A stretch of DNA of 64,000 nt from Fibrobacterota bacterium (GTDB taxonomy: Bacteria; Fibrobacterota; Fibrobacteria; UBA11236), in the NCBI GenBank assembly GCA_019509785.1, contig JAEKLQ010000037.1:3324-67323 (forward strand), written 5' to 3'. Positions within the stretch are counted from its first letter, which is position 1. Every line of letters begins with the position of its first letter. Shown here piece after piece: positions 1 to 64,000 of the stretch. The notes below the pieces were generated by a model. It searched no databases and was not told the DNA's origin. It saw nothing but the letters and a program-made list of their open reading frames with translations. The position numbers and the translations under genes were made by a program.

Positions 1-1525
1 CCAGCAGGCCGATGGCACCACCAGCCGCAAATACGGCGGCACGGGCCTGGGATTATCCATCTCGCGCGAAATCGCCCGGCTCCTGGGCGGCGAGATCAAG
101 CTCAGGTCGGCCTTGGGCGAAGGTTCCACATTCACTCTCTACCTACCGCTCGATTACAAGCCGCACACCTTGGGCAAGATATCCGACGCCGGGCAGCCGT
201 TGCTGCCGTCCCCCGCCGAGGCCCGCCGCGACATGCCCCGCGAGGCCGCCCCGGCCGAAATGGCCCAACGCGATTGGCAGGCCTTCAGCGAAGTCCGGAC
301 CGTACCGAAGCCCCAACCGGTTACCGATGATCGCGAGTCCATCAAAACCGGCGACCAGGTGGTGATGATCGTGGAAGACGACGCGAATTTCTCCTACCTG
401 CTGCTGGGCGTCGCTCGCGAGAAGGGCTTCAAAGGTATCGTCGTGCCGTGGGGGAATTCGGTGATGTCCCTCGCCCGCGAATACCAGCCGGACGCCATCA
501 CCTTGGATCTGCATCTGCCGGATATGGACGGCTGGAGCGTGCTGGCCCGTCTCAAGGAGGATTCGGCCACCCGCCACATCCCGGTGCATATCATCTCCGT
601 CGACGAAGAGCGCGATCGCGGCTTGCGGGCCGGCGCCTTGTCGTTCCTCAATAAGCCGGCCACCAAGGAAACCTTGGATGAAGCCTTCGCGGACATCCAG
701 GCATTCATCGCCAAGGGCGTGCGTAACCTGCTGGTCGTCGAGGATAATGCCGATCAAAGGACCGCCATCCTGGAGCTCGTGGCCGATCCGGACGTGGAAG
801 TCGACGCCGTAGGCACCGGCGCCGAGGCCCTGGCCATCATGCGATCCAAACATATCGATTGCATGGTTATGGATCTGGGTCTGCCGGACATGGACGGGTT
901 CGCCATGATCGAGGAGATCAAGAAGGATCCGGCGTTGCGGGAAGTACCCATCGTGGTCTACACCGGCAAGGACCTGACCACCAAGCAGGAATCGCAACTA
1001 CGCGAGGTGGCGCAATCCATCATCATTAAGGACGTGCGTTCACCCGAGCGGTTGCTCGATGAGACCGCGCTCTTCCTGCATCGCGTACAGAAGCGCCTGC
1101 CGGAGCATAAACGCAAGATGCTGGAGCAGTTGCACCAATCCGACGCCCTGCTCCACGGGAAAAAGGTATTGGTGGTAGACGACGATATCCGGAACATCTT
1201 CGCCATGACCAGCCTGTTGGAACGGCACGGCATGGAGGTCATCACCGCGGAGAACGGCAAGGATGCCATCCAGATCCTGGAGAAGGGGTTGCATATCGAC
1301 GCGGTGCTGATGGACATCATGATGCCCGAGATGGACGGGTACGATACCATGCGCGCCATCCGCCGCATGCCGCAGTACCAGGCCTTGCCCATCGTGGCCC
1401 TCACGGCGAAAGCCATGAAGGGGGATCGCGAGAAGTGCATCGAAGCGGGAGCCAGCGATTACATCTCCAAGCCGGTGGATACCGATCAGCTCTTGTCCCT
1501 CCTGCGCGTATGGGTGTACCGCTGA
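1..1525 (+). CDS. Hybrid sensor histidine kinase, C-terminal part (end of HATPase_c plus three receiver domains); 5' end lies upstream of the window
   Basis: Frame 2 is open from the window edge. The first residues ..YGGTGLGLSISREIARLLGGEIKLRSALGEGSTFTLYLPL are the G2-box/ATP-lid end of a HATPase_c domain. Three receiver cores follow (LDLHLPDMDG, MDLGLPDMDG, MDIMMPEMDG). The TGA stop at 1523-1525 overlaps the next ATG. Confidence 0.85.
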   Translation, partial: QQADGTTSRKYGGTGLGLSISREIARLLGGEIKLRSALGEGSTFTLYLPLDYKPHTLGKISDAGQPLLPSPAEARRDMPREAAPAEMAQRDWQAFSEVRTVPKPQPVTDDRESIKTGDQVVMIVEDDANFSYLLLGVAREKGFKGIVVPWGNSVMSLAREYQPDAITLDLHLPDMDGWSVLARLKEDSATRHIPVHIISVDEERDRGLRAGALSFLNKPATKETLDEAFADIQAFIAKGVRNLLVVEDNADQRTAILELVADPDVEVDAVGTGAEALAIMRSKHIDCMVMDLGLPDMDGFAMIEEIKKDPALREVPIVVYTGKDLTTKQESQLREVAQSIIIKDVRSPERLLDETALFLHRVQKRLPEHKRKMLEQLHQSDALLHGKKVLVVDDDIRNIFAMTSLLERHGMEVITAENGKDAIQILEKGLHIDAVLMDIMMPEMDGYDTMRAIRRMPQYQALPIVALTAKAMKGDREKCIEAGASDYISKPVDTDQLLSLLRVWVYR

Positions 1526-2367
1526 TGCCCGCCCGAAAATCCGCGCTTAAAGAGGGGCGGGTCGGCGAGGAGCTGAACCCCATCCTCGAGGGAATCCTGG
1601 ATCGATACGGATACGATTTCCGCGATTACTCCCGGCCGGTACTGGAAGGACGGGTGCGCTTCTTCATGAAGCAGGAGGGTATCCCGGATCTGGCCGCCTT
1701 CGGCGATCGCATCCTGTCCATCCCGGAGATCATGCAAAGGTTCCTGCTCGCGTTATCCTCGACCGGCGCGGCCATGTTCAAGGAACCGGAGCTGTACGCG
1801 GCCATCCGCCGGGACATCGTACCCGTCCTGCGGACTTACCCGTTCATACGCATCTGGCATGCCGGCTGCGGGAGCGGGCAGGAGGCTTATTCCATGGCCA
1901 TCCTGCTCGCCGAAGAAGGCCTCTACGATCGTTGCCGCATCTACGCCACCGATATGGACGAAAGTTCCTTGCGAAAAGCCCGCGACGGGATTTTTTCGAT
2001 ACAGTCCATGCGTAAGTACGCCCAGAATTACGTCCAGGCGGGCGGGAAGAACTCCTTTTCCGACTACTACACGGCCAAGTACAACAGCGCCATCATCAAC
2101 GCCTCGCTCCGGAAGAACATCGTTTTCGGCCAGCATAACCTTGTTTCGGACGGCTCGTTCAACGAGTTTCAGGTCATCTTTTGCCGCAACGTGCTGGGCT
2201 ATTTCAACGATCGCCTGCAGGAGCGGGTACTAGGCCTTTTGCACGGGAGCCTGGGCATGTTCGGGTACCTGGGGCTGGGCCCCAAGGAAACCTTGCCTGC
2301 GGGCGGCTATCAAGGCTGCTTCAACGAAATCGACGCGAAGCATCGACTCTATCGGAAGGTCGCATAA
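1525..2367 (+). CDS. cheR: CheR-type protein-glutamate O-methyltransferase
   Basis: SAM-binding motif IWHAGCGSGQEAYSMAILLAE and tail FCRNVLGYF are typical of CheR. The ATG at 1525 overlaps the upstream TGA (TGATG). The TAA stop at 2365-2367 overlaps the next ATG (TAATG). The ORF track's longer start at 1435 would overlap the upstream kinase and was not used. Confidence 0.85.
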   Translation: MPARKSALKEGRVGEELNPILEGILDRYGYDFRDYSRPVLEGRVRFFMKQEGIPDLAAFGDRILSIPEIMQRFLLALSSTGAAMFKEPELYAAIRRDIVPVLRTYPFIRIWHAGCGSGQEAYSMAILLAEEGLYDRCRIYATDMDESSLRKARDGIFSIQSMRKYAQNYVQAGGKNSFSDYYTAKYNSAIINASLRKNIVFGQHNLVSDGSFNEFQVIFCRNVLGYFNDRLQERVLGLLHGSLGMFGYLGLGPKETLPAGGYQGCFNEIDAKHRLYRKVA

Positions 2368-4514
2368 TGGCGGAGGGCAAACTGGGCAACGGCGCATCGG
2401 ATGGTCCTTCTTTCGATGCGTCAGGGCCGCATGAAGAATCCGCGCATGGCCAGGGTGCCGTAATGTACGGGGAACCGACCTATCCCGCCAACGGGCATTC
2501 CATGGCCCTGCCGGCGGCCCAGGAGGAAAAAGTCAAAGTCCTCCTGGTGGACGATCTGCCGCATAAATTGACCGCGCTGCATGCCATCCTGGAGAACGAG
2601 AACCTGTCCCTGGTGACGGCCACTTCCGGATTCGACGCCTTGCGTAATCTTCTGCGCGAGGATTTCGCCGTCATCCTCCTCGACGTGATGATGCCCGGCC
2701 TGGACGGTTTCGAGACGGCCGCCCTAATCCGCCAGCGGAAGCGTTCGGAGCATACCCCCATCATCTTCATTACCGCCAACCTCGCGGACAACAACCTCTC
2801 CAAGGGCTACTCCCTGGGCGCCGTGGATTACATCTATGCGCCGGTCGTTCCCGAAATCCTGAAGGCCAAGGTGGCCGTATTCGTGGAGTTGTTCCGCATC
2901 AACCGCAAGGTGAGGCAGCAGACCCGCGCCTTGCGCACTTATACCCTCGACCTCGAGGTCGTGAACAAACAGCTCGAGCACCGCACGCGGGAATTGCAAT
3001 CCAGCCGCGAAAGCTTCCGTAATATCGTGGAAAAGAACCAAGAAGGGATCGCCGTGGTGGATGCCGCGGGAAGCATCCGCTTCGCCAATCCCGCTTTCGC
3101 CCGCCTGCTGGGCGAACGGGGAGGAGAAGCTTCCGGTGGCGTGATCGGGAAGCCGTTCCCTTTCCAACTCGAAGCCGGCTCCATCCGCGAATTGGAGCAC
3201 ACCGGCGCGGACGGGAAGCCGATCCATATCGAAGTGTCCTTGGCGGAAACCCAATGGGAAGGCGGAACCGCCTACCTGGCCAGCGTGCGCGACGTAAGCA
3301 TGCGGATCGATGCCGAAGCAGCGCTGCGCGACAGCGAGGAAAAGCTGCGGCAGGCCCAGAAGCTCGAATCCATCGGGCGCCTGGCCGGCGGCGTGGCCCA
3401 TGATTTCAATAACCTCCTCACGGCCATCAACGGCTACACCGACATGGTGCTTGCCAGCTTGGAGGATTCCGATTCCAACAAATCCTACCTGCAGGAAGTG
3501 CGCCGATCGGGGGAACGCGCCGCCGAGCTGACCCACCAATTGCTGGCCTACAGCCGCAAGCAGGTGCTCGTGCCCAAGCTGCTCAATTTGAACAGCGTGG
3601 TGGACAACATGACCAACATGCTGCGCCGCCTGATCGGGGACAATATCGACCTGGTTTCGGCTCCGGACACGGATTTGGGTTTGGTCAAGGCCGATCCCGG
3701 CCAGCTAGAGCAATTGATCATGAACCTGGTGGTCAACGCCAAGGATGCCATGCCGGACGGGGGCCGCATCACCGTTTCCACCGGCATGGAAACCTTGGCC
3801 CAGGATTCGGACGCCCTGCATCCCATCGACAAGGAGTTATCCGTCGTACCCGGCCAGTACGTGGTCCTCAGCGTGGCCGATACCGGCATCGGCATGGACG
3901 ACGATACGCGCAGCCGCATTTTCGAACCCTTCTTCACGACCAAGGAAGTGGGGCGGGGGACCGGCCTGGGCCTCTCCATGGTGTACGGCTTCGTCAAGCA
4001 AAGCGGGGGTAACATCACGGTTACGAGCGCTCCGGGTGCGGGCACCACCTTCCGCATTTACCTTCCCTTGGCGCCCGGCGGAGCCGCCTGGACTCCCGAG
4101 GCCCATGACGGAAGCATCGTCGAATCCGGATCCGAAACCATCCTGCTGGTGGAGGATGAAGCCACCGTCCGCAAGTTCCTCCTGAACGTCCTGACCCAAG
4201 TGGGATACCGGGTGATCGAAGCGGAGGACGGCAAGCACGCCCTGGATATCACCGGGACCCTTACCGAGCCCATCCACCTCCTCCTGACGGACGTGATGAT
4301 GGCCAACATGGGCGGCCGCGAATTGGCGGCCAGGCTCTCGGAACGCCGCCCCGCGATGAAGATCCTTTTCATGTCCGGGTACGCCGAGGACGTGCGGCCC
4401 GATGGATGGGAAAGCCTCGGCGGAGTAGACTTCCTGCAGAAACCCTTTTCCCCGGGCATGCTGGCCCAACGGGTACGGTCGGTTCTGGATTCCACTCGGG
4501 CCTTGGCCGATTGA
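2367..4514 (+). CDS. Hybrid two-component protein: receiver - coiled coil - PAS - HisKA/HATPase_c - receiver
   Basis: N-terminal receiver (VLLVDDLP..LLDVMMPGLDG..YIYAPV), a PAS-like segment (FRNIVEKNQEGIAVVD), H-box HDFNNLLTAINGY, N/G boxes (NLVVNAKDAMP, DTGIGMD, GTGLGLSMV) and a C-terminal receiver (ILLVEDE..LLTDVMMANMGG..FLQKP). Start chosen at the TAATG overlap. Confidence 0.85.
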   Translation: MAEGKLGNGASDGPSFDASGPHEESAHGQGAVMYGEPTYPANGHSMALPAAQEEKVKVLLVDDLPHKLTALHAILENENLSLVTATSGFDALRNLLREDFAVILLDVMMPGLDGFETAALIRQRKRSEHTPIIFITANLADNNLSKGYSLGAVDYIYAPVVPEILKAKVAVFVELFRINRKVRQQTRALRTYTLDLEVVNKQLEHRTRELQSSRESFRNIVEKNQEGIAVVDAAGSIRFANPAFARLLGERGGEASGGVIGKPFPFQLEAGSIRELEHTGADGKPIHIEVSLAETQWEGGTAYLASVRDVSMRIDAEAALRDSEEKLRQAQKLESIGRLAGGVAHDFNNLLTAINGYTDMVLASLEDSDSNKSYLQEVRRSGERAAELTHQLLAYSRKQVLVPKLLNLNSVVDNMTNMLRRLIGDNIDLVSAPDTDLGLVKADPGQLEQLIMNLVVNAKDAMPDGGRITVSTGMETLAQDSDALHPIDKELSVVPGQYVVLSVADTGIGMDDDTRSRIFEPFFTTKEVGRGTGLGLSMVYGFVKQSGGNITVTSAPGAGTTFRIYLPLAPGGAAWTPEAHDGSIVESGSETILLVEDEATVRKFLLNVLTQVGYRVIEAEDGKHALDITGTLTEPIHLLLTDVMMANMGGRELAARLSERRPAMKILFMSGYAEDVRPDGWESLGGVDFLQKPFSPGMLAQRVRSVLDSTRALAD

Positions 4515-4752
4515 AAAAACTTCGGGCGGGGCGGTTTTTCCTGAAGGAATAGTTTTTTCCGGAGGACCCAAGTACCGTTTCCAAGAACCCATCCACGGGT
4601 GGTGGCATTCGCTCCGCGTGACTAAATTTCCTCAATAGGGAACGCAAGGAAAAAAATCCGACGATTCCTGACGTTTCCCCCATTTCCGGGAAGGGAAGCG
4701 GGTTGGCAATCTGACGCGATTGGGCGTGGGCATTGCCTTCTTGATAAATTGG

Positions 4753-4780
4753 TTGAATCGCCGACCGGACATGGGATAAT
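4753..4780 (+). promoter_or_regulatory. Candidate sigma-70-type promoter upstream of the sigma factor gene (TTGAAT-N16-GATAAT)
   Basis: TTGAAT at 4753-4758 and GATAAT at 4775-4780 with a 16-nt spacer, about 30 nt upstream of the AAGGAG RBS and the ATG at 4813. This is pattern match only, and the promoter consensus of this lineage is unknown. Confidence 0.3.
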
Positions 4781-4812
4781 AGAACGGATCCCACCACCAA
4801 GGAGTTTCGTCC

Positions 4813-5736
4813 ATGGATGTGCCCAAGGCTTCTAAGGAACGCCAAGAATCCCGCCGCGTCGCCGGGGTATCCGCTTCTTCCCCTAGGATCGAGCCCCGGG
4901 TCCGCTTCATGCAGGATGAGGACGGGCTGGGCGCGTATTTGCGCGAGATCGGGAAGAACCGATTACTCTCGCTGGGGGAGGAGCGCGAGCTCTTGGCCCG
5001 TATGCGCAAGGGCGACAAGCGCGCCTTCAAGGATCTCATCACCGCGAACCTCCGTTTCGTGGTTTCGGTATGCCGCAAATACCAGCATCAGGGCCTGCCG
5101 CTCATCGATTTGATCAGCGAAGGGAATCTCGGCCTTATCCGCGCGGCGCAAAGCTTCGACGATACCCGCACTTGCCGCTTCATCAGCTACGCCGTGTGGT
5201 GGGTGCGCCAGCGCATATTGCAAGCGCTCGCGGAACAATCCCGGAACATCAGCCTGCCGGTAGGGAAAGCGGCCTTGTTGCGTAAGCTGAGCCATGTGCG
5301 CAAGATCCTGGAACAGAAGCAGGGTCGCGAACCGCTGCCCAGCGAACTCGCCGAAGCCCTGCGTATCAACGAGAAAGAGGTGCTGGATCTTTTGCAAGCG
5401 GGCCGGAGCTCGCTGTCGTTGAGCGAACCCGGCGCCGGAATGGAAGACATCCCCATCGAAGACATGATCGCGGATCAAAGCGCGGAAAGCCCGGACCAGA
5501 GGATCGACGCCGCCCGCCGCCAGCGCGGCGTGCTCGAGGTGGTTAACGGGCTCAAGGAACTGGAAGCCCTGGTGTTGCGTTTGTACTTCGGACTGGGCCA
5601 GGAACATGCCTTAACGCTGGAGGAAATCAGCCAGCGGCTGGACGTCAGCCCGGAGCGCATCCGCCAGATCAAGGAGAACGCGCTCCATCGGCTGCGTCAT
5701 CCCAGCCGCATCCAACAGCTCATGGACGTCGCCTGA
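4813..5736 (+). CDS. RNA polymerase sigma factor, sigma-70 family (short RpoD-like, regions 1.2-4)
   Basis: YLREIGKNRLLS (region 1.2). ANLRFVVSVCRKYQHQGLPLIDLISEGNLGLIRAAQSFD..FISYAVWWVRQRILQALAEQSR (regions 2.1-2.4). LTLEEISQRLDVSPERIRQIKENALHRLRH (region 4.2). AAGGAG lies 8 nt upstream of the ATG at 4813; an alternative start is the ATG at 4909. Confidence 0.85.
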   Translation: MDVPKASKERQESRRVAGVSASSPRIEPRVRFMQDEDGLGAYLREIGKNRLLSLGEERELLARMRKGDKRAFKDLITANLRFVVSVCRKYQHQGLPLIDLISEGNLGLIRAAQSFDDTRTCRFISYAVWWVRQRILQALAEQSRNISLPVGKAALLRKLSHVRKILEQKQGREPLPSELAEALRINEKEVLDLLQAGRSSLSLSEPGAGMEDIPIEDMIADQSAESPDQRIDAARRQRGVLEVVNGLKELEALVLRLYFGLGQEHALTLEEISQRLDVSPERIRQIKENALHRLRHPSRIQQLMDVA

Positions 5737-5776
5737 AGGCGACGGCCGCGGCCCGGTCCCGATACCGCCCCGTCGA

Positions 5777-5814
5777 CGCTACCGTAACTTCGATGTTACG
5801 GTAGCGTTTTTTTT
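5777..5814 (+). terminator. Rho-independent terminator of the sigma factor gene
   Basis: A perfect 12-bp stem CGCTACCGTAAC / GTTACGGTAGCG with a 6-nt loop is followed by T8 (5807-5814). Confidence 0.85.
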
Positions 5815-5918
5815 GGCCATCAACCATGGGGTAAACCCGAGGGCGGAATCCGTCGTGGCGGGCTACCGGGGTTTGAGGTCTTGAAAAAGAGGAAGGCATG
5901 GGGGCATAATCATCAAGA

Positions 5919-7064
5919 ATGCGCCTTTCCCCGCTTTTCACCATTTGCGCGATAATCGCGTCCTGCTTCCAACATGCCCTGGCCTCGGAGGCGGACACGG
6001 TCGATCAAAAGCGCGTGCATGCCGAATACGGGGACGGCAATTTCGAAACCGTGGTGCAAATCCTGGAAGATTACCGCGGCCGACATGAGCATTACCGCGC
6101 GGCCGACAGCGTGGTGATCGCGAAGTATCTCGGGGTGATCTACGCGGCCAACCCCGATTCCCGCGAGAAGGGCAAGTACTGGCTCTACCGCATGCTGCAA
6201 CTCGATCCCGGGCAGGACCTGGTCGATTTGTACGTGGGCGAGGAGGTCCAGGCGGTCTTCGACAAGGTGCGGCAGGAATTCGTGGTGCGCCGCAATTACC
6301 GGGGCATAAACGATACCCGGCTCAACAAGGCGGTGGCCGCGGGCGATCCCCCTAAACGCGATACCGTGGTCCGCAAGGACACCGTCGTGGTCAGGGACAA
6401 TTATTTATCGCCAATCGTGACTCCGATCACCGAGGGGATAAGGGGCGGCTACGACGAAGTGAAGGGCGGGATCAAGGCCGGCATCGAAGCCGGGTACGTC
6501 CCCGTCAAAGAAGAGGCCCGCCCGGACGATAACGGCTTGACCGGCAACATCAACGCGGGGGCCGGGCTCAAGTTCGTGGAATCCCGTTGGGAAACCCTGG
6601 CCGGATTCTCGGACGAAACCGGCTTCCGGGTGGCGGCGGATTTCCGTAGGCGCAAGTGGCCCATCAATATCGCCCTCGACTTCAACTACGCGTTCTCGCC
6701 CGAGGTCTACCAAGACCTGACGGGTAGCGGGCATGGCCTGGCGAAGCAGACGATCCGCACCTACGAGATTTGCGCCGGGGTGCGCAAGATATTCGACTTC
6801 AAGCTCTACAGCGTCCGGCCCTTCTTCGGCGGGGGCCTGGGATACCTGTATACGGAATGGGATCTCAAGAGCGACAATTACGATTCCCATCTGCCGGGCG
6901 ACGCCACGGGCATCTGGGTCAACGGCGGCGTCTATTGGGAGCTGGATCGGCATTTCAACATCGGCATCGATTGGATGTACTCCTGGGCCAAGATAAGCTT
7001 CTACAACGAGTCCCTCAATAACGGCGGACAGCACCTGAATATGCTACTGGGCTACCATTACTGA
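5919..7064 (+). CDS. Secreted protein with an N-terminal helical (TPR-like) region and a C-terminal outer-membrane beta-barrel-like domain
   Basis: Signal peptide MRLSPLFTICAIIASCFQHALA|SE. The C-terminal third shows alternating hydrophobic/aromatic strands (GGGLGYLYTEWDL, GIWVNGGVYWELD, NIGIDWMYSWAKISF) and ends ..NMLLGYHY, an aromatic terminus typical of OMPs. Confidence 0.65.
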   Translation: MRLSPLFTICAIIASCFQHALASEADTVDQKRVHAEYGDGNFETVVQILEDYRGRHEHYRAADSVVIAKYLGVIYAANPDSREKGKYWLYRMLQLDPGQDLVDLYVGEEVQAVFDKVRQEFVVRRNYRGINDTRLNKAVAAGDPPKRDTVVRKDTVVVRDNYLSPIVTPITEGIRGGYDEVKGGIKAGIEAGYVPVKEEARPDDNGLTGNINAGAGLKFVESRWETLAGFSDETGFRVAADFRRRKWPINIALDFNYAFSPEVYQDLTGSGHGLAKQTIRTYEICAGVRKIFDFKLYSVRPFFGGGLGYLYTEWDLKSDNYDSHLPGDATGIWVNGGVYWELDRHFNIGIDWMYSWAKISFYNESLNNGGQHLNMLLGYHY

Positions 7065-7092
7065 AGCGCCGCCCCTTGGGGCCTTTTCCGGC

Positions 7093-8787
7093 ATGCGCGA
7101 CATCCTCATCCTACAAACCGCCCGGCTGGGCGACCTCGCGCAAACGGCTCCCATGCTGCGGAGCCTGCGCCGGAACCATCCCGGGGCCCGCCTGACCCTG
7201 GTCGCCCAAGCGGGTCCGGCGGGACTTTTGGCCGATTCGGGACTATGCGATCGCTTGGTTTGCGTGCCTTACGATGAACTCGGATCCCTGGCTGATCCCG
7301 CGGTCGAGAACGCATTCCCGGGCATCGGCTCCTTCGCGGCGGAACCCGCTTTCAGCGCGGAATACGATCTGCTGGTCAACCTCTCCAACGATCTGGGTAC
7401 CGCCGTCCTCTGCCGCCGGATCGCGGCGCGGCGCAAGCTTGGGCGCATCCACTCATTCGAAGGCGAACTGCGTTTGCTCGGTCCTTGGTCCAAGTACTTG
7501 TATGCCATGGTCACGCATCGCCGCGAAAACCTCTTCAACTTGGTGGACATCCAAACCGGAATTGCCGGCCTGGCCCCGCATCCGGAGACCGTTTCCTTGC
7601 CCGTATCCGAAGGCCGCCGCATTGAGGCCCTGGCCCTGTTGGCCGGGTTTGGAATTCGTCCCGGTCGGCTTTTGGTTTCCGGGAAACCGTTGCTCCCAGG
7701 GCAGCCTTTGGCCGCTGGGCAAACCTTGGTTCCTGGCCAAACCTTGGTTGCTTTGCAGGCCGGGGCCAGCTCTTTGCATCGCGCCTGGTCGCTGGAGAAT
7801 TTCGCGGCCTTGGGAGCGGGCCTGAGGCTCGACCCGGGAGTTCAACTGGTGTTGCTGGGGGACGCGCGCGAAAAGGATCGTTGCGCTGAATTGGCGCAGC
7901 GCATCGGCGGCGAGGGCGTAGCCAATCTGGCCGGGGCCACCTCCCTGGCCCAGATGCATGCCGTACTCGCGGTATGCGATCTGCTCATCAGCAATGATAC
8001 GGGTTCCGTACACGTAGCCGCCGCGGCGGGAACCGCCACCCTGGGACTGTATTTCTCCACGGCCTACTACGCGGAGACCGCGCCCTATGGGGCCGGGCAT
8101 ACCGTTATGCAAACTGAAATCGCCTGCGCGCCGTGCGACGCTTCCAACGTTTGCGCGGTGCAAAAATGCCGCGAATTCCTGCCGGCCGGGGCCGTACTGG
8201 AAACCGCGCGTTGGTTGTTGTCGGGGGCCCCTACGGATGCGGCTCCCGCAGCCGCCCCCAATCTTTCCTTGTACCGAAGCCGGTTCCTGAAGGATGGCAG
8301 CCTGGCTTATCTGCCCGTCCGGACCGAAGCCGCCTCCGCCCATTTCCAGGAAGCCTTGCTGGGCCGCTTGCTTTGGCAGGATGCGATGGGCCTCGGCGGC
8401 GATCCGGCTTTGGACGAGTTGCGCTTGCGGCTAAGCAGGGAAGAGCCTTTCCGGCGCCTGCGGGAAACCTTAACGAAGGCGCTGGCGGATTTGGAAATCC
8501 CCGTGCGCCGCGGCCTGGAACTGGCCGTTGCATTGCGCGCCGAGTTTAGCGCCGGGATGCCGGCGCACGAACGCATCTTGTCTTTGCACGGCGAGCTCGC
8601 CGATCTGGCCGTCGTGCTCGCCTCGGCTTCGAAGTCCGCGGGCTTGTGCGGGTCCTTCCTCCATTTCGAAATGATGGACATGGACTACGTCGCCTATCCT
8701 TCCCTGGCCGGGATCCTGGAGGAAAAGTACCGCATGCTGGCGGATTGGCTCGCGCGATTCCGCGCTACGCTTGGCGGCATGGGGTAA
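7093..8787 (+). CDS. Glycosyltransferase family 9 (heptosyltransferase-like) with a C-terminal extension of about 170 aa
   Basis: N-terminus MRDILILQTARLGDLAQTAPMLRSLRRNHPGARLTLV and DLLISNDTGSVHVAAAAGT are GT9 hallmarks. A Cys cluster CAPCDASNVCAVQKC follows. The last ~170 aa are helical and I do not recognise them. Confidence 0.75.
   Translation: MRDILILQTARLGDLAQTAPMLRSLRRNHPGARLTLVAQAGPAGLLADSGLCDRLVCVPYDELGSLADPAVENAFPGIGSFAAEPAFSAEYDLLVNLSNDLGTAVLCRRIAARRKLGRIHSFEGELRLLGPWSKYLYAMVTHRRENLFNLVDIQTGIAGLAPHPETVSLPVSEGRRIEALALLAGFGIRPGRLLVSGKPLLPGQPLAAGQTLVPGQTLVALQAGASSLHRAWSLENFAALGAGLRLDPGVQLVLLGDAREKDRCAELAQRIGGEGVANLAGATSLAQMHAVLAVCDLLISNDTGSVHVAAAAGTATLGLYFSTAYYAETAPYGAGHTVMQTEIACAPCDASNVCAVQKCREFLPAGAVLETARWLLSGAPTDAAPAAAPNLSLYRSRFLKDGSLAYLPVRTEAASAHFQEALLGRLLWQDAMGLGGDPALDELRLRLSREEPFRRLRETLTKALADLEIPVRRGLELAVALRAEFSAGMPAHERILSLHGELADLAVVLASASKSAGLCGSFLHFEMMDMDYVAYPSLAGILEEKYRMLADWLARFRATLGGMG
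7696..7749 (+). repeat. Three tandem 18-nt (6-aa) units inside the GT9 inter-domain linker (PGQPLA / AGQTLV / PGQTLV)
   Basis: The last two units gctgggcaaaccttggtt and cctggccaaaccttggtt match at 15 of 18 positions. A more diverged in-frame unit precedes them. Confidence 0.5.
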
Positions 8788-8828
8788 GCTCCCTCGGGCC
8801 CGCCCGCCGGTTTGTACTTTTCCACTTC

Positions 8829-9929
8829 ATGCCGCGCATCCTGCACGCCGCCGACTTGCACCTTTGCGAGGAGGATAAAGCCTACGGCCTCGCCGTCTTC
8901 GCGGAATTGATCGAAACCGCGCGCGCGGAACGGGTCGATTACCTGCTGTTCTGCGGCGATCTATTCGACACCTTCGCCGACGCCGAGCGCCTTAAGGGCG
9001 AGGTGAGGCGGTTGCTGGGGACGCCTCCTTTCGAATTCCTATATCTGCCTGGGAATCATGAGGAGATCCGCAAGGGCGGGGGAGACTTGGGCCGCTTGGA
9101 CCTGGGCGCGGCCGATCTTCTCGCTACCGCGCCTTGGTCCTTGTTCCGTCGCGAGCACGGCGGCGCTCCCATCGAATTCCTATCCGTGCCCCATCAGGAA
9201 TCGTATTCCGGATACGGAAGCTGGACGATTCCCCGCAAGGAAACCCGTTGGCGGGTAGCCCTGGCCCATGGCCTGGTGGCAGGCCTCGCCTACCGCGGAC
9301 CGGACGATGAAGGCGGGGCCTCCGCCCTGGATCCGGATCTTTTCCAACGCTTCGGCGTCGACTACGCGGCCTTGGGGCACATCCATGGGGCCCGAAGCCA
9401 AAGCTTGGGATCGGTTACCTTCGCCTATCCGGGTTCCAGCCGGGTATGGCGCCGGAATGAATCGGGCGCCCGCGGGGCCTGGCTCGTCGACCTGCCCGAG
9501 CAAGGCCCACTACGGCCCGCTTTCGTGCCATTAAAGGCCGCGGGACAATTCCGGCAATACGCCTTGCCCTTATCGCTCGAAGGCGAACCCGCCGATATCG
9601 AGGCCCTGGCGAAGGAATGGGGAAAGGCCGATTTCATCGTTCTGAGTTTCACCGGCATCGTGGAGGATGAGCAAGCCGTGGCGGCCTTGGCGGAGCGGCT
9701 TCGGACCCGTTACGCCGATCGCGTACGCAAATTCGAGATCGAGAGGGACGAAGTGGTCGCATTGCCGGGCATCGCGGGCCAGCCCTTGGTACGGCGCTTT
9801 CTGGAGGCATGGGAGAAGCGGGTCCCAGCGATCGGCGCTCCCGGCGGCGATGAACGTCGCGCGGACTGGCTGCGCGCCCGCGATCTCGCCCTGGCCGCGC
9901 TGAAGGCCGGCTTGGAGCGGGCGACATGA
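8829..9929 (+). CDS. Calcineurin-like metallophosphoesterase, SbcD/Mre11-type DNA repair exonuclease (YhaO-like)
   Basis: MPRILHAADLHL (motif I), LLFCGDLFD (motif II), LPGNHE (motif III), ALGHIHG (motif V). Start taken at the ATG at 8829 because the longer ORF overlaps the GT9 gene. The stop overlaps the next ATG (ATGA). Confidence 0.8.
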   Translation: MPRILHAADLHLCEEDKAYGLAVFAELIETARAERVDYLLFCGDLFDTFADAERLKGEVRRLLGTPPFEFLYLPGNHEEIRKGGGDLGRLDLGAADLLATAPWSLFRREHGGAPIEFLSVPHQESYSGYGSWTIPRKETRWRVALAHGLVAGLAYRGPDDEGGASALDPDLFQRFGVDYAALGHIHGARSQSLGSVTFAYPGSSRVWRRNESGARGAWLVDLPEQGPLRPAFVPLKAAGQFRQYALPLSLEGEPADIEALAKEWGKADFIVLSFTGIVEDEQAVAALAERLRTRYADRVRKFEIERDEVVALPGIAGQPLVRRFLEAWEKRVPAIGAPGGDERRADWLRARDLALAALKAGLERAT

Positions 9930-12193
9930 TCCGTAAGCTCATCTTCCAGGGTTTCGGGAAGTTCGGGCGGGAAACCTTCGACCTGGCGCCCGTCACCGTG
10001 GTCTTCGGGCCCAACGAAGCGGGTAAAACCACTTTCTTCGACGGCTTGTTCCAGGCCGTATGCCGGCCCAGCGAAGCCAAGAAATCCGGGAAAATCCTGA
10101 AAGAGCGGTATGGCGCCGCCCGCCAGGTCAGCGCCGTCATGGCTAACGAATCTCCCATCACCGACGAAGAGTTCCTGAGTTTGTACGCCATCCGCGCGGG
10201 CGATCTCAACCTGCGCCTGGATCAGGGAACCGATTGGATCGAGAAGCTCAAGGCGCGGCTCTTCCATGGGGGGATCGATCCCGCCGTTCTCATCGCCGAG
10301 TTCCAGAAGCGGAGTTCCGATTCGCGGGCGGTCGTCGTCAACAAGGAATTGGAGAAGGCCCGCGAGGCCGCGGCGCGTACCCGATCGGATCTGGAAAAGC
10401 TCCGCCGGGAACGCGAAGGGCACCTTGCGCGCGAACGGGAAGTAGCGGCCATGGAAGAATCCCTGACCGGCCTGCGCGCGCGTATGGAAGCGGCCCTCGA
10501 GGAGGCGCGTACCATGGAGGCCGAGCTGGAATCGGAGGAGCGCATCGCGCGGCGCCAGAAATTGGCGGCCCACCTTGCTCGCTGGGAAGAATGGTCGGAC
10601 CTGGAGGCGGAAGCGCGTTCGCTGGAATCTTTCGCCGAAGATCGCCGCGCCGAGTTCGAAAACCTGGCCGCCGCCACGCGTACCCTGGCCGAAGCCGTCT
10701 CCTCAGGCCGGGGGAAACGCGATCAATGCGCCGAGCTTTTGGCCGAATCCCGCGCCGAAGCGCGCATGGCCCGGGAGGCCGTCGACGCCGCCGTCTCGCG
10801 CGCGGCCCTGGCCCGCCGTCTGTCCGACGCCTCCCGCGCCTTGCTTGCCGCCGGGGGCGGGGGATTGGGTCGGGGCGGGATGATCACATCTTCCGCATGG
10901 ATCGCGGGCGCCCTGGCCGGAGGCATCGCCGCCCGCGGGCTCCTGGCCCTGGGCGCCATACTCGCGGGTCTGGTCGGGGCCGCGGTTTCGCTCTTCGCTT
11001 CCTTGCGGATGGGGCAACGCGCGGCCGCGCGCCGGCGCGAGTCGTCCTTGGCGGCTTGGAAGGACGAATGGATGGCCGCGGGAAACCCGTCCGAGGGCGT
11101 GGCCGGCCTGTCCTCTTTGGAAGGTTTCACCAAAGCGATGGACGAGAAGGCGCGCGAGAAGGATGCCGCCGAGGCGCGCTCCCGCGAGGCCGCGGCCCGC
11201 TGCGAAACGCGCCAGACCGATTTAGAGCGCGCCGAAGCCGAATGGGGCCGCGGAAAAGACGCGGAAGAGTCCGCGCGCAGGGCCGAACGGGCGTGGCTGC
11301 ATTCCCGAGGTTGCGAGACTTTCGCGGAATACGATCGTAAAACGGCGCGGGTGGCGCAGCTGCGCGGGGAGATCGGCAAGCGCCGGGCCGAACTGGATGT
11401 ATTGGCCGCGGGCGGCTCCCTGGAAGCTTGGCGGGCCGAGGTTCAGCGCAAGCTGCGGGATTTGGATCGGGACGGGGTGCCTGCCGCAGGCCGGGACGAT
11501 GCCGCGCTGCAACGGTTGCGGAACCGCAAGGCCGAGCTGCAACGCGAAAGGGAAGAGGTCGCCCGCCGGGAAAAGGACATGATCGATCGCCGGTCCGGCG
11601 CGGCGGGGGAAATCCGCGGGGCCATCGGCAAATTGGCGGGGGAAATGGTGGCCGCGGAGGATGGCCTGGCCGCCGCCGAAGAAATGGTACGTCGGCTCGA
11701 GTTGGATAAACGCGCGGCCGCCTTAGCCCTGTCCATTTTCCAAGAGATCGGAACGGGGGCGGATATGCTCCTGGCCGGCTTGTCCGGCGAGATCGGCAAC
11801 ATGTTGGCGCGCATCCTGCCCGGCGAACGCGCGGTGGCCTTGGCCGGTCTGGAAGAAGATCGCATCCGGGCCGGGGATGCCGCCGGCACGGCGCGCGCCC
11901 TGCCCAACCTCTCCACCGGGACCCAACATGCGCTGGTGCTGGCCGCCAAGTTGGCCATGGCCCGCAAGCATCGCGAGGGTCCCGGCCTGTTCGTGCTCGA
12001 CGAGCCGTTCCTGGCCATGGACGAGGCCCGCGAGACGCGCGCGCTGGAAATGTTGCGCGAGTTCCATCTACGGCATGGCTGGCAATTCATCCTCCTGACC
12101 AAGGAGGCGCGCCTGCGGGACAAGATGGGATCCCTTTTCGCCGATGTCCGCATCATCGAGTTGCAGGCGTCGGGTAGGGAAACTCCCGATTAA
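9926..12193 (+). CDS. SbcC/Rad50-like AAA ATPase with coiled coils and a central predicted transmembrane hairpin (YhaN-like)
   Basis: Walker A VVFGPNEAGKTTFFDG. Long Glu/Arg/Ala-rich coiled-coil regions. Signature-like LSTGTQHAL and Walker B LFVLDEPFLAMDE near the C-terminus. A hydrophobic stretch ITSSAWIAGALAGGIAARGLLALGAILAGLVGAAVSLFASL lies at about 10880-11005. Confidence 0.8.
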   Translation: MIRKLIFQGFGKFGRETFDLAPVTVVFGPNEAGKTTFFDGLFQAVCRPSEAKKSGKILKERYGAARQVSAVMANESPITDEEFLSLYAIRAGDLNLRLDQGTDWIEKLKARLFHGGIDPAVLIAEFQKRSSDSRAVVVNKELEKAREAAARTRSDLEKLRREREGHLAREREVAAMEESLTGLRARMEAALEEARTMEAELESEERIARRQKLAAHLARWEEWSDLEAEARSLESFAEDRRAEFENLAAATRTLAEAVSSGRGKRDQCAELLAESRAEARMAREAVDAAVSRAALARRLSDASRALLAAGGGGLGRGGMITSSAWIAGALAGGIAARGLLALGAILAGLVGAAVSLFASLRMGQRAAARRRESSLAAWKDEWMAAGNPSEGVAGLSSLEGFTKAMDEKAREKDAAEARSREAAARCETRQTDLERAEAEWGRGKDAEESARRAERAWLHSRGCETFAEYDRKTARVAQLRGEIGKRRAELDVLAAGGSLEAWRAEVQRKLRDLDRDGVPAAGRDDAALQRLRNRKAELQREREEVARREKDMIDRRSGAAGEIRGAIGKLAGEMVAAEDGLAAAEEMVRRLELDKRAAALALSIFQEIGTGADMLLAGLSGEIGNMLARILPGERAVALAGLEEDRIRAGDAAGTARALPNLSTGTQHALVLAAKLAMARKHREGPGLFVLDEPFLAMDEARETRALEMLREFHLRHGWQFILLTKEARLRDKMGSLFADVRIIELQASGRETPD

Positions 12194-12345
12194 GGCCAAG
12201 TTGACCTTCCCCAGGTAACCGATCCGGCCTCGTGGCGCGTCGTAACCGGAAGGATCGTACCGGAAGCGCGTCTATTTCGTCTGCAACTCGCGGCGTTTCC
12301 CGTATCCATCGGGCATCCGCAAATGTTATTATAGGAGGACTCCCC

Positions 12346-14196
12346 ATGGCCGTCGAAACCGGGACATTGAATGCCGCCGCCGCGACTCTCGCCTCTTCCT
12401 CCTCATTCGCTGGGAGCTATCCGATGACCGATTCCTTCCGGACCTTGCCGGGCCTGCTCAAATACGTGGAAGCCAAGTTCCGGAACCCGGCCACGCTGGG
12501 TTACAAGAAGGATGGCGCATGGGTCGGCATATCGACCCAGGAGATGGGCGAAACCGTGCGTCGGCTTTCCTCCGGGCTGGTGGAACTCGGCCTCAAGCCC
12601 GGCGACAAGGTCGGCATCGTGGCCGATCCTTCCCCTTTCTGGATGATGATGGATCTCGCAATCCTGGGGGCCGGAGCCATTTCGGTGCCGATGTTCGCCA
12701 ACATCTCCCATGAGAATCTCAACTTCGAAATCCAGGATTCCGGGATGCGGTTCCTCTTCGTCGGCTCCCTGGAACAGTACGAGGCCATGAAACCCTTCTT
12801 CGGCCGCCTGGAAAAGATCCTCGCCATGGCGCCGCAAGCGGCTTCCGCCGGGGACGCCAAGGTGGTCGCCTTCCAAGCCCTGCTGGACCTAGGCTCCAAG
12901 CGCATCGCCGCCCACCCCGGCGAGTACCTCCGCCTATCCGAAGGCATCAACGAGCAGGATACCGCCACCCTCATCTACACCTCTGGAAGCACGGGAATGC
13001 CCAAGGGCGTCACCCTGACCCATCGCAACCTGGTCACCCAGGTCATGGGCGCGGTCAAGCGTTTCCCTCTCGATCCCAAGACCGACGTCATCCTCTCTTG
13101 CCTCCCCTTGGCCCACGTCTTCGAACGCCTGGTGGCGTACTACTACCTGTACTCAGGTTGCCCCCTCTACTTCGCGGAAGAAATCAAAAAGGTCGGGGAT
13201 AACCTGCGCGAACTGCACCCTACCGTCATCACCATGGTGCCGCGTTTGTTGGAGAAGGTGCATGCGCGTTTCCAGGCCAACCTGGAATTGGCGAAGGGTT
13301 TCAAGAAAACCCTGGGGATGAAAGCCTGGGAAAGGGCGCATAAGAAGGAGCCGGGCAGCAAGGATAACTGGAAGGACAAGCTGTACGACGCGTTGGTTTA
13401 TAAGAAGATGCGCGAGGGCCTGGGCGGCCGATTGCGCTTGGCGATTTCCGGTAGCGCCCCGCTGGATCCGGCCCTGGCCGCTTTCCTGTTGAACATCGGC
13501 ATCCCGATTTACGAAGGCTACGGATTGACCGAGGCCTCCCCCGTGATCGCCTGCAATTATCCCGGCCATCGCAAGCTGGGCACCGTGGGCCTGGCTTTCC
13601 CCGGCGTGGAAGTGAAAATCGCCGATGATGGCGAAATCATGGCCCGCGGCCCGAATATCATGAAGGGCTACCACAACAAGCCGGTAGAGACCGCCGAAGT
13701 CATAGACAAGATGGGTTGGCTGCATACCGGGGACCTCGGGCACGTCGATAACGAGAACTTCATCAAGATCACCGGCCGCAAGAAGGAACTCTTCAAGACG
13801 GCGAACGGCAAATACGTGGCTCCCGTCCCCATCGAGGCCGCCATCGCGTCCAGTAAGCTGGCGGATATGGTGATGGTGGTGGCGGAAGGGAAACCCTTCA
13901 CGACATGCCTCATCTTCCCTGATTTCGAAAACCTGAAGGTCGTGAAACAGGAGCTGGGAGCCGAGACGGCCGAGAACGGCGCCTTCCTCGACAGCGCCGA
14001 GGCCAAGGCCTACGTGCAAAAGACCGTGGACGAGGTGAACGCCAAGTTGAACCATTGGGAGCAGATCCAGAAGTTCCGGATCATCAAGACGCCCATTTCC
14101 ATCGATACCGGAGAACTTACCCCGACCATGAAAATCCGCCGCCATGTTGTCATGGAAAAATGCCGGGCGGAAATCGATTCGATGTACCGGTCGTAA
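12346..14196 (+). CDS. fadD: Long-chain-fatty-acid--CoA ligase (AMP-dependent synthetase)
   Basis: AMP-binding motif TLIYTSGSTGMPKGVTLTHRNL, then EGYGLTE, TGDLG and GRKKELFKTANGKYVAP. AGGAGGA lies 6 nt upstream of the ATG at 12346. Confidence 0.9.
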   Translation: MAVETGTLNAAAATLASSSSFAGSYPMTDSFRTLPGLLKYVEAKFRNPATLGYKKDGAWVGISTQEMGETVRRLSSGLVELGLKPGDKVGIVADPSPFWMMMDLAILGAGAISVPMFANISHENLNFEIQDSGMRFLFVGSLEQYEAMKPFFGRLEKILAMAPQAASAGDAKVVAFQALLDLGSKRIAAHPGEYLRLSEGINEQDTATLIYTSGSTGMPKGVTLTHRNLVTQVMGAVKRFPLDPKTDVILSCLPLAHVFERLVAYYYLYSGCPLYFAEEIKKVGDNLRELHPTVITMVPRLLEKVHARFQANLELAKGFKKTLGMKAWERAHKKEPGSKDNWKDKLYDALVYKKMREGLGGRLRLAISGSAPLDPALAAFLLNIGIPIYEGYGLTEASPVIACNYPGHRKLGTVGLAFPGVEVKIADDGEIMARGPNIMKGYHNKPVETAEVIDKMGWLHTGDLGHVDNENFIKITGRKKELFKTANGKYVAPVPIEAAIASSKLADMVMVVAEGKPFTTCLIFPDFENLKVVKQELGAETAENGAFLDSAEAKAYVQKTVDEVNAKLNHWEQIQKFRIIKTPISIDTGELTPTMKIRRHVVMEKCRAEIDSMYRS

Positions 14197-14199
14197 GAA

Positions 14200-14219
14200 C
14201 AATTTCCGCGCGGAAATTG
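14200..14219. promoter_or_regulatory. Perfect 20-bp palindrome CAATTTCCGCGCGGAAATTG between fadD and fadN (operator-like or hairpin)
   Basis: The sequence is its own reverse complement. It starts 4 nt after the fadD stop. It is AT-rich at the edges and has no following U-tract. Confidence 0.4.
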
Positions 14220-14338
14220 ATTCCATGCACCGCCCCTAAGTACAATATTAGAGGTATCGCCGCCCGATCCGGGCCGGCGGTCGCGGACGCCGAAACGCGG
14301 CGCCGCCAGAATCCTTCCCCTTCCCCGGAGGAGCCTCT

Positions 14339-16675
14339 ATGCAACCCATCCGCAGCGCCACCGTCATCGGCTCCGGCATCATGGGATCCCAGATCGCCGC
14401 CCACCTGGCCGGATGCGGCATCCCCGTCCTGCTCCTCGACATCCCCACCGAAGGGAAGGACCGCAACGCGGTGGCCAACAAGGGTCGAGATGGGTTGAAG
14501 AAGGTGAAGCCCTCGCCGCTTTATTCCACCGAAGCCCTGGATTTGATCAGCACCGGCAATACCGCCGATCATCTGGCCGAAGCGGGCAAGACGGATTGGA
14601 TCATCGAAGCCATTATCGAACAGCCCAAGCCCAAGCAGGAGTTGTTCCAGAAGCTGGCCCCGCTGATGGGGCCGGATACCATCCTGGCCACCAACACTTC
14701 GGGCATACCGCTCAAGGTATTAGGCGAAGGCCTGCCGGAATCGGTGCAACAGCGTTTCATCGGCACGCATTTCTTCAATCCGCCGCGCTACCTGCGGCTA
14801 GTGGAAGTCATCCGCGGACCCAAGACCTCGCAGACCACCGCCGACCGCATCGAGCATGTCCTCAATGCCGTGCTCAACAAGGTGCCCGTTCCCGCCTTGG
14901 ATTCGCCGACCTTCATCGCCAATCGCATCGGGGTGCAAGCCATGGTGGCGACCGTGAAAATCGCCAAGGAGATGGGCCTGTCCGTGGAAGAAGTGGACGC
15001 CTTGACCGGGCCACTACTAGGCCGGCCCAAGACCGGCACCTTCAAGCTTGTGGACCTGGTGGGCATCGATACCCTCGGCCATATCATCAACGGCCTCAAG
15101 CAGGCCTTCCCGAAGGAAGACTTCTCCATCGATCCCGTGATCCAGGGCCTCATCGACAAGAAATTCTTCGGGCGGAAATCCAACGCGGGTTTCTATCGCA
15201 AGGGCAAATCGAAAGAGGACATGGAGGTCGTCGACCTCAAGACCGGCGAGTACCGCCCCGAAGCCAAGGCCCGCTTCGAAGAGCTGAAGGACATCTCCAA
15301 GGAAGAGAACGCGGAGAAGAAGTTCCGCAAGTTGTTCGCCGCCCAGGGCCGCGGCGCCGAGGCCGCCCAACGCATCCTGTCTTCAACCTTGGCCTATGCC
15401 GCCACCGTCGCGCCCGGCATCACGGAAGAACTGTCCTACGTCGACGAAGCCATGGAACTGGGCTTCGGCTGGGAAACCGGACCCTTCAAGATCATCGACG
15501 CCATCGGCCCGGAAGCCTTCCAGGCGGCCTGCGCCAAGTTCAAGATCGAGGCCCCCGCCTGGCTTTTCCAATCCGTAGGCGGCGATGCCCGCACCTATCA
15601 GGTCGAAGGCGGCCGGGTCCTGATCCGGGACTTGCCCAGGACGGGATCGGCCGGTGGCCGGCATGAGATGAAGTCCCGCGGCTTCAACCTCGCGCGACAT
15701 CGCGCCAGCCATAAGCCGGTCATCGCCACCACCGATGCCACCCTGTGGGACATGGGCGACAAGATCCTCTTGCTCGAATTCCATTCCAAGATGAATTCCA
15801 TGGGCCCCATCTCCCTCGACATGATCATGAAGTCGGTGGATAAGGCCAACGACGGCTGGGACGGCCTCGTGATCGGCAACCAGGGCGCCAACTTCTGCGC
15901 CGGCGCCAACATCGCCATGGTGCTGATGGACGCCGCCAACGGCGAATTCGACAACGTCGATCAGGCCATCCGCATCTTCCAGAAGGCCAGCATGGCCATC
16001 AAGTATTCCGGCGTGCCGGTCATCGTTTCGCCGCATAACATGGCTTTGGGCGGCGGCTGCGAATTCGTTTTGCATAGCAATCGCCCCGTGCTTTCGCCCG
16101 AAACCTATCTGGGCCTAGTGGAAGTGGGCGTGGGGCTTCTGCCCGCCGGCGGCGGGACCAAGGAATTGGCATTGCGCACCTACCAAAGCGGGCGCGGCCC
16201 CTTGACCTTGCCCGCCCTCGCCAAGGTCTTCGAGCTCATCGCAACCGCCAAGGTCTCGACCAGCGCCAAGGAAGCTTTCGAATTGGGATACCTCGACAAG
16301 CGCGCCGTCATCGCCGCGAACGAATCGACGCGCCTGGATCAGGCCAAGGCCGAAGCCATGGCCATGGCCCGCGCCGGCTATCGCCCGCCCGCGCCCGCCC
16401 TGAAGATCGAGGTGTTGGGAACCGAGGCCATCGCCGCCTTCGAGACCGGTATCTTCATGCTGCGCGAAGCGGGCTACGCTTCCGAGCACGACGCCTATAT
16501 CGCCCGCGAGGTCGGCCATATCCTGGCCGGCGGCAAGGTTACCGCGGGAACCATGGTGGACGAGGATTACCTGCTGGAATTGGAGCGGGAAGGTTTCCTG
16601 AAGCTGGTGGGGACGAAGAAGTCCCAGGAGCGGATCGAGTTCATGCTCAAGAAGGGCAAGCCGTTGAGGAACTAG
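14339..16675 (+). CDS. fadN: Bifunctional 3-hydroxyacyl-CoA dehydrogenase / enoyl-CoA hydratase (dehydrogenase domain N-terminal, FadN-type order)
   Basis: N-terminal NAD fold VIGSGIMGSQIAAHLAGCGIPVLLLDI and HFFNPPRYLRLVEV. The C-terminal crotonase motif is GANFCAGANIAMV. GGAGGAG lies upstream of the ATG. Confidence 0.9.
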   Translation: MQPIRSATVIGSGIMGSQIAAHLAGCGIPVLLLDIPTEGKDRNAVANKGRDGLKKVKPSPLYSTEALDLISTGNTADHLAEAGKTDWIIEAIIEQPKPKQELFQKLAPLMGPDTILATNTSGIPLKVLGEGLPESVQQRFIGTHFFNPPRYLRLVEVIRGPKTSQTTADRIEHVLNAVLNKVPVPALDSPTFIANRIGVQAMVATVKIAKEMGLSVEEVDALTGPLLGRPKTGTFKLVDLVGIDTLGHIINGLKQAFPKEDFSIDPVIQGLIDKKFFGRKSNAGFYRKGKSKEDMEVVDLKTGEYRPEAKARFEELKDISKEENAEKKFRKLFAAQGRGAEAAQRILSSTLAYAATVAPGITEELSYVDEAMELGFGWETGPFKIIDAIGPEAFQAACAKFKIEAPAWLFQSVGGDARTYQVEGGRVLIRDLPRTGSAGGRHEMKSRGFNLARHRASHKPVIATTDATLWDMGDKILLLEFHSKMNSMGPISLDMIMKSVDKANDGWDGLVIGNQGANFCAGANIAMVLMDAANGEFDNVDQAIRIFQKASMAIKYSGVPVIVSPHNMALGGGCEFVLHSNRPVLSPETYLGLVEVGVGLLPAGGGTKELALRTYQSGRGPLTLPALAKVFELIATAKVSTSAKEAFELGYLDKRAVIAANESTRLDQAKAEAMAMARAGYRPPAPALKIEVLGTEAIAAFETGIFMLREAGYASEHDAYIAREVGHILAGGKVTAGTMVDEDYLLELEREGFLKLVGTKKSQERIEFMLKKGKPLRN

Positions 16676-16690
16676 TGATAGAAGGCAAAG

Positions 16691-16796
16691 AAGGGTAAAG
16701 GGTTAAGGGTCAAGGGTCAAGGGCGGAGACCGGAATGGATCGACCTACCGGCGCGCAGCGCCGCCTGCACCCTTAACCCTTAACCCTTTACACTTA
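16691..16796. repeat. AGGGTNN-heptamer palindromic intergenic element, copy 1 (fadN-fadA spacer)
   Basis: The G-arm A AGGGTAA AGGGTTA AGGGTCA AGGGTCA AGGG (16691-16723) faces the C-arm CACCCTTAACCCTTAACCCTTTACACTT (16769-16796). About 23 bp pair with one mismatch, and the spacer is about 45 nt. Confidence 0.8.
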
Positions 16797-16833
16797 CCAC
16801 GAAATCAGACAAACAAGATCGGAGAGGTGAATC

Positions 16834-18012
16834 ATGAGTGAAGCAGTCATCGTAGCGGGGGTCCGCACTCCCGTCGGCAAAGCCGGCAAAGGGTCCTTCA
16901 CCCACGTCCGTTCCGATACCCTGGCGGCCATCACCGTGCGCGAAGTGCTCAAGCGCGCGCCGGGAATCAAACCCGAGGATATCGAGGATCTGATCCTCGG
17001 ATGCGCCATGCCGGAAGCGGAACAAGGCATGAACGTGGCCCGCATGGTTGGCCTCATGTCCGGCCTGCCCGACAGGACCGCGGCCATGACTATCAACCGG
17101 TATTGCTCCTCGGGATTGCAATCCATCGCCCTGGCCAGCGATCGGATCAACCTGGGGGACGCGGAAGCCATCCTGGCGGGCGGGCTGGAGAGCATGTCCA
17201 TGATCCCCATGGGCGGTCATAAGATCGCGCCCAACCCCGAACTGGTGGGCAAGCGCCCGGAATCGTACATGACCATGGGGCTGACCGCGGAACGCGTGGC
17301 CGCGAAATTCGGCATCACGCGCGAACAACAGGATGCCTTCTCGCTGCGGTCGCACCAGAAAGCCTTCGCCGCCATCCAAGCCGGGAAATTCAAGGACGAA
17401 ATCGTCCCGGTGGTGTGGACGGAGACGCAATTGGATCGGCATAAGAAAGAGAAGTCCATCGAGCGCACCTTAGCCCAGGACGAAGGCCCCCGCGCCGATA
17501 CGACCTTGGAAGCCTTGGGCGGGCTTAAGCCCGCCTTCAAGAACAACGGTACGGTGACCGCGGGCAACAGCTCCCAAGTGAGCGATGGCGCGGCCATGAC
17601 CCTGGTGGTCTCCCGGAAGTTCGCCGAGTCCCGGGGCTTAAAGCCCATCGCCCGCCTGGTCAAATTCGCCGTCGTCGGTTGCGCGCCGGAAATCATGGGC
17701 ATCGGCCCGGCGGAGGCCATTCCCGCGGTCCTCAAGAAGGCGGGCCTTTCCAAGGACCAGATCGATCTCATCGAGTTGAACGAAGCCTTCGCGTCCCAAA
17801 GCCTGGCCGTGCTCAAGGCCATCGACTTCCCGGAAGAGAAGGTGAACGTGAACGGCGGCGCCATCGCCTTGGGCCATCCCCTGGGTTGCACCGGCACCAA
17901 GCTCACCGTGACCCTGCTGAACGAGCTCAAGCGCCGCGGCGGCAAGTACGGCATCGTATCGATGTGCATCGGCGGTGGCATGGGCGCGGCCGGCCTCTTC
18001 GAAATGCTGTAA
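16834..18012 (+). CDS. fadA: Acetyl-CoA C-acyltransferase (3-ketoacyl-CoA thiolase)
   Basis: Active-site region NRYCSSGLQSIA, NGGAIALGHPLGCTG and CIGGGMG. GGAGAGG lies upstream of the ATG. Confidence 0.9.
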   Translation: MSEAVIVAGVRTPVGKAGKGSFTHVRSDTLAAITVREVLKRAPGIKPEDIEDLILGCAMPEAEQGMNVARMVGLMSGLPDRTAAMTINRYCSSGLQSIALASDRINLGDAEAILAGGLESMSMIPMGGHKIAPNPELVGKRPESYMTMGLTAERVAAKFGITREQQDAFSLRSHQKAFAAIQAGKFKDEIVPVVWTETQLDRHKKEKSIERTLAQDEGPRADTTLEALGGLKPAFKNNGTVTAGNSSQVSDGAAMTLVVSRKFAESRGLKPIARLVKFAVVGCAPEIMGIGPAEAIPAVLKKAGLSKDQIDLIELNEAFASQSLAVLKAIDFPEEKVNVNGGAIALGHPLGCTGTKLTVTLLNELKRRGGKYGIVSMCIGGGMGAAGLFEML

Positions 18013-18136
18013 CCCCACGGTTTCCCCGTTAGGACCCTCGGCCCATCCCGGAGCCGGGGGTTTTATAGTGCCATGAGTTATATTTCGGCCACTCATGGCC
18101 ATCGTTTCCCCTGGTTTTTCCGTTCCCCCCGAACCC

Positions 18137-21100
18137 ATGCGATTCCAACGCGTCCTTTGGGCTTGGGCCGCCTGCGCGTGCCTCCTCCTGGTATCCCTTT
18201 TCATCTGGTCTTGCAACACCGCTCCCGCGGACGAAAACAGCATCACCCTGAATCTGGATTCATCCCGGGTCGGGAAATTCGATAGCGTCCTGGTCGAGAT
18301 CTTCAACGGGGCCGCGCCCGCGGCCGGGGATACGACCCGCCCCGTACAGTCACAAACCATAAAGCTGCAGGCCTCCACCAAGCAGATCACCATCAAGCTG
18401 AGCTCGAAGGTCAAACCGGATTTCTCGGTAGTGGTGACCGGCTACTCCGGGGATCAAGTCGCCTATCGTAACCTGCACACGGTGGACGGGTTCGGCTCGC
18501 CGGATAGTACCAAGCCCGCGGTGCTCCTCATCTCCCGCATCTTGGCCGATAGCCTTACCCTGAACGTAGGGGAGACGCGCTCGCCTGCGATCAAGTTCGA
18601 ACCCGAGAATCCGGGGGACAAGCGCATCGTGCTTAAATCCTTGGATACCACCCTGGTCGCCGTGGCGGGGGATAGTATCAAGGGCCTCGCCGCCGGCAAG
18701 GCCCACGTCGAAGCCTTGACGGCGGATGGCAAGATCAAGGTGACCTTCACGGTCAACGTGGCCGTGGTGCGCGTGACCGGGCTGCTGGCGGATACCCTTC
18801 AGCTTAGGGTGGGGGATAGCGTGGCGCCCGAGGTCCGCATCGTACCGGACAATGCCACCGACAAGGAATTTACCGAGGAAAGCCTGGACAGCGGCTTGAT
18901 AGCGGTGGATGGCAAGAAGGTGATCGGCCTCAAGGCCGGGCAGGCCAAACTAGTCCTGGCGTCCCGCGATGGCGGGGCCAAGGATACCCTCATCGTACGC
19001 GTACGGGTGCCGGTGGGCGGGATCGGCGCTAAGGATCAAACGAAAGAGGTGGGGGATCGATTCCCTCCCGTGCTGGAATTCCAACCGGCGGACGCGACCC
19101 GTAAAGGATATACGCTAACGACCAGCGACAGTTCCAAAGTGGCGGTGGTCGGGGATAAGGACAGTCTCGAGGCCATGTCCGTCGGCTCGGCGAAGATCAC
19201 GGTCAAGACCAATGACGGCGGCTTCACCGCGACATTCACGGTGGACGTGGTGCGTAAGGTTATCCATGTGAAAGCCATTACGTCGGATAGCCTGCGGGCC
19301 TTGCCGGGCGATACCTTGGCGGTCCAGCTGACTTTCGATCCGGCCAATGCCACCGACCAGGGATTCACCCTCAAGAGCCTGGACACGGCTTTGGCGGAGG
19401 TGGATGGGAACAAGTTGATCGCGAAGGCGGTCGGGAAGGCGAAGATCGTGGCCGCCACGGTGGACGGGGATCTCCGCGATACCATCGACTTTACCGTCGC
19501 GCTCGCCAATTTCATTCAGGACATCAAGCCGATCACCAGTTCCAAATGCGCCCCTTGCCACATCCCCCCGGCGACCTTCAATTGGACCGATTCGGCGCAG
19601 CTCGTGCGCAAAGGCCCGATAGCCATGCTCCGGCTCACCCTTCCGGATACGGCCGTTGGCCACATGCCGGTGGCGGGCGCTACGGGCGGGCCGATCACCC
19701 AGCGGGAATTGCGGGTGCTCTTGGGATGGCTAGGGCGCGTCTCGGTCCCCTTGGCTTCCATCGCGGTCAAGGATACCGAGGTTAACATGGGCGATACCCT
19801 GGCCGCGCCTATCACCTTCAATCCCGTCAACGCGTCCAATCAGGATTTCATCTTGACCACCCTGGATACGTCAATCGTGACCGTCGTGGGTAAGCGCCTG
19901 GTCGCGGCGGGCGTGGGTTCCACGTCCATAGACGTCCTTCTCGACGAGGGCGGCCGCCATTCCAAATTCAAGGTTACGGTGGACCTGCCCTCGTTCCTGA
20001 AAAACGTTCAACCCATCACCACCGTCAAATGCACGCCCTGCCATGGCCCCGATCAGGTCTTCAACTGGCAGGATTCCTCGGCCCTGATAGGGGATGGCTC
20101 CAATGCCTTGGATCGCTTGACGCGGGACGCCAACGCGCCCGGGAAGATGCCGCTGAAGGGCGCGCCCAACGGCGATCTCACCCCGGCCGAGCTGCGCATC
20201 CTGCTGACATGGTTGAACTCGAAAGTGGTTCCCCTCAAAGGCATCACCGTTCCAGACGACAGCCTGGTGCTGGAGACCCAGAAGGAACCGGCCATCGTCT
20301 GGAATCCCGCCAACGCCACCAACAAATCCTTCATCCTGGTCAGCGCCGATACGGCCAAGGTGGGCATCCTGGGTACCCGTATGCTGGGCAAGGCCCTGAG
20401 TGCAGGGACAACGGTGGAAGTGCGCGCCATCGACGGGGGATTCTCCAAGCTGATCTTGGTCAAGGTGCTTCCCATCAAGGTCGATTCGATCGCCGTGCAC
20501 GATACCGCATGCGCGGTCGGGGATTCGGTCTACCTGAAGCCGGTCTTTTTCCCGGCCAATGCGTCCAACCAGGCCTTCACGGTGGTCTCCAAGATCGCCA
20601 GCCCCAAGGTCAAGATCGATTCGGGTTTCAAAATCACCGGCATGATTCTCGGCAAGGACACCTTGGAAGCCTCCTCCACCGACGGCGGCAAGAAAGCCCG
20701 CTTCGTCTTCACGGTGGGCCCGGTTATCCCGAAGTCGATTATCATCCCGGATACCAACGGCACTGTTTCCGGGGCCCTGATCAGCCCCCGCTTGATCTGG
20801 AATCCGACCACCACCACCGATAAGTCGTTTACCTTGGCGATCACCGCGGGCGATACCGTCAACGTGGCCGCGGTGCGCGGAACCCAGTTGCTCCCGAAGG
20901 CCTCGGTGGGCCAGGTAACCGTGGTAGCGACCTCGATCGCCGATCCCACCGTCAAGGCGACCTTCAAGTTCAGCGTGGGACCGGTCGGCGTCATCAGTTT
21001 TTCGACCGCCCCGATTACGACGAACATCGGATTCCTCCTGGCCCCATCCATCACATGGAACCCGGCCAATGCCACCAACAAGTCAATCGCCTTGACCCTG

Positions 21101-21475
21101 GCGGCGGGGGATACCGGCTTGGTCCTCAATGGCGCCGCGACCGCGATCACGACCAAACATCTGGGCCTGCATAGCGTGACGGTGAAGTCCCTGGACAGCA
21201 ATAAGACCGCGCCCTGGTCGGTGAACGTTATCCGGACTTCGTTTACTGCTAACATTTTGGGAATCACTACCTCGAGGTGCAGCGCCTGCCACAATGCATC
21301 CACCAACCAATTGACCCAGCCGAATTGGATGGATTCAGCCACGGTCGTGTCCTTTGCCGCGGCCATCAAGGATCGCATCAGCCGGTCCAGCCTGGCCGCT
21401 GGATATATGCCTCAAGGCTCCACCATGGGGGCTGACACCATCGCCGTCATCACGAATTGGCTGAATCAGAATTGA
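18137..21475 (+). CDS. Large secreted/surface protein: nine Big_2-type Ig-like repeats interleaved with three CxxCH (c-type haem-binding-like) modules
   Basis: Signal peptide MRFQRVLWAWAACACLLLVSLFIWSC (possible lipobox). Repeats of about 75 aa carry P-x-NAT-[DN]-[KQ]. CAPCH is at 19547-19561, CTPCH at 20030-20044 and CSACH at 21278-21292, each followed by an xMP and an L..WL segment. An alternative start is at 18095. Confidence 0.8.
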   Translation: MRFQRVLWAWAACACLLLVSLFIWSCNTAPADENSITLNLDSSRVGKFDSVLVEIFNGAAPAAGDTTRPVQSQTIKLQASTKQITIKLSSKVKPDFSVVVTGYSGDQVAYRNLHTVDGFGSPDSTKPAVLLISRILADSLTLNVGETRSPAIKFEPENPGDKRIVLKSLDTTLVAVAGDSIKGLAAGKAHVEALTADGKIKVTFTVNVAVVRVTGLLADTLQLRVGDSVAPEVRIVPDNATDKEFTEESLDSGLIAVDGKKVIGLKAGQAKLVLASRDGGAKDTLIVRVRVPVGGIGAKDQTKEVGDRFPPVLEFQPADATRKGYTLTTSDSSKVAVVGDKDSLEAMSVGSAKITVKTNDGGFTATFTVDVVRKVIHVKAITSDSLRALPGDTLAVQLTFDPANATDQGFTLKSLDTALAEVDGNKLIAKAVGKAKIVAATVDGDLRDTIDFTVALANFIQDIKPITSSKCAPCHIPPATFNWTDSAQLVRKGPIAMLRLTLPDTAVGHMPVAGATGGPITQRELRVLLGWLGRVSVPLASIAVKDTEVNMGDTLAAPITFNPVNASNQDFILTTLDTSIVTVVGKRLVAAGVGSTSIDVLLDEGGRHSKFKVTVDLPSFLKNVQPITTVKCTPCHGPDQVFNWQDSSALIGDGSNALDRLTRDANAPGKMPLKGAPNGDLTPAELRILLTWLNSKVVPLKGITVPDDSLVLETQKEPAIVWNPANATNKSFILVSADTAKVGILGTRMLGKALSAGTTVEVRAIDGGFSKLILVKVLPIKVDSIAVHDTACAVGDSVYLKPVFFPANASNQAFTVVSKIASPKVKIDSGFKITGMILGKDTLEASSTDGGKKARFVFTVGPVIPKSIIIPDTNGTVSGALISPRLIWNPTTTTDKSFTLAITAGDTVNVAAVRGTQLLPKASVGQVTVVATSIADPTVKATFKFSVGPVGVISFSTAPITTNIGFLLAPSITWNPANATNKSIALTLAAGDTGLVLNGAATAITTKHLGLHSVTVKSLDSNKTAPWSVNVIRTSFTANILGITTSRCSACHNASTNQLTQPNWMDSATVVSFAAAIKDRISRSSLAAGYMPQGSTMGADTIAVITNWLNQN

Positions 21476-21569
21476 TCTACTGACGACTTGCGCCGGATTC
21501 GTTCGATCCCTTGGATCCGCCGCCGGTCGAATAGTATTTCAGGCTATCACCCACTTCCCGGGAGTCGCC

Positions 21570-22121
21570 ATGCGCGCCAAGTTCTCCGCACCCTCGATCG
21601 CCCTGGCTTTCGCCCTCGCCCTGGCTTTCCTACCGCATTCAGCCCATGCCGCCAAGGATTCCATCGCGGTAGGTCAGCCCGCTCCGGACTTCACCTTGCC
21701 CGATCAAGATGGCAAGCCGGTGGGTCCCAAGGACTTCTCCGGCCATTGGCTGGTCCTTTATTTTTACCCGAAGGATTTCACGGGCGGATGCACCCTCGAA
21801 GCGCATAACTTCCAACGGGATAGCGCCAAGTACGCCGAGGACGATGCGGCCATCCTCGGGGTCAGCTTGGATACGCCCGGTTCGCATAAGGATTTCTGCG
21901 CCAAGGAAGGCTTGCGTTTCAAGCTTTTGGCCGATAGCGGCGGCACGGTTTCGGCCCGCTACGGATCGCTCAACAATTACTTGGGTAAGAAGCTTTCGGC
22001 GCGGAACACTTTCATCATCGATTCCCAGGGGAAGGTCGCGCGCGTATTCTTGGGCGTAAAGCCCGCGACCCACAGCGAAGAAGTCTTGGCGGCCCTAGCC
22101 GAGCTCCGCAAGCCGAAATGA
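21570..22121 (+). CDS. bcp: Secreted peroxiredoxin (Bcp / AhpC-TSA family)
   Basis: Signal peptide ..FLPHSAHA|AKD. Peroxidatic Cys motif LYFYPKDFTGGCTLEA. Confidence 0.85.
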   Translation: MRAKFSAPSIALAFALALAFLPHSAHAAKDSIAVGQPAPDFTLPDQDGKPVGPKDFSGHWLVLYFYPKDFTGGCTLEAHNFQRDSAKYAEDDAAILGVSLDTPGSHKDFCAKEGLRFKLLADSGGTVSARYGSLNNYLGKKLSARNTFIIDSQGKVARVFLGVKPATHSEEVLAALAELRKPK

Positions 22122-22150
22122 CCGCGTAAAGCAAGCCGGAATGAGCTAGT

Positions 22151-22178
22151 AAAAAAAAGGGGCCCTTCGCAGGCCCCT
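22151..22178 (-). terminator. Rho-independent terminator for the minus-strand OMP gene
   Basis: Read on the minus strand, AGGGGCC/GGCCCCT forms a 7-bp stem followed by U8 (A8 at 22151-22158 on the + strand). Confidence 0.6.
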
Positions 22179-22238
22179 CCCATCCGAACGGGATCTACGA
22201 CCCCGCGGGGCCTATGGGCCCCTGGATATCGCCGCGTT

Positions 22239-23063
22239 CTAGAGCGAGTTGTACAGGCCTTCGTCCAGGGTGAAGAAAAGCTCCAGGCGCACGGCCCGGG
22301 TCTCCTCCATGAACTGCCCGGCCAAAGTGACAGGGAACTGGAGCTCTGCGCTCACGATCTTATTTAAGGTGTAGTACGCGCCCGGGGTCGCCACGAACAG
22401 ATGCGCGCCGTCGTCGGAGGAATTGCCGTCCACTTCCCGGTTGAACATGAAATCGTAGCTAAGCGCCAGGTTCAGGCCCAGGTATTGCCCCCGCGTGGTC
22501 AAGGCCTTCAGGGGCAGCGGGTATTCCGGTTTCGCGTAGAAGCGGATGTCATCGATCTTGCTCTTATGGCTGTCCTCGGTGTTGAACGAGTAGGAAACAT
22601 TGCTCTTCAGATTCAGCATCGGGAAAATCTTGTTGTACATGGCCCCGAAGCTCAGGGTCGCGTAATTTCCCGCGTTCATGATGTCCTCGAAACCCACCGG
22701 CAGCGCGATGGCGAGAAAGCCGCCCAGCCCCTTGGTCGGATCCAGGTATTTCAAAGCCAGCCTGGGGCGATCCAAGCCCGTATGTCCGCTATCGTCCTGG
22801 ATCAGGTAGTTGACCTCCATCGAACCTTCGAGGTTGTCCATCAAGCCGAATTTACCCTGCATGGGCAAGCTCAGGGGATTGTTCTCGTTCTCGACTCCGT
22901 CGCTTTCCCAAGTGTCTTGGTAGACCCCCGTGATGTCCGAGCGTTCCATCCCGACATTGATTTGCATCACCCGGGCCGGGACGGGATTGTATTCGTCGAG
23001 GGCGAAAGGCGCCACGGCCGTGAGGACAACGGTGAAGGAGGCGACCATCAACTTATGCGACAT
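22239..23063 (-). CDS. Putative outer-membrane beta-barrel protein (transporter-like, function unknown)
   Basis: Signal peptide MSHKLMVASFTVVLTAVAPFA. The sequence shows an alternating beta-strand pattern throughout (LNLALSYDFMF, GAYYTLNKIVSAELQFPV, VRLELFFTL). Confidence 0.65.
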   Translation of the reverse strand: MSHKLMVASFTVVLTAVAPFALDEYNPVPARVMQINVGMERSDITGVYQDTWESDGVENENNPLSLPMQGKFGLMDNLEGSMEVNYLIQDDSGHTGLDRPRLALKYLDPTKGLGGFLAIALPVGFEDIMNAGNYATLSFGAMYNKIFPMLNLKSNVSYSFNTEDSHKSKIDDIRFYAKPEYPLPLKALTTRGQYLGLNLALSYDFMFNREVDGNSSDDGAHLFVATPGAYYTLNKIVSAELQFPVTLAGQFMEETRAVRLELFFTLDEGLYNSL

Positions 23064-23261
23064 TCCAGGCTCCTACGCTTGCGATTTGGCTTGCGGGCTT
23101 TGCGGTACTGGCAAAGTTTACCTGAATCGGGGCATGGATTTCAATATTTTGATGCGATCGCCCTAATCAAGGTCGTTTCCGGGCCTGGAAAAGTCCGGAA
23201 TCAGGGGATAGACTATATTACAAGAACTGGTTCCGCAGCCTGCGGGAGCGCCGTTTAGGCC

Positions 23262-23762
23262 ATGAAATTCACCAAGAAAACCGATTACGCTCTCCGTACC
23301 ATGCAGTTCCTGGCCCGCCAATGGTATGGCGGTGATGAGGATCGGGGCGGTGAACCCCGCCCGGTTCCGGTCCAGCAGATCTCCGAACACTGCCATTTGT
23401 CCTTCCGTTTCCTTCACGGGATCGTCTCCAAGCTTTCCAAGGCGCGGCTACTACGCACCTTGCCCGGTCCCAAGGGCGGCATCATGCTGGCGCGCGATCC
23501 GGAGTTCATCCCCATCCTCGAAATCGTCGAGGCCGTGGAAGGCCGGATCAACCTGATGGAATGCCTCGAGCATCCCGAGCACTGCGATGCCTTCCAAGGC
23601 TGCTCCATCATGTCGGTGATGCACGGGGCCCAAGTGGCGCTGGTGCAGAGCTTGGCCAATACCAATCTCAAGCTAATGGTCCGCGCCAAACAGGATCCTT
23701 TCAACCGCGTGCCGGAAAAGCATTTCCTTAAGCCCCAGTTCGGCTGCCCGGTCCTGAAGTAA
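23262..23762 (+). CDS. Rrf2-family transcriptional regulator (IscR/NsrR-like, three-Cys cluster)
   Basis: N-terminus MKFTKKTDYALRTMQFLA. Winged helix ISEHCHLSFRFLHGIVSKLSKARLLRTLPGPKGG. Cys cluster CLEHPEHCDAFQGC (C-x6-C-x5-C). Confidence 0.85.
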   Translation: MKFTKKTDYALRTMQFLARQWYGGDEDRGGEPRPVPVQQISEHCHLSFRFLHGIVSKLSKARLLRTLPGPKGGIMLARDPEFIPILEIVEAVEGRINLMECLEHPEHCDAFQGCSIMSVMHGAQVALVQSLANTNLKLMVRAKQDPFNRVPEKHFLKPQFGCPVLK

Positions 23763-23932
23763 CCGGACCGCAAGCGGGCCGCCTTTTCTCCCGTCAACAT
23801 GGCAATCGGACGCCGGCGTAGGCCGGGCAGAGTCCGGATATCATCAAATGACATCCGCGGGATGGCGGATTCGATTGATCCCCCGCGCGAATTTGAGCAT
23901 TTTTTACCGGTCTAAAACAACAAGGATCCTCC

Positions 23933-25141
23933 ATGAAGTTGCACGAATACCAAGCCAAGGCGATCTTGCGCCAGGCGGGCTTGCCCGTTCCCAAAGGGGA
24001 AGTCGTCTTCAAGGCCGACGAAGTGCCCGCCGCCCTGGCCAAGCTCGGCATGAGCGCGGGCGTGGCCAAGGCCCAGGCTTATACCGGCGGTCGCGGCAAG
24101 GCCGGCGGCATCAAGCTGTTCAAGACCGCGGACGAAGCCAAAGCCATGGCCCAGCAACTCATCGGCATGACCCTGGTGACCAAGCAGACCGGTCCGCAGG
24201 GCGTGAAGATCGAAGCCGTCCTATTGGAAGAGGCCAGCGTTATCAAGCGGGAGCTGTACGTGGCGGTGACCCTCGATCGCGGCAAGGCCAACATCGCCTT
24301 CATCCTGAGCCCGGAAGGCGGGATGGACATCGAGGACGTGGCCGAGAAGACGCCTGAGAAGATCAAGAAGCTGTATCCCGCCTGGGGGCGGAATCTCGAT
24401 GCGGCGCTCGCCGCCGAAGGCGCAAAATTCCTGGGCCTGGAGGGCGAACAGGCCAAAGCCTTCGCCGACATCCTGGAAAAGCTGTACCGGTTGTACCAGG
24501 AGAAGGATTGCAGCCTGCTGGAAATCAATCCCCTGATCGTGAACGACAAGGGCGGCCTGGCCCTCCTGGATTGCAAGTTCAACATCGACGATAACGCCGT
24601 GTACCGGCAAAAGGATACCGGCGGCGACGAGAACGCGGAGAAGGATCCTTCCGAGATCGAAGCGGCCAAATACGGCCTCAGCTATATCAAGCTGGACGGG
24701 GACATCGGCTGCATGGTGAATGGCGCGGGCCTGGCCATGGCCACCATGGATATCATCGCCCATTACGGCGCCCAGCCGGCCAACTTCCTGGACGTGGGCG
24801 GCTCGGCATCGGAAGAGGCCGTCACCAAGGCCTTCGAAATCATCAGTTCGGACAAACACGTGAAGGCCATCTTGGTGAATATCTTCGGGGGCATCATGCC
24901 CTGCGATCGCATCGCCCGCGGCGTCGTCAACGCCGTGAAGACCACGGGCCTCAAGGTGCCGCTGGTAGTGCGTCTGGAAGGCACCAACGTGAAGGAAGGC
25001 AAGGAAGTCATCGACAAATCCGGATTGGATCTCGTCAGCGCGACGGACCTGGAGGATGGCGCGCGCAAGGCGGCCGAAGTCGTGAAAAGCATGAAGGCGG
25101 GAGCCGCCGGCGGCGTCTCCGGCTCCAAAGGAGTAAAGTAA
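23933..25141 (+). CDS. sucC: Succinyl-CoA synthetase beta subunit
   Basis: [22 protein letters not shown].. and [18 protein letters not shown]. The C-terminal tail is somewhat extended. Confidence 0.95.
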
Positions 25142-25142
25142 G

Positions 25143-27030
<1,888 letters not shown>

Positions 27031-27064
27031 GCCCCGCGGCCCCGGTGAACGGGGCTCGCGTGTT

Positions 27065-27082
27065 CCCGCCCTCACGGGCGGG
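27065..27082. terminator. GC-rich hairpin between convergent mdh and metalloprotease genes (possible bidirectional terminator, no U-tract)
   Basis: CCCGCCC-TCAC-GGGCGGG forms a 7-bp stem. A second hairpin, CCCCG-GTGAA-CGGGG, lies at 27040-27054. Confidence 0.35.
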
Positions 27083-27109
27083 CCGGCCCACGCTATTGGC
27101 GGGGTCGAA

Positions 27110-28387
27110 TCAGTTGCCGTTCCAAAGAAGGCGGGGAACCCCATCCCGCGCTGTCAAGGTCAGGACCCGGGCCGAGGAAGCGTCCAAAGCCCGTCCTAGC
27201 AGATCCAATCCCTCCGGATGGTTCCCATGGGCCTTGCGGAAGGCCCGGGCCAGGGTCAGCGGCATGCCATTGTAAATGACCTGCACGTCCACCCAGCCGT
27301 TCTCATTGTAGGTCCCGGTATTGATCCCGAGCACGGTGAAGGTGGACGTCCCGTATTTGTCCGTAAAGGATTTGCCCGAGGCGAGCACGCCGTCGGTTTC
27401 ATCGTTGCTGGTGCGCGATTGGGGAGTCATGTCCAAGAACCAACTGTCGAGGTTGGTCGGGGTCTTGAAACCCTGGAACATCACCGAAGCCCCGGTCCGG
27501 GAAGACGTAGAGCCACCGCGGTACTCGAACCAATAGGCATAGTTGGGATCCCCCGCGGGAACCTTAAGGCCGATGAGGCGGCCCTTATGCGCGGCATTAT
27601 CCTGGGCATAGACGCGGAACACGCCCGTGGTTTTCACTTCCTTGACCTCGTCGGTATCGGCCCATCCGATGCGCCACTTGTACATCATGTTGAAATGCCC
27701 CGTTGAGCCCCCGCGGCCCATGATGTCGAAAGGGTTGCCGTACTCGTTGGTTTCCGTGGCATTGCCCGGAGTCCCGAACATATCGGTCCCGGCTTCGATG
27801 GAGTGCGCATGCGGCAGCCCTAAGGTATGCCCCAGCTCGTGGCCGGTCACGCCGGAGCTGTAGCTGCCGTTGATCCAATCGGCATCGCGCAGATTGGAAA
27901 GCCCCGCCCAGGTCAGGTTGAGCAGCGGGAAGTTGGCCACGTAGACATCGTAATCGGTGCCGCGTTTCAGGCCGAGGGCGGTGATTTGCTGGGTGATCCA
28001 GGTTTGCAGGCTGGTGAAATCGGCCGCATAGTCGTTACGGGTGCCGGGCGCGTTGAGCACGGTCGGATAGACGCTCCAGGTCCATTCGAAGAGATTGCGG
28101 GACATCGCGTGGTATTGCACGTTGATGGCCGCGTTGGTTTTGCTGATGGTGGAGTCGGTGGTCGCGTAAGCGGCATCGGAAAAACCGACCCGAATCACCA
28201 GGGCCTTCAGGGTCCCGGACCAGACCTTGGTCACCTTCGGGAGATCGGCGGATTTCCCCAAGGACGGGGCTAAGGCATCTTGGGAACCGCAGATGAATCC
28301 GGCGTCATCGCCTTGGGCCAATACGTTCCCAAGACTTAGGGCTACCGAAAAGGCGAGCAAGCGCAATTTCCCTGTGTAAGTTATCAT
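27110..28387 (-). CDS. Secreted zinc metalloprotease, metzincin-type (HExxHxxGxxH)
   Basis: Signal peptide MITYTGKLRLLAFSVALSLGNVLAQG. Zinc motif HELGHTLGLPHAH. Start moved to the ATG at 28387 so that the signal peptide is N-terminal. Confidence 0.8.
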   Translation of the reverse strand: MITYTGKLRLLAFSVALSLGNVLAQGDDAGFICGSQDALAPSLGKSADLPKVTKVWSGTLKALVIRVGFSDAAYATTDSTISKTNAAINVQYHAMSRNLFEWTWSVYPTVLNAPGTRNDYAADFTSLQTWITQQITALGLKRGTDYDVYVANFPLLNLTWAGLSNLRDADWINGSYSSGVTGHELGHTLGLPHAHSIEAGTDMFGTPGNATETNEYGNPFDIMGRGGSTGHFNMMYKWRIGWADTDEVKEVKTTGVFRVYAQDNAAHKGRLIGLKVPAGDPNYAYWFEYRGGSTSSRTGASVMFQGFKTPTNLDSWFLDMTPQSRTSNDETDGVLASGKSFTDKYGTSTFTVLGINTGTYNENGWVDVQVIYNGMPLTLARAFRKAHGNHPEGLDLLGRALDASSARVLTLTARDGVPRLLWNGN

Positions 28388-28668
28388 CGTCAATGGAACC
28401 CCTCTAGGAATCCGTAACCCCTGGAAGACAAGCATAGCGGTTCGTAACATATGAGTACAGAAAAATCGCGGGATAGGCACGGTGATTCAAGCCATGGCGG
28501 ATGGGGCCTAGGCGGTTTTCTTTCCGGTATCGGTACCGGGACGCGAAGGCAGTTCGTTTTATGATGGGAGTCATGGTTCCGATTATACCGGCTGGGGCAA
28601 AGGGGGGTAAAAGGAAAAGCGCCATTCCGGCTTCGCGCTTTGGCGCGCGGTTTTCTTCTCTCTGGAAT

Positions 28669-31044
28669 ATGGCGAAATTCCCGACGCGGATCGCTTTGGG
28701 AATCCTGGGAGCTTGGGCCGTTTTGGCTTGTGGCGATAAGGCTTCGGCGCCGGTCGAGACCGGAGCCAAGGTCCCGTACGATGCCTCCGTGGAGGGCCTG
28801 CCCGAAGCGAAAGCCATGGGCACGCTGGAGGCGAAGGACGGCGATACCGTTCATCTCACCGTATCCTACGTGGCCAAGTGGGTCTCGGGCAGGAAGGTGC
28901 GCATGCTGGCCTATAACGGATCGGTGCCGGGTCCGATCGTCAAGGTCAGCCAAGGCGCCTCCATCGTGGTCCTGGTGAAAAACGAGACGGATCTTCCCAC
29001 CAGCTTGCATTCCCACGGCGTCCGTTTGGATTCCGATTACGACGGTGTCGTCGCCGAGGACAAAGGCGCTCCCGGCCCGGGCCAAACCTTCGCATATCAT
29101 GTCCGTTTCCCCGATGCCGGCATCTACTGGTACCATCCGCATACGCGCTCGGATTACCAAACGCAGGTGGGCCTATATGGCGCCTATTTGGTCGCTCCAG
29201 CCGACCCGGCCTATTGGCCCCCGGTCAACCGCGAGATTGTTCTGATGATCAACGATTTGGCGATCAGCGGGAACGTTTTGCAGCCCTTCTACCGGAATGA
29301 AACCGATCATACCTTGATGGGACGATTCGGGAACGTGCTCATGGTGAACGGGGACACGGCCTGCACCATCCGCGTGAAGCGTAACGAGACTATCCGTTTC
29401 TACGTGGTGAACGCTTCCAATGCCCGGGTCTACAACCTGCAATATTCGCGCGACATGGACATGAACATCGTAGGAGCCGACAATGGCCGCTTCGTGCTCC
29501 CCGATTCCAGGGAGTCCTATCTAATCGCCCCGTCCGAGCGATTCATCTACCAACTCTATTTCAACGATGTCTTATCGGATTACGATACCCTCGATTTATG
29601 GAATGCCACGCCCACCGGCGCGCGCCCGTTGGCGCACTTCGTGTACGAGCCCGATACGGCCATGCCCGATTACCGTTCCAGCATCAACCTGGACAGTTGC
29701 CCACAGGCCGCCGCGTCCATCGATCCCTTCCGGCCCTATTTCGATAAGTCCCCCGACGAGGAAATCCTGTTGACGGGATTCATGGCCATGTCCAAGCCGC
29801 TTGCGAAAGCGGCCCTGCTTTCCGCAACGAACGCATTGGCGAAAGCGGCCGCGGTCGCCCATGATGCGGACCCTTCCAACAGGCTGGGAGTGGAATGGAG
29901 CGATAGCGTGCACGGCCCGGCCATGCTCTCCATGAACGACTCGTCCACCGACGCCAATACGCATTGGGCCATCCGCGATCTCAGGACCGGGAAGGAAAAC
30001 CATGACATCCAATGGACCTTCTCGAAAGGGGATAAGATCCTGATCCGGGTGCATAACGATACCACCACCACGGGACCCGACGCGTCCATCATGTACCATT
30101 CCATGCCCCACCCACTGCACTTCCATGGACAACGTTTCCTGGTGGTGCGCGAGAACGGGCGGCCCACCTTGGAGAGCCTGGTTTGGCGGGACACCTACCT
30201 GATCGGGCGCGGATATACGGTGGACCTGTTGTTGGACGCGTCCAATCCGGGCGATTGGATGTTCCATTGCCATATCGCCGAGCATTTGGAAGACGATATG
30301 ATGGCGCATTTCCGGGTGGTGGATAGCGGGGGCGATGCGCCTCGGCCATACGAATGGTCCCTCGGGCTTCCCTGGGCGGGGATCGATTCCCTGCGCCGGG
30401 ATACCAGCCTGGCCGTCCTGATGCGCGCGGCCATCACCGGGACCGTCCGGGCCCGGCCCACCCCGGGGGCCGCCGATATTCCCTTGGCCGCGGCCTTGGA
30501 CGGAAAGATATACCTGTCCAACGCGGATTTCCCCGACTTGCATGCCGAGGCCGCGTTCGATGCGGCCGGCCGCTTCACCGTGGCAGCGGATGCGGTCCTA
30601 GGCGCGGCCGACATCGTCCGCCTTAAGATCTGGGTCAAGGGCGTTACGTCCGGCCTGCGCCCGGTGCCCGATACCTTGCATCTGGTATTGGATCGCCGCG
30701 GAAAGATCCCTTGGTCCCTCGATCTCGATCTGGCGGGAGAGGCTTCCTTCGCGGGTCTTAAAATGGATACTTCGGCCGTGAGCACCATGCGAGGACAAGT
30801 GGCCGGGAAGGTGAACGGGTACGATGGGACCGTGATGCGGGATTCGTTATATTTCCGGAATATGGTCTATCCGGAAATGTTCGCCTACGCGCCGCTGAAG
30901 CCCGACGGCACCTTCTCCTTCGATGCGGCCGATCTGGTCGGCGCTTTGGATGGCAGGCACGAAATCGAGATTTTCTTGCGTCCCCAGGCCGGATCGCGTC
31001 GTTTCGATCCGGACACCCTGCGCGTGCACTTGAGCATTCCGTGA
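28669..31044 (+). CDS. Multicopper oxidase lipoprotein (laccase/CueO-like) with a C-terminal extension of about 250 aa containing two beta-sandwich-like repeats
   Basis: Lipobox AVLAC|GD. All four copper motifs are present: HSHG, WYHPH, HPLHFHG and HCHIAEHLEDDMM. The C-terminal tail contains two related ~110-aa segments, each ending PDTL(H/R)(L/V). Confidence 0.85.
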   Translation: MAKFPTRIALGILGAWAVLACGDKASAPVETGAKVPYDASVEGLPEAKAMGTLEAKDGDTVHLTVSYVAKWVSGRKVRMLAYNGSVPGPIVKVSQGASIVVLVKNETDLPTSLHSHGVRLDSDYDGVVAEDKGAPGPGQTFAYHVRFPDAGIYWYHPHTRSDYQTQVGLYGAYLVAPADPAYWPPVNREIVLMINDLAISGNVLQPFYRNETDHTLMGRFGNVLMVNGDTACTIRVKRNETIRFYVVNASNARVYNLQYSRDMDMNIVGADNGRFVLPDSRESYLIAPSERFIYQLYFNDVLSDYDTLDLWNATPTGARPLAHFVYEPDTAMPDYRSSINLDSCPQAAASIDPFRPYFDKSPDEEILLTGFMAMSKPLAKAALLSATNALAKAAAVAHDADPSNRLGVEWSDSVHGPAMLSMNDSSTDANTHWAIRDLRTGKENHDIQWTFSKGDKILIRVHNDTTTTGPDASIMYHSMPHPLHFHGQRFLVVRENGRPTLESLVWRDTYLIGRGYTVDLLLDASNPGDWMFHCHIAEHLEDDMMAHFRVVDSGGDAPRPYEWSLGLPWAGIDSLRRDTSLAVLMRAAITGTVRARPTPGAADIPLAAALDGKIYLSNADFPDLHAEAAFDAAGRFTVAADAVLGAADIVRLKIWVKGVTSGLRPVPDTLHLVLDRRGKIPWSLDLDLAGEASFAGLKMDTSAVSTMRGQVAGKVNGYDGTVMRDSLYFRNMVYPEMFAYAPLKPDGTFSFDAADLVGALDGRHEIEIFLRPQAGSRRFDPDTLRVHLSIP

Positions 31045-31757
31045 ACGACGGGAAAAAAGGTCCTATCGCCATCCTCGGGGCCATGGATGCCGAGATCGTG
31101 GAGTTCCTGGCCCATTCCGAATTGCTGCGCCGGGAGGAATGGAACGGGTTCACGTTCTATGCCATCCGCTTGGAAGGGCGGGAGGCGGTGCTGGCCAAGT
31201 GCGGGATCGGTAAGGTCTTCGCGGCATTGGTAAGCCAGCATCTGATCGACGCCTATGCGCCTTCGCGCATGCTCTTCACCGGCGTGGCCGGAGCGCTGAA
31301 CCCAGCCTACGAAATCGGGGACGTGGTGGTCTCGCGCGATTGCATGCAACATGACGTGGACGGGCGAGTCCTAGGCTTCGCGCGCGGGAACCTGCTGTAT
31401 ACCGATCTGAAGGTATTCGCCGCCGACGAAGCGATGGCGCGACTGGCCGCGGGGGCGCCGGCGCAGGGCCATCGGATCCATACCGGGCGTATTCTCACAG
31501 GCGATCAATTCATGAACCGGGACGAGATCAATCATCATCGTTACCTGATGGAAGAAATGGCCGGGGACGCGGTGGAGATGGAAGGCGGCGCCATGGCCCA
31601 AGTCTGCGCCGTGAACAAGGTGCCCTTCCTGGTGGTGCGGACCATTTCCGATCGCGCCGATGGCGATGCGGTGCACGATTTCAACCGCTTCCTGCCCGTG
31701 GTGGCCCACAATTCCTTCGCTATCGTAAGGTATGTGTTGTCGCGCCTTCCGGCGTAG
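31041..31757 (+). CDS. mtnN: 5'-methylthioadenosine/S-adenosylhomocysteine nucleosidase
   Basis: IAILGAMDAEI, GIGKVFAA, EMEGGAMAQVC and VVRTISDRADG. The GTG start overlaps the MCO stop (GTGA). Confidence 0.85.
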   Translation: MNDGKKGPIAILGAMDAEIVEFLAHSELLRREEWNGFTFYAIRLEGREAVLAKCGIGKVFAALVSQHLIDAYAPSRMLFTGVAGALNPAYEIGDVVVSRDCMQHDVDGRVLGFARGNLLYTDLKVFAADEAMARLAAGAPAQGHRIHTGRILTGDQFMNRDEINHHRYLMEEMAGDAVEMEGGAMAQVCAVNKVPFLVVRTISDRADGDAVHDFNRFLPVVAHNSFAIVRYVLSRLPA

Positions 31758-31760
31758 GCG

Positions 31761-32414
31761 CTATCGGCTCGGGAACAACCTCGGCCCCAGCTTCGCGGTA
31801 CGGGTCCCTTCCCCGGGGAGCGGCCCCGCGCCTTCGCGCAGGACTTCCGGGGCTTCTCCCACCAAGGATATGACGGTAGTAGGATTGATGGGCTGCGGGC
31901 CCAGGTCCACGATCAAATCGACCAGGTGGCCATAGGTTTCCTCGATCTCGGCGGGATCGATGAAATTGTCCTCTTCGCGGATCTTGGCCGCCGTGGTCAG
32001 GATCACCGCTTTGGGCGACATCGCGAAGAGGGTATTCGTGAACGGGCAATCGGGCATACGCACGCCCACCTCGGGACGGTTCACGTCCAGGATTTTCCGC
32101 GAACGGACCGTGGCCGGCAGGACGAAGGTGTAGGGTCCCGGCACCAGGGACTTCATGAAACGGAAGGCGGCCGTCTCCACCTTCGCGAACTCCGAGAGCT
32201 CGCTGAAATCGCGTACCATCAAGGCCATCAGGTACTTCTTCATGGCGCGCTTCACGTGGTAAAGCTTATTCACGGCCTTCTTGGAAAGCGCGTCGCAACC
32301 CATGGAATAACCGGAATCGGTGGGGTAGATGACCACCTGGCCGGCGGCGAACGCTTCCAGCACCTTTTGCATCAGGCGCGTTTGCGGGTTCACGGGATGA
32401 AGCTCTAGTCGCAT
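31761..32414 (-). CDS. tsaC: L-threonylcarbamoyladenylate synthase (TsaC/YrdC family)
   Basis: GQVVIYPTDSGYSMGCDA and PGPYTFVLPA are YrdC-domain hallmarks. The start at 32414 gives the usual ~30-aa lead before PTD. Confidence 0.8.
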   Translation of the reverse strand: MRLELHPVNPQTRLMQKVLEAFAAGQVVIYPTDSGYSMGCDALSKKAVNKLYHVKRAMKKYLMALMVRDFSELSEFAKVETAAFRFMKSLVPGPYTFVLPATVRSRKILDVNRPEVGVRMPDCPFTNTLFAMSPKAVILTTAAKIREEDNFIDPAEIEETYGHLVDLIVDLGPQPINPTTVISLVGEAPEVLREGAGPLPGEGTRTAKLGPRLFPSR

Positions 32415-32430
32415 AGGGGGAAGATAAAAT

Positions 32431-32838
32431 TTAAGGCCAGTATCCGTTGCCATCCGGGAGGAAGGCCGCTTCTAGATGCTCGATGCCGGGGGCTCGGCCC
32501 TCACCGGATAGATCAATGCCGACCACGTCGAAACGCATGTCGCGATGCCCTTGGTTCCGTGATGCGCAATAGCGCTGGGCGAGCCTTTGCAAGCGGCGGA
32601 TCTTGCGGCCGTCCACCCGCTCCAGTGGCCGACCGGAAACCGAGCCGCGGTTGGATTTGACTTCCACGAAGACCAGGGTTCCGTCGGGCGCATCGACGAT
32701 CAGATCGAGTTCCCCCCGGCCGTGCCGGAAATTGCGCGCCACCAGGCGATAACCCTTGGCCTGCAGATAAGCCAAAGCATGGTCCTCGCCGCGGCGGCCC
32801 GCGGCGCAGTGGTTTTCCTGGGTCTCGGCCTTTTCCAT
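32431..32838 (-). CDS. yraN: YraN family (UPF0102) endonuclease-like protein
   Basis: GRRGEDHALAYLQAKGYRLVARNFRHGRGELDLIV..LVFVEVKS. Start chosen at the internal ATG at 32838 because the longer ORF would overlap the kinase gene. Confidence 0.75.
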   Translation of the reverse strand: MEKAETQENHCAAGRRGEDHALAYLQAKGYRLVARNFRHGRGELDLIVDAPDGTLVFVEVKSNRGSVSGRPLERVDGRKIRRLQRLAQRYCASRNQGHRDMRFDVVGIDLSGEGRAPGIEHLEAAFLPDGNGYWP

Positions 32839-32866
32839 GCGCGGTTCCGGTGCGGCCGGCATGGGT

Positions 32867-34360
32867 TTATTCGTAGGGAAGCCCCAGGAAGCGCACTTCG
32901 CGCACCGCCATGGGTTTGGATCCTCCGCCCGCGGCGAAGCGCAGCTTGGCCTTTTCGGCCAGCACTCCCGGAAAGGAAATGAATTGGGGCGCATCCGTTT
33001 CGGAGAGGGTAAGGCGTACCGGCTTATGGCCGTCCACCTCGAGGGAAACCGATTTGGGGGAGACATACCCCGGGGAAGAGGCGTCGGGAACGAGGTAGCC
33101 GGCCTCGATCAGGATACCCGTCAGCAGCATGCGCGAGCGGAAGGTGAATTCGATTTCGGATTCTTCCTTGCCCGCGGGAGAGGTCCAAGCCGTAGAACGC
33201 TTGCCATCGAAAAGGTCGGCCGGGGAGGACGGGCCCGAAGGCCCATCGGTGGAGGCGGGGCCGGTATACGAGCTAGGCGTAATCCAGTGCAGGCTGGCGC
33301 CCGGGGACGAGGACGGGCGCAAGAGCAGAAAGGCCATGCCGGCCATGATCAAGCCGAACAGCGCCAGAATGCCCCACAAGTAACCGCGGGAAACCGCCAT
33401 GGGCTCCGGGATATACCGGCGATCGCGTCCGCGGCGATCGGTGATGCGCAGATCGGAGGGAAGGCTGGTTTCGGATTCGGGTCGCACGGGCTCGGCCAGA
33501 TCGACATAATCAAGATGGGCCGAGTCCAGGTCCTTCAACAGTTCGTCCGCATTCCGATAACGTTCGGCCTTCGGTTTTTTCAGGCACTTAGCCACGATCA
33601 GTTCCAGGCGGGGCGGCACGTCCGGAACCCTTTTCGAAAGCAGGGGAGGCGCCTCGTGGACTTGCTTATAAGCCACGGCCAACGGAGTGTCCGCGAGAAA
33701 GGGCGGCCGTCCCGTCACCATCTCGAAAAGGATGATCCCGAGGCCGTAGATGTCGCTTTGGCCGTCCACCACGCCGCCTTCGCATTGCTCGGGGGCCATG
33801 TATTCGGGCGTGCCCATGGCCATGCCGGTGGTGGTGATGCTGGGCGCGTCCACCACCTTGGCGATGCCGAAGTCGGAGATGTAAACCTTGTCGCCGGGCT
33901 CGACCATGATGTTGCCCGACTTGATGTCGCGGTGCACGATTTCGCTTTGGTGGGCGTACTTGAGGCCGCGGCAGATTTGCTTGGCGATGGAGATGATGCG
34001 GGCGTAGTCGAGCCTTTTCTCCTGTTGGATGAGCTTGCCCAGGGTGGGGCCCTGGATGTATTGCATGGCGATGTACTTTTGCCCGTTCTCTTCGCCGTAA
34101 TCGTAAATGGTGACGATGTTCTGATGCTGGAGCCTGGAAATGGCGAAGGCTTCGGTCAGGAAACGCTCGGAGAACTCGGCGTTGCGGGCCAAGATGCCAG
34201 GCAGGATCTTCAAGGCTACTACGCGTTCCAGGCCCGGTTGCACGGCCTTGAATACGTCGCCCATGCCGCCCTTGCCCAGATGTTCGAGGATGGTGTAGCC
34301 CCCGAATTTCCTGTCCGCCAGCGCGTCCGCTTCCGCGGGATTGAGTGACGCCTTTTCCAT
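32867..34360 (-). CDS. Hanks-type Ser/Thr protein kinase with one TM helix and an extracytoplasmic discoidin/F5-8-type-C-like domain
   Basis: LGKGGMGDVFKA, VALK, HRDIKSGNIMV, DFGIAKV and GTPEYMAPE. TM helix GILALFGLIMAGMAFLLL. C-terminal segment DLFDGKRSTAWTS...REVRFLG. Confidence 0.85.
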   Translation of the reverse strand: MEKASLNPAEADALADRKFGGYTILEHLGKGGMGDVFKAVQPGLERVVALKILPGILARNAEFSERFLTEAFAISRLQHQNIVTIYDYGEENGQKYIAMQYIQGPTLGKLIQQEKRLDYARIISIAKQICRGLKYAHQSEIVHRDIKSGNIMVEPGDKVYISDFGIAKVVDAPSITTTGMAMGTPEYMAPEQCEGGVVDGQSDIYGLGIILFEMVTGRPPFLADTPLAVAYKQVHEAPPLLSKRVPDVPPRLELIVAKCLKKPKAERYRNADELLKDLDSAHLDYVDLAEPVRPESETSLPSDLRITDRRGRDRRYIPEPMAVSRGYLWGILALFGLIMAGMAFLLLRPSSSPGASLHWITPSSYTGPASTDGPSGPSSPADLFDGKRSTAWTSPAGKEESEIEFTFRSRMLLTGILIEAGYLVPDASSPGYVSPKSVSLEVDGHKPVRLTLSETDAPQFISFPGVLAEKAKLRFAAGGGSKPMAVREVRFLGLPYE

Positions 34361-34535
34361 GGACCGTCCTTTCCGGGAGGGCTGACCGGGCCCGGACCCC
34401 GAATCTACCGGAAGTATAGGAAAATAGCACTCCTGAAATCCCGGAATTCCCGCGGCGGCGTAGCTCGACGCATATCAAGGGCTTGACCGCGATCCCATCT
34501 TCCGGCGCCGCGCGCGCGTTGTTACCTTGGCTTCG

Positions 34536-36263
34536 ATGGCTGTCCGTTACGGGCGTTACGAAGTGCTCTATAAGCTGGGCCAGGGCGCCATGGCGCAGGT
34601 CTACCTCGCCAAGGATCCCGTGCTCTCGCGCTTTGTCGCCGTGAAAGTACTGCACGCCGATCTGGCCACGCGCCAGGACGTATTACACCGCTTTTTCAAT
34701 GAAGCCCGCACCGTAGCCATCATCCGCAATCCCCACGTAGTGGAGGTTTTCGACTTCGGGCAGGAAGGCAAAGACCTGTACCTGGTGATGGAATTCGTGG
34801 ACGGCCTGAGCCTGCATGGCCTGATGCGGCGGAGCCCCGCGCCATCGGGCCCGGAAGCGAAACCGGACGCATGGCCGGCGCCCGGCCGGGATGGCGCTCC
34901 CAACTATCAGCCCCTCGATCCGCTCCTCGCGGCCGCCCTCATGTGCCAGGCCGCCGAGGGCTTGTCCATAGCCGCCCAGCATGGCGTGGTCCATCGCGAT
35001 CTCAAGCCCGAGAACCTGATGCTGAACACCCAAGGCTACCTGAAGATTTCCGATTTCGGCATCGCCCACGTGCAGGACGATAGCCTTACCAAGACCGGCG
35101 CGGTGCTGGGATCGCCATTGTACATGTCGCCCGAGCAGGCCCGCGGGCTCAAGCCCATCACTTCCCAGTCGGACATGTTTTCGCTGGGTTCGGTATTCTA
35201 CGCCTGCCTGGCCGGCCACCCGCCTTTCCAAGGCCGGACGGTGACCGAGTTGTTCCGCCGTATTTCCTCGGAAGCGCATCTCCCGCTCTTGAGCCTGCGT
35301 CCCGAGCTGGATCCGGGCCTGGGTAACCTCGTCGATACCCTGTTGCGGAAGTCCCCTTCCGCGCGCGGAGGCGGCCCGCTTTGGCTTCAGCGCCAATTGA
35401 AGGCTTACCTCTCTCTCTCCGGGGTGACGGATCCGGCCGAATTGGCGGCGGGCCATTTGCGGGAGGTGAACGCCAATGGGGTGAGGACGACTTGGAACCC
35501 GGATGCGCGCAATGCCACCTTGCCCATGACGGTGGCCTCCACTCAACAGGCGACAGCCCGCTCCCGGCCTGGCCGGGTCTTAGCGCCGGGAACCTTCCCA
35601 TCGATCGCCTTGCCCATCAACCCGACGCACCGGTCCGGACCCGGCAGCCGCAAACGCCGATCGGCCGCATCTTGGGCCTTGGCTTTGGCGTTCTTGGCCT
35701 TCGGGCTCGGAATCGTGGCCGGAGGTTGGCGGCTGCTAGGTCAGGTCCGGAAATCCCAAGGCGATTCATCGGATATTGCGTCTCTCGCCTCGGGCCGGAA
35801 TGCCGCGCAGGGAAACGGTGAAGGCGACGGGAATTCCAATCAAGCGGTTCCTTCCGGACCGGAAACCGGACCGGTTAACTTGCGCGATACCCTGTCGGCG
35901 GCCCTTACCGGATCCGGAAGCGCGGGACCCGCTGCCACCGGCGCATCCGCGATCTCCGTCGCAGCGAGCGCGAATTCTCCCGGAGCCGCGGGGGAATCGG
36001 TGGGCAAGGAAAGCGAAGCGATTATCATCCTGAAGAGCTCTCCGCCCTTCGCCGAAGCCTACGTGGATGGGCGCTTCCTGGGGACGACGCCCATCCGCCT
36101 CGCGCATCTGGCGCCGGGGCGGCATCGACTGGAATTGAAATCGCCCCGCTTGCCAGGGTTGGATACGAGCCTGGTGCTTACGGCCGGAATGCATGCTTTG
36201 AAAGTCCGATTGGAAGCGGGACCGGGCCAGCGCATGGCCGCCGTCCCCGTCGAAGGCGAATAA
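34536..36263 (+). CDS. Hanks-type Ser/Thr protein kinase with one TM helix, a low-complexity linker and a C-terminal PEGA-like domain
   Basis: LGQGAMAQVYLA, VAVK, HRDLKPENLML, DFGIAHV and GSPLYMSPE. TM helix WALALAFLAFGLGIVAGGW. The C-terminus IIILKSSPPFAEAYVDGRFLGTTPIRLAHLAPGRHRLEL is PEGA-like. The ATG at 34536 is preferred to the TTG at 34527. Confidence 0.85.
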   Translation: MAVRYGRYEVLYKLGQGAMAQVYLAKDPVLSRFVAVKVLHADLATRQDVLHRFFNEARTVAIIRNPHVVEVFDFGQEGKDLYLVMEFVDGLSLHGLMRRSPAPSGPEAKPDAWPAPGRDGAPNYQPLDPLLAAALMCQAAEGLSIAAQHGVVHRDLKPENLMLNTQGYLKISDFGIAHVQDDSLTKTGAVLGSPLYMSPEQARGLKPITSQSDMFSLGSVFYACLAGHPPFQGRTVTELFRRISSEAHLPLLSLRPELDPGLGNLVDTLLRKSPSARGGGPLWLQRQLKAYLSLSGVTDPAELAAGHLREVNANGVRTTWNPDARNATLPMTVASTQQATARSRPGRVLAPGTFPSIALPINPTHRSGPGSRKRRSAASWALALAFLAFGLGIVAGGWRLLGQVRKSQGDSSDIASLASGRNAAQGNGEGDGNSNQAVPSGPETGPVNLRDTLSAALTGSGSAGPAATGASAISVAASANSPGAAGESVGKESEAIIILKSSPPFAEAYVDGRFLGTTPIRLAHLAPGRHRLELKSPRLPGLDTSLVLTAGMHALKVRLEAGPGQRMAAVPVEGE

Positions 36264-36264
36264 A

Positions 36265-36281
36265 CCCGGCGCGGCGCCGGG
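36265..36281. terminator. Hairpin filling the 19-nt gap between convergent stop codons (kinase / aminotransferase)
   Basis: CCCGGCG-CGG-CGCCGGG forms a 7-bp GC stem with a 3-nt loop. No U-tract follows on either side. Confidence 0.45.
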
Positions 36282-36282
36282 C

Positions 36283-37479
36283 TCAGGCCAACGCCAGCAG
36301 CCCTTCCGAAAGACGGTCCAAAGCGCGGACCAATTGTTCGGGATCGCATGCGAAGGAGATGCGCACGTATCCCTCCAGCCCGAACGCGCTTCCGGGAACG
36401 GTGGCGACCAGGCGCGTATCCAGGAGATATTCGCACAACTCGAAGCTGGTGCGTACGGGCTTGCCGCCATGGGATTTGCCCAGATAGGCTGACACGTCGA
36501 AGAAAACGTAGAAGGCTCCCTGGGGAGGGAAGACCTTGAGGCCGGGGATGCGGGCTAGGCTTTCCAATGCCAGGCGGCGGCAGGCGTCCAGATGGCTTTG
36601 CAGTAATGCCGGAAAGCCAACGTCCTCGTTCAAGGCGGCAATGGCGGCGAATTGGGAGGCATTGGCGGGGTGATGGGTGCCATGGCTCTGGATGGCCCCG
36701 ATGGCGGCGGCCAAGGCGGGCGGTGCGCCGGTAAAACCAATGCGCCAACCGGTCATGGCGAAGGCTTTGGACATGCCGTTGACGGTGAGGGTGCGGTCGA
36801 AAATGTCCGCGCCCAGGGAGGCGATGCTCACGTGGCGCGCGCCTTCGTATACGATATGCTCGTAGATTTCGTCGGCCAGGCAATACAGATCATGGCGGAC
36901 CAGGACCTGCGCGATGGCTTTCAGCTCAGCTTCCGGGTATACGGCCCCGGTGGGGTTGCCGGGGGAGTTGAAGATCAAGAGCTTGCTGCGCGGGGTAATG
37001 GCCGCTTCGATTTGGGCCGCGGTGGCCCGGAAGCCCGCTTCCAGGATGGTCGGGATCATAACCGGGGTCCCGCCCAGGAAGCGCACCAGCTCGGGATAGG
37101 TGACCCAGCATGGGGAAGGGATGAGAACCTCGTCGCCCTCCTCGACCAGAGCCAAGAGCGCGTTGAAGACGGCATGCTTGGCTCCGCTGGAGATAACGAT
37201 ATCGGCGGGAGGATAGGCGAGATTATTCTCGCGCGCGAACTTGGCCGACACGGCCGCCTTCAATTCCGGCAGACCGGTCACGGCCGAATATTTGGTCTTG
37301 CCCGATCGGATGGATTCGATGGCCGCGCGCTTCGCCGACTCCGGAGTATCCAGATCCGGCTCTCCCGCGCCCAGGCTGAGCACGTCCTTGCCTTCGGCCT
37401 TGAGTCGCTTGTACTTGGCGTCGATGGCGACGGTCTGGGACGTGGAAATCCGTCCCGTGCGGGAGGCGAGGGGTTTCAC
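36283..37479 (-). CDS. Class I/II PLP-dependent aminotransferase (aspartate aminotransferase-like)
   Basis: LSLGAGEPDLDTP, NSPGNPTGAVY and the PLP-lysine motif SKAFAMTGWRIGF. Confidence 0.85.
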   Translation of the reverse strand: MKPLASRTGRISTSQTVAIDAKYKRLKAEGKDVLSLGAGEPDLDTPESAKRAAIESIRSGKTKYSAVTGLPELKAAVSAKFARENNLAYPPADIVISSGAKHAVFNALLALVEEGDEVLIPSPCWVTYPELVRFLGGTPVMIPTILEAGFRATAAQIEAAITPRSKLLIFNSPGNPTGAVYPEAELKAIAQVLVRHDLYCLADEIYEHIVYEGARHVSIASLGADIFDRTLTVNGMSKAFAMTGWRIGFTGAPPALAAAIGAIQSHGTHHPANASQFAAIAALNEDVGFPALLQSHLDACRRLALESLARIPGLKVFPPQGAFYVFFDVSAYLGKSHGGKPVRTSFELCEYLLDTRLVATVPGSAFGLEGYVRISFACDPEQLVRALDRLSEGLLALA

Positions 37480-37530
37480 GCGACCTTCGGGCGTCCTTTA
37501 AACAAACTACCCGCATGCTTCCCGCAGCCG

Positions 37531-39204
37531 TCACGCATCCGTAACGCAGCCTTCCGAGGCCGTGCTCACCGTTTTGATGTACTTGTACAGGGTTCCCTGG
37601 TCCACCTTGTAGGCGGGCGGAGTCCAGCCCTGGAAGCGCTCCGCGATTTCCTCTTCCGTGAGATCCGCGTCCAAAGTGTTCTTCTCGGCATCGATGGTGA
37701 TGACGTCCCCGGTGCGGATGACGGCCAACAGGCCGCCGGTCTGCGCTTCCGGGGTGATGTGGCCCACCACGAACCCGTGCGTCCCGCCCGAGAAGCGTCC
37801 ATCCGTGATCAGTGCCACGCTCTTTCCGAGCCCGGCGCCCATGATGGCCGAGGTCACGGTGAGCATTTCGCTCATGCCCGGCCCGCCCTTGGGGCCTTCG
37901 TATCGGATGACCACCACGTCTCCGGCCTTGATTTCCTTCCGTTCCAGGGCATGCAAGGTGTCTTCCTCGGAATCATAGACCTTTGCCGGGCCCGTGAAGG
38001 ACAGGCCTTCCTTGCCCGTGATCTTGGCCACCGCGCCTTCCTTGGCGAGGTTCCCGTATAAGATGCGGATATGCCCGGTCTTCTTGAGAGGCTGACTCAC
38101 CGGGAAGATGATTTTCTGGCCTTCCTTCAACCCGGGCAAATCGGCCACGTTCTCGGCCAGGGTCTTGCCGGTGACGGTCATGCAGGATCCGTCGATGAGG
38201 CCTTCCTTGATCAGGAGCTTCTGCACCGCCGGCACGCCACCCACGGCGTGCAGATCCTCGAACACGTATTGGCCGCTCGGTTTCAGATCGGCGAGGTAAG
38301 GGCGCTTGTCGCTGATGCGCTGGAAGTCGTCGATGGTCAAGGGCACATGGGCGGCTTTCGCCATCGCTATCAGATGCAGCACGGCATTGGTGGAACCGCC
38401 CAGCGCGATGATCAGGGTGATGGCGTTCTCGAAGGCCTTGCGGGTCATGATATCGCGGGGCTTCAGGTCCAATTCCAGGGCGTTGCGTATCGCCTTGCCG
38501 ATCACCAGGCATTCGCGAAATTTCTCGTCGCTCACCGCGGGCGAAGAGGAATCGTAAGGCAGGGTCATGCCCAAGGTCTCGATGGCGGCGGCCATGGTAT
38601 TGGCCGTGTACATGCCGCCGCAGGCCCCTTGGCCCGGGCAAGCGTGCTTGATGACTTCGTTCATGCCGGCTTCATCCAGCTTGCCGTTGACGTACTTCCC
38701 GTAGGCTTCGAAGGCGGAGACCACGTCCAGCTTATGGCCGTCGTGGTAGCCGGGCAGGATGGTGCCGCCGTAGACCATGATGGACGGGCGGTTGAAGCGG
38801 GCCATGGCGATGACGGCGCCCGGCATGTTCTTATCGCATCCCGCCACGGAGATGTTGGCGTCGTACCACATGGCGCAGGTGACGGTTTCGATGGAATCGG
38901 CGATGAGATCGCGCGATTGCAGGGAATAGTTCATTCCCTCGGTGCCCATGGAAATCCCGTCGCTGACCCCGATGGTGTGGAAACGCAATCCCACCATGCC
39001 CGCTTCGTTAACCGATTTCCGGATATGGGAGGCGAAATCGTTGAGGTGCATGTTGCACGGATTGCCGTCGTAGCCCATGCTGGCGATGCCGACCTGGGCT
39101 TTGCCCATGTCCTCATCGGTCATCCCGATGGCATGCAGCATGGCCTTGGAGCCGGGCTGGGAAATGGTCTGCGTCAGTCGCGAAGAATACTTATTGAGTT
39201 TCAT
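37531..39204 (-). CDS. ilvD: Dihydroxy-acid dehydratase
   Basis: 557 aa. Contains [44 protein letters not shown] and [12 protein letters not shown]. Confidence 0.95.
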
Positions 39205-39230
39205 GATTCCCTGAGAAGTCTCTGGAAGAG

Positions 39231-39317
39231 AGGGTTAAGGGTACAGGGTACAGGGTAAAGGGTGAAAGTCGGGGTATTCCAAAACCCTAAACCCTTTACC
39301 CTTTACCCTGAACCCCT
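39231..39317. repeat. AGGGTNN-heptamer palindromic intergenic element, copy 2 (between the TPR-transglutaminase gene and ilvD)
   Basis: The G-arm AGGGTTA AGGGTAC AGGGTAC AGGGTAA AGGGTGA (39231-39265) faces the C-arm AAACCCTAAACCCTTTACCCTTTACCCTGAACCCCT (39282-39317). Pairing is at unit level with mismatches at the variable positions. Confidence 0.75.
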
Positions 39318-39375
39318 AGGTCAATCGAAAGGGAAATAGTAGCAAACAGGCGCCGGTTCTACCCGCTATCCCGGC

Positions 39376-42300
39376 CTACCGCTTGGAAATCTGCAGCCTC
39401 AGTCCCGACCGCGCCAGGATCGGTTCCCACTCTTCCTGGATCTTGGTGTACTCCTCGGGGGTCGCCACGAAGGGGTCGATGCGCCAATTCTGCTTGATCC
39501 CGATCGACTCGGGAGTGGTCTGGTTGATGGAGAGCAGCCAATGGAGGTAATGCTCCGAAAGCTCCCGATCGAGATTGAGGGATTTCCATCCGTATCCGGG
39601 CGGGATTTCGTAAACCCACTGGGAATTGATCTGGATCTCGTGGGGGAAATACACCGGCGACTTGCGGGATGCCGCGCGCGGGAAGCGCAGGAAGCTCAGT
39701 TCCAGTTTGGGGAAATGCTGGAATTCCAACGTGCCGTTGTGGAACGGGAATTTGGCGCGGTAATGGAAAACCATGATGAGGGGCAGGTCCGGATCATCCT
39801 CGTTCAAGACCCGGAAGCGTTCATCGGCGAAGGCGGGATAGCTTTGGGCCAGCCAGGAAAGCAAGTTCTCGTACTTCGTGTTCGGGTTCCATTCGCGCAT
39901 ATGGGATCGGAATTCCGAAGCGACTTTCCCGCTCAGAATCATGCTGTCGGAACCGAGCGCGGTTTGGTTGGGGTCCACCTTGCGGCTGTGGAACACTAGC
40001 ACGCGATGCTCCCCGGCGCTGTCGAGCTCGGGAATGGTCATCATGCGCGAGTTCTCATCGTCGATGATGAGCACGTTCTTGCTTTCGAGGGCCAAGGGAG
40101 AGCGCCGGAAGGCGTAGGACTTTTCCGTGGGGTCCAGGAAATATTGCGGCATGCCCTGCTGGGCCGGCACGTGGACGATCATATGGTTGAACTGGTGCAG
40201 GCTGGGCTGATCCAGATCCCCTGCATGGTTCAGGCTCACCAGACAGAGGTGGGCGTCGATGCCGCGCGCCTTGAGCATTTCCATGAGCAGCAGGGCATGG
40301 CCTTTGCAATCGGAATAGCCGTTCGTCAGGACGGTCTCGCAGCGCTCGGGCACCAGGGCCTGCAAGCTGAATTCGTAGTTGTTGTAGCGTACCGAATCGC
40401 GCACGAAGCGGAACATGGCCTGCACCGGATTCATTCCCCGGTTCCGTTCCGCCATTTCGATGGCGCGCTCCTTCACCGGCAGAGGCACGGAATCCAGATG
40501 GACGCCTTCTTTCTCCAGGAACCGCTGGTAATTGCGCCCTACTTCGCGCCAAGTCGCGAAGGGCGTGGCCGAGAACCCCGTCCCGATCTCGTCGTTGCTG
40601 GGGCGGTAGTTCTCCTCGAAGGCCGGCGTCGCCTCGTCCATCCTGACTACGATGCGATCCGGGAGGCTGTCCACGCGGGACTCCCCGAAGGCGCTCAGAA
40701 GCAGATGCTTGGGCGGATGCAGGATCTCGTACTCGCATGCGAGGATGGGGAAGGGATAAGCGTTGTCGTAGCGGAGATAGGGGAATTCGTTGGTCGGGAG
40801 CTGGGCTTCCTCGGTGGTGATGGATTCCAGCCATTGGACGCCGGGCCGGGTCTTGATGGGCAAATGCACCAGCAGGTTCTCCGGATGCAAGGTCGTATTG
40901 TGGTTCTTGGTGACATAGAAGTCCCCGCTCTTTTCCTCTTCCATGAGCTTCAGGTTGGCGTCGTAAAGCCGGAAAGCGTTGACGTAGAAGCGGGAGTAGC
41001 CCGGGTTCAGCTCATAGGTCAATTCGGATAGCCGGATGAGCTTGCGCGCATCGCGGATGTGGTAGATCTGGTGGCGCGTTTTCTTCCAGCGGCCGTCGGC
41101 CGCACGGGACTTGGGGGCCCAAGCGTAGACGACTTCTTGATAGGCGAGCGTGAGGGGGTACTGCGCGGCCAGTTGCAGGTTCTCTGGCTTTTGCAGCAGC
41201 GCCCGCGCCGCCGCCAAGGTCGCTTTGGTCTTAAGCGGGGTAATGGGAGTACGCAGGATCAGGTTGCTGCGGCTGCCCATCAAGGCCGCCACCTGGGTCG
41301 CCAATTGTTGCGCATCGCGGTTGGACGCATCCAGCTCGAGGGCGATCTTAGCCGATTGCCCCGCCTGACGGTAGAGCTTAAGGCTGAATTCGCACGTGCC
41401 TTTGAGGAGATAATTATTCGAGGTGCGCGGGAAGGCCGTCCCCAGATCGCGAACGTAATCCAAAGCGCCTTCATAATCCTTCAGGCCCGCCAGGGCGCGC
41501 AGGTAGTACTCCACCGACTTTTCGGTGGGGGCGCTGTCGGCATGCGCTTGCACCATTACCTGCCGAGCGTTCTCGTATTCCTCCAACCCCAGGTAGGTTT
41601 GCGCGAGGTACACCGATAATCGGAAGCTGGGCTTTTCGGAATACATCTTCAGCAAAACGCTTTTCGAATGCACGCGCTCGCCCAGCCCCCATAAGGCGTC
41701 CGAAAGGTTGATGAGCCATTCCACGTTGCCGGGATCGAGTTCCAGCGCCTTCAAGGCCCATTCCTTGGCTTCCTGGAAGCGGCCGAGATCCTCGTAGAAC
41801 GCCCCCATGGTGCCCGCCAGGTCCCCGGAAGCGGCCACGAGGCGCGGATGCCGCATCAGGAAGGCGATGCCTTCCAGGTTCTCCCGCTTGACCTGGAACA
41901 TGGCGCCGCAGTTCACTAAAAAGGCCGCATTACCGGTATCCAGGTCCAGGGCGGTTTGGAAATGCTTCATCGCCAGGTTCCAGTTGGAATCCTCCACGGC
42001 CCGTAAGCCCAGCGTGTTTTCGATGGCGCCCCGAAAAGTGCGCGAACAGGAATCCGGGGCCAAGCCGCGCCGCAAGGGATCCGATTCGAGGAGCAGATCG
42101 GGTAAGCGGCCGAGGCCTTCCGCCGGGAGCGGCGTTTTCGATTCCAGATTCACGAAAACCAGGGACGTATCGGACCGCAGCAACATGCCCCAATGGTTCA
42201 AGGTATCGGCGGGGGGGCGGAACAACCGGTAATGAGCCTGCGGCTCCCCTTTTTCCGACGAATCCGGATCGGCTTTGAATAGATAGGCCAGGGCCGCGCG

Positions 42301-42675
42301 CAAGTCCGTGTCCCGGGCCTTCCCCTTGGGCCAGGAGGTTTCGAAAAGCGAAATCCGGAGCTTGCGATCCTCGCTCCGCACCAGGGTCCGCGCGGGGATA
42401 CCCATGCCGGTGCGCTCGCTGGGGACGTCCACCCACACGGGCCCGGTCGCGGAAAGGACCCAACCGCCCGCGCTCCGGTATTCCTGGAAGAAACGTTCTT
42501 TCGGCGGTTTGGCTGAAACGGAAGCCGGAACGTGGAAGCGGGTGGAATCGATCGCATGCGCCGATCCATGCGCGTTTTCCCCGGCTCGGGGCGGACCTCC
42601 GCATCCCACCAAGGCGAGGCCGACGGCGCATGCCCATCCTGCGAGGGTGACCGGAATGCGAATGGGATGGGTCAT
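39376..42675 (-). CDS. Large lipoprotein: N-terminal TPR repeats plus DUF3857-like region plus transglutaminase-like cysteine protease core
   Basis: Lipobox LALVGC|GG. TPR-like repeats lie in roughly residues 220-470. The transglutaminase triad context is GYSDCKGHALLLMEMLKARGIDAHLC ... FNHMIVHV ... YFLDPTE. Confidence 0.8.
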   Translation of the reverse strand: MTHPIRIPVTLAGWACAVGLALVGCGGPPRAGENAHGSAHAIDSTRFHVPASVSAKPPKERFFQEYRSAGGWVLSATGPVWVDVPSERTGMGIPARTLVRSEDRKLRISLFETSWPKGKARDTDLRAALAYLFKADPDSSEKGEPQAHYRLFRPPADTLNHWGMLLRSDTSLVFVNLESKTPLPAEGLGRLPDLLLESDPLRRGLAPDSCSRTFRGAIENTLGLRAVEDSNWNLAMKHFQTALDLDTGNAAFLVNCGAMFQVKRENLEGIAFLMRHPRLVAASGDLAGTMGAFYEDLGRFQEAKEWALKALELDPGNVEWLINLSDALWGLGERVHSKSVLLKMYSEKPSFRLSVYLAQTYLGLEEYENARQVMVQAHADSAPTEKSVEYYLRALAGLKDYEGALDYVRDLGTAFPRTSNNYLLKGTCEFSLKLYRQAGQSAKIALELDASNRDAQQLATQVAALMGSRSNLILRTPITPLKTKATLAAARALLQKPENLQLAAQYPLTLAYQEVVYAWAPKSRAADGRWKKTRHQIYHIRDARKLIRLSELTYELNPGYSRFYVNAFRLYDANLKLMEEEKSGDFYVTKNHNTTLHPENLLVHLPIKTRPGVQWLESITTEEAQLPTNEFPYLRYDNAYPFPILACEYEILHPPKHLLLSAFGESRVDSLPDRIVVRMDEATPAFEENYRPSNDEIGTGFSATPFATWREVGRNYQRFLEKEGVHLDSVPLPVKERAIEMAERNRGMNPVQAMFRFVRDSVRYNNYEFSLQALVPERCETVLTNGYSDCKGHALLLMEMLKARGIDAHLCLVSLNHAGDLDQPSLHQFNHMIVHVPAQQGMPQYFLDPTEKSYAFRRSPLALESKNVLIIDDENSRMMTIPELDSAGEHRVLVFHSRKVDPNQTALGSDSMILSGKVASEFRSHMREWNPNTKYENLLSWLAQSYPAFADERFRVLNEDDPDLPLIMVFHYRAKFPFHNGTLEFQHFPKLELSFLRFPRAASRKSPVYFPHEIQINSQWVYEIPPGYGWKSLNLDRELSEHYLHWLLSINQTTPESIGIKQNWRIDPFVATPEEYTKIQEEWEPILARSGLRLQISKR

Positions 42676-42796
42676 ATCCGACGTAGCTGCTGTATGTTCT
42701 CGGGGAAGGCGGTTCCGTTGCGAAGATTATAGCATTCCGCTAATTTACGAATCGCGCTAAGGCGCGGAAGCCCCGCCGCGAATTATATTTGCGAGC

Positions 42797-44155
42797 GTGG
42801 CAGGCGGCATCGGCGATTTCAGCGTCTCGACGGTAAAGAATCAAGCGGTAGGCCGGATCAGCGCGGAACCGGGAGCGAGATCCGTTCGCGTCCCCGGCCG
42901 GGGCAATTCCCATTACATCGTCCTGCTCAAGCGCGGATGGGAGCAGGACGGCCCGCTGAAATTCCATAACGGATATCTGGACGAATTACGCAATCGTTTC
43001 CACATCTCGGCCAAGGTTCCCTTGCCGGACATGCCCCAGTTCTTTCCCGCCGGCGCCGAAGGCGAAATGACCTTCCAAGGCAAGGATGTTCTGCATCTCG
43101 AGGCGGCCCTGCGCGGGCAGGGCCTATTTTCGCATCTGGAAACCCTGCGCGATCTGGTCCAACGGGTGGCCGATCGCAAATTGGCCTTCCCCGAATTCCT
43201 GCCCGCCTTGAACCGGTTGTCCCTGCCTCCGGAGTGGCGCAACGAGATCGTCAACGGCCTTTTCTCCCATGCGCAACAGACGCCCTCGGCGCCGGCGCCC
43301 AAACCGCCCGGCCTTTCCAGCGATCTCGACAAGCTGATGAACATGCTGGAACAGGAGAATACCGGCGGTTCCAAGCTCAGCCCCAGCCTCAGCGCCTTTC
43401 TCGACGAGGTCGGGCGGGACAGCACGGGATTCATCCTCCGGGACGGGGCCGCGCGCCAATTGCACGGGGATCTGGTCGCCACCCTGGAAGCCTTGCGCGG
43501 CGGATTGCTGTCCCACAGCGCCTTGGCTGACGTTCTCGGGTTCATGGCATCGCTGCATCGCTTGGCCCGCCAAGCCAAAGGCCGCGAAAGGCAAATGGTG
43601 CATCTCTGGTCCTCCCTTCCGGCCGATCCCGAAGCCCTTCTCATCGGCGATCAGGCCAACGAGGACGGGGACCATGCGGTAGCCATCGTCGTGTTGGACG
43701 CGCCGGATCGCGATGCGGCTTGGCTCTCCGCCGCGGCGGCCCTGGCCCATCGGCTCGCTTGCCCTCTGCTTATGCAAGCTCCCGGCGATGCCATTCCGGA
43801 GGGCGAAGCCATGCAAGCCCTGTCCGAGGCGGCGGCCAAGCCGCAGGCCTACTTTTTCTCGGGAGGCGTGGCTTCCCGCGTGGAAGGGGAGAACTGCGTT
43901 TTCCGGCCCGCCGCGCTGGCATTTCTGGAAGGTCTGGTCGGCTCCCGGGAAAACGTGGACTATTACGTCCATCGCGCCATGGTCCTGGAAGACCAGGATT
44001 TGATTTCCGAAAAGGGCCAGGCCCGCGCCACCGATCGGTTGTTGGACAACGTTCAATGGGAGAACGCTTCCCGCCGGGGCGTCAATCGGGTCAACGGGGC
44101 GCGCAATAAAACCTCCGCTTCCTTCCCGTTGCTCAAGTCCTGGGCGGATATCTGA
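42797..44155 (+). CDS. Hypothetical protein (452 aa from a GTG start; no recognisable motifs)
   Basis: The composition is coding-like and differs from the Arg/Gly-rich antisense ORF. The gene ends 9 nt before the FHA-SLT gene on the same strand. The start codon is uncertain. Confidence 0.55.
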   Translation: MAGGIGDFSVSTVKNQAVGRISAEPGARSVRVPGRGNSHYIVLLKRGWEQDGPLKFHNGYLDELRNRFHISAKVPLPDMPQFFPAGAEGEMTFQGKDVLHLEAALRGQGLFSHLETLRDLVQRVADRKLAFPEFLPALNRLSLPPEWRNEIVNGLFSHAQQTPSAPAPKPPGLSSDLDKLMNMLEQENTGGSKLSPSLSAFLDEVGRDSTGFILRDGAARQLHGDLVATLEALRGGLLSHSALADVLGFMASLHRLARQAKGRERQMVHLWSSLPADPEALLIGDQANEDGDHAVAIVVLDAPDRDAAWLSAAAALAHRLACPLLMQAPGDAIPEGEAMQALSEAAAKPQAYFFSGGVASRVEGENCVFRPAALAFLEGLVGSRENVDYYVHRAMVLEDQDLISEKGQARATDRLLDNVQWENASRRGVNRVNGARNKTSASFPLLKSWADI

Positions 44156-44164
44156 CCGGCTTCC

Positions 44165-45763
44165 ATGCCTGATTACTTCCTGCAAATCATTTCCGGCGTC
44201 CAGGTCGGGCGCAAGATCCGCGTAGCTAATGGAGTGACCCTCGGCCGCAACCCCGAGAATTCCGTTTGCTTTTCCGGACCGGACGGGACCCTCGTTTCCG
44301 GCAAGCACGCGGTGATCGAGAAGCGGGGCGAAGTCCTGATGCTCCGCGATCTGGGTAGCACCAATGGCACTTACGTTAACGGGCAGCAGATCGCCGAGCA
44401 TGCCCTCTACGTGGACGAGGTCGTGAGCCTGGGCGTATCGGGCCCCAAGATGCGCCTGGTCGATCGCGCCGGCGCCACCGATTCCACCACCATGCGCCCG
44501 ATGACCCAGCCCTTGGGAGTGAGCGCCAGCGAACCCCGGCAATTGCGGACCGAATACGAAGGCAAACGGACGCCGGGCAAGGCCGCCGTCCCGCCCGGAT
44601 TCCTCAAGCCCAAGAACGGCGGCGGGGGTTTCGGAAGCGGTGACGCCGGGGATTACACTATGGGCCTGGCCCATCGGTTGAAGGACGACGAGGCCGGCAA
44701 GGGGGAATTGCAAGAGCTGATCAAGGACAAGGGCCGCGCCGAACGCATCGCGAATAGCGGGGTCCTGAGCAAGCGCGACGCGTTGATGATCAACAGCGCC
44801 GCCCAGATGCATTCGCATCAGAAGAAACGGGCCTTGCTCATCCTCGGCTCGGTTTCCTTGGTCGCCTTCATCATCGTCAGCGTCCTGCTCTACCAGAACA
44901 TGGGCTACCGCGGCAAGCTCAAGCAGCAGGAAATCCTGCTGAGCGAAGCCAAGAACCTGGAATCACAGCTGGCGCAAGCGCAGAACCAGGCCGGTCCCGC
45001 CACGGACGATCACGAGAAGGCCATGCTGGTGGCCAAGCTGCGCGCCGCCGAACGCCAATTGATGAGCGTACGCTCCAACCTGAAATCCTCCGATCTCATC
45101 AACACCTACAAGAATCCGCTGGGCCGGGAGATCCACGTCATCCTCGAAGGCTTCGGCAAGCGCGATTACATCGTGCCGGACATCTTCATCAAGCAGGTCG
45201 AAAAGCACATCAACTATTTCAGCAGCAATCCCGGGGTCCGCTCCATCATCGAGCGTTCCTTGAACAACAGCCACAAATACAAGGGCATCATCGAGGATGA
45301 ATTGACGCGGCAAGGCATGCCGTTGGCCTTCTTCTACCTGGCCATGCACGAGAGCACGCTGGATACCGATATCGTCAGCCGCACCGGCGCCAGGGGCCTG
45401 TGGCAGTTCATGCCAGCGACCGCGCGCGAGTACGGCTTGCGCGTTCCCGAGAATTGGGAGAACATGCCGACCTATCTGGATCAACGCACCGACCCGCGCT
45501 TATCCACCCAGGCCGGCGTGAAGTACGTAAAGACCCTGTATGCCGAGTTCGGCGACGTGGCTTTGGCCATGGCGGCCTACAATGCCGGCGAGGGCCGTAT
45601 CCGTAAGGCCCTGCGCAGCATCGACGACCCCATCAACAATCGCGACTTCTGGTATATCTATCGCCTGGGAGTGCTCGCCGACGAGACCAACGAGTACGTG
45701 CCGAAGATCATCGCGACCATGATTATCGACAAGAACCGGGCCCGCTATGGCTTTCCGCCATAG
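44165..45763 (+). CDS. FHA domain - TM helix - coiled coil - SLT-type lytic transglycosylase fusion protein
   Basis: FHA: GRNPENSVCF..VSGKHAVIEKRG..LRDLGSTNGTYVNGQQI. TM helix: ALLILGSVSLVAFIIVSVLLY (about 44830-44900). SLT: AMHESTLDTDIVSRTGARGLWQFMPATAREYGL ... AAYNAGEGRIRKAL. Confidence 0.8.
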   Translation: MPDYFLQIISGVQVGRKIRVANGVTLGRNPENSVCFSGPDGTLVSGKHAVIEKRGEVLMLRDLGSTNGTYVNGQQIAEHALYVDEVVSLGVSGPKMRLVDRAGATDSTTMRPMTQPLGVSASEPRQLRTEYEGKRTPGKAAVPPGFLKPKNGGGGFGSGDAGDYTMGLAHRLKDDEAGKGELQELIKDKGRAERIANSGVLSKRDALMINSAAQMHSHQKKRALLILGSVSLVAFIIVSVLLYQNMGYRGKLKQQEILLSEAKNLESQLAQAQNQAGPATDDHEKAMLVAKLRAAERQLMSVRSNLKSSDLINTYKNPLGREIHVILEGFGKRDYIVPDIFIKQVEKHINYFSSNPGVRSIIERSLNNSHKYKGIIEDELTRQGMPLAFFYLAMHESTLDTDIVSRTGARGLWQFMPATAREYGLRVPENWENMPTYLDQRTDPRLSTQAGVKYVKTLYAEFGDVALAMAAYNAGEGRIRKALRSIDDPINNRDFWYIYRLGVLADETNEYVPKIIATMIIDKNRARYGFPP

Positions 45764-45821
45764 CGCCCGCTACGGTTTTAACCCCGTAAATACGTCGTTT
45801 TGCCGCGTAATCTTGCCGTAG

Positions 45822-46886
<1,065 letters not shown>

Positions 46887-47002
46887 GCGAACGCTTTCGC
46901 GTGGGCGGGCCCAGGACCTTCCGTAAGGACGGTCTTGGCATTCCAACCGCCCGCGCGGATCCGGCCAACCCCCGCAGCGGCCCGTCCGCTCCGGTTGGCC
47001 TA

Positions 47003-47040
47003 CCGCCGCGGCCCAGTAATGGACCGCGGCGGTTTTTTTT
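47003..47040 (+). terminator. Rho-independent terminator after gap
   Basis: CCGCCGCGG (47003-47011) pairs with CCGCGGCGG (47024-47032) and is followed by T8 (47033-47040). Confidence 0.85.
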
Positions 47041-47072
47041 CAAGGCACTAATTACCAACCACGGATCGAAAA

Positions 47073-48311
47073 ATGGCAAAGCTCTTTATCGAGGATCTAC
47101 AGGTAAACGGCAAGCGCGTCCTGATGCGGGTGGATTTCAACGTCCCCATCAAGGACGGCAAGGTCGAGGACGAGAAGCGGATCGCCGCCGCATTGCCCTC
47201 CATCAAGTACCTGCTCGATAAAGGCGCCAGCGTGGTGCTGATGAGCCATTTGGGCCGCCCCGACGGCAAGCCCAACGCCGAGTTCAGCCTCAAGCCGGTC
47301 GGCGCCAAGCTGCAGGAGCTGCTCGGCAAGCCCGTCCAATTCGTCGACGATTGCGTGGGCCCCAAGGCCGAAGCCGCCTGCGCCTCCTTGAAGCCCGGCG
47401 GAGTCATCCTGCTCGAGAACGTCCGTTTCCATATCGAGGAAGAAGGCAAGATCAAGCTCGAGGACGGCACCAAGCTCGTGGCCGACAAGGACAAAGTGGC
47501 CGCTTTCCGCGCAGCCCTGTCCAAGCTCGGCGACGTGTACGTCAACGATGCTTTCGGATCCGCCCATCGCGACCATAGCTCGGTTTCGGGCATCAGCTTG
47601 CCCCAGCGCGCTTGCGGGTACCTGATGAAGAAGGAACTCGACTTCCTGGGCGGCGCCATCGAGAATCCCAAGCGCCCCTTCGTGGCCATCATCGGCGGAG
47701 CCAAGGTGAGCGGCAAGATCGACGTGATCCAACAGATGTTGCCCAAGGTGGACAAGCTGATCATCGGCGGCGGCATGGCCTACACTTTCGCCCGGGCCAA
47801 GGGCCTGGAAACCGGCAAGAGCCTGGTCGAGCCGGATCGTATCGCCCTAGCCAAGGAACTCCTGGAGAAATACGGCGACAAGCTGATGCTCCCGACCGAT
47901 TGCTTCATCACCGACAAATTCGACTTCAAGGCCCGCACCATCGGCCAGGGCAAGACCTGCCGCATGACCGAAATCCCCAAGGAATGGGAAGCCATCGATA
48001 TCGGCCCGGAAACCTCGGCCGCCTACGCCAAGGTCATCGCCTCCGCCAAGACGGTCTTATGGAACGGGCCTATGGGCGTATTTGAAGTCGAAGCTTCGGC
48101 TAAGGGCACCTTCGCCGTGGCCCAGGCCCTGGTGGAAGCCACCAAGAACGGCGGCACCACCGTGGTCGGCGGGGGAGACTCGGCCAGCGCCATCAAGAAG
48201 GCCGGCCTATCGAAACAGGTAAGCCACGTATCCACGGGCGGCGGCGCATCGCTTGAGTTCTTGGAAGGCAAGCCGCTTCCCGGAGTCGTGGCGTTGACGG
48301 AGAAGCCGTAA
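47073..48311 (+). CDS. pgk: Phosphoglycerate kinase
   Basis: RVDFNVPIKDGKV, LMSHLGRPDG, AIIGGAKVSGKI and VVGGGDSA. Confidence 0.95.
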   Translation: MAKLFIEDLQVNGKRVLMRVDFNVPIKDGKVEDEKRIAAALPSIKYLLDKGASVVLMSHLGRPDGKPNAEFSLKPVGAKLQELLGKPVQFVDDCVGPKAEAACASLKPGGVILLENVRFHIEEEGKIKLEDGTKLVADKDKVAAFRAALSKLGDVYVNDAFGSAHRDHSSVSGISLPQRACGYLMKKELDFLGGAIENPKRPFVAIIGGAKVSGKIDVIQQMLPKVDKLIIGGGMAYTFARAKGLETGKSLVEPDRIALAKELLEKYGDKLMLPTDCFITDKFDFKARTIGQGKTCRMTEIPKEWEAIDIGPETSAAYAKVIASAKTVLWNGPMGVFEVEASAKGTFAVAQALVEATKNGGTTVVGGGDSASAIKKAGLSKQVSHVSTGGGASLEFLEGKPLPGVVALTEKP

Positions 48312-48313
48312 GA

Positions 48314-48404
48314 AGAGGGTATAGGGTTAAGGGTATAGGGTACAGGGTTAAGAAAGCGGATATTCGGTTTTCCCATACCCTTAACCCTGTACCCTATACC
48401 CTTC
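48314..48404. repeat. AGGGTNN-heptamer palindromic intergenic element, copy 3 (pgk-tpiA spacer)
   Basis: Positions 48331-48352 (GGGTATAGGGTACAGGGTTAAG) and 48380-48401 (CTTAACCCTGTACCCTATACCC) are perfectly complementary over 22 bp with a 27-nt spacer. The G-arm has five GGG tracts on a 7-nt period. Confidence 0.85.
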
Positions 48405-48446
48405 CCCCTAACGAAGATCAGACCACACCGAGGTATCGAGGTATTA

Positions 48447-49208
48447 ATGCGCAAGAAAATCATCGTCGGCAACTGGAAGATGAACAAGAACGTGGAAGAG
48501 TCCGCCAAGCTCGCCACCGAACTGGTGGCCGCCGTTAAAGGCCAGGCCTTCGCGGAAAAGGTTGAGATCGGCATAGCGCCCACCTTTCTGGCGCTCGATC
48601 GCGTCGCCGGCATCCTCAAGGGCTCGCCCATTAAGCTGGCCGCCCAAGACGTCCACTTCGAGAACCAGGGCGCCTTCACCAGCAAGGTTTCCGTGGACAT
48701 GCTCAAGTCCCTCGGGGTAACCCACGTGATACTGGGCCATTCCGAACCCCGCACCCTGTTCGGCGAAACCGATGCCGCCGTCAACAAGAAGACCCTCAAG
48801 GTCCTGGCCGAAGGGCTTACGCCCATCGTCTGCGTGGGCGAAACCTTGGCCGAGCGCGAATCCAACGTCACCGAGAAAGTGGTCGGAACGCAGGTGCGGG
48901 CCGCCTACCAGGGCGTATCCGCGGCCGATGCTGCCAAAACCGTCATCGCCTACGAGCCTGTCTGGGCCATCGGCACCGGGCGCAATGCCAGCGATGACCA
49001 GGCCCAGGCCGTGCACAAGTTCATCCGCGGCCTGCTGTCCGAAATGTATGGTTCCCCGACGGCCGAAGCGATCCGCATCCAATACGGCGGCAGCATGAAG
49101 CCGGAAAACGCCGCGGGACTTCTGAAGCAGCCCGACGTGGATGGCGGGTTGATCGGCGGCGCCGCCTTGAAGGCGGATGCCTTTTTAGGTATTATAAGGG
49201 CCGCTTAA
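48447..49208 (+). CDS. tpiA: Triosephosphate isomerase
   Basis: IVGNWKMN, ILGHSE, AYEPVWAIGTG and GGLIGGAALK. Confidence 0.95.
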   Translation: MRKKIIVGNWKMNKNVEESAKLATELVAAVKGQAFAEKVEIGIAPTFLALDRVAGILKGSPIKLAAQDVHFENQGAFTSKVSVDMLKSLGVTHVILGHSEPRTLFGETDAAVNKKTLKVLAEGLTPIVCVGETLAERESNVTEKVVGTQVRAAYQGVSAADAAKTVIAYEPVWAIGTGRNASDDQAQAVHKFIRGLLSEMYGSPTAEAIRIQYGGSMKPENAAGLLKQPDVDGGLIGGAALKADAFLGIIRAA

Positions 49209-49222
49209 AACCGGTTGGAAAT

Positions 49223-49660
49223 ATGAATCATTGGGCCTTCGTAGCATTGATTGTACTGCACGTCTTCGTGTGCCTCCTCTTGGTCCTGCTCGTTCTGGTG
49301 CAGAACGACAAGGGCGGGGGATTGGCGGGAGCTTTCGGCGGAATGGGCGGCAGCGCCGCTTTCAGCGGCAGCTCGGCTTCGACCTTCCTGACCACCTTGA
49401 CGCGCTATGTCGCCTTGGCCAGCTTCATCATCCTTCTCGGTCTCAATTACATGTCCACCCGGGGCATCGAATCGGGCCGTCGCGAGTCCGAGCTGAAAGG
49501 CTCCCATCGCGGCTTGTCGAGCATTTTGCCCTCGACCGGCGCTGGCCCTTCGAGCGGCAATGGGCAAGGGCCGGTCAACGCCATCCCGGGGTTGGGAACC
49601 GGGCCCGCGGCGCCTGAAAAGGCTCCGGCGAACGGCGCGGCTCCGGCCAAGGGACACTAA
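49223..49660 (+). CDS. secG: Preprotein translocase subunit SecG with a Gly/Pro/Ala-rich C-terminal extension
   Basis: VLHVFVCLLLVLLVLVQNDKGGGLAGAFGG is the SecG signature, and a second TM helix follows. Position after tpiA and before tRNA-Leu is typical for secG. Confidence 0.8.
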   Translation: MNHWAFVALIVLHVFVCLLLVLLVLVQNDKGGGLAGAFGGMGGSAAFSGSSASTFLTTLTRYVALASFIILLGLNYMSTRGIESGRRESELKGSHRGLSSILPSTGAGPSSGNGQGPVNAIPGLGTGPAAPEKAPANGAAPAKGH

Positions 49661-49731
49661 GAAACTCGCCGCCATGGCAACGGGAGGATACCTCAATCCG
49701 CCCGCAGCCCAGGCGGCACATTGCGGAAATC

Positions 49732-49815
49732 GCGGTTGTGGTGAAATTGGTAGACACGCCAGCTTGAGGTGCTGGTGGGGGCAACCCCTTCGCGGTTCAA
49801 GTCCGCGCAACCGCA
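49732..49815 (+). tRNA. leuU: tRNA-Leu (anticodon GAG), long variable arm, no encoded CCA
   Basis: Hand-folded cloverleaf. Acceptor stem GCGGTTG/CAACCGC plus discriminator A. D-arm GTG-AAATTGGTAGA-CAC. Anticodon stem CCAGC/GCTGG with loop TTGAGGT. 15-nt variable arm with GGGG/CCCC. T-arm CGCGG-TTCAAGT-CCGCG. Confidence 0.9.
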
Positions 49816-49875
49816 GTTATCTTCTCCCTCCTTCGCGCCCATCGAACCTCGCCGGCGTTCCTTCCTGAGGGGCTC

Positions 49876-50733
49876 ATGTTCTTCCGCCTCCTTTATTTGG
49901 TCCCCAAGAATTGGCTCAGTTCCTTCGTCGGGGCCCTCGTACGGGCCCGCTACCCCTTCGGCCTGCATACCGCGATCCGGGACTGGTTCATCCGCTTCTA
50001 CCGGATCGAAACCGCCGAAGCCGAGTTCCCCGTCGATCGCTATCCCACCATGGGGGAATTTTTCGTCCGCCGCCTCAAGCCCGGGGCCCGGTCCATCGCG
50101 CCCGACGCTCTCGTCTCTCCCGTTGACGGTACTTTGACCCAAGCCGGCCGCTTCGATCCCGAGCGGCCGAAACTCAAGCAGATCAAAGGCATCGACTACG
50201 CCTTGGCCGATTTAATCGGGCCCGGCTGGGATCTTCCGGAATACGCCCAAGGCGGCTTCCTGACCATCTATCTTGCCCCCTACAACTACCATCGCATCCA
50301 TGCGCCCATAGCGGGCCAGGTCACCCGGTGCGCGCATATTCCCGGCGCCTTATGGCCGGTCAATACCTGGAGCGTCTCGCATATCCCCGGCCTTTTCGTC
50401 GCCAACGAGCGGGTTATCGTCGAGTTGGAAGGGGAAACCGGAAAAGCGCTGGTGGTCATGGTGGGCGCCACCAACGTCGGCCGCATCACCCTGGATTTCC
50501 ATCCGGGCATGATCGGCAACCCACGGCCCCTCCGCAGCGCTTCCCATTGGGCTCCACCCACCCCACTACGATTGGCCAAGGGCGAAGGCCTGGGATGCTT
50601 CGAGCTGGGATCCACCGTCATCCTCATCCTCTCGCGCGCGCTCGCAAGCAAGACGGGGGCTCGTTGGTTCGACGTCGCTTCCCGGGGCGTCGCCGGCGAA
50701 GCCATCCGCATGGGCCAGGGGCTGGGGTCTTGA
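49876..50733 (+). CDS. psd: Phosphatidylserine decarboxylase proenzyme
   Basis: YNYHRIHAP and the self-cleavage motif FELGSTVIL near the C-terminus. Confidence 0.9.
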   Translation: MFFRLLYLVPKNWLSSFVGALVRARYPFGLHTAIRDWFIRFYRIETAEAEFPVDRYPTMGEFFVRRLKPGARSIAPDALVSPVDGTLTQAGRFDPERPKLKQIKGIDYALADLIGPGWDLPEYAQGGFLTIYLAPYNYHRIHAPIAGQVTRCAHIPGALWPVNTWSVSHIPGLFVANERVIVELEGETGKALVVMVGATNVGRITLDFHPGMIGNPRPLRSASHWAPPTPLRLAKGEGLGCFELGSTVILILSRALASKTGARWFDVASRGVAGEAIRMGQGLGS

Positions 50734-50734
50734 G

Positions 50735-51586
50735 TTGGCCAACTGGGTCGAGCGCAACCAAGCCCATCTCTCGAATCTTCGCGCTTACGTAGAAGGCTTC
50801 CAAGGCCGCGCGCCGTCGCCCTTCGCTTGGTTCGAAGGGGGAACGAAGGCGCAATTCCCATTCAGCCCCGGATCGGATCGGGGCGCGGCAATGCTGCTCA
50901 GCTTCTGCGCATTGTACCAGGGGATTTCCGAGGCCGCGCTCATGGCCCTGCTGGCGCGCCTCTGGCGCGAATACGGGATCGATTTCCTGAGACTGAACAA
51001 GCTCAACTTCGAAGAGTTGCAAGAGCGCATCGAAGGCCAACGCGGCTTGGGGAACTGGGCCATCCGCAAACAAGCCCCGGGTATCCTCCGCAGCGTGTGC
51101 GATTTTTTCTTCCGGCACGGGAGCCCCGTGGCATGGGTCCGGAGCGTGGGGGACGGCGAAGAATGCGTCCGCATCCTTTGCGAAGAGATCTTCCTGATGG
51201 GGAAGACTTCCCTTTTCAAATCCAAGGCGCGCTATTTCATTTGGCTGCTCACCCAATTGCCCGATGCTCACGCCGAATCCTTCTGGACGGAAAAAACCTT
51301 GCTCCCGATCACGACGGGCCACATTCGCTTCTTGCGCGAGTTCGGCCCCTTGAAAGAGCGCCAATCGGTTCCCTGGCGCGGTCCTGAGGAGAAGCTCGAC
51401 TATCTGAACCGGTTCTTCAGGTTGCTCTCTCCGCAAGCGCCCTGGTCCGTCTATGTCCCTCTCGATGCCTACCTCAAGGCTGCGGATCCGAAACGAACGC
51501 CGCCGCAATGGGAGTGCCGCGAGGCTTTGGGAGGATGCATACGATGCCCGCTGGCGCCGCTCTGCCCTGGCCGTGAGGAGTTTTGA
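50735..51586 (+). CDS. Hypothetical protein with a C-terminal endonuclease III-type [4Fe-4S] cluster-loop motif (C-x6-C-x2-C-x5-C)
   Basis: CREALGGCIRCPLAPLC at 51515-51565 lies 7 residues from the C-terminus. I could not identify a canonical HhH-GPD motif by eye. The TTG start at 50735 is uncertain; internal ATG starts are possible. Confidence 0.5.
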   Translation: MANWVERNQAHLSNLRAYVEGFQGRAPSPFAWFEGGTKAQFPFSPGSDRGAAMLLSFCALYQGISEAALMALLARLWREYGIDFLRLNKLNFEELQERIEGQRGLGNWAIRKQAPGILRSVCDFFFRHGSPVAWVRSVGDGEECVRILCEEIFLMGKTSLFKSKARYFIWLLTQLPDAHAESFWTEKTLLPITTGHIRFLREFGPLKERQSVPWRGPEEKLDYLNRFFRLLSPQAPWSVYVPLDAYLKAADPKRTPPQWECREALGGCIRCPLAPLCPGREEF

Positions 51587-51629
51587 GGTGAAGGTTGCTA
51601 CAAACGCCGAAAGGACATTGCGGTCATCC

Positions 51630-52472
51630 ATGATCCATTCCTTGGCATTACGCCTGTGCGCGCTTTCCGTACTCCCGATATTGGCGGGATGCCTGTGGCC
51701 CCAACCCGCCGCCGCTCCCAAGCCCTTATCGCAAAGACTGACCTGGTGCGGCCGGCAAGCCGGGCTAATCCTGGACTCGGTCCCGTCCGATACCGGCAAT
51801 CCCTCGGCCTGCATCCGCATTCAACGTTTGGAATTCCCGGGAGCGACTACGCCATTCCGGATGGAATTGCGCCAGTACCGGGATCCGGTCCGGGCCTTCG
51901 TCGCATGGGAGGGCTTAGCCTTACAAACCCGGCCGCAAGAGGGATGCGTTCGGATCGGATCCCGGTGGGCCTTCATCCATGCCGCCTACGTGGGATTGAC
52001 GGATTCCTCGGCGGGCGAATTATATCCAGAGGAATTCCGGGAACGGCTGGCCGCCGCCGATGAACCTGCCATCCTGTTTCCGGAGCAATTCAAAGCCTTC
52101 CCCCTGCTGGGCCGAATTCCGGGCAGCGAGCGGATTTCCATGAAGGATTTCCTAGGCGGGCCCTGGAGCGGTCCGGTCTTCTCGGTCGGATATCCCTGCC
52201 ATGGGGACACGGCCATTGCCTTCCGCGCCTCGGCTCGCGATGCGGCCTCCTTGGCTGGCTGGATGAATCCTTGGAAATTCTCCGCGCCCGGCCGGGCGGC
52301 CGATTTCACCCTGGAAAAGCGCTACCAGGGGGAAGATGAATTCGGGCGGCCCATGATTCTCAGGGCATTTTCGGACGGAATATTGGGAATTTCGGGTTGC
52401 TATGATTCCGATTTAGGCCAGGAATATGCTGAAAAAATGCGAAAAATGCAGGTTTTTTGGCATGACCCTTGA
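51630..52472 (+). CDS. Hypothetical lipoprotein
   Basis: MIHSLALRLCALSVLPILAGC|LW carries a canonical lipobox. The ATG at 51630 lies 43 nt after the upstream stop. Confidence 0.6.
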   Translation: MIHSLALRLCALSVLPILAGCLWPQPAAAPKPLSQRLTWCGRQAGLILDSVPSDTGNPSACIRIQRLEFPGATTPFRMELRQYRDPVRAFVAWEGLALQTRPQEGCVRIGSRWAFIHAAYVGLTDSSAGELYPEEFRERLAAADEPAILFPEQFKAFPLLGRIPGSERISMKDFLGGPWSGPVFSVGYPCHGDTAIAFRASARDAASLAGWMNPWKFSAPGRAADFTLEKRYQGEDEFGRPMILRAFSDGILGISGCYDSDLGQEYAEKMRKMQVFWHDP

Positions 52473-52576
52473 ATTTCGTCAAAAAATCGGAATTCGAATT
52501 GACATTTGCCCCTTTTTGTTGCAATTTACAGGATCGAAGGGCAATTTACGCCACTTTCAGCATCGGAGGTCGTCCC

Positions 52577-52762
52577 ATGAGCACCATCCAAGCCTTGGAA
52601 AACGAAATCGGATTACTCAAGGAAGAATACGAGAAATTCGAGCGCGGCAATAAATCCGCGGGAACGAGAGCGCGGAAAATCCTGCAGAACATCAAGCGTC
52701 TGTCCCAGGAAATCCGCGTGACCATTCAGACCGTCAAGAAGACCGAAGATAAGCCGAGCTAA
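52577..52762 (+). CDS. Small basic 'histone H1-like' DNA-binding protein of the type annotated in Bacteroidetes (61 aa)
   Basis: MSTIQALENEIGLLKEEYEKFERGNKSAGTRARKILQNIKRLSQEIRVTIQ contains the core GN-K-[AS]-AGTR-[AV]-RK..Q..K....E.R that I recall from such proteins. GGAGG lies 7 nt upstream of the ATG. The N-terminal extension in the ORF track (from 52469) was not used. Confidence 0.6.
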   Translation: MSTIQALENEIGLLKEEYEKFERGNKSAGTRARKILQNIKRLSQEIRVTIQTVKKTEDKPS

Positions 52763-52813
52763 GGCTTCTTCCTCTTCCTAGTCCCCTTTCGAGTCAGGAC
52801 GACTTCTTTAAAT

Positions 52814-52846
52814 CCGGTGGCCCCCAAGGGTTTCCGGGTTTTTTTT
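52814..52846 (+). terminator. Rho-independent terminator after the histone-like gene
   Basis: CCGGTGGCCC-CCAA-GGGTTTCCGG forms an imperfect 10-bp stem with G-U pairs, followed by T8 (52839-52846). Confidence 0.55.
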
Positions 52847-52927
52847 GTTCAAAATTCTTCGCGACCCGGGGATTGGGCCGTGATCGCATGTCTCGCCTTA
52901 TTTCGCGGGAAAGAACCGAAAATCGGA

Positions 52928-53809
52928 TTAATCGGCTTTAGCGGTTGGATCGAGAGCATCCCGCAAGCTGTCCCCCAGGAAATTCATGCAGAGAAGGCAG
53001 ATCGTCAAGGTCAGGCCGGGAAATAGCAGGACCCACCAAGCCGTGTCCATATAATCCTTCCCATCCGCGATGAGCACCCCCCAGGTGCAGGACGAGACGC
53101 TCAGGCCCAGAAAGCTTAAGAACGCCTCTTGCAGGATAACCGAGGGCACGGTCAAGGTAGCGTAAACTATCACGACTCCGAGCACGTTGGGGATGATGTG
53201 GCGCACGATGATGCGCAGATTGCCGACTCCCAGGGTGCGCGCGGCCAGTATGAACTCCTCGTTCTTCAAGGCCAGCACCTGGCCGCGCACGATGCGAGCC
53301 ACCGTCAGCCATTGCACCAACCCCAGGGCCACGAAGAGCACGTAGATGTTCTTCCCGAATTGGAAAATCAGGATGATGACGAGGAACATGTAGGGCAGGG
53401 AATAGAGGATATCCACGATCCGCATCATGAACAGGTCGAGTTTTTCATTGAAAAATCCCGAGACGCAACCGTAGAAGGTGCCGAATACGATGCTGACCAG
53501 GGTTCCCAGGATGCCGATGGCCAGGGACAACTGGCCGCCTTTGAGGACCCGGGCCAGAAGATCACGACCCAGATGATCGGTTCCCATGGGATGGGCCCAA
53601 GTAGGGGCGGCGAGTTGCATCGCCAGGACCTGCTTTTCGTAATGGGGTAGAAACGATGGGCCGATGAAGACGGCCAGGGTGAGCAGAGCCAAAGCGATGG
53701 ATGCGCCGACCGCGCGCTTGTCCTTCAGCAGCTTGCCAAGGGCCAAGGCCCCGGGCGAAGGCCCTTTGATCGGGCGCGGGACGGAAATCGGGGAAGCTGT
53801 CGCGGTCAT
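52928..53809 (-). CDS. Oligopeptide/dipeptide ABC transporter permease (OppC/DppC-like)
   Basis: Six hydrophobic segments. EAA-loop AARTLGVGNLRIIVRHIIPN. Confidence 0.9.
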   Translation of the reverse strand: MTATASPISVPRPIKGPSPGALALGKLLKDKRAVGASIALALLTLAVFIGPSFLPHYEKQVLAMQLAAPTWAHPMGTDHLGRDLLARVLKGGQLSLAIGILGTLVSIVFGTFYGCVSGFFNEKLDLFMMRIVDILYSLPYMFLVIILIFQFGKNIYVLFVALGLVQWLTVARIVRGQVLALKNEEFILAARTLGVGNLRIIVRHIIPNVLGVVIVYATLTVPSVILQEAFLSFLGLSVSSCTWGVLIADGKDYMDTAWWVLLFPGLTLTICLLCMNFLGDSLRDALDPTAKAD

Positions 53810-53816
53810 GGGTTCC

Positions 53817-54737
53817 TCATTGCAGGCGGATGCGCGGATCGATGAGGGTGAGCACGATGTCGGCGAGCAGGTTGAGGAAGAGCAGGAACAACGAATAGAT
53901 GATGATCACACCGAGCGCGAGGGGGAAATCCCGTTGGAAGACCGATTCGACGAAGTAGCGGCCCATGCCGGGAATGTTGAAGATGCGTTCCACCACCAGG
54001 GTGCCGGTAAGGATATATGCGGCGGCGGGAGCCAGATAGTTGATCACCGGCAATATGCTATTGCGTAGAAGGTGCTTCCATAACACGCGTCCTTCCGGCA
54101 GGCCTTTGGCCCTTGCCGTACGGATGTAATCCTTGTTGAGGTTCTCCATGAAGCTGCCGCGGGCGATGCGGGTGATATAAGCGATGTAGGCGAAGCTCAG
54201 CGTAATGATGGGAAGGATCTTGCTGTCCCAACCGGACCATCCCGCCACGGGGGTGACGCGCCAATGCAAGGAGAAGAGCAATTGCAGCAGGGATCCGAGC
54301 ACGAAGCTGGGAATGGCGATGCCGAGCATGGCGAAGGAAAGCACCAGGCCTTCGAACCAGCGGCCCCGGAACAACGCCGAGAGTAGGCCGGCGGCCAATC
54401 CCGCGGCCACCGCGATCAGGAGCGCGCAGGCCCCCAATTCCAGCGATACCGGAAGGGCTTCGCCGAGGATTTCCAGAACGGTCGAATTGCGGTGGGAATA
54501 GGAATAGCGGAAATCCCCGTGGAAGAGGATGCCTTGTAGGTATTGCCAATAGGTGAAGTCGTACTTGCGGTGAAGCTCGGCCAGCACTTCGGGGGAGGGG
54601 TTGCGCTCGGTTTGGAAAGGCTTGCCCGGGGCGGCCTTCATGATCGCGTAAGAAAGGCTGATGATGATGATCAGGGTGAGCGCATTCAACAATACGCGCA
54701 CGCCGATACGGCGCAGATAGGCCGGGCTGAAGGTCAT
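53817..54737 (-). CDS. Oligopeptide/dipeptide ABC transporter permease (OppB/DppB-like)
   Basis: MTFSPAYLRRIGVRVLLNALTLIII.. and the EAA-loop YIRTARAKGLPEGRVLWKHLLRNSILPVI. Confidence 0.9.
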   Translation of the reverse strand: MTFSPAYLRRIGVRVLLNALTLIIIISLSYAIMKAAPGKPFQTERNPSPEVLAELHRKYDFTYWQYLQGILFHGDFRYSYSHRNSTVLEILGEALPVSLELGACALLIAVAAGLAAGLLSALFRGRWFEGLVLSFAMLGIAIPSFVLGSLLQLLFSLHWRVTPVAGWSGWDSKILPIITLSFAYIAYITRIARGSFMENLNKDYIRTARAKGLPEGRVLWKHLLRNSILPVINYLAPAAAYILTGTLVVERIFNIPGMGRYFVESVFQRDFPLALGVIIIYSLFLLFLNLLADIVLTLIDPRIRLQ

Positions 54738-54738
54738 C

Positions 54739-56307
54739 TCATGGCGCCAGGTAGATGTCTTTCCAGCAATACTGCCCGAGGGGGTTGAGAATGGCGTTCT
54801 GCAACTTGGGGCTACGCATTTCCTGCAGGCTGTAATAATAGATAGGGATGACCGGCATGCGATCCATCAAAATGGCTTCAGCCTCTTTCAGTTTGGCCAT
54901 GCGCTTGTCCGGATCGGCCAAGGTCCAGCTTTCCTTCACCGTTTTGTCGTAGGCCGGATCGCTGAAACCCGCGCGGTTGTTCCCGTCCGAGGTCGTGTAG
55001 AGCTCGAGGAAGGAAATGGGATCGGCGAAATCCCCGATCCAGGAGGCTCGGGCGGTGGAGCGATAGTCCAGGTTCTTGGTGTTTTCCAGGTAGACCTTCC
55101 ATTCGTAATTCACCAACTCGGCGTCCAGCCCCAAGTTTTCCTTCCACATCCGGCTGATCACCTGGGCGATGTCGCGATGGGCCTTCGCGGTATTATAAAG
55201 GATCTGAAGGTTGGGCGGCGGCTTTCCCGGGCCGAATCCCGCCTTGATCAGGAACTCCTTCGCCTTGGCGGGATCATAAAGGTCCAATCCTACGCCGGTG
55301 TAGCCCGGGGTAGGGGGGACGAATCCCGTGGCCGGGCGCACCACTCCCTTCAGGATGCGATCGACGACGACCTTCCGATCGATGGCATAGGAGAGGGCCT
55401 TGCGCAAATCGGCGTTGTCGTATCCGGGGTTCTTGCAGTTTATGAGGTAGTAATAGGTACCGAACATGGGCTCATTGAAGAATTCCGGCAGCTTCTTGGC
55501 GGTTTCCAACTTGCTCGGGGGCACGCTGAAGAGCCAATCGACCTCGCCGTTCTGGAACATGTTCCAGGCGGTTTGCTGATCCTCGACCGGATTGAAGGCC
55601 AGGGCCGCTTGTTTTACGTTGGCGGCATCCCAGTAATTGGGATTCTTCTCCGCGAGCACTTCCACGTTGTGTTTCCATGCGACCAGGCGGAAGGGGCCGC
55701 TTCCCACCAGATGACCGGGCAGGGTCCATTTATCCTGATACTTCGCGATGGTATCCACCGGAACCGCCGAGAATGGCTCGAAAGCGCACAGATCCAGGAA
55801 GAAGCCGACAGGGAAGAGCAATTGCACCGTGAAGGTCGTATCGTCCGGGGCGGCGATGCCGAGGGAATCGGGAGGCAGCTTCTTCTCGCGAACCGCGTCC
55901 GCATTGCGGATGATCTTCATCAGGGTGATGTATTCGCTACCCGTGGCCGGGTTCGCGAAGCGCCGCCAGGACTTGAGGAAGTCCCGCGCCGTGAGCGGCG
56001 AACCATCCGACCATTTCGCCCCGGAACGCAGGTGGAAGGTATAGCCTTTCCCATCGGGGGAGACTTCCCATGACTTCGCGGCGCCGGGCCGGACTTGATG
56101 ATCCTTGAGGCCGCGCACGACCAGGCCTTCGAAGAGAGTGCCGGCTACCCGGATTTCCGGAGCCCCTGTCATCGCATGCGGATCGAGGGTCGCGGGCTCG
56201 GCGCCGTTGGCGATGGCCAGCGGGCGAGGGCCTTTCCCCGAGCCGCTATGGCAGGCGATGAGGAAGATCGCCGGAATCATGAAAAAAGCGCGTGCGGACT
56301 TGTGCAT
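54739..56307 (-). CDS. ABC transporter substrate-binding lipoprotein, family 5 (OppA/DppA-like)
   Basis: Lipobox FLIAC|HSG. 522 aa. The segments PATLDPH, WSDGSPLTA and NPNYWD are typical of SBP family 5. Confidence 0.9.
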   Translation of the reverse strand: MHKSARAFFMIPAIFLIACHSGSGKGPRPLAIANGAEPATLDPHAMTGAPEIRVAGTLFEGLVVRGLKDHQVRPGAAKSWEVSPDGKGYTFHLRSGAKWSDGSPLTARDFLKSWRRFANPATGSEYITLMKIIRNADAVREKKLPPDSLGIAAPDDTTFTVQLLFPVGFFLDLCAFEPFSAVPVDTIAKYQDKWTLPGHLVGSGPFRLVAWKHNVEVLAEKNPNYWDAANVKQAALAFNPVEDQQTAWNMFQNGEVDWLFSVPPSKLETAKKLPEFFNEPMFGTYYYLINCKNPGYDNADLRKALSYAIDRKVVVDRILKGVVRPATGFVPPTPGYTGVGLDLYDPAKAKEFLIKAGFGPGKPPPNLQILYNTAKAHRDIAQVISRMWKENLGLDAELVNYEWKVYLENTKNLDYRSTARASWIGDFADPISFLELYTTSDGNNRAGFSDPAYDKTVKESWTLADPDKRMAKLKEAEAILMDRMPVIPIYYYSLQEMRSPKLQNAILNPLGQYCWKDIYLAP

Positions 56308-56505
56308 TTTGCCTATCTTTCCGGAAGTGGTTCGGCCGGCGCACCGGACTGTCTTTTGAGCGCCGGCAACCAGGGATTTCCATCGGCTTTTGTCAGGAAG
56401 AAGAATCGTCTTTTGCGTCTCGATCGTCCTGATCCTTGCGGGGATCTTCAGTGCGTTTCGCTTGCCGTTTTAGCCGGCGAACCGCCCAAATTTATTAAAA
56501 TCGGA

Positions 56506-56534
56506 TTGACTTGTCCGGGTCTTGAGGATAACTT
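56506..56534 (+). promoter_or_regulatory. Candidate sigma-70-type promoter (TTGACT-N17-TAACTT) upstream of the OmpA-like/TPR gene cluster
   Basis: Pattern match only, located about 80 nt upstream of the ATG at 56614 in a relatively AT-rich 305-bp divergent spacer. Confidence 0.25.
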
Positions 56535-56613
56535 GATGCGGGACGAAGAAGACCGCGGGCAATTTTCCTGCCGTGCGTGTGCCACTTTAGGAACCAAATA
56601 GGGACATATCCAT

Positions 56614-58095
56614 ATGCAAAGAAATTTGTACGCGGCACTGGTGTGCGGCAGTTTCCTTGGTCTTGGCTCCTTGGATGCCAAAACCATTCGGGTACCGGGG
56701 GACTTCCCGAACATCAACGGAGGCCTAACCAGCGCCGACTACGGCGACACGGTGCTCGTCTCTCCAGGCCACTACTATGAGAATGTCACCCTCGTGCAGG
56801 GCGTCGTCCTTAAAGGCACCAGCCAGCTTGAGTGCATCATCGACGGCATGCGCAAGGGTCCCACGATCTACGCGGTTACCGGCTCGGAGATCCAGAACTT
56901 CACCATTACTAATGGTATAGACGGGATCCTCTGCGAGAACTCCTCCCCGTACATCCACCACAACTGGATCCTCGACAATCAGGGCGCCGGCATCGGCGCC
57001 TTCATCTCCTTGCCGCAGATCTACAACAACGTGATCTACGGGAACCGCTGGTCGGGCATCCTTGCCTGGGGCGCCAAGTCGCTGGATACGCGCATCGAGA
57101 ACAACGTGGTGATGCGCAACGGCTATTCGGGCTTCACCTTGAAGGGTCCTTGCCGCATCGTGGTGCGCAACAACATCGTCCAGGAAAACCGCGAATACGG
57201 GATCTATTCGGATCCGGCCTCGGGCCAGTCCCAGATCGTCTACAACAACATTTACAAGAACGTCATCCCGTTCAATCGCTATACCAAGATCAATAAGACC
57301 AACATCTCCCATGACCCGCTTTACCTGAATCCCAGCCTGGGCACCGACGCGAACTATTTCGTGGCGGCCAAGTCCCCCATGGTCCGTCGCGGTTATGGGC
57401 AAGTGGATATCGGCCTCTTGGCCAAAGACCAAGTGGTCAATGTGGATGGTGATCGGGATAACGACGGGATCCCGGATTCCAGGGACGTGTGCCCGGATCT
57501 GGCCGAGGACATGGACGGATTCCAGGATGAGGACGGCTGTCCGGACTACGACAACGATAACGATGGAATCCCGGACGCCAAGGACAAATGCCCCAACGAG
57601 CCCGAAGACAAGGACGGCTTCGAGGATGCGGACGGATGCCCGGATCCGGATAACGATAAGGACGGCGTGCCGGACGTGCGCGACAATTGCCCTGACGTCG
57701 CCGGAGACGCGGCCCACAACGGCTGCCCCTACAAGGCCCCGGCCAAGCTCGAAGACAACTTCATCCTGGAAGGCGTGAACTTCCGCACCGGCAGCGCCGA
57801 ACTCACCGAAGACTCCTACTCCCACCTCGACGAGGTGTACGAGCAACTTGCGAAGTACCCGGATCGCCGGTATGAAATCGCGGGACACACGGACAATACG
57901 GCGAGCGACAAGATCAACATCAAGCTGTCCCTGGACCGCGCCAACACGGTGCGCGAGTACTTGGTCAACCGCGGCGTCGAATCCAGCCGCTTGGTAGCGA
58001 AGGGCTACGGCTCTTCGCGCCCCAAGGCTGACAATAAGACCGCTGCCGGCCGTAGCACCAATCGCCGCATCGAATTCTACCGGATTAAGAAATGA
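56614..58095 (+). CDS. Secreted protein: right-handed parallel beta-helix repeats + thrombospondin type-3 (Ca-binding) repeats + OmpA C-terminal peptidoglycan-binding domain
   Basis: Signal peptide ..LGLGSLDA|KT. PbH1-like repeats (NFTITNGIDGILCENSSPYIHHNWILDN, NNVIYGN, NNVVMRN, NNIVQEN). Five D-x-D-x-DG-[IV]-PD-x-x-D-x-CP repeats. OmpA_C: FRTGSAELT..YEIAGHTDNTAS..LSLDRANTVREYL..GYGSSRP..NRRIEF. Confidence 0.85.
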   Translation: MQRNLYAALVCGSFLGLGSLDAKTIRVPGDFPNINGGLTSADYGDTVLVSPGHYYENVTLVQGVVLKGTSQLECIIDGMRKGPTIYAVTGSEIQNFTITNGIDGILCENSSPYIHHNWILDNQGAGIGAFISLPQIYNNVIYGNRWSGILAWGAKSLDTRIENNVVMRNGYSGFTLKGPCRIVVRNNIVQENREYGIYSDPASGQSQIVYNNIYKNVIPFNRYTKINKTNISHDPLYLNPSLGTDANYFVAAKSPMVRRGYGQVDIGLLAKDQVVNVDGDRDNDGIPDSRDVCPDLAEDMDGFQDEDGCPDYDNDNDGIPDAKDKCPNEPEDKDGFEDADGCPDPDNDKDGVPDVRDNCPDVAGDAAHNGCPYKAPAKLEDNFILEGVNFRTGSAELTEDSYSHLDEVYEQLAKYPDRRYEIAGHTDNTASDKINIKLSLDRANTVREYLVNRGVESSRLVAKGYGSSRPKADNKTAAGRSTNRRIEFYRIKK

Positions 58096-60341
58096 ACAAG
58101 GGAGTGGCCGCAGTGAACTACAAAACCGCATTCCTTACGACCCTGGCCGCGACCGCGTTTTCCTTCGGCCAGATCACGTATAAGCCCCACGCCTACCAGC
58201 AGAACGATTGGTTCTCGGAGTTCGGCGATAACACCGCCATGTACGTGAACCCGGCGTCCATCGCCGAGAATGATCAGATTGAAGTGGCGGTTGGCCTCTT
58301 CCAGACCATTTCGGGGAAGGCCGGGCAGGAATTCATCAGCGCCGTCCATCCTTTCGACTACAACCATTCGGTCGGGGTCTCGGTGTTCGAGAACGGTTCT
58401 CCCATCGATGGGACCAACGCCGTGTATCTCGAGAACGCTTATAGCGTCGGGTATGCCTACAGGCTGGGTTTCTTCAGCCCCAACGGCATCTCCAATAAGG
58501 TGGCCGTAGGCGCGAACTTCACCATGATCCAGTTCAACGCCTTCAACGCGGTGAAGAGCTTCGGGTACGGCGGTGATCTCGGCCTGAGCTACAACCCGTT
58601 CAGCACTTCCCGTTACGGCCATCTCCAATTGGGCGTTTCCGTACAGAACGTGCTCCAGCCCCTGGTGAAGCTGCCGGACAATGCCGGCGATTATAAGATC
58701 CCCCGCAACCTGAATCTCTCCTACTTCTGGCGCGGGTTTAACAACCGGCTGGAATTGGCCGGCTCGGGTAGCCTTATCGACATCAGCCATGATGCGGCCG
58801 AAGGGCCGGGCGGAAACGAGTTCGTATATACGCAGCGGGCCACTTATTATCTGAGCCCTTTGTTGGGATTGAAGATGAAGCTGACCAAGCTCGGGTATCC
58901 GGTTTTCGGCGCCACGGTCAACGTGAAGCGCGTGAACTTGTTCCGCTACCTGCAATTGGATCTCGACATGTCCCACGATCGTCTGCAGACCCTCACCGGG
59001 CATGAGGACGAGGGCCGCGGCTTCGTCTGGAACTTCAAGGCCATCACCCGCGTAGGCCCGACGCGCGAAGAGCGCATCGGCGAAGCGCGTTATCGCCGCC
59101 TGAAAATCGAACCCGAAGATGCCTATCGCGAAGCCATGCGCCTGTACCTGGCCCGCAAGTTCCTGCTCGCCTCCTATGCCTTCGGCAAGGTCATCACCAA
59201 ATATCCGTCCTTCCACTTGGTCGATCAGGCTGCGTTCTATAAGGGTAAATCCTTCGAGAACTTGCGCATGCATCAGGCCGCGCGGGACGTGTACAACGAC
59301 GCCCTCAAGCGCTACACCGACTCGGATCAACGGCCCAAGTACATGTTCCAGTTGATGAATATCGACTATAAGGAAGGCAAGTTCGACGAGGCCACCAAGC
59401 GTTACCAGCAGATCGTCAATCTCTATCCGGAGTCGGACGTCAAGTCCGATGCCGACTACGTGATGGGCCAAATGCGCTTCATCCAGAAGGATTACTACGG
59501 GGCTATCTCCCTGTTGTCTCCCATCTTGCCCGGTAACGCCAATTACGTCTACGCCCGCTTCACCTTGGGTATGGCCTACGTCAACCTGAAGAAGTACAAG
59601 GAGGCGGAGGCCGCGTTCCAGGACATCATGGAAACCAAGCCTTCCAACTCTTCCGAACAGGAAATGAAGGAAGTCACCGCCGTGAAGCTGGGCCACATCA
59701 ACTTCGGCAAGGAACCACCCGCGCTCGTGAAAGCCGCCGAGTTCTACGGTTCGGTTTCGCCCTCCAGCTCCAAGTATGACGAGGCCTTGCTCGGTTTGGC
59801 CTGGTCCTTCATCAAGGTCCAGCGCCCGAAGGAAGCCGCCGGGTACGCCAACGATATCGTATCCAAGACCCCGAAGAGCCTGCTGGTGCCGGAAGCCCAC
59901 CTGCTGCTGGGTTACTGCGCCTACTTCGACAAGGATTACGATAAGTCCATCAAGGAATTCGACAACGCCATCGACTTGGCCGAAAAGAAGGCCGTGGCCG
60001 TGGCGGATATCCAGAAGAAGAAGGAAGACAACATGATGAACAGCCAGGAGTTCGCTTCCGTCCAGAAGGAAGCCCTCTTGCTGTCCAACCAGCTTCCGAC
60101 CCCGCGCGTGATGGAAAAGCGTGAGCAATTGCGCCCGAAGTTCGATGACATCCATAAGAAAATCGAGGATTACCTGGAGTTCTTGCGCGAGACCGAGCAG
60201 ATCGAGAAGTTCCTCGCGAATAAGGATCGCATCATCAAGGATGCGAAGTTCACCAAGGCCACGGTGATCAACATCAAGGCCGGCGCCGGCGAGAAGGCCC
60301 CGCCTTCCAAGCAGGATATCGAAAATCTGGACGTGAAATAG
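58092..60341 (+). CDS. Secreted protein: N-terminal beta-barrel-like domain (PorP/SprF-like N-terminus) fused to C-terminal TPR repeats and a coiled coil
   Basis: Signal peptide ..LAATAFSFG|Q. FSEFGDNTAMYVNPASIA resembles the FSQY..NPA start of PorP/SprF barrels; this family call is low confidence. TPR-like repeats begin around residue 330. The start overlaps the upstream stop (ATGA). Confidence 0.8.
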   Translation: MNKGVAAVNYKTAFLTTLAATAFSFGQITYKPHAYQQNDWFSEFGDNTAMYVNPASIAENDQIEVAVGLFQTISGKAGQEFISAVHPFDYNHSVGVSVFENGSPIDGTNAVYLENAYSVGYAYRLGFFSPNGISNKVAVGANFTMIQFNAFNAVKSFGYGGDLGLSYNPFSTSRYGHLQLGVSVQNVLQPLVKLPDNAGDYKIPRNLNLSYFWRGFNNRLELAGSGSLIDISHDAAEGPGGNEFVYTQRATYYLSPLLGLKMKLTKLGYPVFGATVNVKRVNLFRYLQLDLDMSHDRLQTLTGHEDEGRGFVWNFKAITRVGPTREERIGEARYRRLKIEPEDAYREAMRLYLARKFLLASYAFGKVITKYPSFHLVDQAAFYKGKSFENLRMHQAARDVYNDALKRYTDSDQRPKYMFQLMNIDYKEGKFDEATKRYQQIVNLYPESDVKSDADYVMGQMRFIQKDYYGAISLLSPILPGNANYVYARFTLGMAYVNLKKYKEAEAAFQDIMETKPSNSSEQEMKEVTAVKLGHINFGKEPPALVKAAEFYGSVSPSSSKYDEALLGLAWSFIKVQRPKEAAGYANDIVSKTPKSLLVPEAHLLLGYCAYFDKDYDKSIKEFDNAIDLAEKKAVAVADIQKKKEDNMMNSQEFASVQKEALLLSNQLPTPRVMEKREQLRPKFDDIHKKIEDYLEFLRETEQIEKFLANKDRIIKDAKFTKATVINIKAGAGEKAPPSKQDIENLDVK

Positions 60342-60388
60342 CGAGAGCCTTTGGGCCCCTTTCGCGGGCCCATTAGGTGAGGTTAACA

Positions 60389-63300
60389 ATGGAGAATGTC
60401 GTGACTAAATCGAACCTGTTCTTCCGTTTGGCGCTGGCTGGCGCCTTCGGGCTCTGCTTTGCGGTACAGTCCCACGCCGCCGATTCCAGGCTCGCCGACT
60501 TGAAGAAGCGGAAAATGGAATTGGACCAGATGCAGGCCAAGTGCGACGGCATGGATGGCTCTGACAAGGAAGACTGCCTGGCCAAGCGCCAGAAGAAAGT
60601 CGACAAGTACAAGACGGATTTGGAGTCCTATAAGGACGATCTCGCCAAGGAGCAGAGCCGTAATTCCAAACCCAGCCAGGAAAACAACGCGGACTTCTCC
60701 AATCGGATCGCCGGCCGCGAGGCCAGCATCCATGAATTCCAGGACTACGTCAACAGCTGTACTGAGAAGACCGATCGCTGCGCTTCGGCTCTGTTCCAGG
60801 TCGCTAACCTGACCTACCAGAACGAAGAAGACAGCTTCCTCCTAAAGCAGGAAAAGTACGAGAAGGACGACGCCAAGTGGGAAGACCATGATAAGCGCGG
60901 CCCGGAACCTGTCCAGCCCCGCCGCGATCATAAGGGCTCCATCCGTTACTTCGAACGGTTCCTCAAGGAATACCCCAACCACAGCAAGGTTCCGGAAGCC
61001 CTTGTGCGCGCCGCCTTCATCGCCGACATGCTCGGCAACGAGGACCGCGCCTATGAGTACCTGAATTTGCTGGTGACCCGCTTTCCGGACCATCCTCTCA
61101 ACATCCAGGCCCGCCTCCGTCTCGGCGAGTATTGGCTGCTGAAGCGCAAATACCAGAAGGCCATCGAGCAATACGAAAAGGTGCCGCTCGATTATCCAGG
61201 CAACGAAGCGGGCTTGGCCCTGTATCATCGCGCCGAGGCTTACTATAACCTCGCCGATTTCGAGAACGCCGCGAAGTGGTACTACGAATACGTGGTCCGC
61301 GCGGATGCCGGCAAGCTCAAGGCGGATTTGCGCGATGAGGCCCTTTCTTTCATGGCCGCCAGCTGGGCGGATATGGACAATGGTTTCGAGGTAGCAGAGA
61401 AGTTCCTTAGCTCCAAGGGCAATCCCAAGTGGGAAAAGGACATTTACTACGAGATCGGCGTCAAGAACCAGGCCCATGATCGGCTCGATGAATCGGTAAA
61501 GGCATTCAAGTTCCTGCTGGAAAAGGATCCCGCTTATCCGAAAGCGCCCACCGCGGATTTGGATATCGTCGACGTTCTCGTGATTCAGAAGAAAGCCGAA
61601 GAAGCGCAGCAAGCGCGTTTCGAACTCGTAAAGCGTTATGATGACGGATCCGAATGGATGCGCAAGAATTCGGGGAATACCGAAGCCGTCGAGCAAGCCA
61701 AGAAGGCCGTGAAGCTGGCGATGTACCACATCCCCGTCTATTACCATCAGAAGGGCGATGAGGGCAAAGGCGATCCGGACATGCTCCGTAAAGCCGAAGA
61801 GAACTACCGCAAGTACCTCGATCGCTATAGCGAAATGTCCTGGGACGTCTACCAGGTCCACCAGAATCTGGCCGTGCTCTATAACAAACTGAAGGACTAC
61901 AAGGCCTCGGCGAAGGAATGGGATTGGTGCGCCACGGCCAATACCGATAAGATGGGCAAGCTGCCCTCCGAAAAGAAGGACATCGTGACGAAGGCCGATG
62001 CGGCCTACAACACCGTTCTCATGATGGATGAGAATCGCAAGCAAGCGCTGGATCGCCTGAAGGGCGACAAGGCCGCCGCCTATAACGCCCAGGAGACCAA
62101 GGATTATTTCGCCGCCGTGGAGAAATACATGGCCCAGTACGGCAAGTCGAATTCGGCTCCCGAGCTGGCTTACAATGCCGCCTTCGTGGACTACGAAGCC
62201 AAGCAGTATAAGGAAGCGATCACGAGCTTGTCCAAACTGGCCGATCAATTCCCGAACCACGAGCATACGGTCTTGATCCGCCGCGCCTTGGCCCAGTCCC
62301 TCCTGGAGGATGGCCAATACGACCAGGCGGAACGCCAGTTCACCCTCTTGAAGAATAAGGTCTGCCCGTCCGATAAGCAGTGCGCCGAAATCAAGAAGGC
62401 TTTGGCCTCGACCGAATTCAAGCAGGCCGATACCAAGGCCAAGGCCGGCGATCACAATGCCGCCGCGCAGAAGTACGTCCAGTTGGCCCGTGATTTCCGT
62501 GACGTTGATATCGCCGACAAGGCCCTCTTCGAAGCCGGTGTCAACTTCGACTCGGCCGGACGTACCGAGGATGCGGTGCGCACCCTGCTCCGTATCCATT
62601 CGGAGTACCCCAAGTCCGATTTGCGCATCAAGTCGATCTTGAAGGGCGCCTCGATGTATATGGCCAAGAAGAAGTTCCGCGATGCCGCGGAAACCTTCTT
62701 GCTCATCCAGAAGAACTACCCGGACGATTCGTTGGCGATCCAATCCATCGCATGGGCCGCCGACGGGTATGAAAAGGCCGGGGAAGCCCACAAGGCGGGG
62801 CAGACCTATGAGTCGTCCTACCGCTTGTACCCGAACCACGTGAAAACGCCGTCCTACCTGTACAACGCCGGGCAGCTCTACGAAAACAACAAGGAGTATG
62901 GCGACGCCGTCGCCGTCTACAAGCTCATCGGCGAGAAGTTCCCCAAGAGCCAGTACGCCATCGAAGCCATCTTCTCGGTTCCGCTCTTGCTCGAAAAGCG
63001 CGGCGATTACGCCAAGGCGGCCTCTGCCTACGAGGACTTCGTCCGCCAGTACGAGAACGACAAGAACAAGTTGATCCGCGCCCACTTAGGGGCCGGCAAG
63101 AACTACGAGAACTTGGGTAACGAACAGAAGGCTTTGGACCATTTCGGCAAGGCCATCGCCATCCAGAAGAAGGACGGCGAGAAGGCGATGATCCCGCCCG
63201 CCATCGCGGCGGAAGCTGCTTATCGCGCCGGCGACATCTACTTCAAGAAGATCAAGAAGGTCCGCTTGGACGGTACCAAGGGCCAGAACGCGCAGCGCGT

Positions 63301-64000
63301 ATCGGAGATGCAGAAGCACCTGATCCCCGCCATCCAGTTCTACGCCAAGAGCGTGGAGATGGCCGAAGAAGAATGGGCATTGCGTTCCACCCTGCGCATG
63401 GGCGACCTTTTCTACACCATCGCCGAGATCTCGGATAACGAGCGCGCCGCCGGGCTATCCGGGGACGATCGCATCAAGGCCAAGATCGAGAGCAATGCCG
63501 GCATCCCCGGTTATCTGGAGAAGGCCATCGAGTTGTACAAGAAGAATCTCGAGATCGCCAACAACCAGGGCATCGAGAGTCCCTGGATCGATTCTTCGGG
63601 CGCCCGCTTCATGCAAGCATATGCCTTCAAGGGTCAAGCCCTCGAGAATCTGAGCAAGCTGTTCCTCCAGGTTCCGCTTCCCAAGAAGGCGGGCAAAGAG
63701 GAGCGCGATCAGCTGAAGCAAGCTTCGGATGAAACCAAGGAGAAGGCGGTCGCCAACTACAAGGAAGGCCTGCTGGCGGCCCAGAACTACCACGTGGAGA
63801 ACGAGGCTCGCCAGAAGATTGTCTCGCGCTTGAAGGACTTGTCTCCGGATGCGGCCGAGCTGAACGCCACGCCTACGGAACGTCCGAAGGCATCGGCTCC
63901 CGCGCAAGCCCCTGTCGCCAGCGCGGCCAAGGCGGACACTTCGGCCGCCAGCGCCGCCCCCGTTGCCGCCGATTTCAAGGACACCAAGTACGACGCCAAT
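60389..64000 (+). CDS. Very large secreted TPR-repeat protein, 3' end beyond the window (>1204 aa)
   Basis: I translated the frame by hand through 62042-64000 and spot-checked elsewhere; it is open to the window edge. Signal peptide MENVVTKSNLFFRLALAGAFGLCFAVQSHA|AD. The rest is dominated by TPR-like helical repeats (..AL.LY.RAEAYYNLADFENAAKWY..). It is absent from the ORF track only because no stop codon is reached. Confidence 0.8.
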   Translation, partial: MENVVTKSNLFFRLALAGAFGLCFAVQSHAADSRLADLKKRKMELDQMQAKCDGMDGSDKEDCLAKRQKKVDKYKTDLESYKDDLAKEQSRNSKPSQENNADFSNRIAGREASIHEFQDYVNSCTEKTDRCASALFQVANLTYQNEEDSFLLKQEKYEKDDAKWEDHDKRGPEPVQPRRDHKGSIRYFERFLKEYPNHSKVPEALVRAAFIADMLGNEDRAYEYLNLLVTRFPDHPLNIQARLRLGEYWLLKRKYQKAIEQYEKVPLDYPGNEAGLALYHRAEAYYNLADFENAAKWYYEYVVRADAGKLKADLRDEALSFMAASWADMDNGFEVAEKFLSSKGNPKWEKDIYYEIGVKNQAHDRLDESVKAFKFLLEKDPAYPKAPTADLDIVDVLVIQKKAEEAQQARFELVKRYDDGSEWMRKNSGNTEAVEQAKKAVKLAMYHIPVYYHQKGDEGKGDPDMLRKAEENYRKYLDRYSEMSWDVYQVHQNLAVLYNKLKDYKASAKEWDWCATANTDKMGKLPSEKKDIVTKADAAYNTVLMMDENRKQALDRLKGDKAAAYNAQETKDYFAAVEKYMAQYGKSNSAPELAYNAAFVDYEAKQYKEAITSLSKLADQFPNHEHTVLIRRALAQSLLEDGQYDQAERQFTLLKNKVCPSDKQCAEIKKALASTEFKQADTKAKAGDHNAAAQKYVQLARDFRDVDIADKALFEAGVNFDSAGRTEDAVRTLLRIHSEYPKSDLRIKSILKGASMYMAKKKFRDAAETFLLIQKNYPDDSLAIQSIAWAADGYEKAGEAHKAGQTYESSYRLYPNHVKTPSYLYNAGQLYENNKEYGDAVAVYKLIGEKFPKSQYAIEAIFSVPLLLEKRGDYAKAASAYEDFVRQYENDKNKLIRAHLGAGKNYENLGNEQKALDHFGKAIAIQKKDGEKAMIPPAIAAEAAYRAGDIYFKKIKKVRLDGTKGQNAQRVSEMQKHLIPAIQFYAKSVEMAEEEWALRSTLRMGDLFYTIAEISDNERAAGLSGDDRIKAKIESNAGIPGYLEKAIELYKKNLEIANNQGIESPWIDSSGARFMQAYAFKGQALENLSKLFLQVPLPKKAGKEERDQLKQASDETKEKAVANYKEGLLAAQNYHVENEARQKIVSRLKDLSPDAAELNATPTERPKASAPAQAPVASAAKADTSAASAAPVAADFKDTKYDAN

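Follow-up and report, generated by a model that had tools for sequence, protein, structure and literature searches.

A predicted lipoprotein of a soil Fibrobacterota bacterium with three cytochrome c-like modules spaced along a stalk of Ig-like domains

The gene and the domain architecture of its product

The window (the whole stretch of 64,000 nucleotides analysed here) derives from an uncultured soil Fibrobacterota bacterium; on its forward strand, one reading frame (18095..21475, 1126 aa) encodes a predicted lipoprotein (Table 1). A sequence-only reading of this DNA had placed the start of the gene at 18137, which corresponds to Met15 of the ORF and yields a more typical signal peptide than 18095, giving a protein of about 1,100 aa. 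The signal peptide combines a basic n-region with a hydrophobic helix (residues 24-36 in the AlphaFold2 (AF2) model) and ends in a lipobox that is found family-wide as [LIVF]-W-S-C, with C40 invariant in 34 sequences. Judged by its signal peptide and a lipobox with an invariant Cys, the protein is a bacterial lipoprotein that would be lipidated at this residue. Outside the CxxCH motifs the only cysteines are residues 27, 29 and 40, which belong to the signal peptide and lipobox, and residue 806. An acidic cluster lies 5-8 residues past the lipobox Cys. This cluster may resemble the signals for surface export of lipoproteins in the related Bacteroidota. The weak hairpin upstream suggests, but falls short of proving, that the lipoprotein gene forms a transcription unit of its own; the gene was absent from the RNA runs searched.

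Behind the lipobox the protein comprises an N-terminal beta-sandwich, four Ig-like domains, a cytochrome-like module, one Ig-like domain, a second module, four further Ig-like domains and a third module. The sequence-only reading had correctly recognised the nine Big_2 Ig domains and the three modules within one protein, as well as their order. The Big_2 array is identified both by the Pfam family PF02368, whose score of 63 bits exceeds the cut-off of 22.8 and which matches five stretches, and by nine Ig-like beta-sandwiches in the AF2 model (148-223, 229-304, 309-386, 394-468, 555-630, 716-792, 798-875, 881-961 and 968-1046). The same model shows three helical modules (473-549, 634-710 and 1054-1123) and a tenth beta domain at 49-131, which the earlier reading had missed and which has no Pfam match. 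The N-A-[TS] motif ascribed to every repeat is present in six of the nine Ig domains and degenerate in the remaining three. The full-length model has a pLDDT of 82 and a pTM of 0.37, and the inter-domain geometry is not fixed by it because of this low pTM. The domain junctions are 3-7 residues long, which suggests that the modelled stalk may be fairly stiff. A Foldseek search with the whole model returned extracellular or surface multi-Ig arrays (E down to 1e-31) and S-layer proteins.

Table 1. Features of the lipoprotein gene and its upstream region (window coordinates, residue numbers of the 1126-aa ORF)
Feature	Position	Strand	Residues	Sites and remarks	Evidence
Weak terminator-like hairpin	18046..18059	+		Between the upstream thiolase gene (stop 18012) and the lipoprotein gene	Consensus scan only
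Predicted lipoprotein signal peptide	18137..18214	+	15-40	Ends in lipobox I-W-S-C40; upstream alternative start 18095	
N-terminal beta-sandwich	18215..18514	+	~41-140	No cofactor motif	Six strands at 49-131 in AF2
Big_2 Ig-like domains 1-4	18527..19501	+	145-469		Pfam Big_2, AF2 strands, Foldseek
Putative cytochrome c module 1	19502..19750	+	470-552	C485-A-P-C-H489 (19547-19561); D499-S500; M524-P525; W545-L546	Motifs, conservation, AF2
Big_2 Ig-like domain 5	19751..19984	+	553-630	Sole spacer separating modules 1 and 2	Pfam, AF2
Putative cytochrome c module 2	19985..20233	+	631-713	C646-T-P-C-H650 (20030-20044); D660-S661; M685-P686; W706-L707	Motifs, conservation, AF2
Big_2 Ig-like domains 6-9	20234..21232	+	714-1046		Pfam, AF2
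Putative C-terminal cytochrome c module 3, with stop codon	21233..21475	+	1047-1126	C1062-S-A-C-H1066 (21278-21292); D1080-S1081; M1105-P1106; W1122	Motifs, conservation, AF2

The cytochrome c-like modules and their relatives

Three CxxCH motifs are found where composition alone would predict 0.0009, and each is followed by a Met-Pro pair. The earlier reading had noted this pattern and its observation stands, but not the distance of 45-55 residues that it gave: the pair lies 39-43 residues past the first Cys, which is 35-39 past the His. A conserved Met 35-60 residues beyond the His, the putative distal ligand, is present in all three modules. When module 2 was modelled alone, a confident helical fold resulted (pLDDT 94.9, pTM 0.84) with four helices (module residues 4-20, 31-36, 38-45 and 67-80), of which the first is closed by CxxCH; the model does not include haem. 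Foldseek comparison of the module with the PDB gave no significant match (best E 1.0, TM 0.4-0.5), and the top entries were cytochrome c domains, namely those of QcrC, NirN, iso-1-cytochrome c and YhjA (E >=1.0).

Profile methods relate the modules to two families. The Pfam family Cytochrome_CBB3 (PF13442) reaches 25.4 bits with the window protein against a cut-off of 27, its best stretch being 644-707 in module 2, and some orthologues have a precomputed PF13442 match on record. Matches to the Pfam MtrC and C7 families were of motif length only. Against the PDB, a profile of the module best matched the C-terminal haem domain of CcoP (9g83 chain v, E 4.3e-5, positions 10-78) in an alignment that spans CxxCH, the Asp region, Met-Pro and the last helix, with weaker matches to PccH, hydrazine synthase alpha, FoxE and c551/c6. 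CcoP is thus the best PDB as well as, below threshold, the best Pfam match, and the modules would share with it a class-I monohaem fold with His/Met ligation. CcoP is, however, a membrane oxidase subunit, whereas the modules described here sit in the Ig stalk of a lipoprotein. The second family is PSCyt1, to which the sequence-only reading had proposed a resemblance. Its Pfam model (PF07635) matched neither the whole protein nor the isolated modules, even at an E-value limit of 10, but the remote homology is real: hhalign against 24 bona fide PSCyt1 modules, taken from proteins whose PF07635 E-values are 1e-45 to 1e-77, gave a probability of 99.0% (E 2.4e-18, 79 columns). Searched against 1.84 billion proteins, the module profile matched 5,634 cluster representatives at E<=0.001, 446 of them at E<=1e-10; when ten of these matches were scanned, Cytochrome_CBB3 was passed by every one and Pfam PSCyt1 by four (E 1e-45 to 1e-77).

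The likeness to PSCyt1 extends to an F-x-x-[DN]-[IV]-x-P-I helix leading into CxxCH, the D-S pair, the Met-Pro distal ligand and a C-terminal L-x-x-W-[LI] helix, and several copies per protein are frequent in both. The window modules differ from PSCyt1 in that they have no ~14-residue insert past CxxCH (K-Q-K-G-x-L-R-L-D...G-G..G..V.P-G), in that a Pfam scan of the protein found neither PSCyt2 (DUF1549) nor PSD1 (DUF1553), the usual PSCyt1 partners, and in that the host belongs to Fibrobacterota and not to the PVC group. On these sequence comparisons, the modules are short, divergent relatives of the PSCyt1/Cytochrome_CBB3 group of class-I cytochromes. Invariant ligand residues, the confident helical model of module 2 and the profile alignment with CcoP support the view that all three behave as class-I-type monohaem cytochrome c domains, to which haem would be attached.

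Conservation among Fibrobacterota orthologues

In about 40 Fibrobacterota orthologues (30-91% identity), every CxxCH, Asp-Ser pair and Met-Pro is kept without exception. A comparison of 71 module sequences, drawn from some 35 orthologues and sharing 26-86% identity with module 2, shows C16, C19, H20, D30, S31, M55 and P56 to be invariant, which answers in the affirmative whether the Cys, His and Met positions are conserved, and a full-length alignment (n=34) shows the CxxCH, DS, MP and WL motifs of all three modules to be invariant together with lipobox C40. The distances between the CxxCH motifs are conserved as well, at 157-170 residues from the first to the second and 403-425 from the second to the third, and are kept in orthologues that differ in how many N-terminal Ig domains they have. 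By mean pairwise identity, conservation is highest in modules 1 and 2 (54% and 58%) and lowest in the ninth Ig domain and module 3 (39% each), module 3 being the most divergent of the modules; the N-terminal beta-sandwich stands at 52%. Conserved synteny is limited to housekeeping and beta-oxidation genes, with no obvious redox partner. The surrounding genes are those of core metabolism (beta-oxidation, sucCD and mdh), and the window as well as the closest relative encodes a three-domain multicopper oxidase 7 kb downstream.

Haem-free counterparts of the stalk are known. A set of Big_2 paralogues from Fibrobacterota (P0035-P0041) has the same repeats, at 24-26% identity over 64-80% of the length, and contains no CxxCH at all; Ig repeats align where the window protein has its modules. 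Ig arrays of the intimin/invasin type are a generic counterpart of the Big_2 stalk and are likewise free of haem.

Possible functions of the spaced modules

The closest functional precedent for this arrangement is the Geobacter sulfurreducens protein PgcA (GSU1761), which was described not long ago as the first case of electron transfer by a protein that tethers its haems at nanometre distances, where other proteins pack them in a chain. Both proteins start with a Sec signal and a lipid anchor (predicted in the window protein), followed by a domain that has no cofactor; both have three monohaem c domains (again predicted here) that are separate and lie nanometres apart, and neither has a close-packed haem chain. 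In PgcA, mineral reduction is carried out by the distal domain III, which is distinct and which domains I and II recharge, and the tethered domains relay electrons by collision or tethered diffusion (PMC11520253); in the window protein, too, it is the distal module that is the divergent one. The spacers differ, in that PgcA has flexible (PT)x repeats and the window protein folded Big_2 Ig domains joined by short junctions, as do phylum and habitat, and a link to metal reduction is shown for PgcA only. No PgcA chain was among the best 60 of 98 PDB matches of the module profile at E<=10. Proteins of the OmcS, OmcZ and MtrC type, in which many haems lie within ~1 nm in one fold, are unlike the protein described here, which has one CxxCH per module of ~80 aa and modules at least one complete Ig domain apart. 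This agrees with the earlier judgement that a nanowire is less plausible. The premise of that judgement, that hopping cannot bridge haems so far apart, holds for a static chain, but the example of PgcA (PMC11520253) shows that electron transfer need not fail on that account.

We think it somewhat probable that the three monohaem modules on the Ig stalk of this predicted lipid-anchored envelope protein serve as spaced electron-transfer stations, and that the protein is neither a wire nor a sensor. Following Sec export and lipidation at Cys40, each CxxCH would receive a covalent haem c with His and Met as axial ligands, and the lipid would hold the N-terminus in the envelope, most probably on the outer face of the outer membrane. 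Haems 1 and 2 would then sit at mid-height, one Ig domain apart, and haem 3 at the tip, four Ig domains further on. The conserved inner pair may exchange electrons with a donor close to the envelope, and the fast-evolving distal haem may pass electrons to an external partner, which could be a redox enzyme outside the cell (a copper oxidase or an LPMO, for example) or a humic or mineral acceptor. Transfer between stations could proceed by collision, through bending of the stalk or contact with neighbouring molecules, much as in the tethered diffusion of PgcA. Since the stalk appears fairly stiff, contact between haems 2 and 3 within one molecule would be difficult. The observations that stand against such stations are the non-significant Foldseek matches, the sub-threshold Pfam score and the missing PSCyt1 match, the lack of a maturation gene and of a second CxxCH protein in the window, the lack of c-type cytochrome chains in cultured Fibrobacteres lineages (PMC4704652), the apparent stiffness of the stalk, the low pTM of the full-length model, the lack of redox-partner synteny and the absence of the gene from the RNA runs.

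A special case of spaced stations, which we regard as doubtful, is that the protein serves as a dedicated donor for extracellular oxidative attack on polysaccharide or lignin. Such a role has been proposed for Cbp2D of Cellvibrio with its X183 domain. The model would be the Cbp2D/X183 proteins of Cellvibrio japonicus and Teredinibacter turnerae, in which a small c-type cytochrome domain is likewise part of a large modular secreted protein. Such domains occur in polysaccharide degraders (PMC10916295), and CjX183 reduces and thereby activates LPMOs (PMC8981238). Fibrobacterota are themselves polysaccharide degraders, with some MAGs active on lignocellulose (PMC11653725), and the multicopper oxidase downstream would offer a partner. 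However, a Pfam scan found no carbohydrate-binding module in the window protein, which also differs from Cbp2D/X183 in having no YceI-like domain and in carrying three haem modules and an Ig stalk; neither an LPMO nor a CAZyme is a conserved neighbour, fucosidases or an esterase being only sporadic, and no X183 structure was among the best 60 of the 98 PDB matches.

The protein might instead act in the periplasm as a carrier tethered to the inner or outer membrane, with the Ig stalk as a mere spacer. Membrane-anchored cytochrome c_y and CcoP haem domains shuttle electrons between respiratory complexes in this way. The best PDB and Pfam matches are indeed to respiratory haem domains of the CcoP/Cytochrome_CBB3 kind, the neighbouring metabolic genes fit a respiring organism, and the periplasm is the site of haem attachment in any case; moreover, PSCyt proteins of Verrucomicrobia were predicted to be periplasmic or cytoplasmic (He et al., PMC5615132). 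We nevertheless consider this unlikely. With an Ig domain about 4 nm long, a stalk of nine would outreach the width of the periplasm, as would all ten serial beta-sandwiches on the same assumption. Fold comparison groups the stalk with extracellular or surface Ig arrays, no oxidase or bc1 genes are adjacent, and the acidic cluster behind the Cys may point to surface export of the kind found in Bacteroidota.

Very improbable, in our judgement, is the redox- or ligand-sensing adhesin favoured by the sequence-only reading, whose stalk would attach and whose haems would sense oxygen, the redox state or some small ligand. Adhesins typically carry Big_2 arrays and the wide haem spacing would suit such a role, but nothing favours sensing as such: Pfam and the AF2 model revealed no signalling output, no transmembrane segment beyond the signal peptide and no cytoplasmic domain, the conserved neighbourhood contains no gene for a two-component or chemotaxis system, a six-coordinate His/Met haem is a poor ligand sensor, and the strict conservation of haem spacing would be left unexplained. 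A role in haem handling or scavenging, also put forward, is unlikely with covalently bound haem. Least probable of all is that the modules are free of haem and form disulfide- or metal-stabilised helical domains in a structural, S-layer-like stalk. This would accommodate the Foldseek and Pfam results for the modules and the S-layer proteins among the fold matches of the stalk; in addition, neither a cytochrome c maturation gene nor a second CxxCH protein was seen within the 64 kb window, and cultured Fibrobacteres lineages are without c-type cytochrome chains (PMC4704652). It is opposed by the invariance of His20, Met55-Pro56 and both Cys in 71 modules, which a disulfide or zinc site would not need, and by strong homology over the whole module to PSCyt1 and CBB3-type cytochromes.

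If the modules are spaced electron-transfer stations, several consequences may follow. The phylum is known mainly for fermentative cellulose degraders that are free of cytochrome c, and here its soil members have predicted c-type cytochromes. Should the distal haem supply extracellular oxidative enzymes, humics or minerals with electrons, this would matter for the question of how polymer degraders in soil get rid of electrons, or deliver them, beyond the cell. The invariant ligands and Ig-set spacing suggest that spaced monohaem stations may be commoner than PgcA and that rigid spacers are feasible. A more specific and rather improbable proposal is that the stalk acts as a rigid 'haem ruler', which would hold redox centres at ~20, 25 and 40 nm above the outer membrane, so that many molecules standing side by side make up a redox-active layer on the cell surface, with electrons crossing between adjacent molecules at equal heights. 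Were this so, it would be an unrecognised route for moving electrons tens of nanometres outside soil Fibrobacterota cells, by which they could reach humics, minerals or oxidative polymer-degrading enzymes, and 'beads on a string' proteins of the PSCyt1 type in other phyla could share its principle.

Modules of the PSCyt1 type occur in thousands of proteins, and their function has been unknown since their first description in Rhodopirellula baltica (see also PMC5615132). The sequence-only reading overstated the novelty of the present combination, since the profile search found relatives in other lineages where the module alternates with Ig domains of the fn3, Big_7 or Kre9 type or sits on Pro/Ala-rich linkers, and Big_2 had already been listed in Verrucomicrobia PSCyt proteins (PMC5615132). 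Stringing on linkers or beta-sandwich spacers recurs among the relatives of the module: in two proteins (P0138 and P0164) they are interleaved with fn3 or Ig domains, and in three others (P0168, P0172 and P0173) three modules on Pro/Ala-rich linkers follow an N-terminal membrane region that resembles the Pfam-confirmed DUF2231 of P0131.

Domain order and nature of the modules

The cytochrome gene is a single plus-strand ORF of 1126 aa (18095 to 21475), in which the start given by the sequence-only reading, 18137, corresponds to Met15 and yields a typical signal peptide (MRFQRVLWAWAACACLLLVSLFIWS followed by C). The GC3 bias that marks real genes in this window of 60% GC is missing from opposite-strand ORFs. 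No other gene in the 64 kb window carries a CxxCH motif. Composition predicts 0.0009 such motifs by chance; the protein has three, at aa 485, 646 and 1062, each with a Met-Pro 39-43 residues past its first Cys. These motifs hold six of the ten cysteines, the remainder being residues 27, 29 and 40 of the signal peptide and lipobox, and residue 806. Pfam recognises Big_2 in five stretches of the protein (63 bits). A full-length AlphaFold2 model built from 34 orthologues (mean pLDDT 82, pTM 0.37) resolves nine Ig-like domains and three helical modules, joined by junctions of 3-7 residues, and thereby bears out the order proposed from sequence (four Ig, cytochrome, one Ig, cytochrome, four Ig, cytochrome), with one more beta domain at the N-terminus. 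In Foldseek searches the whole model resembles extracellular multi-Ig arrays, namely nuclear pore complex chains, the Aureispira grappling-hook protein, Bacillus S-layer proteins and DSCAM.

Features of the cytochrome gene product (aa, AlphaFold2 model) and of its neighbourhood (nucleotide positions in the window)
Feature	Position	Strand	Remark
Acyl-CoA synthetase, FadB-like, thiolase (beta-oxidation trio)	12232-18012	+	directly upstream, on the same strand, in every related contig
Weak terminator-like hairpin	18046-18059		between thiolase stop and cytochrome gene
Signal helix	aa 24-36		
N-terminal beta domain	aa 49-131		
Ig-like beta-sandwiches 1-4	aa 148-223, 229-304, 309-386, 394-468		
Ig-like beta-sandwich 5	aa 555-630		
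Ig-like beta-sandwiches 6-9	aa 716-792, 798-875, 881-961, 968-1046		
Three four-helix modules	aa 473-549, 634-710, 1054-1123		
AhpC/TSA (PrxQ/Bcp-type) peroxiredoxin with signal peptide	21570-22121	+	directly downstream of cytochrome gene
274-aa exported protein	22239-23063	-	weak PF13557 (Phenol_MetA_deg outer-membrane barrel), 23.3 bits against a cut-off of 22
Three-domain multicopper oxidase, 847 aa (Cu-oxidase_3, Cu-oxidase, Cu-oxidase_2)	28501-31044	+	7 kb downstream

The reading of the modules as putative His/Met monohaem c domains is well supported by sequence and weakly checked by fold. The orthologue alignments preserve all CxxCH and Met-Pro motifs, and the Cys, His and Met positions on which the sequence-only reading had based its assignment are invariant in all 71 aligned module sequences (C16, C19, H20, D30, S31, M55 and P56 invariant; R44, W76 and L77 nearly so). 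The invariant residues of the full-length alignment (n=34) are mostly these module motifs and the lipobox C40. In the PDB, a profile of the modules finds CcoP, with whose C-terminal haem domain it aligns (9g83_v, E 4.3e-5) from the residues ahead of CxxCH, through Met-Pro, to the last helix; PccH, hydrazine synthase alpha, FoxE, c551 and c6 are matched more weakly. Pfam scores Cytochrome_CBB3 (PF13442) on the whole protein at 25.4 bits, just under the 27-bit threshold, and gives no more than weak CBB3 and PccH matches for the isolated modules. Module 2 modelled alone (pLDDT 94.9, pTM 0.84) has its CxxCH where helix 1 ends, and its C-terminal helix is long. In Foldseek searches of the PDB the best module match has an E of 1.0, which is not significant, for a model that is haem-free and of the small helical kind that scores poorly; cytochrome c domains (QcrC, NirN, iso-1-cytochrome c, YhjA; none significant) are among the best-ranked matches. 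The haem would be attached covalently, and we consider it quite likely that the protein is a three-haem lipoprotein. No ccm or ccs genes lie within the 64 kb window. Cultured Fibrobacteres lineages are described as being without c-type cytochrome chains (PMC4704652), and some uncultured Fibrobacterota are reported to be lignocellulose-degrading denitrifiers (PMC11653725).

Relatives of the modules and conservation of the stalk

The likeness to the planctomycete cytochrome c domain, PSCyt1, which had been suggested from sequence, holds as remote homology and not as membership of PF07635, which matches neither the whole protein nor its isolated modules. Profile-profile comparison by hhalign aligned the Fibrobacterota modules with 24 PSCyt1 modules over 79 columns (probability 99.0%, E 2.4e-18), the main difference being an insert of about 14 residues that PSCyt1 carries after CxxCH. 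Searched against 1.84 billion representative proteins, the module profile found 5,634 matches at E<=0.001, of which 446 reach E<=1e-10; the matched proteins mostly carry 2-8 modules each. A Pfam scan of ten of them identifies P0131, P0151, P0163 and P0164 as bona fide members of PSCyt1 (PF07635 E 1e-45 to 1e-77), P0163 having the classical PSCyt1-PSCyt2-PSD1 architecture, and the shorter tandem forms P0130, P0132, P0134 and P0143 are assigned to Cytochrome_CBB3, as are P0138 and P0207. The module is a divergent subgroup of a known, functionally uncharacterised domain.

The interleaved architecture, thought unprecedented on first inspection, has precedents. Big_2 is among the domains of Verrucomicrobia PSCyt proteins, whose function is wholly unknown according to He et al. 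(PMC5615132), and Pfam places five modules of P0138 with Kre9-type, Big_7 and fn3 domains and eight modules of P0164 with fn3. Modules alternate with long non-haem segments in P0259 and P0201, as judged by eye. In a further group, Pro/Ala-rich linkers carry 3-6 modules behind a membrane domain at the N-terminus (P0131, where Pfam confirms DUF2231, and, by eye, P0162, P0168, P0172 and P0173). Unrelated proteins of other lineages carry 3-8 module copies between fn3/Ig-like domains or on linkers. This 'haems on a string' design recurs and, it appears, has no description as a class. The Fibrobacterota family is set apart by its combination of Big_2 stalk, lipoprotein anchor and fixed geometry.

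This family is without annotation in public sources, and an exact look-up of the protein encoded in the window found no entry. Homology searches returned about 35 full-length orthologues (31-91% identity), those with a named source all being Fibrobacterota MAGs and labelled hypothetical protein, YjdB or Ig domain protein; about ten further members came from the representative library. The spacing of the CxxCH motifs is shared by nearly all of the roughly 40 members, at 157-170 residues between modules 1 and 2 (one Ig) and 403-425 residues between modules 2 and 3 (four Ig), with P0122 (509 residues) and P0127 (155 residues) as exceptions. The number of Ig domains ahead of the first module varies, such that module 1 lies anywhere from residue 243 to 527. 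Three two-haem variants (P0026, P0030, P0031) have a single hybrid module in place of modules 1 and 2 and the intervening Ig (window aa 485-660), its CxxCH half aligning with module 1 and its Met-Pro half with module 2; judged from the alignment, this looks like an in-frame deletion between two repeated modules. Conservation is highest in modules 1 and 2 (54% and 58% mean pairwise identity) and lowest at the distal end, in Ig9 and module 3 (39% each). Haem-free Fibrobacterota paralogues of about 1,000-1,200 aa (P0035-P0041; 24-26% identity) align over window aa ~150-1050 and have ordinary Ig repeats at the positions of all three modules, which suggests that the cytochrome modules may have been inserted into, or swapped for units of, an older Big_2 stalk protein.

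A possible electron relay and its rivals

Every orthologue shows a basic n-region, a hydrophobic core and a [LIVF]-W-S-C lipobox, and on these grounds the protein is assigned as a lipoprotein. The lipid anchor is predicted to hold its N-terminus, so that module 3 would form the distal tip. The closest mechanistic precedent, described only in 2023-2024, is PgcA of Geobacter, in which a Sec signal and a lipid anchor precede a first domain free of cofactors and three monohaem domains. PgcA can stretch to 180 Å and passes electrons on by tethered diffusion, domain III acting as mineral reductase and domains I and II recharging it (PMC11520253). The parts list is the same in our protein, which differs in its folded Ig spacers and short junctions. 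By analogy, we propose that its modules may serve as spaced electron-transfer stations, in which the conserved inner pair of haems lies one Ig apart and a divergent distal haem at the tip would exchange electrons with an external partner. Transfer from station to station would occur by collision, through bending of the stalk or between neighbouring molecules. The partner could be an extracellular copper enzyme, since in Cbp2D the X183 cytochrome domain reduces LPMOs (PMC8981238), or else a humic or mineral acceptor. The relay and the surface location are both tentative, and we would put them at slightly under an even chance.

The main rival is a periplasmic carrier. Surface exposure would be favoured over it by the surface and extracellular fold neighbours, by the length of the stalk, made of ten beta-sandwiches of about 4 nm each, and by an acidic cluster 5-8 residues past the lipobox Cys, which we take to resemble the export signals of Bacteroidota lipoproteins. 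The protein has no T9SS C-terminal domain, since its C-terminus is a cytochrome module. A nanowire was doubted from the outset and is rejected here: with one haem per ~80-aa module and at least one whole Ig between modules, the haems cannot pack into a close chain. The same spacing had been held to put the haems too far apart for electron hopping; this stands for a static chain, but tethered diffusion of the PgcA type could still allow electron transfer. The sensing adhesin preferred in the sequence-only reading finds no supporting feature in the protein, and a role as a haemophore or in haem uptake was dropped because CxxCH means covalent haem.

Genomic neighbourhood

The window derives from soil metagenomes; no RNA run was listed that contains the cytochrome gene. 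Four related contigs share its surroundings, in the order GT9, SbcD-like, SbcC-like, acyl-CoA synthetase, FadB-like, thiolase and cytochrome gene. A functional tie to fadD-fadB-thiolase is not evident; the synteny is kept, yet a weak hairpin intervenes. On the 3' side there follows a variable insert (peroxiredoxin, fucosidases, an esterase, or genes without Pfam match) and then a 270-274-aa opposite-strand gene, Rrf2, sucC, sucD and mdh. The peroxiredoxin is shared by the 91% relative (L003), whereas L001, L004 and L005 have other genes in its place, and it is therefore not taken as a partner. The 270-274-aa gene, which in the window is the 274-aa exported protein with the weak PF13557 match, keeps its position and orientation just before Rrf2-sucCD-mdh in all four related contigs; no other conserved neighbour is of unknown function. 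No redox partner was found among the conserved neighbours in the window and these contigs. The multicopper oxidase, also present in L003, is a possible extracellular redox enzyme.

Elsewhere in the window, plus-strand genes at 56614-64000 encode a 493-aa protein with NosD/beta-helix, thrombospondin-repeat and OmpA parts and then a pair of very large TPR proteins (one of 749 aa, the other of >1,208 aa and running past the window end), which may form an envelope-associated cluster. In the region ~51600-52900 the GC content is lower (0.56 in the 52-54 kb bin) and there is no confident gene, its only candidate ORF (52469-52762) showing weak codon bias, and it has no tRNA or Rfam match. The sole RNA gene in the window is a tRNA-Leu(GAG) at 49732-49815.

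Follow-up and report, generated by a model that had tools for sequence, protein, structure and literature searches.

An inverted AGGGTNN heptamer array between pgk and tpiA of a Fibrobacterota bacterium as a member of a known repeat class and a probable REP-like RNA hairpin

By its sequence and position, the element found between pgk and tpiA in the window (the whole stretch of DNA that was analysed, 64 kb in length) can be assigned to a known class of G-rich heptameric inverted repeats, of which it is an AGGGTNN-unit member in a Fibrobacterota-like host. Its probable role is that of a dispensable, fast-evolving, REP-like intercistronic RNA hairpin that would act as a passive local modulator favouring the upstream cistron. 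The window has a G+C content of ~61%, and its closest named protein relatives belong to Fibrobacteria/Fibrobacteres MAGs, with 88-89% identity for the thiolase.

The stop codon of pgk (TAA, 48309-48311, read directly in the sequence) closes the upstream cistron (phosphoglycerate kinase, 47073-48311, + strand), and the downstream cistron, tpiA (triosephosphate isomerase), occupies 48447-49208 on the same strand. According to the ORF map and Pfam, both belong to a gap-pgk-tpiA-secG cluster, with gap located 5' of pgk and secG 3' of tpiA. The whole element (copy 3) spans 48314-48410 on the + strand. Its G arm (48316-48352) begins ~4 nt past the stop codon and is composed of five units (AGGGTAT, AGGGTTA, AGGGTAT, AGGGTAC and AGGGTTA, 48316-48350) followed by AG. 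A loop of 27 nt, AAAGCGGATATTCGGTTTTCCCATACC, extends from 48353 to 48379, and the C arm (48380-48410) is made of inverted NNACCCT units with CCCTTCCCCCTA at its end; the inverted array CCCATACCCTTAACCCTGTACCCTATACCCTTCCCCC corresponds to 48372-48408. Between 48331-48352 and 48380-48401 the complementarity is exact, over 22 contiguous bp, and in the longer arms (48322-48352 and 48380-48410) pairing is observed for 29 of the 31 positions. The sequence of this copy, its 27-nt spacer and its 22-bp perfect complementarity had been described in the original prediction, and rereading of the sequence agrees with that description. The segment 3' of the insert, 48411-48446 (+ strand), is native pgk-tpiA spacer (ACGAAGATCAGACCACAC..., with a Shine-Dalgarno-like GAGGT and then the ATG) and is homologous to the complete 28-nt spacer of the element-free relative L209. 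A tail, ACGAAGATCAGAC, which is common to copies 1 and 3 (p ~0.01), was considered as part of the element and is more likely native spacer, because it equals the whole spacer of the element-free L209; an ungapped search for more copies of this tail found none. Further along the window, an apparent island at 49.8-52.5 kb was rejected, given that psd and its neighbours are intact and syntenic in the ORF list.

The window contains three such intergenic elements, at 16691-16796, 39231-39318 and 48314-48410, so that the recurrence of the architecture in two more spacers, which had been claimed together with copy 3, is confirmed. Each of them has 4-5 AGGGTNN units per arm, a loop of 20-41 nt and an inverted NNACCCT array. 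Copy 1 is placed on the + strand between a fadB-like 3-hydroxyacyl-CoA dehydrogenase/enoyl-CoA hydratase gene and a thiolase gene (ORF map and Pfam). Its G arm (AGGGTAA, AGGGTTA, AGGGTCA, AGGGTCA and AGGGC, 16691-16722) lies 15 nt past the fadB-like stop, its 41-nt loop (16723-16763) has GC-rich sub-hairpins of its own, and its C arm (ACCCTTA, ACCCTTA, ACCCTTT and ACACTT, 16764-16796) ends 38 nt before the thiolase ATG (16834). Copy 2 has minus-strand genes on both sides, a TPR/transglutaminase gene and ilvD (ORF map and Pfam). In the + strand reading, it has a G arm at 39231-39263 (AGGGTTA, AGGGTAC, AGGGTAC, AGGGTAA and AGGGT), a 20-nt loop at 39264-39283 and a C arm at 39284-39318, the latter being the 5' G arm on the minus (mRNA) strand. 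On that strand, this copy begins ~58 nt past the upstream stop and its hairpin ends 27 nt before the ilvD ATG (39204). All three copies have co-oriented genes on both sides, in apparent operons (ORF map and Pfam), and in all three a distance of 27-39 nt separates the end of the C arm from the next start codon. The statement that every copy lies just past a stop codon is thus valid for copies 1 and 3 (15 and ~4 nt) and does not extend to copy 2.

The pattern GGGTN3GGGTN3GGGT, with at most one mismatch, has 17 matches in the window versus 0.47 expected, a number that none of 100 shuffles reaches, and all 17 fall inside the three elements. Among periods of 5 to 9, only period 7 gives arrays of at least four units in the window. 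Outside the arms, the three copies resemble each other little: the loops of copies 2 and 3 (p ~0.05) and the right flanks of copies 1 and 3 (p ~0.01) show some similarity, and the other comparisons within these three copies are at chance level.

The folding of the elements was evaluated in silico for hairpin and quadruplex forms. The RNA hairpin energies are -57.5 kcal/mol for copy 1, -49.1 kcal/mol for copy 2 (mRNA strand) and -55.4 kcal/mol for copy 3, with z-scores of -5 to -7 and similar values for the opposite strand of the three window copies; the DNA hairpins of these elements have energies of -24 to -35 kcal/mol. The rule for quadruplex formation with G3N4 periodicity is satisfied by the + strand of all three copies, as had been predicted. 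In copies 2 and 3 the minus strand satisfies it as well, and in copy 1 the arm on that strand has three G tracts only. Indeed, isolated G arms folded in ViennaRNA with the G-quadruplex option adopt a three-tetrad G4 with an energy of -8 to -14 kcal/mol. Nonetheless, the hairpin is the minimum free energy structure of the full element even when G4 folding is permitted, and in these calculations it is more stable than the G4 of the G arm alone by ~40 kcal/mol in RNA and by 15-26 kcal/mol in DNA. The proposed alternation between the hairpin and G4/i-motif folds, understood as an equilibrium switch, is therefore ruled out in silico, given the -8 to -14 kcal/mol of the G4 against the -49 to -57 (RNA) and -24 to -35 (DNA) kcal/mol of the hairpin. 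From a functional G-quadruplex one would expect four or more G3 tracts that are kept at orthologous sites and a competitive fold; what is found is an orthologue with GG units in the relative L202, and a hairpin that wins.

No signal of another kind was found in the element. None of the three window copies has a T run after the C arm, and the elements lack the combination of GC-rich hairpin and U-tract that defines an intrinsic (Rho-independent) terminator. A scan of 47800-48800 gave no promoter-like or terminator-like sites. A conventional stem followed by TTTT is found at 18046-18066, past the thiolase gene, and for this reason the host probably uses ordinary terminators elsewhere. At the gathering threshold, no Rfam family matches the element, and the sole match in the window is a tRNA; at the E-value threshold, the element matches just sub-threshold look-alikes of microRNA-precursor hairpins.

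The pgk-tpiA junction was compared across many relatives. In L205 and L207, whose PGK is 80-83% identical to that of the window, pgk and tpiA overlap by 4 nt. Element-free spacers of 3-28 nt are found in P0010 (from gene coordinates), L210, L209, L201 and L121, those of the latter four having 18-28 nt (18 nt in L201). The spacer of L204 carries an unrelated GC-rich palindrome and that of L122-L128 another, unrelated GC-rich hairpin, which is consistent with a hairpin being tolerated or useful in this spacer. Among the relatives compared, a heptamer hairpin is present only in L202 and L203 (PGK 93%), besides the window. In all of these, the hairpin is preceded by the stop codon and followed by one and the same native spacer sequence, CGAAG.ACAGACCACAC, which is the entire pgk-tpiA spacer of the element-free L209. 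Sister genomes with ~88% nucleotide identity in pgk and tpiA have empty sites. Since L202 is an outgroup to the window, L201 and L121 by pgk and tpiA nucleotide identity, this site may have gained the element once, with later losses, or several times.

The hairpin of L202 and L203 is informative as to which features are retained. It keeps the position, the 7-nt period and the complementarity of the arms, and it is built of AGGTNNT units, with GG and no G3 tracts: in L202, GGTTTTAGGTGCTAGGTATTAGGTGTTAGGGGTGC pairs with GCACCCCTAACACCTAGCACCTAAAACC. The arms match perfectly in L202/L203 bar one extra unit, and the fold of L202 has an energy of -52.4 kcal/mol. At the site of copy 1, the orthologue in L211 (thiolase 98% identical) has conserved flanks and a loop ~90% conserved, and differs from the window in the number and order of units; this site is empty in L212 and L213, and that of copy 2 is empty in L201. 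These comparisons indicate that the arms evolve faster than the loop and flanks, in a microsatellite-like manner, and that evolution has kept the 7-nt register and the arm complementarity and not the GGG tract. The absence of the element from sister genomes further indicates that it is dispensable and would not be part of a conserved operon logic. The original prediction had regarded GGGT/ACCC as fixed, and a view of the GGG tract as the target of selection is contradicted by the AGGTNNT units of L202/L203 and by an AATGGNN/NNCCATT hairpin found elsewhere. The proposal of selection on structure rather than recent copying, also made in that prediction, holds in that complementarity between the arms persists as the variable positions change, and needs correction in that the arms turn over by gain and loss of units (as seen against the 98% identical thiolase and the ~90% conserved loop) and in that sister genomes lack the element.

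Further copies beyond the window were looked for in one genome of each prokaryotic species by an exact search for three AGGGTNN units followed by AGGGT, which gave at least 120 loci. Planctomycetota, Acidobacteriota, Chloroflexota, Cyanobacteriota, Bacteroidota, Desulfobacterota, Myxococcota, Omnitrophota, CPR lineages and others are represented among the matches listed, many of which show the design of G arm, spacer and C arm, with free positions that are lineage-specific. The constancy of AGGGT across these phyla is imposed by the search pattern itself, and GGGT as a unit fixed across phyla was rejected as an artefact of it, the repeat of Xanthomonas being GGGA-T and that of L202 AGGT. A BLAST of the window against the 120 genome loci listed gave no match, so none of them comes from the same genome. 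In an unbiased sample of 407 kb of tpiA loci, only two period-7 arrays were found, one of which, in an unrelated genome, is the paired AATGGNN/NNCCATT hairpin, of the same architecture and without G tracts.

The polarity of these elements is nearly absolute. When 150 arrays from the window and the matches listed are read on the G-rich strand, a complementary partner is found downstream in 49 and upstream in none, and in viral contigs it is downstream in 19 and upstream in one. The G arm is thus 5' of the C arm in 68 of the 69 arrays that have a partner arm in the window, the matches listed and the viral contigs. Based on crude ORF maps, 78 of 145 arrays among the matches listed are intergenic, and 34 of 37 paired elements (window and other genomes) are outside long ORFs, usually abutting ORF ends. 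In 36 paired elements from many phyla, which have a median fold energy of -67.6 kcal/mol, 511 of the 711 variable positions pair, with all four Watson-Crick types. Co-evolution of the arms, which the original prediction had suggested looking for, is seen here as well as in L202/L203, where the arms match bar one unit. Flanking direct repeats are at control level over 35 elements (mean match 3.06 versus 3.00 in permuted controls, p ~0.39). The target-site duplication suggested by copy 3, the only one with a TAA(C)GAAG direct repeat (imperfect, and identical to the empty site of L209), is not general over the 35 elements.

Contrary to the initial impression that the element was undescribed, its class has been published: Rehm et al. 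2015 (PLoS One 10:e0144275, PMC4692102) reported G-rich heptameric repeats in Xanthomonas and Nostoc, with GGGAATC units in ~185 arrays per genome in the former and GGGGA(C/T)T units in Nostoc PCC 7120. In that work (PMC4692102), 89-93% of the Xanthomonas arrays are intergenic, mostly between aligned ORFs, with under-representation between divergent genes; the modal array has four units, and 70-75 convergent array pairs per Xanthomonas genome are able to form stem-loops. The G-rich arrays lie up to 50 bp past stop codons on the coding strand, or up to 50 bp upstream of ORFs on the non-coding strand, and most Xanthomonas arrays are transcribed and vary between Xcc and Xac (PMC4692102). Oligonucleotides of GGGAATC and GGGGAYT show K+-dependent G4 and i-motif signatures by CD, RNA i-motifs being weak (PMC4692102). 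The same authors found no association of the arrays with mobile elements, sought a regulatory role in Xanthomonas and found none, and concluded that the function "remains to be elucidated" (PMC4692102). No later functional work on G-rich heptamer repeats was found in the literature after that paper.

The window elements agree with this class in all of its sequence-level features. They share with it a tandem 7-nt unit that combines a tract of G3-4 with partly free positions, an intergenic location (~90% in the class) mostly between co-oriented ORFs, and the four-unit mode. They are also alike in the convergent pairing of arms, frequent in the class and found in all three window copies, and in a G arm just past a stop codon with a C arm just before the next ORF: the G arms are 4 and 15 nt past stops in copies 3 and 1, copy 2 is 58 nt past its stop, and the C arms are 27-39 nt before starts. 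Length and sequence vary among close relatives in both cases, as seen here for L211 versus copy 1, for L202 versus copy 3 and for the empty sites of L201, L212, L121 and L209, and array density is comparable in magnitude (3 in 64 kb versus ~185 arrays per Xanthomonas genome). The differences are the AGGGTNN unit, the mixture of units within one arm and the Fibrobacterota-like uncultured host. The present analysis adds to the class a set of orthologous sites that are empty, an orthologue lacking G3 tracts, a polarity quantified over phyla and viral contigs, and the existence of AGGGT-type arrays in many phyla and in viral contigs.

From the functional point of view, the closest analogue is the REP/BIME/REPIN family of Enterobacteria and Pseudomonas, which also consists of dispersed, strain-variable intergenic palindromes that form RNA hairpins and are often located just past stops within operons. 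REPs are short elements of 20-40 nt, imperfect palindromes headed by a conserved 5' GTAG and mobilised by RAYT transposases, whereas the window element has tandem heptamers, arms of 30-35 nt and no GTAG head. Among the window ORFs compared with Pfam, no transposase, RAYT or integrase appeared. The STRR heptamers of cyanobacteria (Calothrix/Anabaena; Mazel et al. 1990, as cited in PMC4692102) and the TAACTGA repeats of Beggiatoaceae (PMC4679880) are likewise tandem 7-nt intergenic units near gene ends, but have other unit sequences, occur in other phyla and are mostly direct, while those of the window are inverted. MITEs are similar in being small and non-coding, with inverted-repeat ends and insertion polymorphism among relatives; the window elements differ from them in the lack of a consistent target-site duplication, in their microsatellite-like arms and, as far as the three copies show, in the scant similarity of their internal sequences.

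Given that the hairpin is the feature kept by evolution, the RNA hairpin is taken as the working form of the element, and we infer that the element is transcribed with its operon, acts at the RNA level and has some effect on expression. In the proposed mechanism, non-coding DNA would insert into gene-to-gene spacers, where the arms could lengthen, shorten and change as 7-nt units are gained and lost, and yet remain complementary. During transcription of the operon, on either strand, the G arm would emerge first and the C arm would then pair with it to form an RNA hairpin of ~25-30 bp, which may block 3'-to-5' exonucleases and so stabilise the upstream cistron. By analogy, REP325 stabilises upstream mRNA and partly terminates transcription, REP elements being partial Rho-dependent terminators (bioRxiv 10.64898/2026.03.23.713779). 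In pgk-tpiA, the insert would break the tight translational coupling of the relatives, and, with a start less than 16 nt past the stop, it may hinder ribosomes as they terminate or give rise to partial termination. In the case of REPs, ribosomes are stalled by copies located less than 16 nt from a stop (Liang 2015, cited in PMC12306157), and among the window copies only copy 3 was counted as lying so close. The net, context-dependent result would be a rise in upstream expression relative to downstream. The loss of the element in sister genomes without replacement argues that any such effect is small or neutral.

An element with no effect on expression at all is the subject of a further explanation, according to which polymerase slippage favours 7-nt units, template switching makes palindromes of them and spacers tolerate the product. 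This neutral origin is somewhat unlikely. It agrees with the rapid gain and loss of units and the loss of whole elements in relatives, with the failure to find a function in Xanthomonas (PMC4692102) and with the bacterial excess of heptamer microsatellites, which work cited in PMC4692102 ascribes to polymerase geometry; slippage alone, however, does not predict the 68:1 polarity, the complementarity of arms kept with all pair types or the scarcity between divergent genes (PMC4692102). If the arrays were instead terminal inverted repeats to which a transposase or an enzyme of the RAYT type, encoded elsewhere, binds so as to insert copies into spacers, as in a MITE- or REPIN-like mobile element, their fixed polarity would be expected from a single orientation of the end sequence. 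The three dispersed copies in 64 kb, the resemblance of the arms to terminal inverted repeats and the presence or absence between genomes ~88% identical at the nucleotide level in pgk and tpiA point in the same direction, as does the insert of copy 3, bounded by TAA-GAAG and TAACGAAG, the latter being the empty site in L209. This origin is nonetheless unlikely: there is no general target-site duplication (3.06 versus 3.00, 35 elements, p ~0.39), the three window copies have little in common in their loops and flanks (p 0.01-0.05 for the best comparisons), and the arms differ among copies and orthologues as microsatellites do. The window ORFs scanned against Pfam have no transposase, RAYT or integrase, the GTAG head of REPs is absent, and Rehm et al. 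saw no association with mobile elements (PMC4692102).

The 68:1 polarity with the G arm first would also provide a co-transcriptional time window, before the C arm exists, for a G4/i-motif switch, in which the G arm as a three-tetrad G4 and the C arm as an i-motif, in DNA or RNA, would alternate with the hairpin and in this way control transcription, the access of Rho or translation. All G arms carry four or more GGG tracts at 4-nt spacing, isolated arms fold as G4 in ViennaRNA (-8 to -14 kcal/mol), and GGGAATC and GGGGAYT repeats, with their mode of four units, form K+-dependent G4 and i-motif in vitro (PMC4692102). Such a switch is quite unlikely, given that the hairpin is more stable than this G4 by ~40 (RNA) and 15-26 (DNA) kcal/mol, that the L202/L203 orthologue has GG-only units, that the AATGGNN hairpin of like design has no G tracts, that the minus-strand arm of copy 1 has three G tracts only and that RNA i-motifs are weak (PMC4692102). 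In these models, the G4/i-motif is possible as a transient co-transcriptional state at most, and not as a conserved feature. The strict 7-nt register with fixed core and free positions, and the C arm that ends 27-39 nt before the downstream start in all three copies, could likewise be read as an array of iterated sites, single-stranded or duplex, to which a regulator that binds RNA or DNA would attach, a role put forward for the TAACTGA repeats that precede start codons in Beggiatoaceae and for Nostoc heptamers near recF and recO (PMC4679880; bioRxiv 10.1101/2022.06.06.494920). A protein-binding array is very improbable here: the core is AGGT instead of AGGGT in an orthologue, lineages diverge widely in their units, and pairing would bury the sites in a very stable helix.

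The passive RNA hairpin remains the preferred reading. In its plain form it gives no explanation for the near-absolute G-arm-first polarity, nor for the preference for 7-nt units. The C-arm-first design would, as an idea, briefly expose a C-rich, G-poor site for Rho loading or would put Shine-Dalgarno-like G-rich repeats beside start codons. It is conceivable, and quite improbable, that the polarity and the 7-nt register across about a dozen phyla and viral contigs reflect a dedicated mechanism, which may be a co-transcriptional fold of the G-rich arm or the avoidance of a transient C-rich Rho-loading site, with the hairpins in either case as polarity-controlled intercistronic valves, or else a widely distributed enzyme or binding protein by which heptamer arrays are generated or read.

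Three constraints are placed on explanations of these elements. They are dispensable insertions, as judged from the empty sites, into housekeeping operons that are otherwise tightly coupled; the 7-nt register and the arm complementarity are preserved and the G3 tract is not; and the polarity is essentially invariant across distant lineages. Taken together, these constraints shift the focus from G-quadruplex chemistry to effects at the level of the hairpin or of transcription polarity. For the annotation of the window, this means that the element would be treated as an ordinary REP-like spacer hairpin, and not as a new regulatory system.

The design of the heptamer elements, in which an AGGGTNN G arm is followed by a loop and an inverted NNACCCT C arm, is also found in an unrelated soil metagenome contig (L144:2726-2830), where AATGGNN units followed by NNCCATT units form a hairpin with the G-richer arm 5' of its partner. 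The heptamer-array design is thus independent of G3 tracts. The G3N1-7 quadruplex rule has seven more matches in the window, unrelated to the heptamer elements, on the + strand (2245-2279, 9949-9971, 10853-10879 and 19704-19735) and on the - strand (7180-7207, 16384-16400 and 18013-18049). By position on the ORF map most of them lie inside ORFs, and 18013-18049 is in the spacer past the thiolase gene. Directly past the thiolase stop codon, at 18046-18066, CCCGGAGCCGGGG with GTTTTAT behind it makes up a terminator-like hairpin of conventional type. This hairpin likely marks the end of the fad operon, whereas copy 1 of the heptamer hairpin is located within the same operon.

Tandem GGGTNNN arrays of 16-19 units occur at three other loci, without a partner arm in Aliivibrio fischeri ES114 chromosome II (L032:5669-5777) and with a partly complementary stretch downstream at L047:230-359 and L030:2348-2456. 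These long arrays look more like plain heptamer microsatellites. At certain other loci, heptamer arrays are located within long ORFs. In IMG/VR, four consecutive AGGGTNN units are found at no fewer than 120 viral contig loci (L214-L333), giant-virus MAGs among them, and GGGTTTA is the most frequent unit among the matches listed. Given that this unit is the plant-type telomere repeat TTTAGGG, part of these matches may be eukaryotic or telomere-like DNA and not members of the bacterial heptamer class.

Downstream of tpiA, synteny with the relatives is intact across the secG-psd-Hc1 region apart from a tRNA-Leu(GAG) (49732-49815) between secG and psd (49876-50733), which is followed by two more + strand ORFs as far as the Hc1 gene (52469-52762). 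The tpiA Shine-Dalgarno region of the window carries a tandem duplication, CGAGGTAT-CGAGGTAT (48428-48446), whereas the relatives have one copy (CCGAGGTATCCC in L201, which lacks the element). In the pgk-tpiA spacer of other relatives, GC-rich palindromes unrelated to the heptamer element are found, in L204 (GCCACCCCGGGGCC/GGCCCCGGGGTGGC, 1820-1881) and in L122-L128 (GGCCCCG...CGGGGCC, at about 2900-3000). This single operon junction has been a site of repeated acquisition of differing hairpins.
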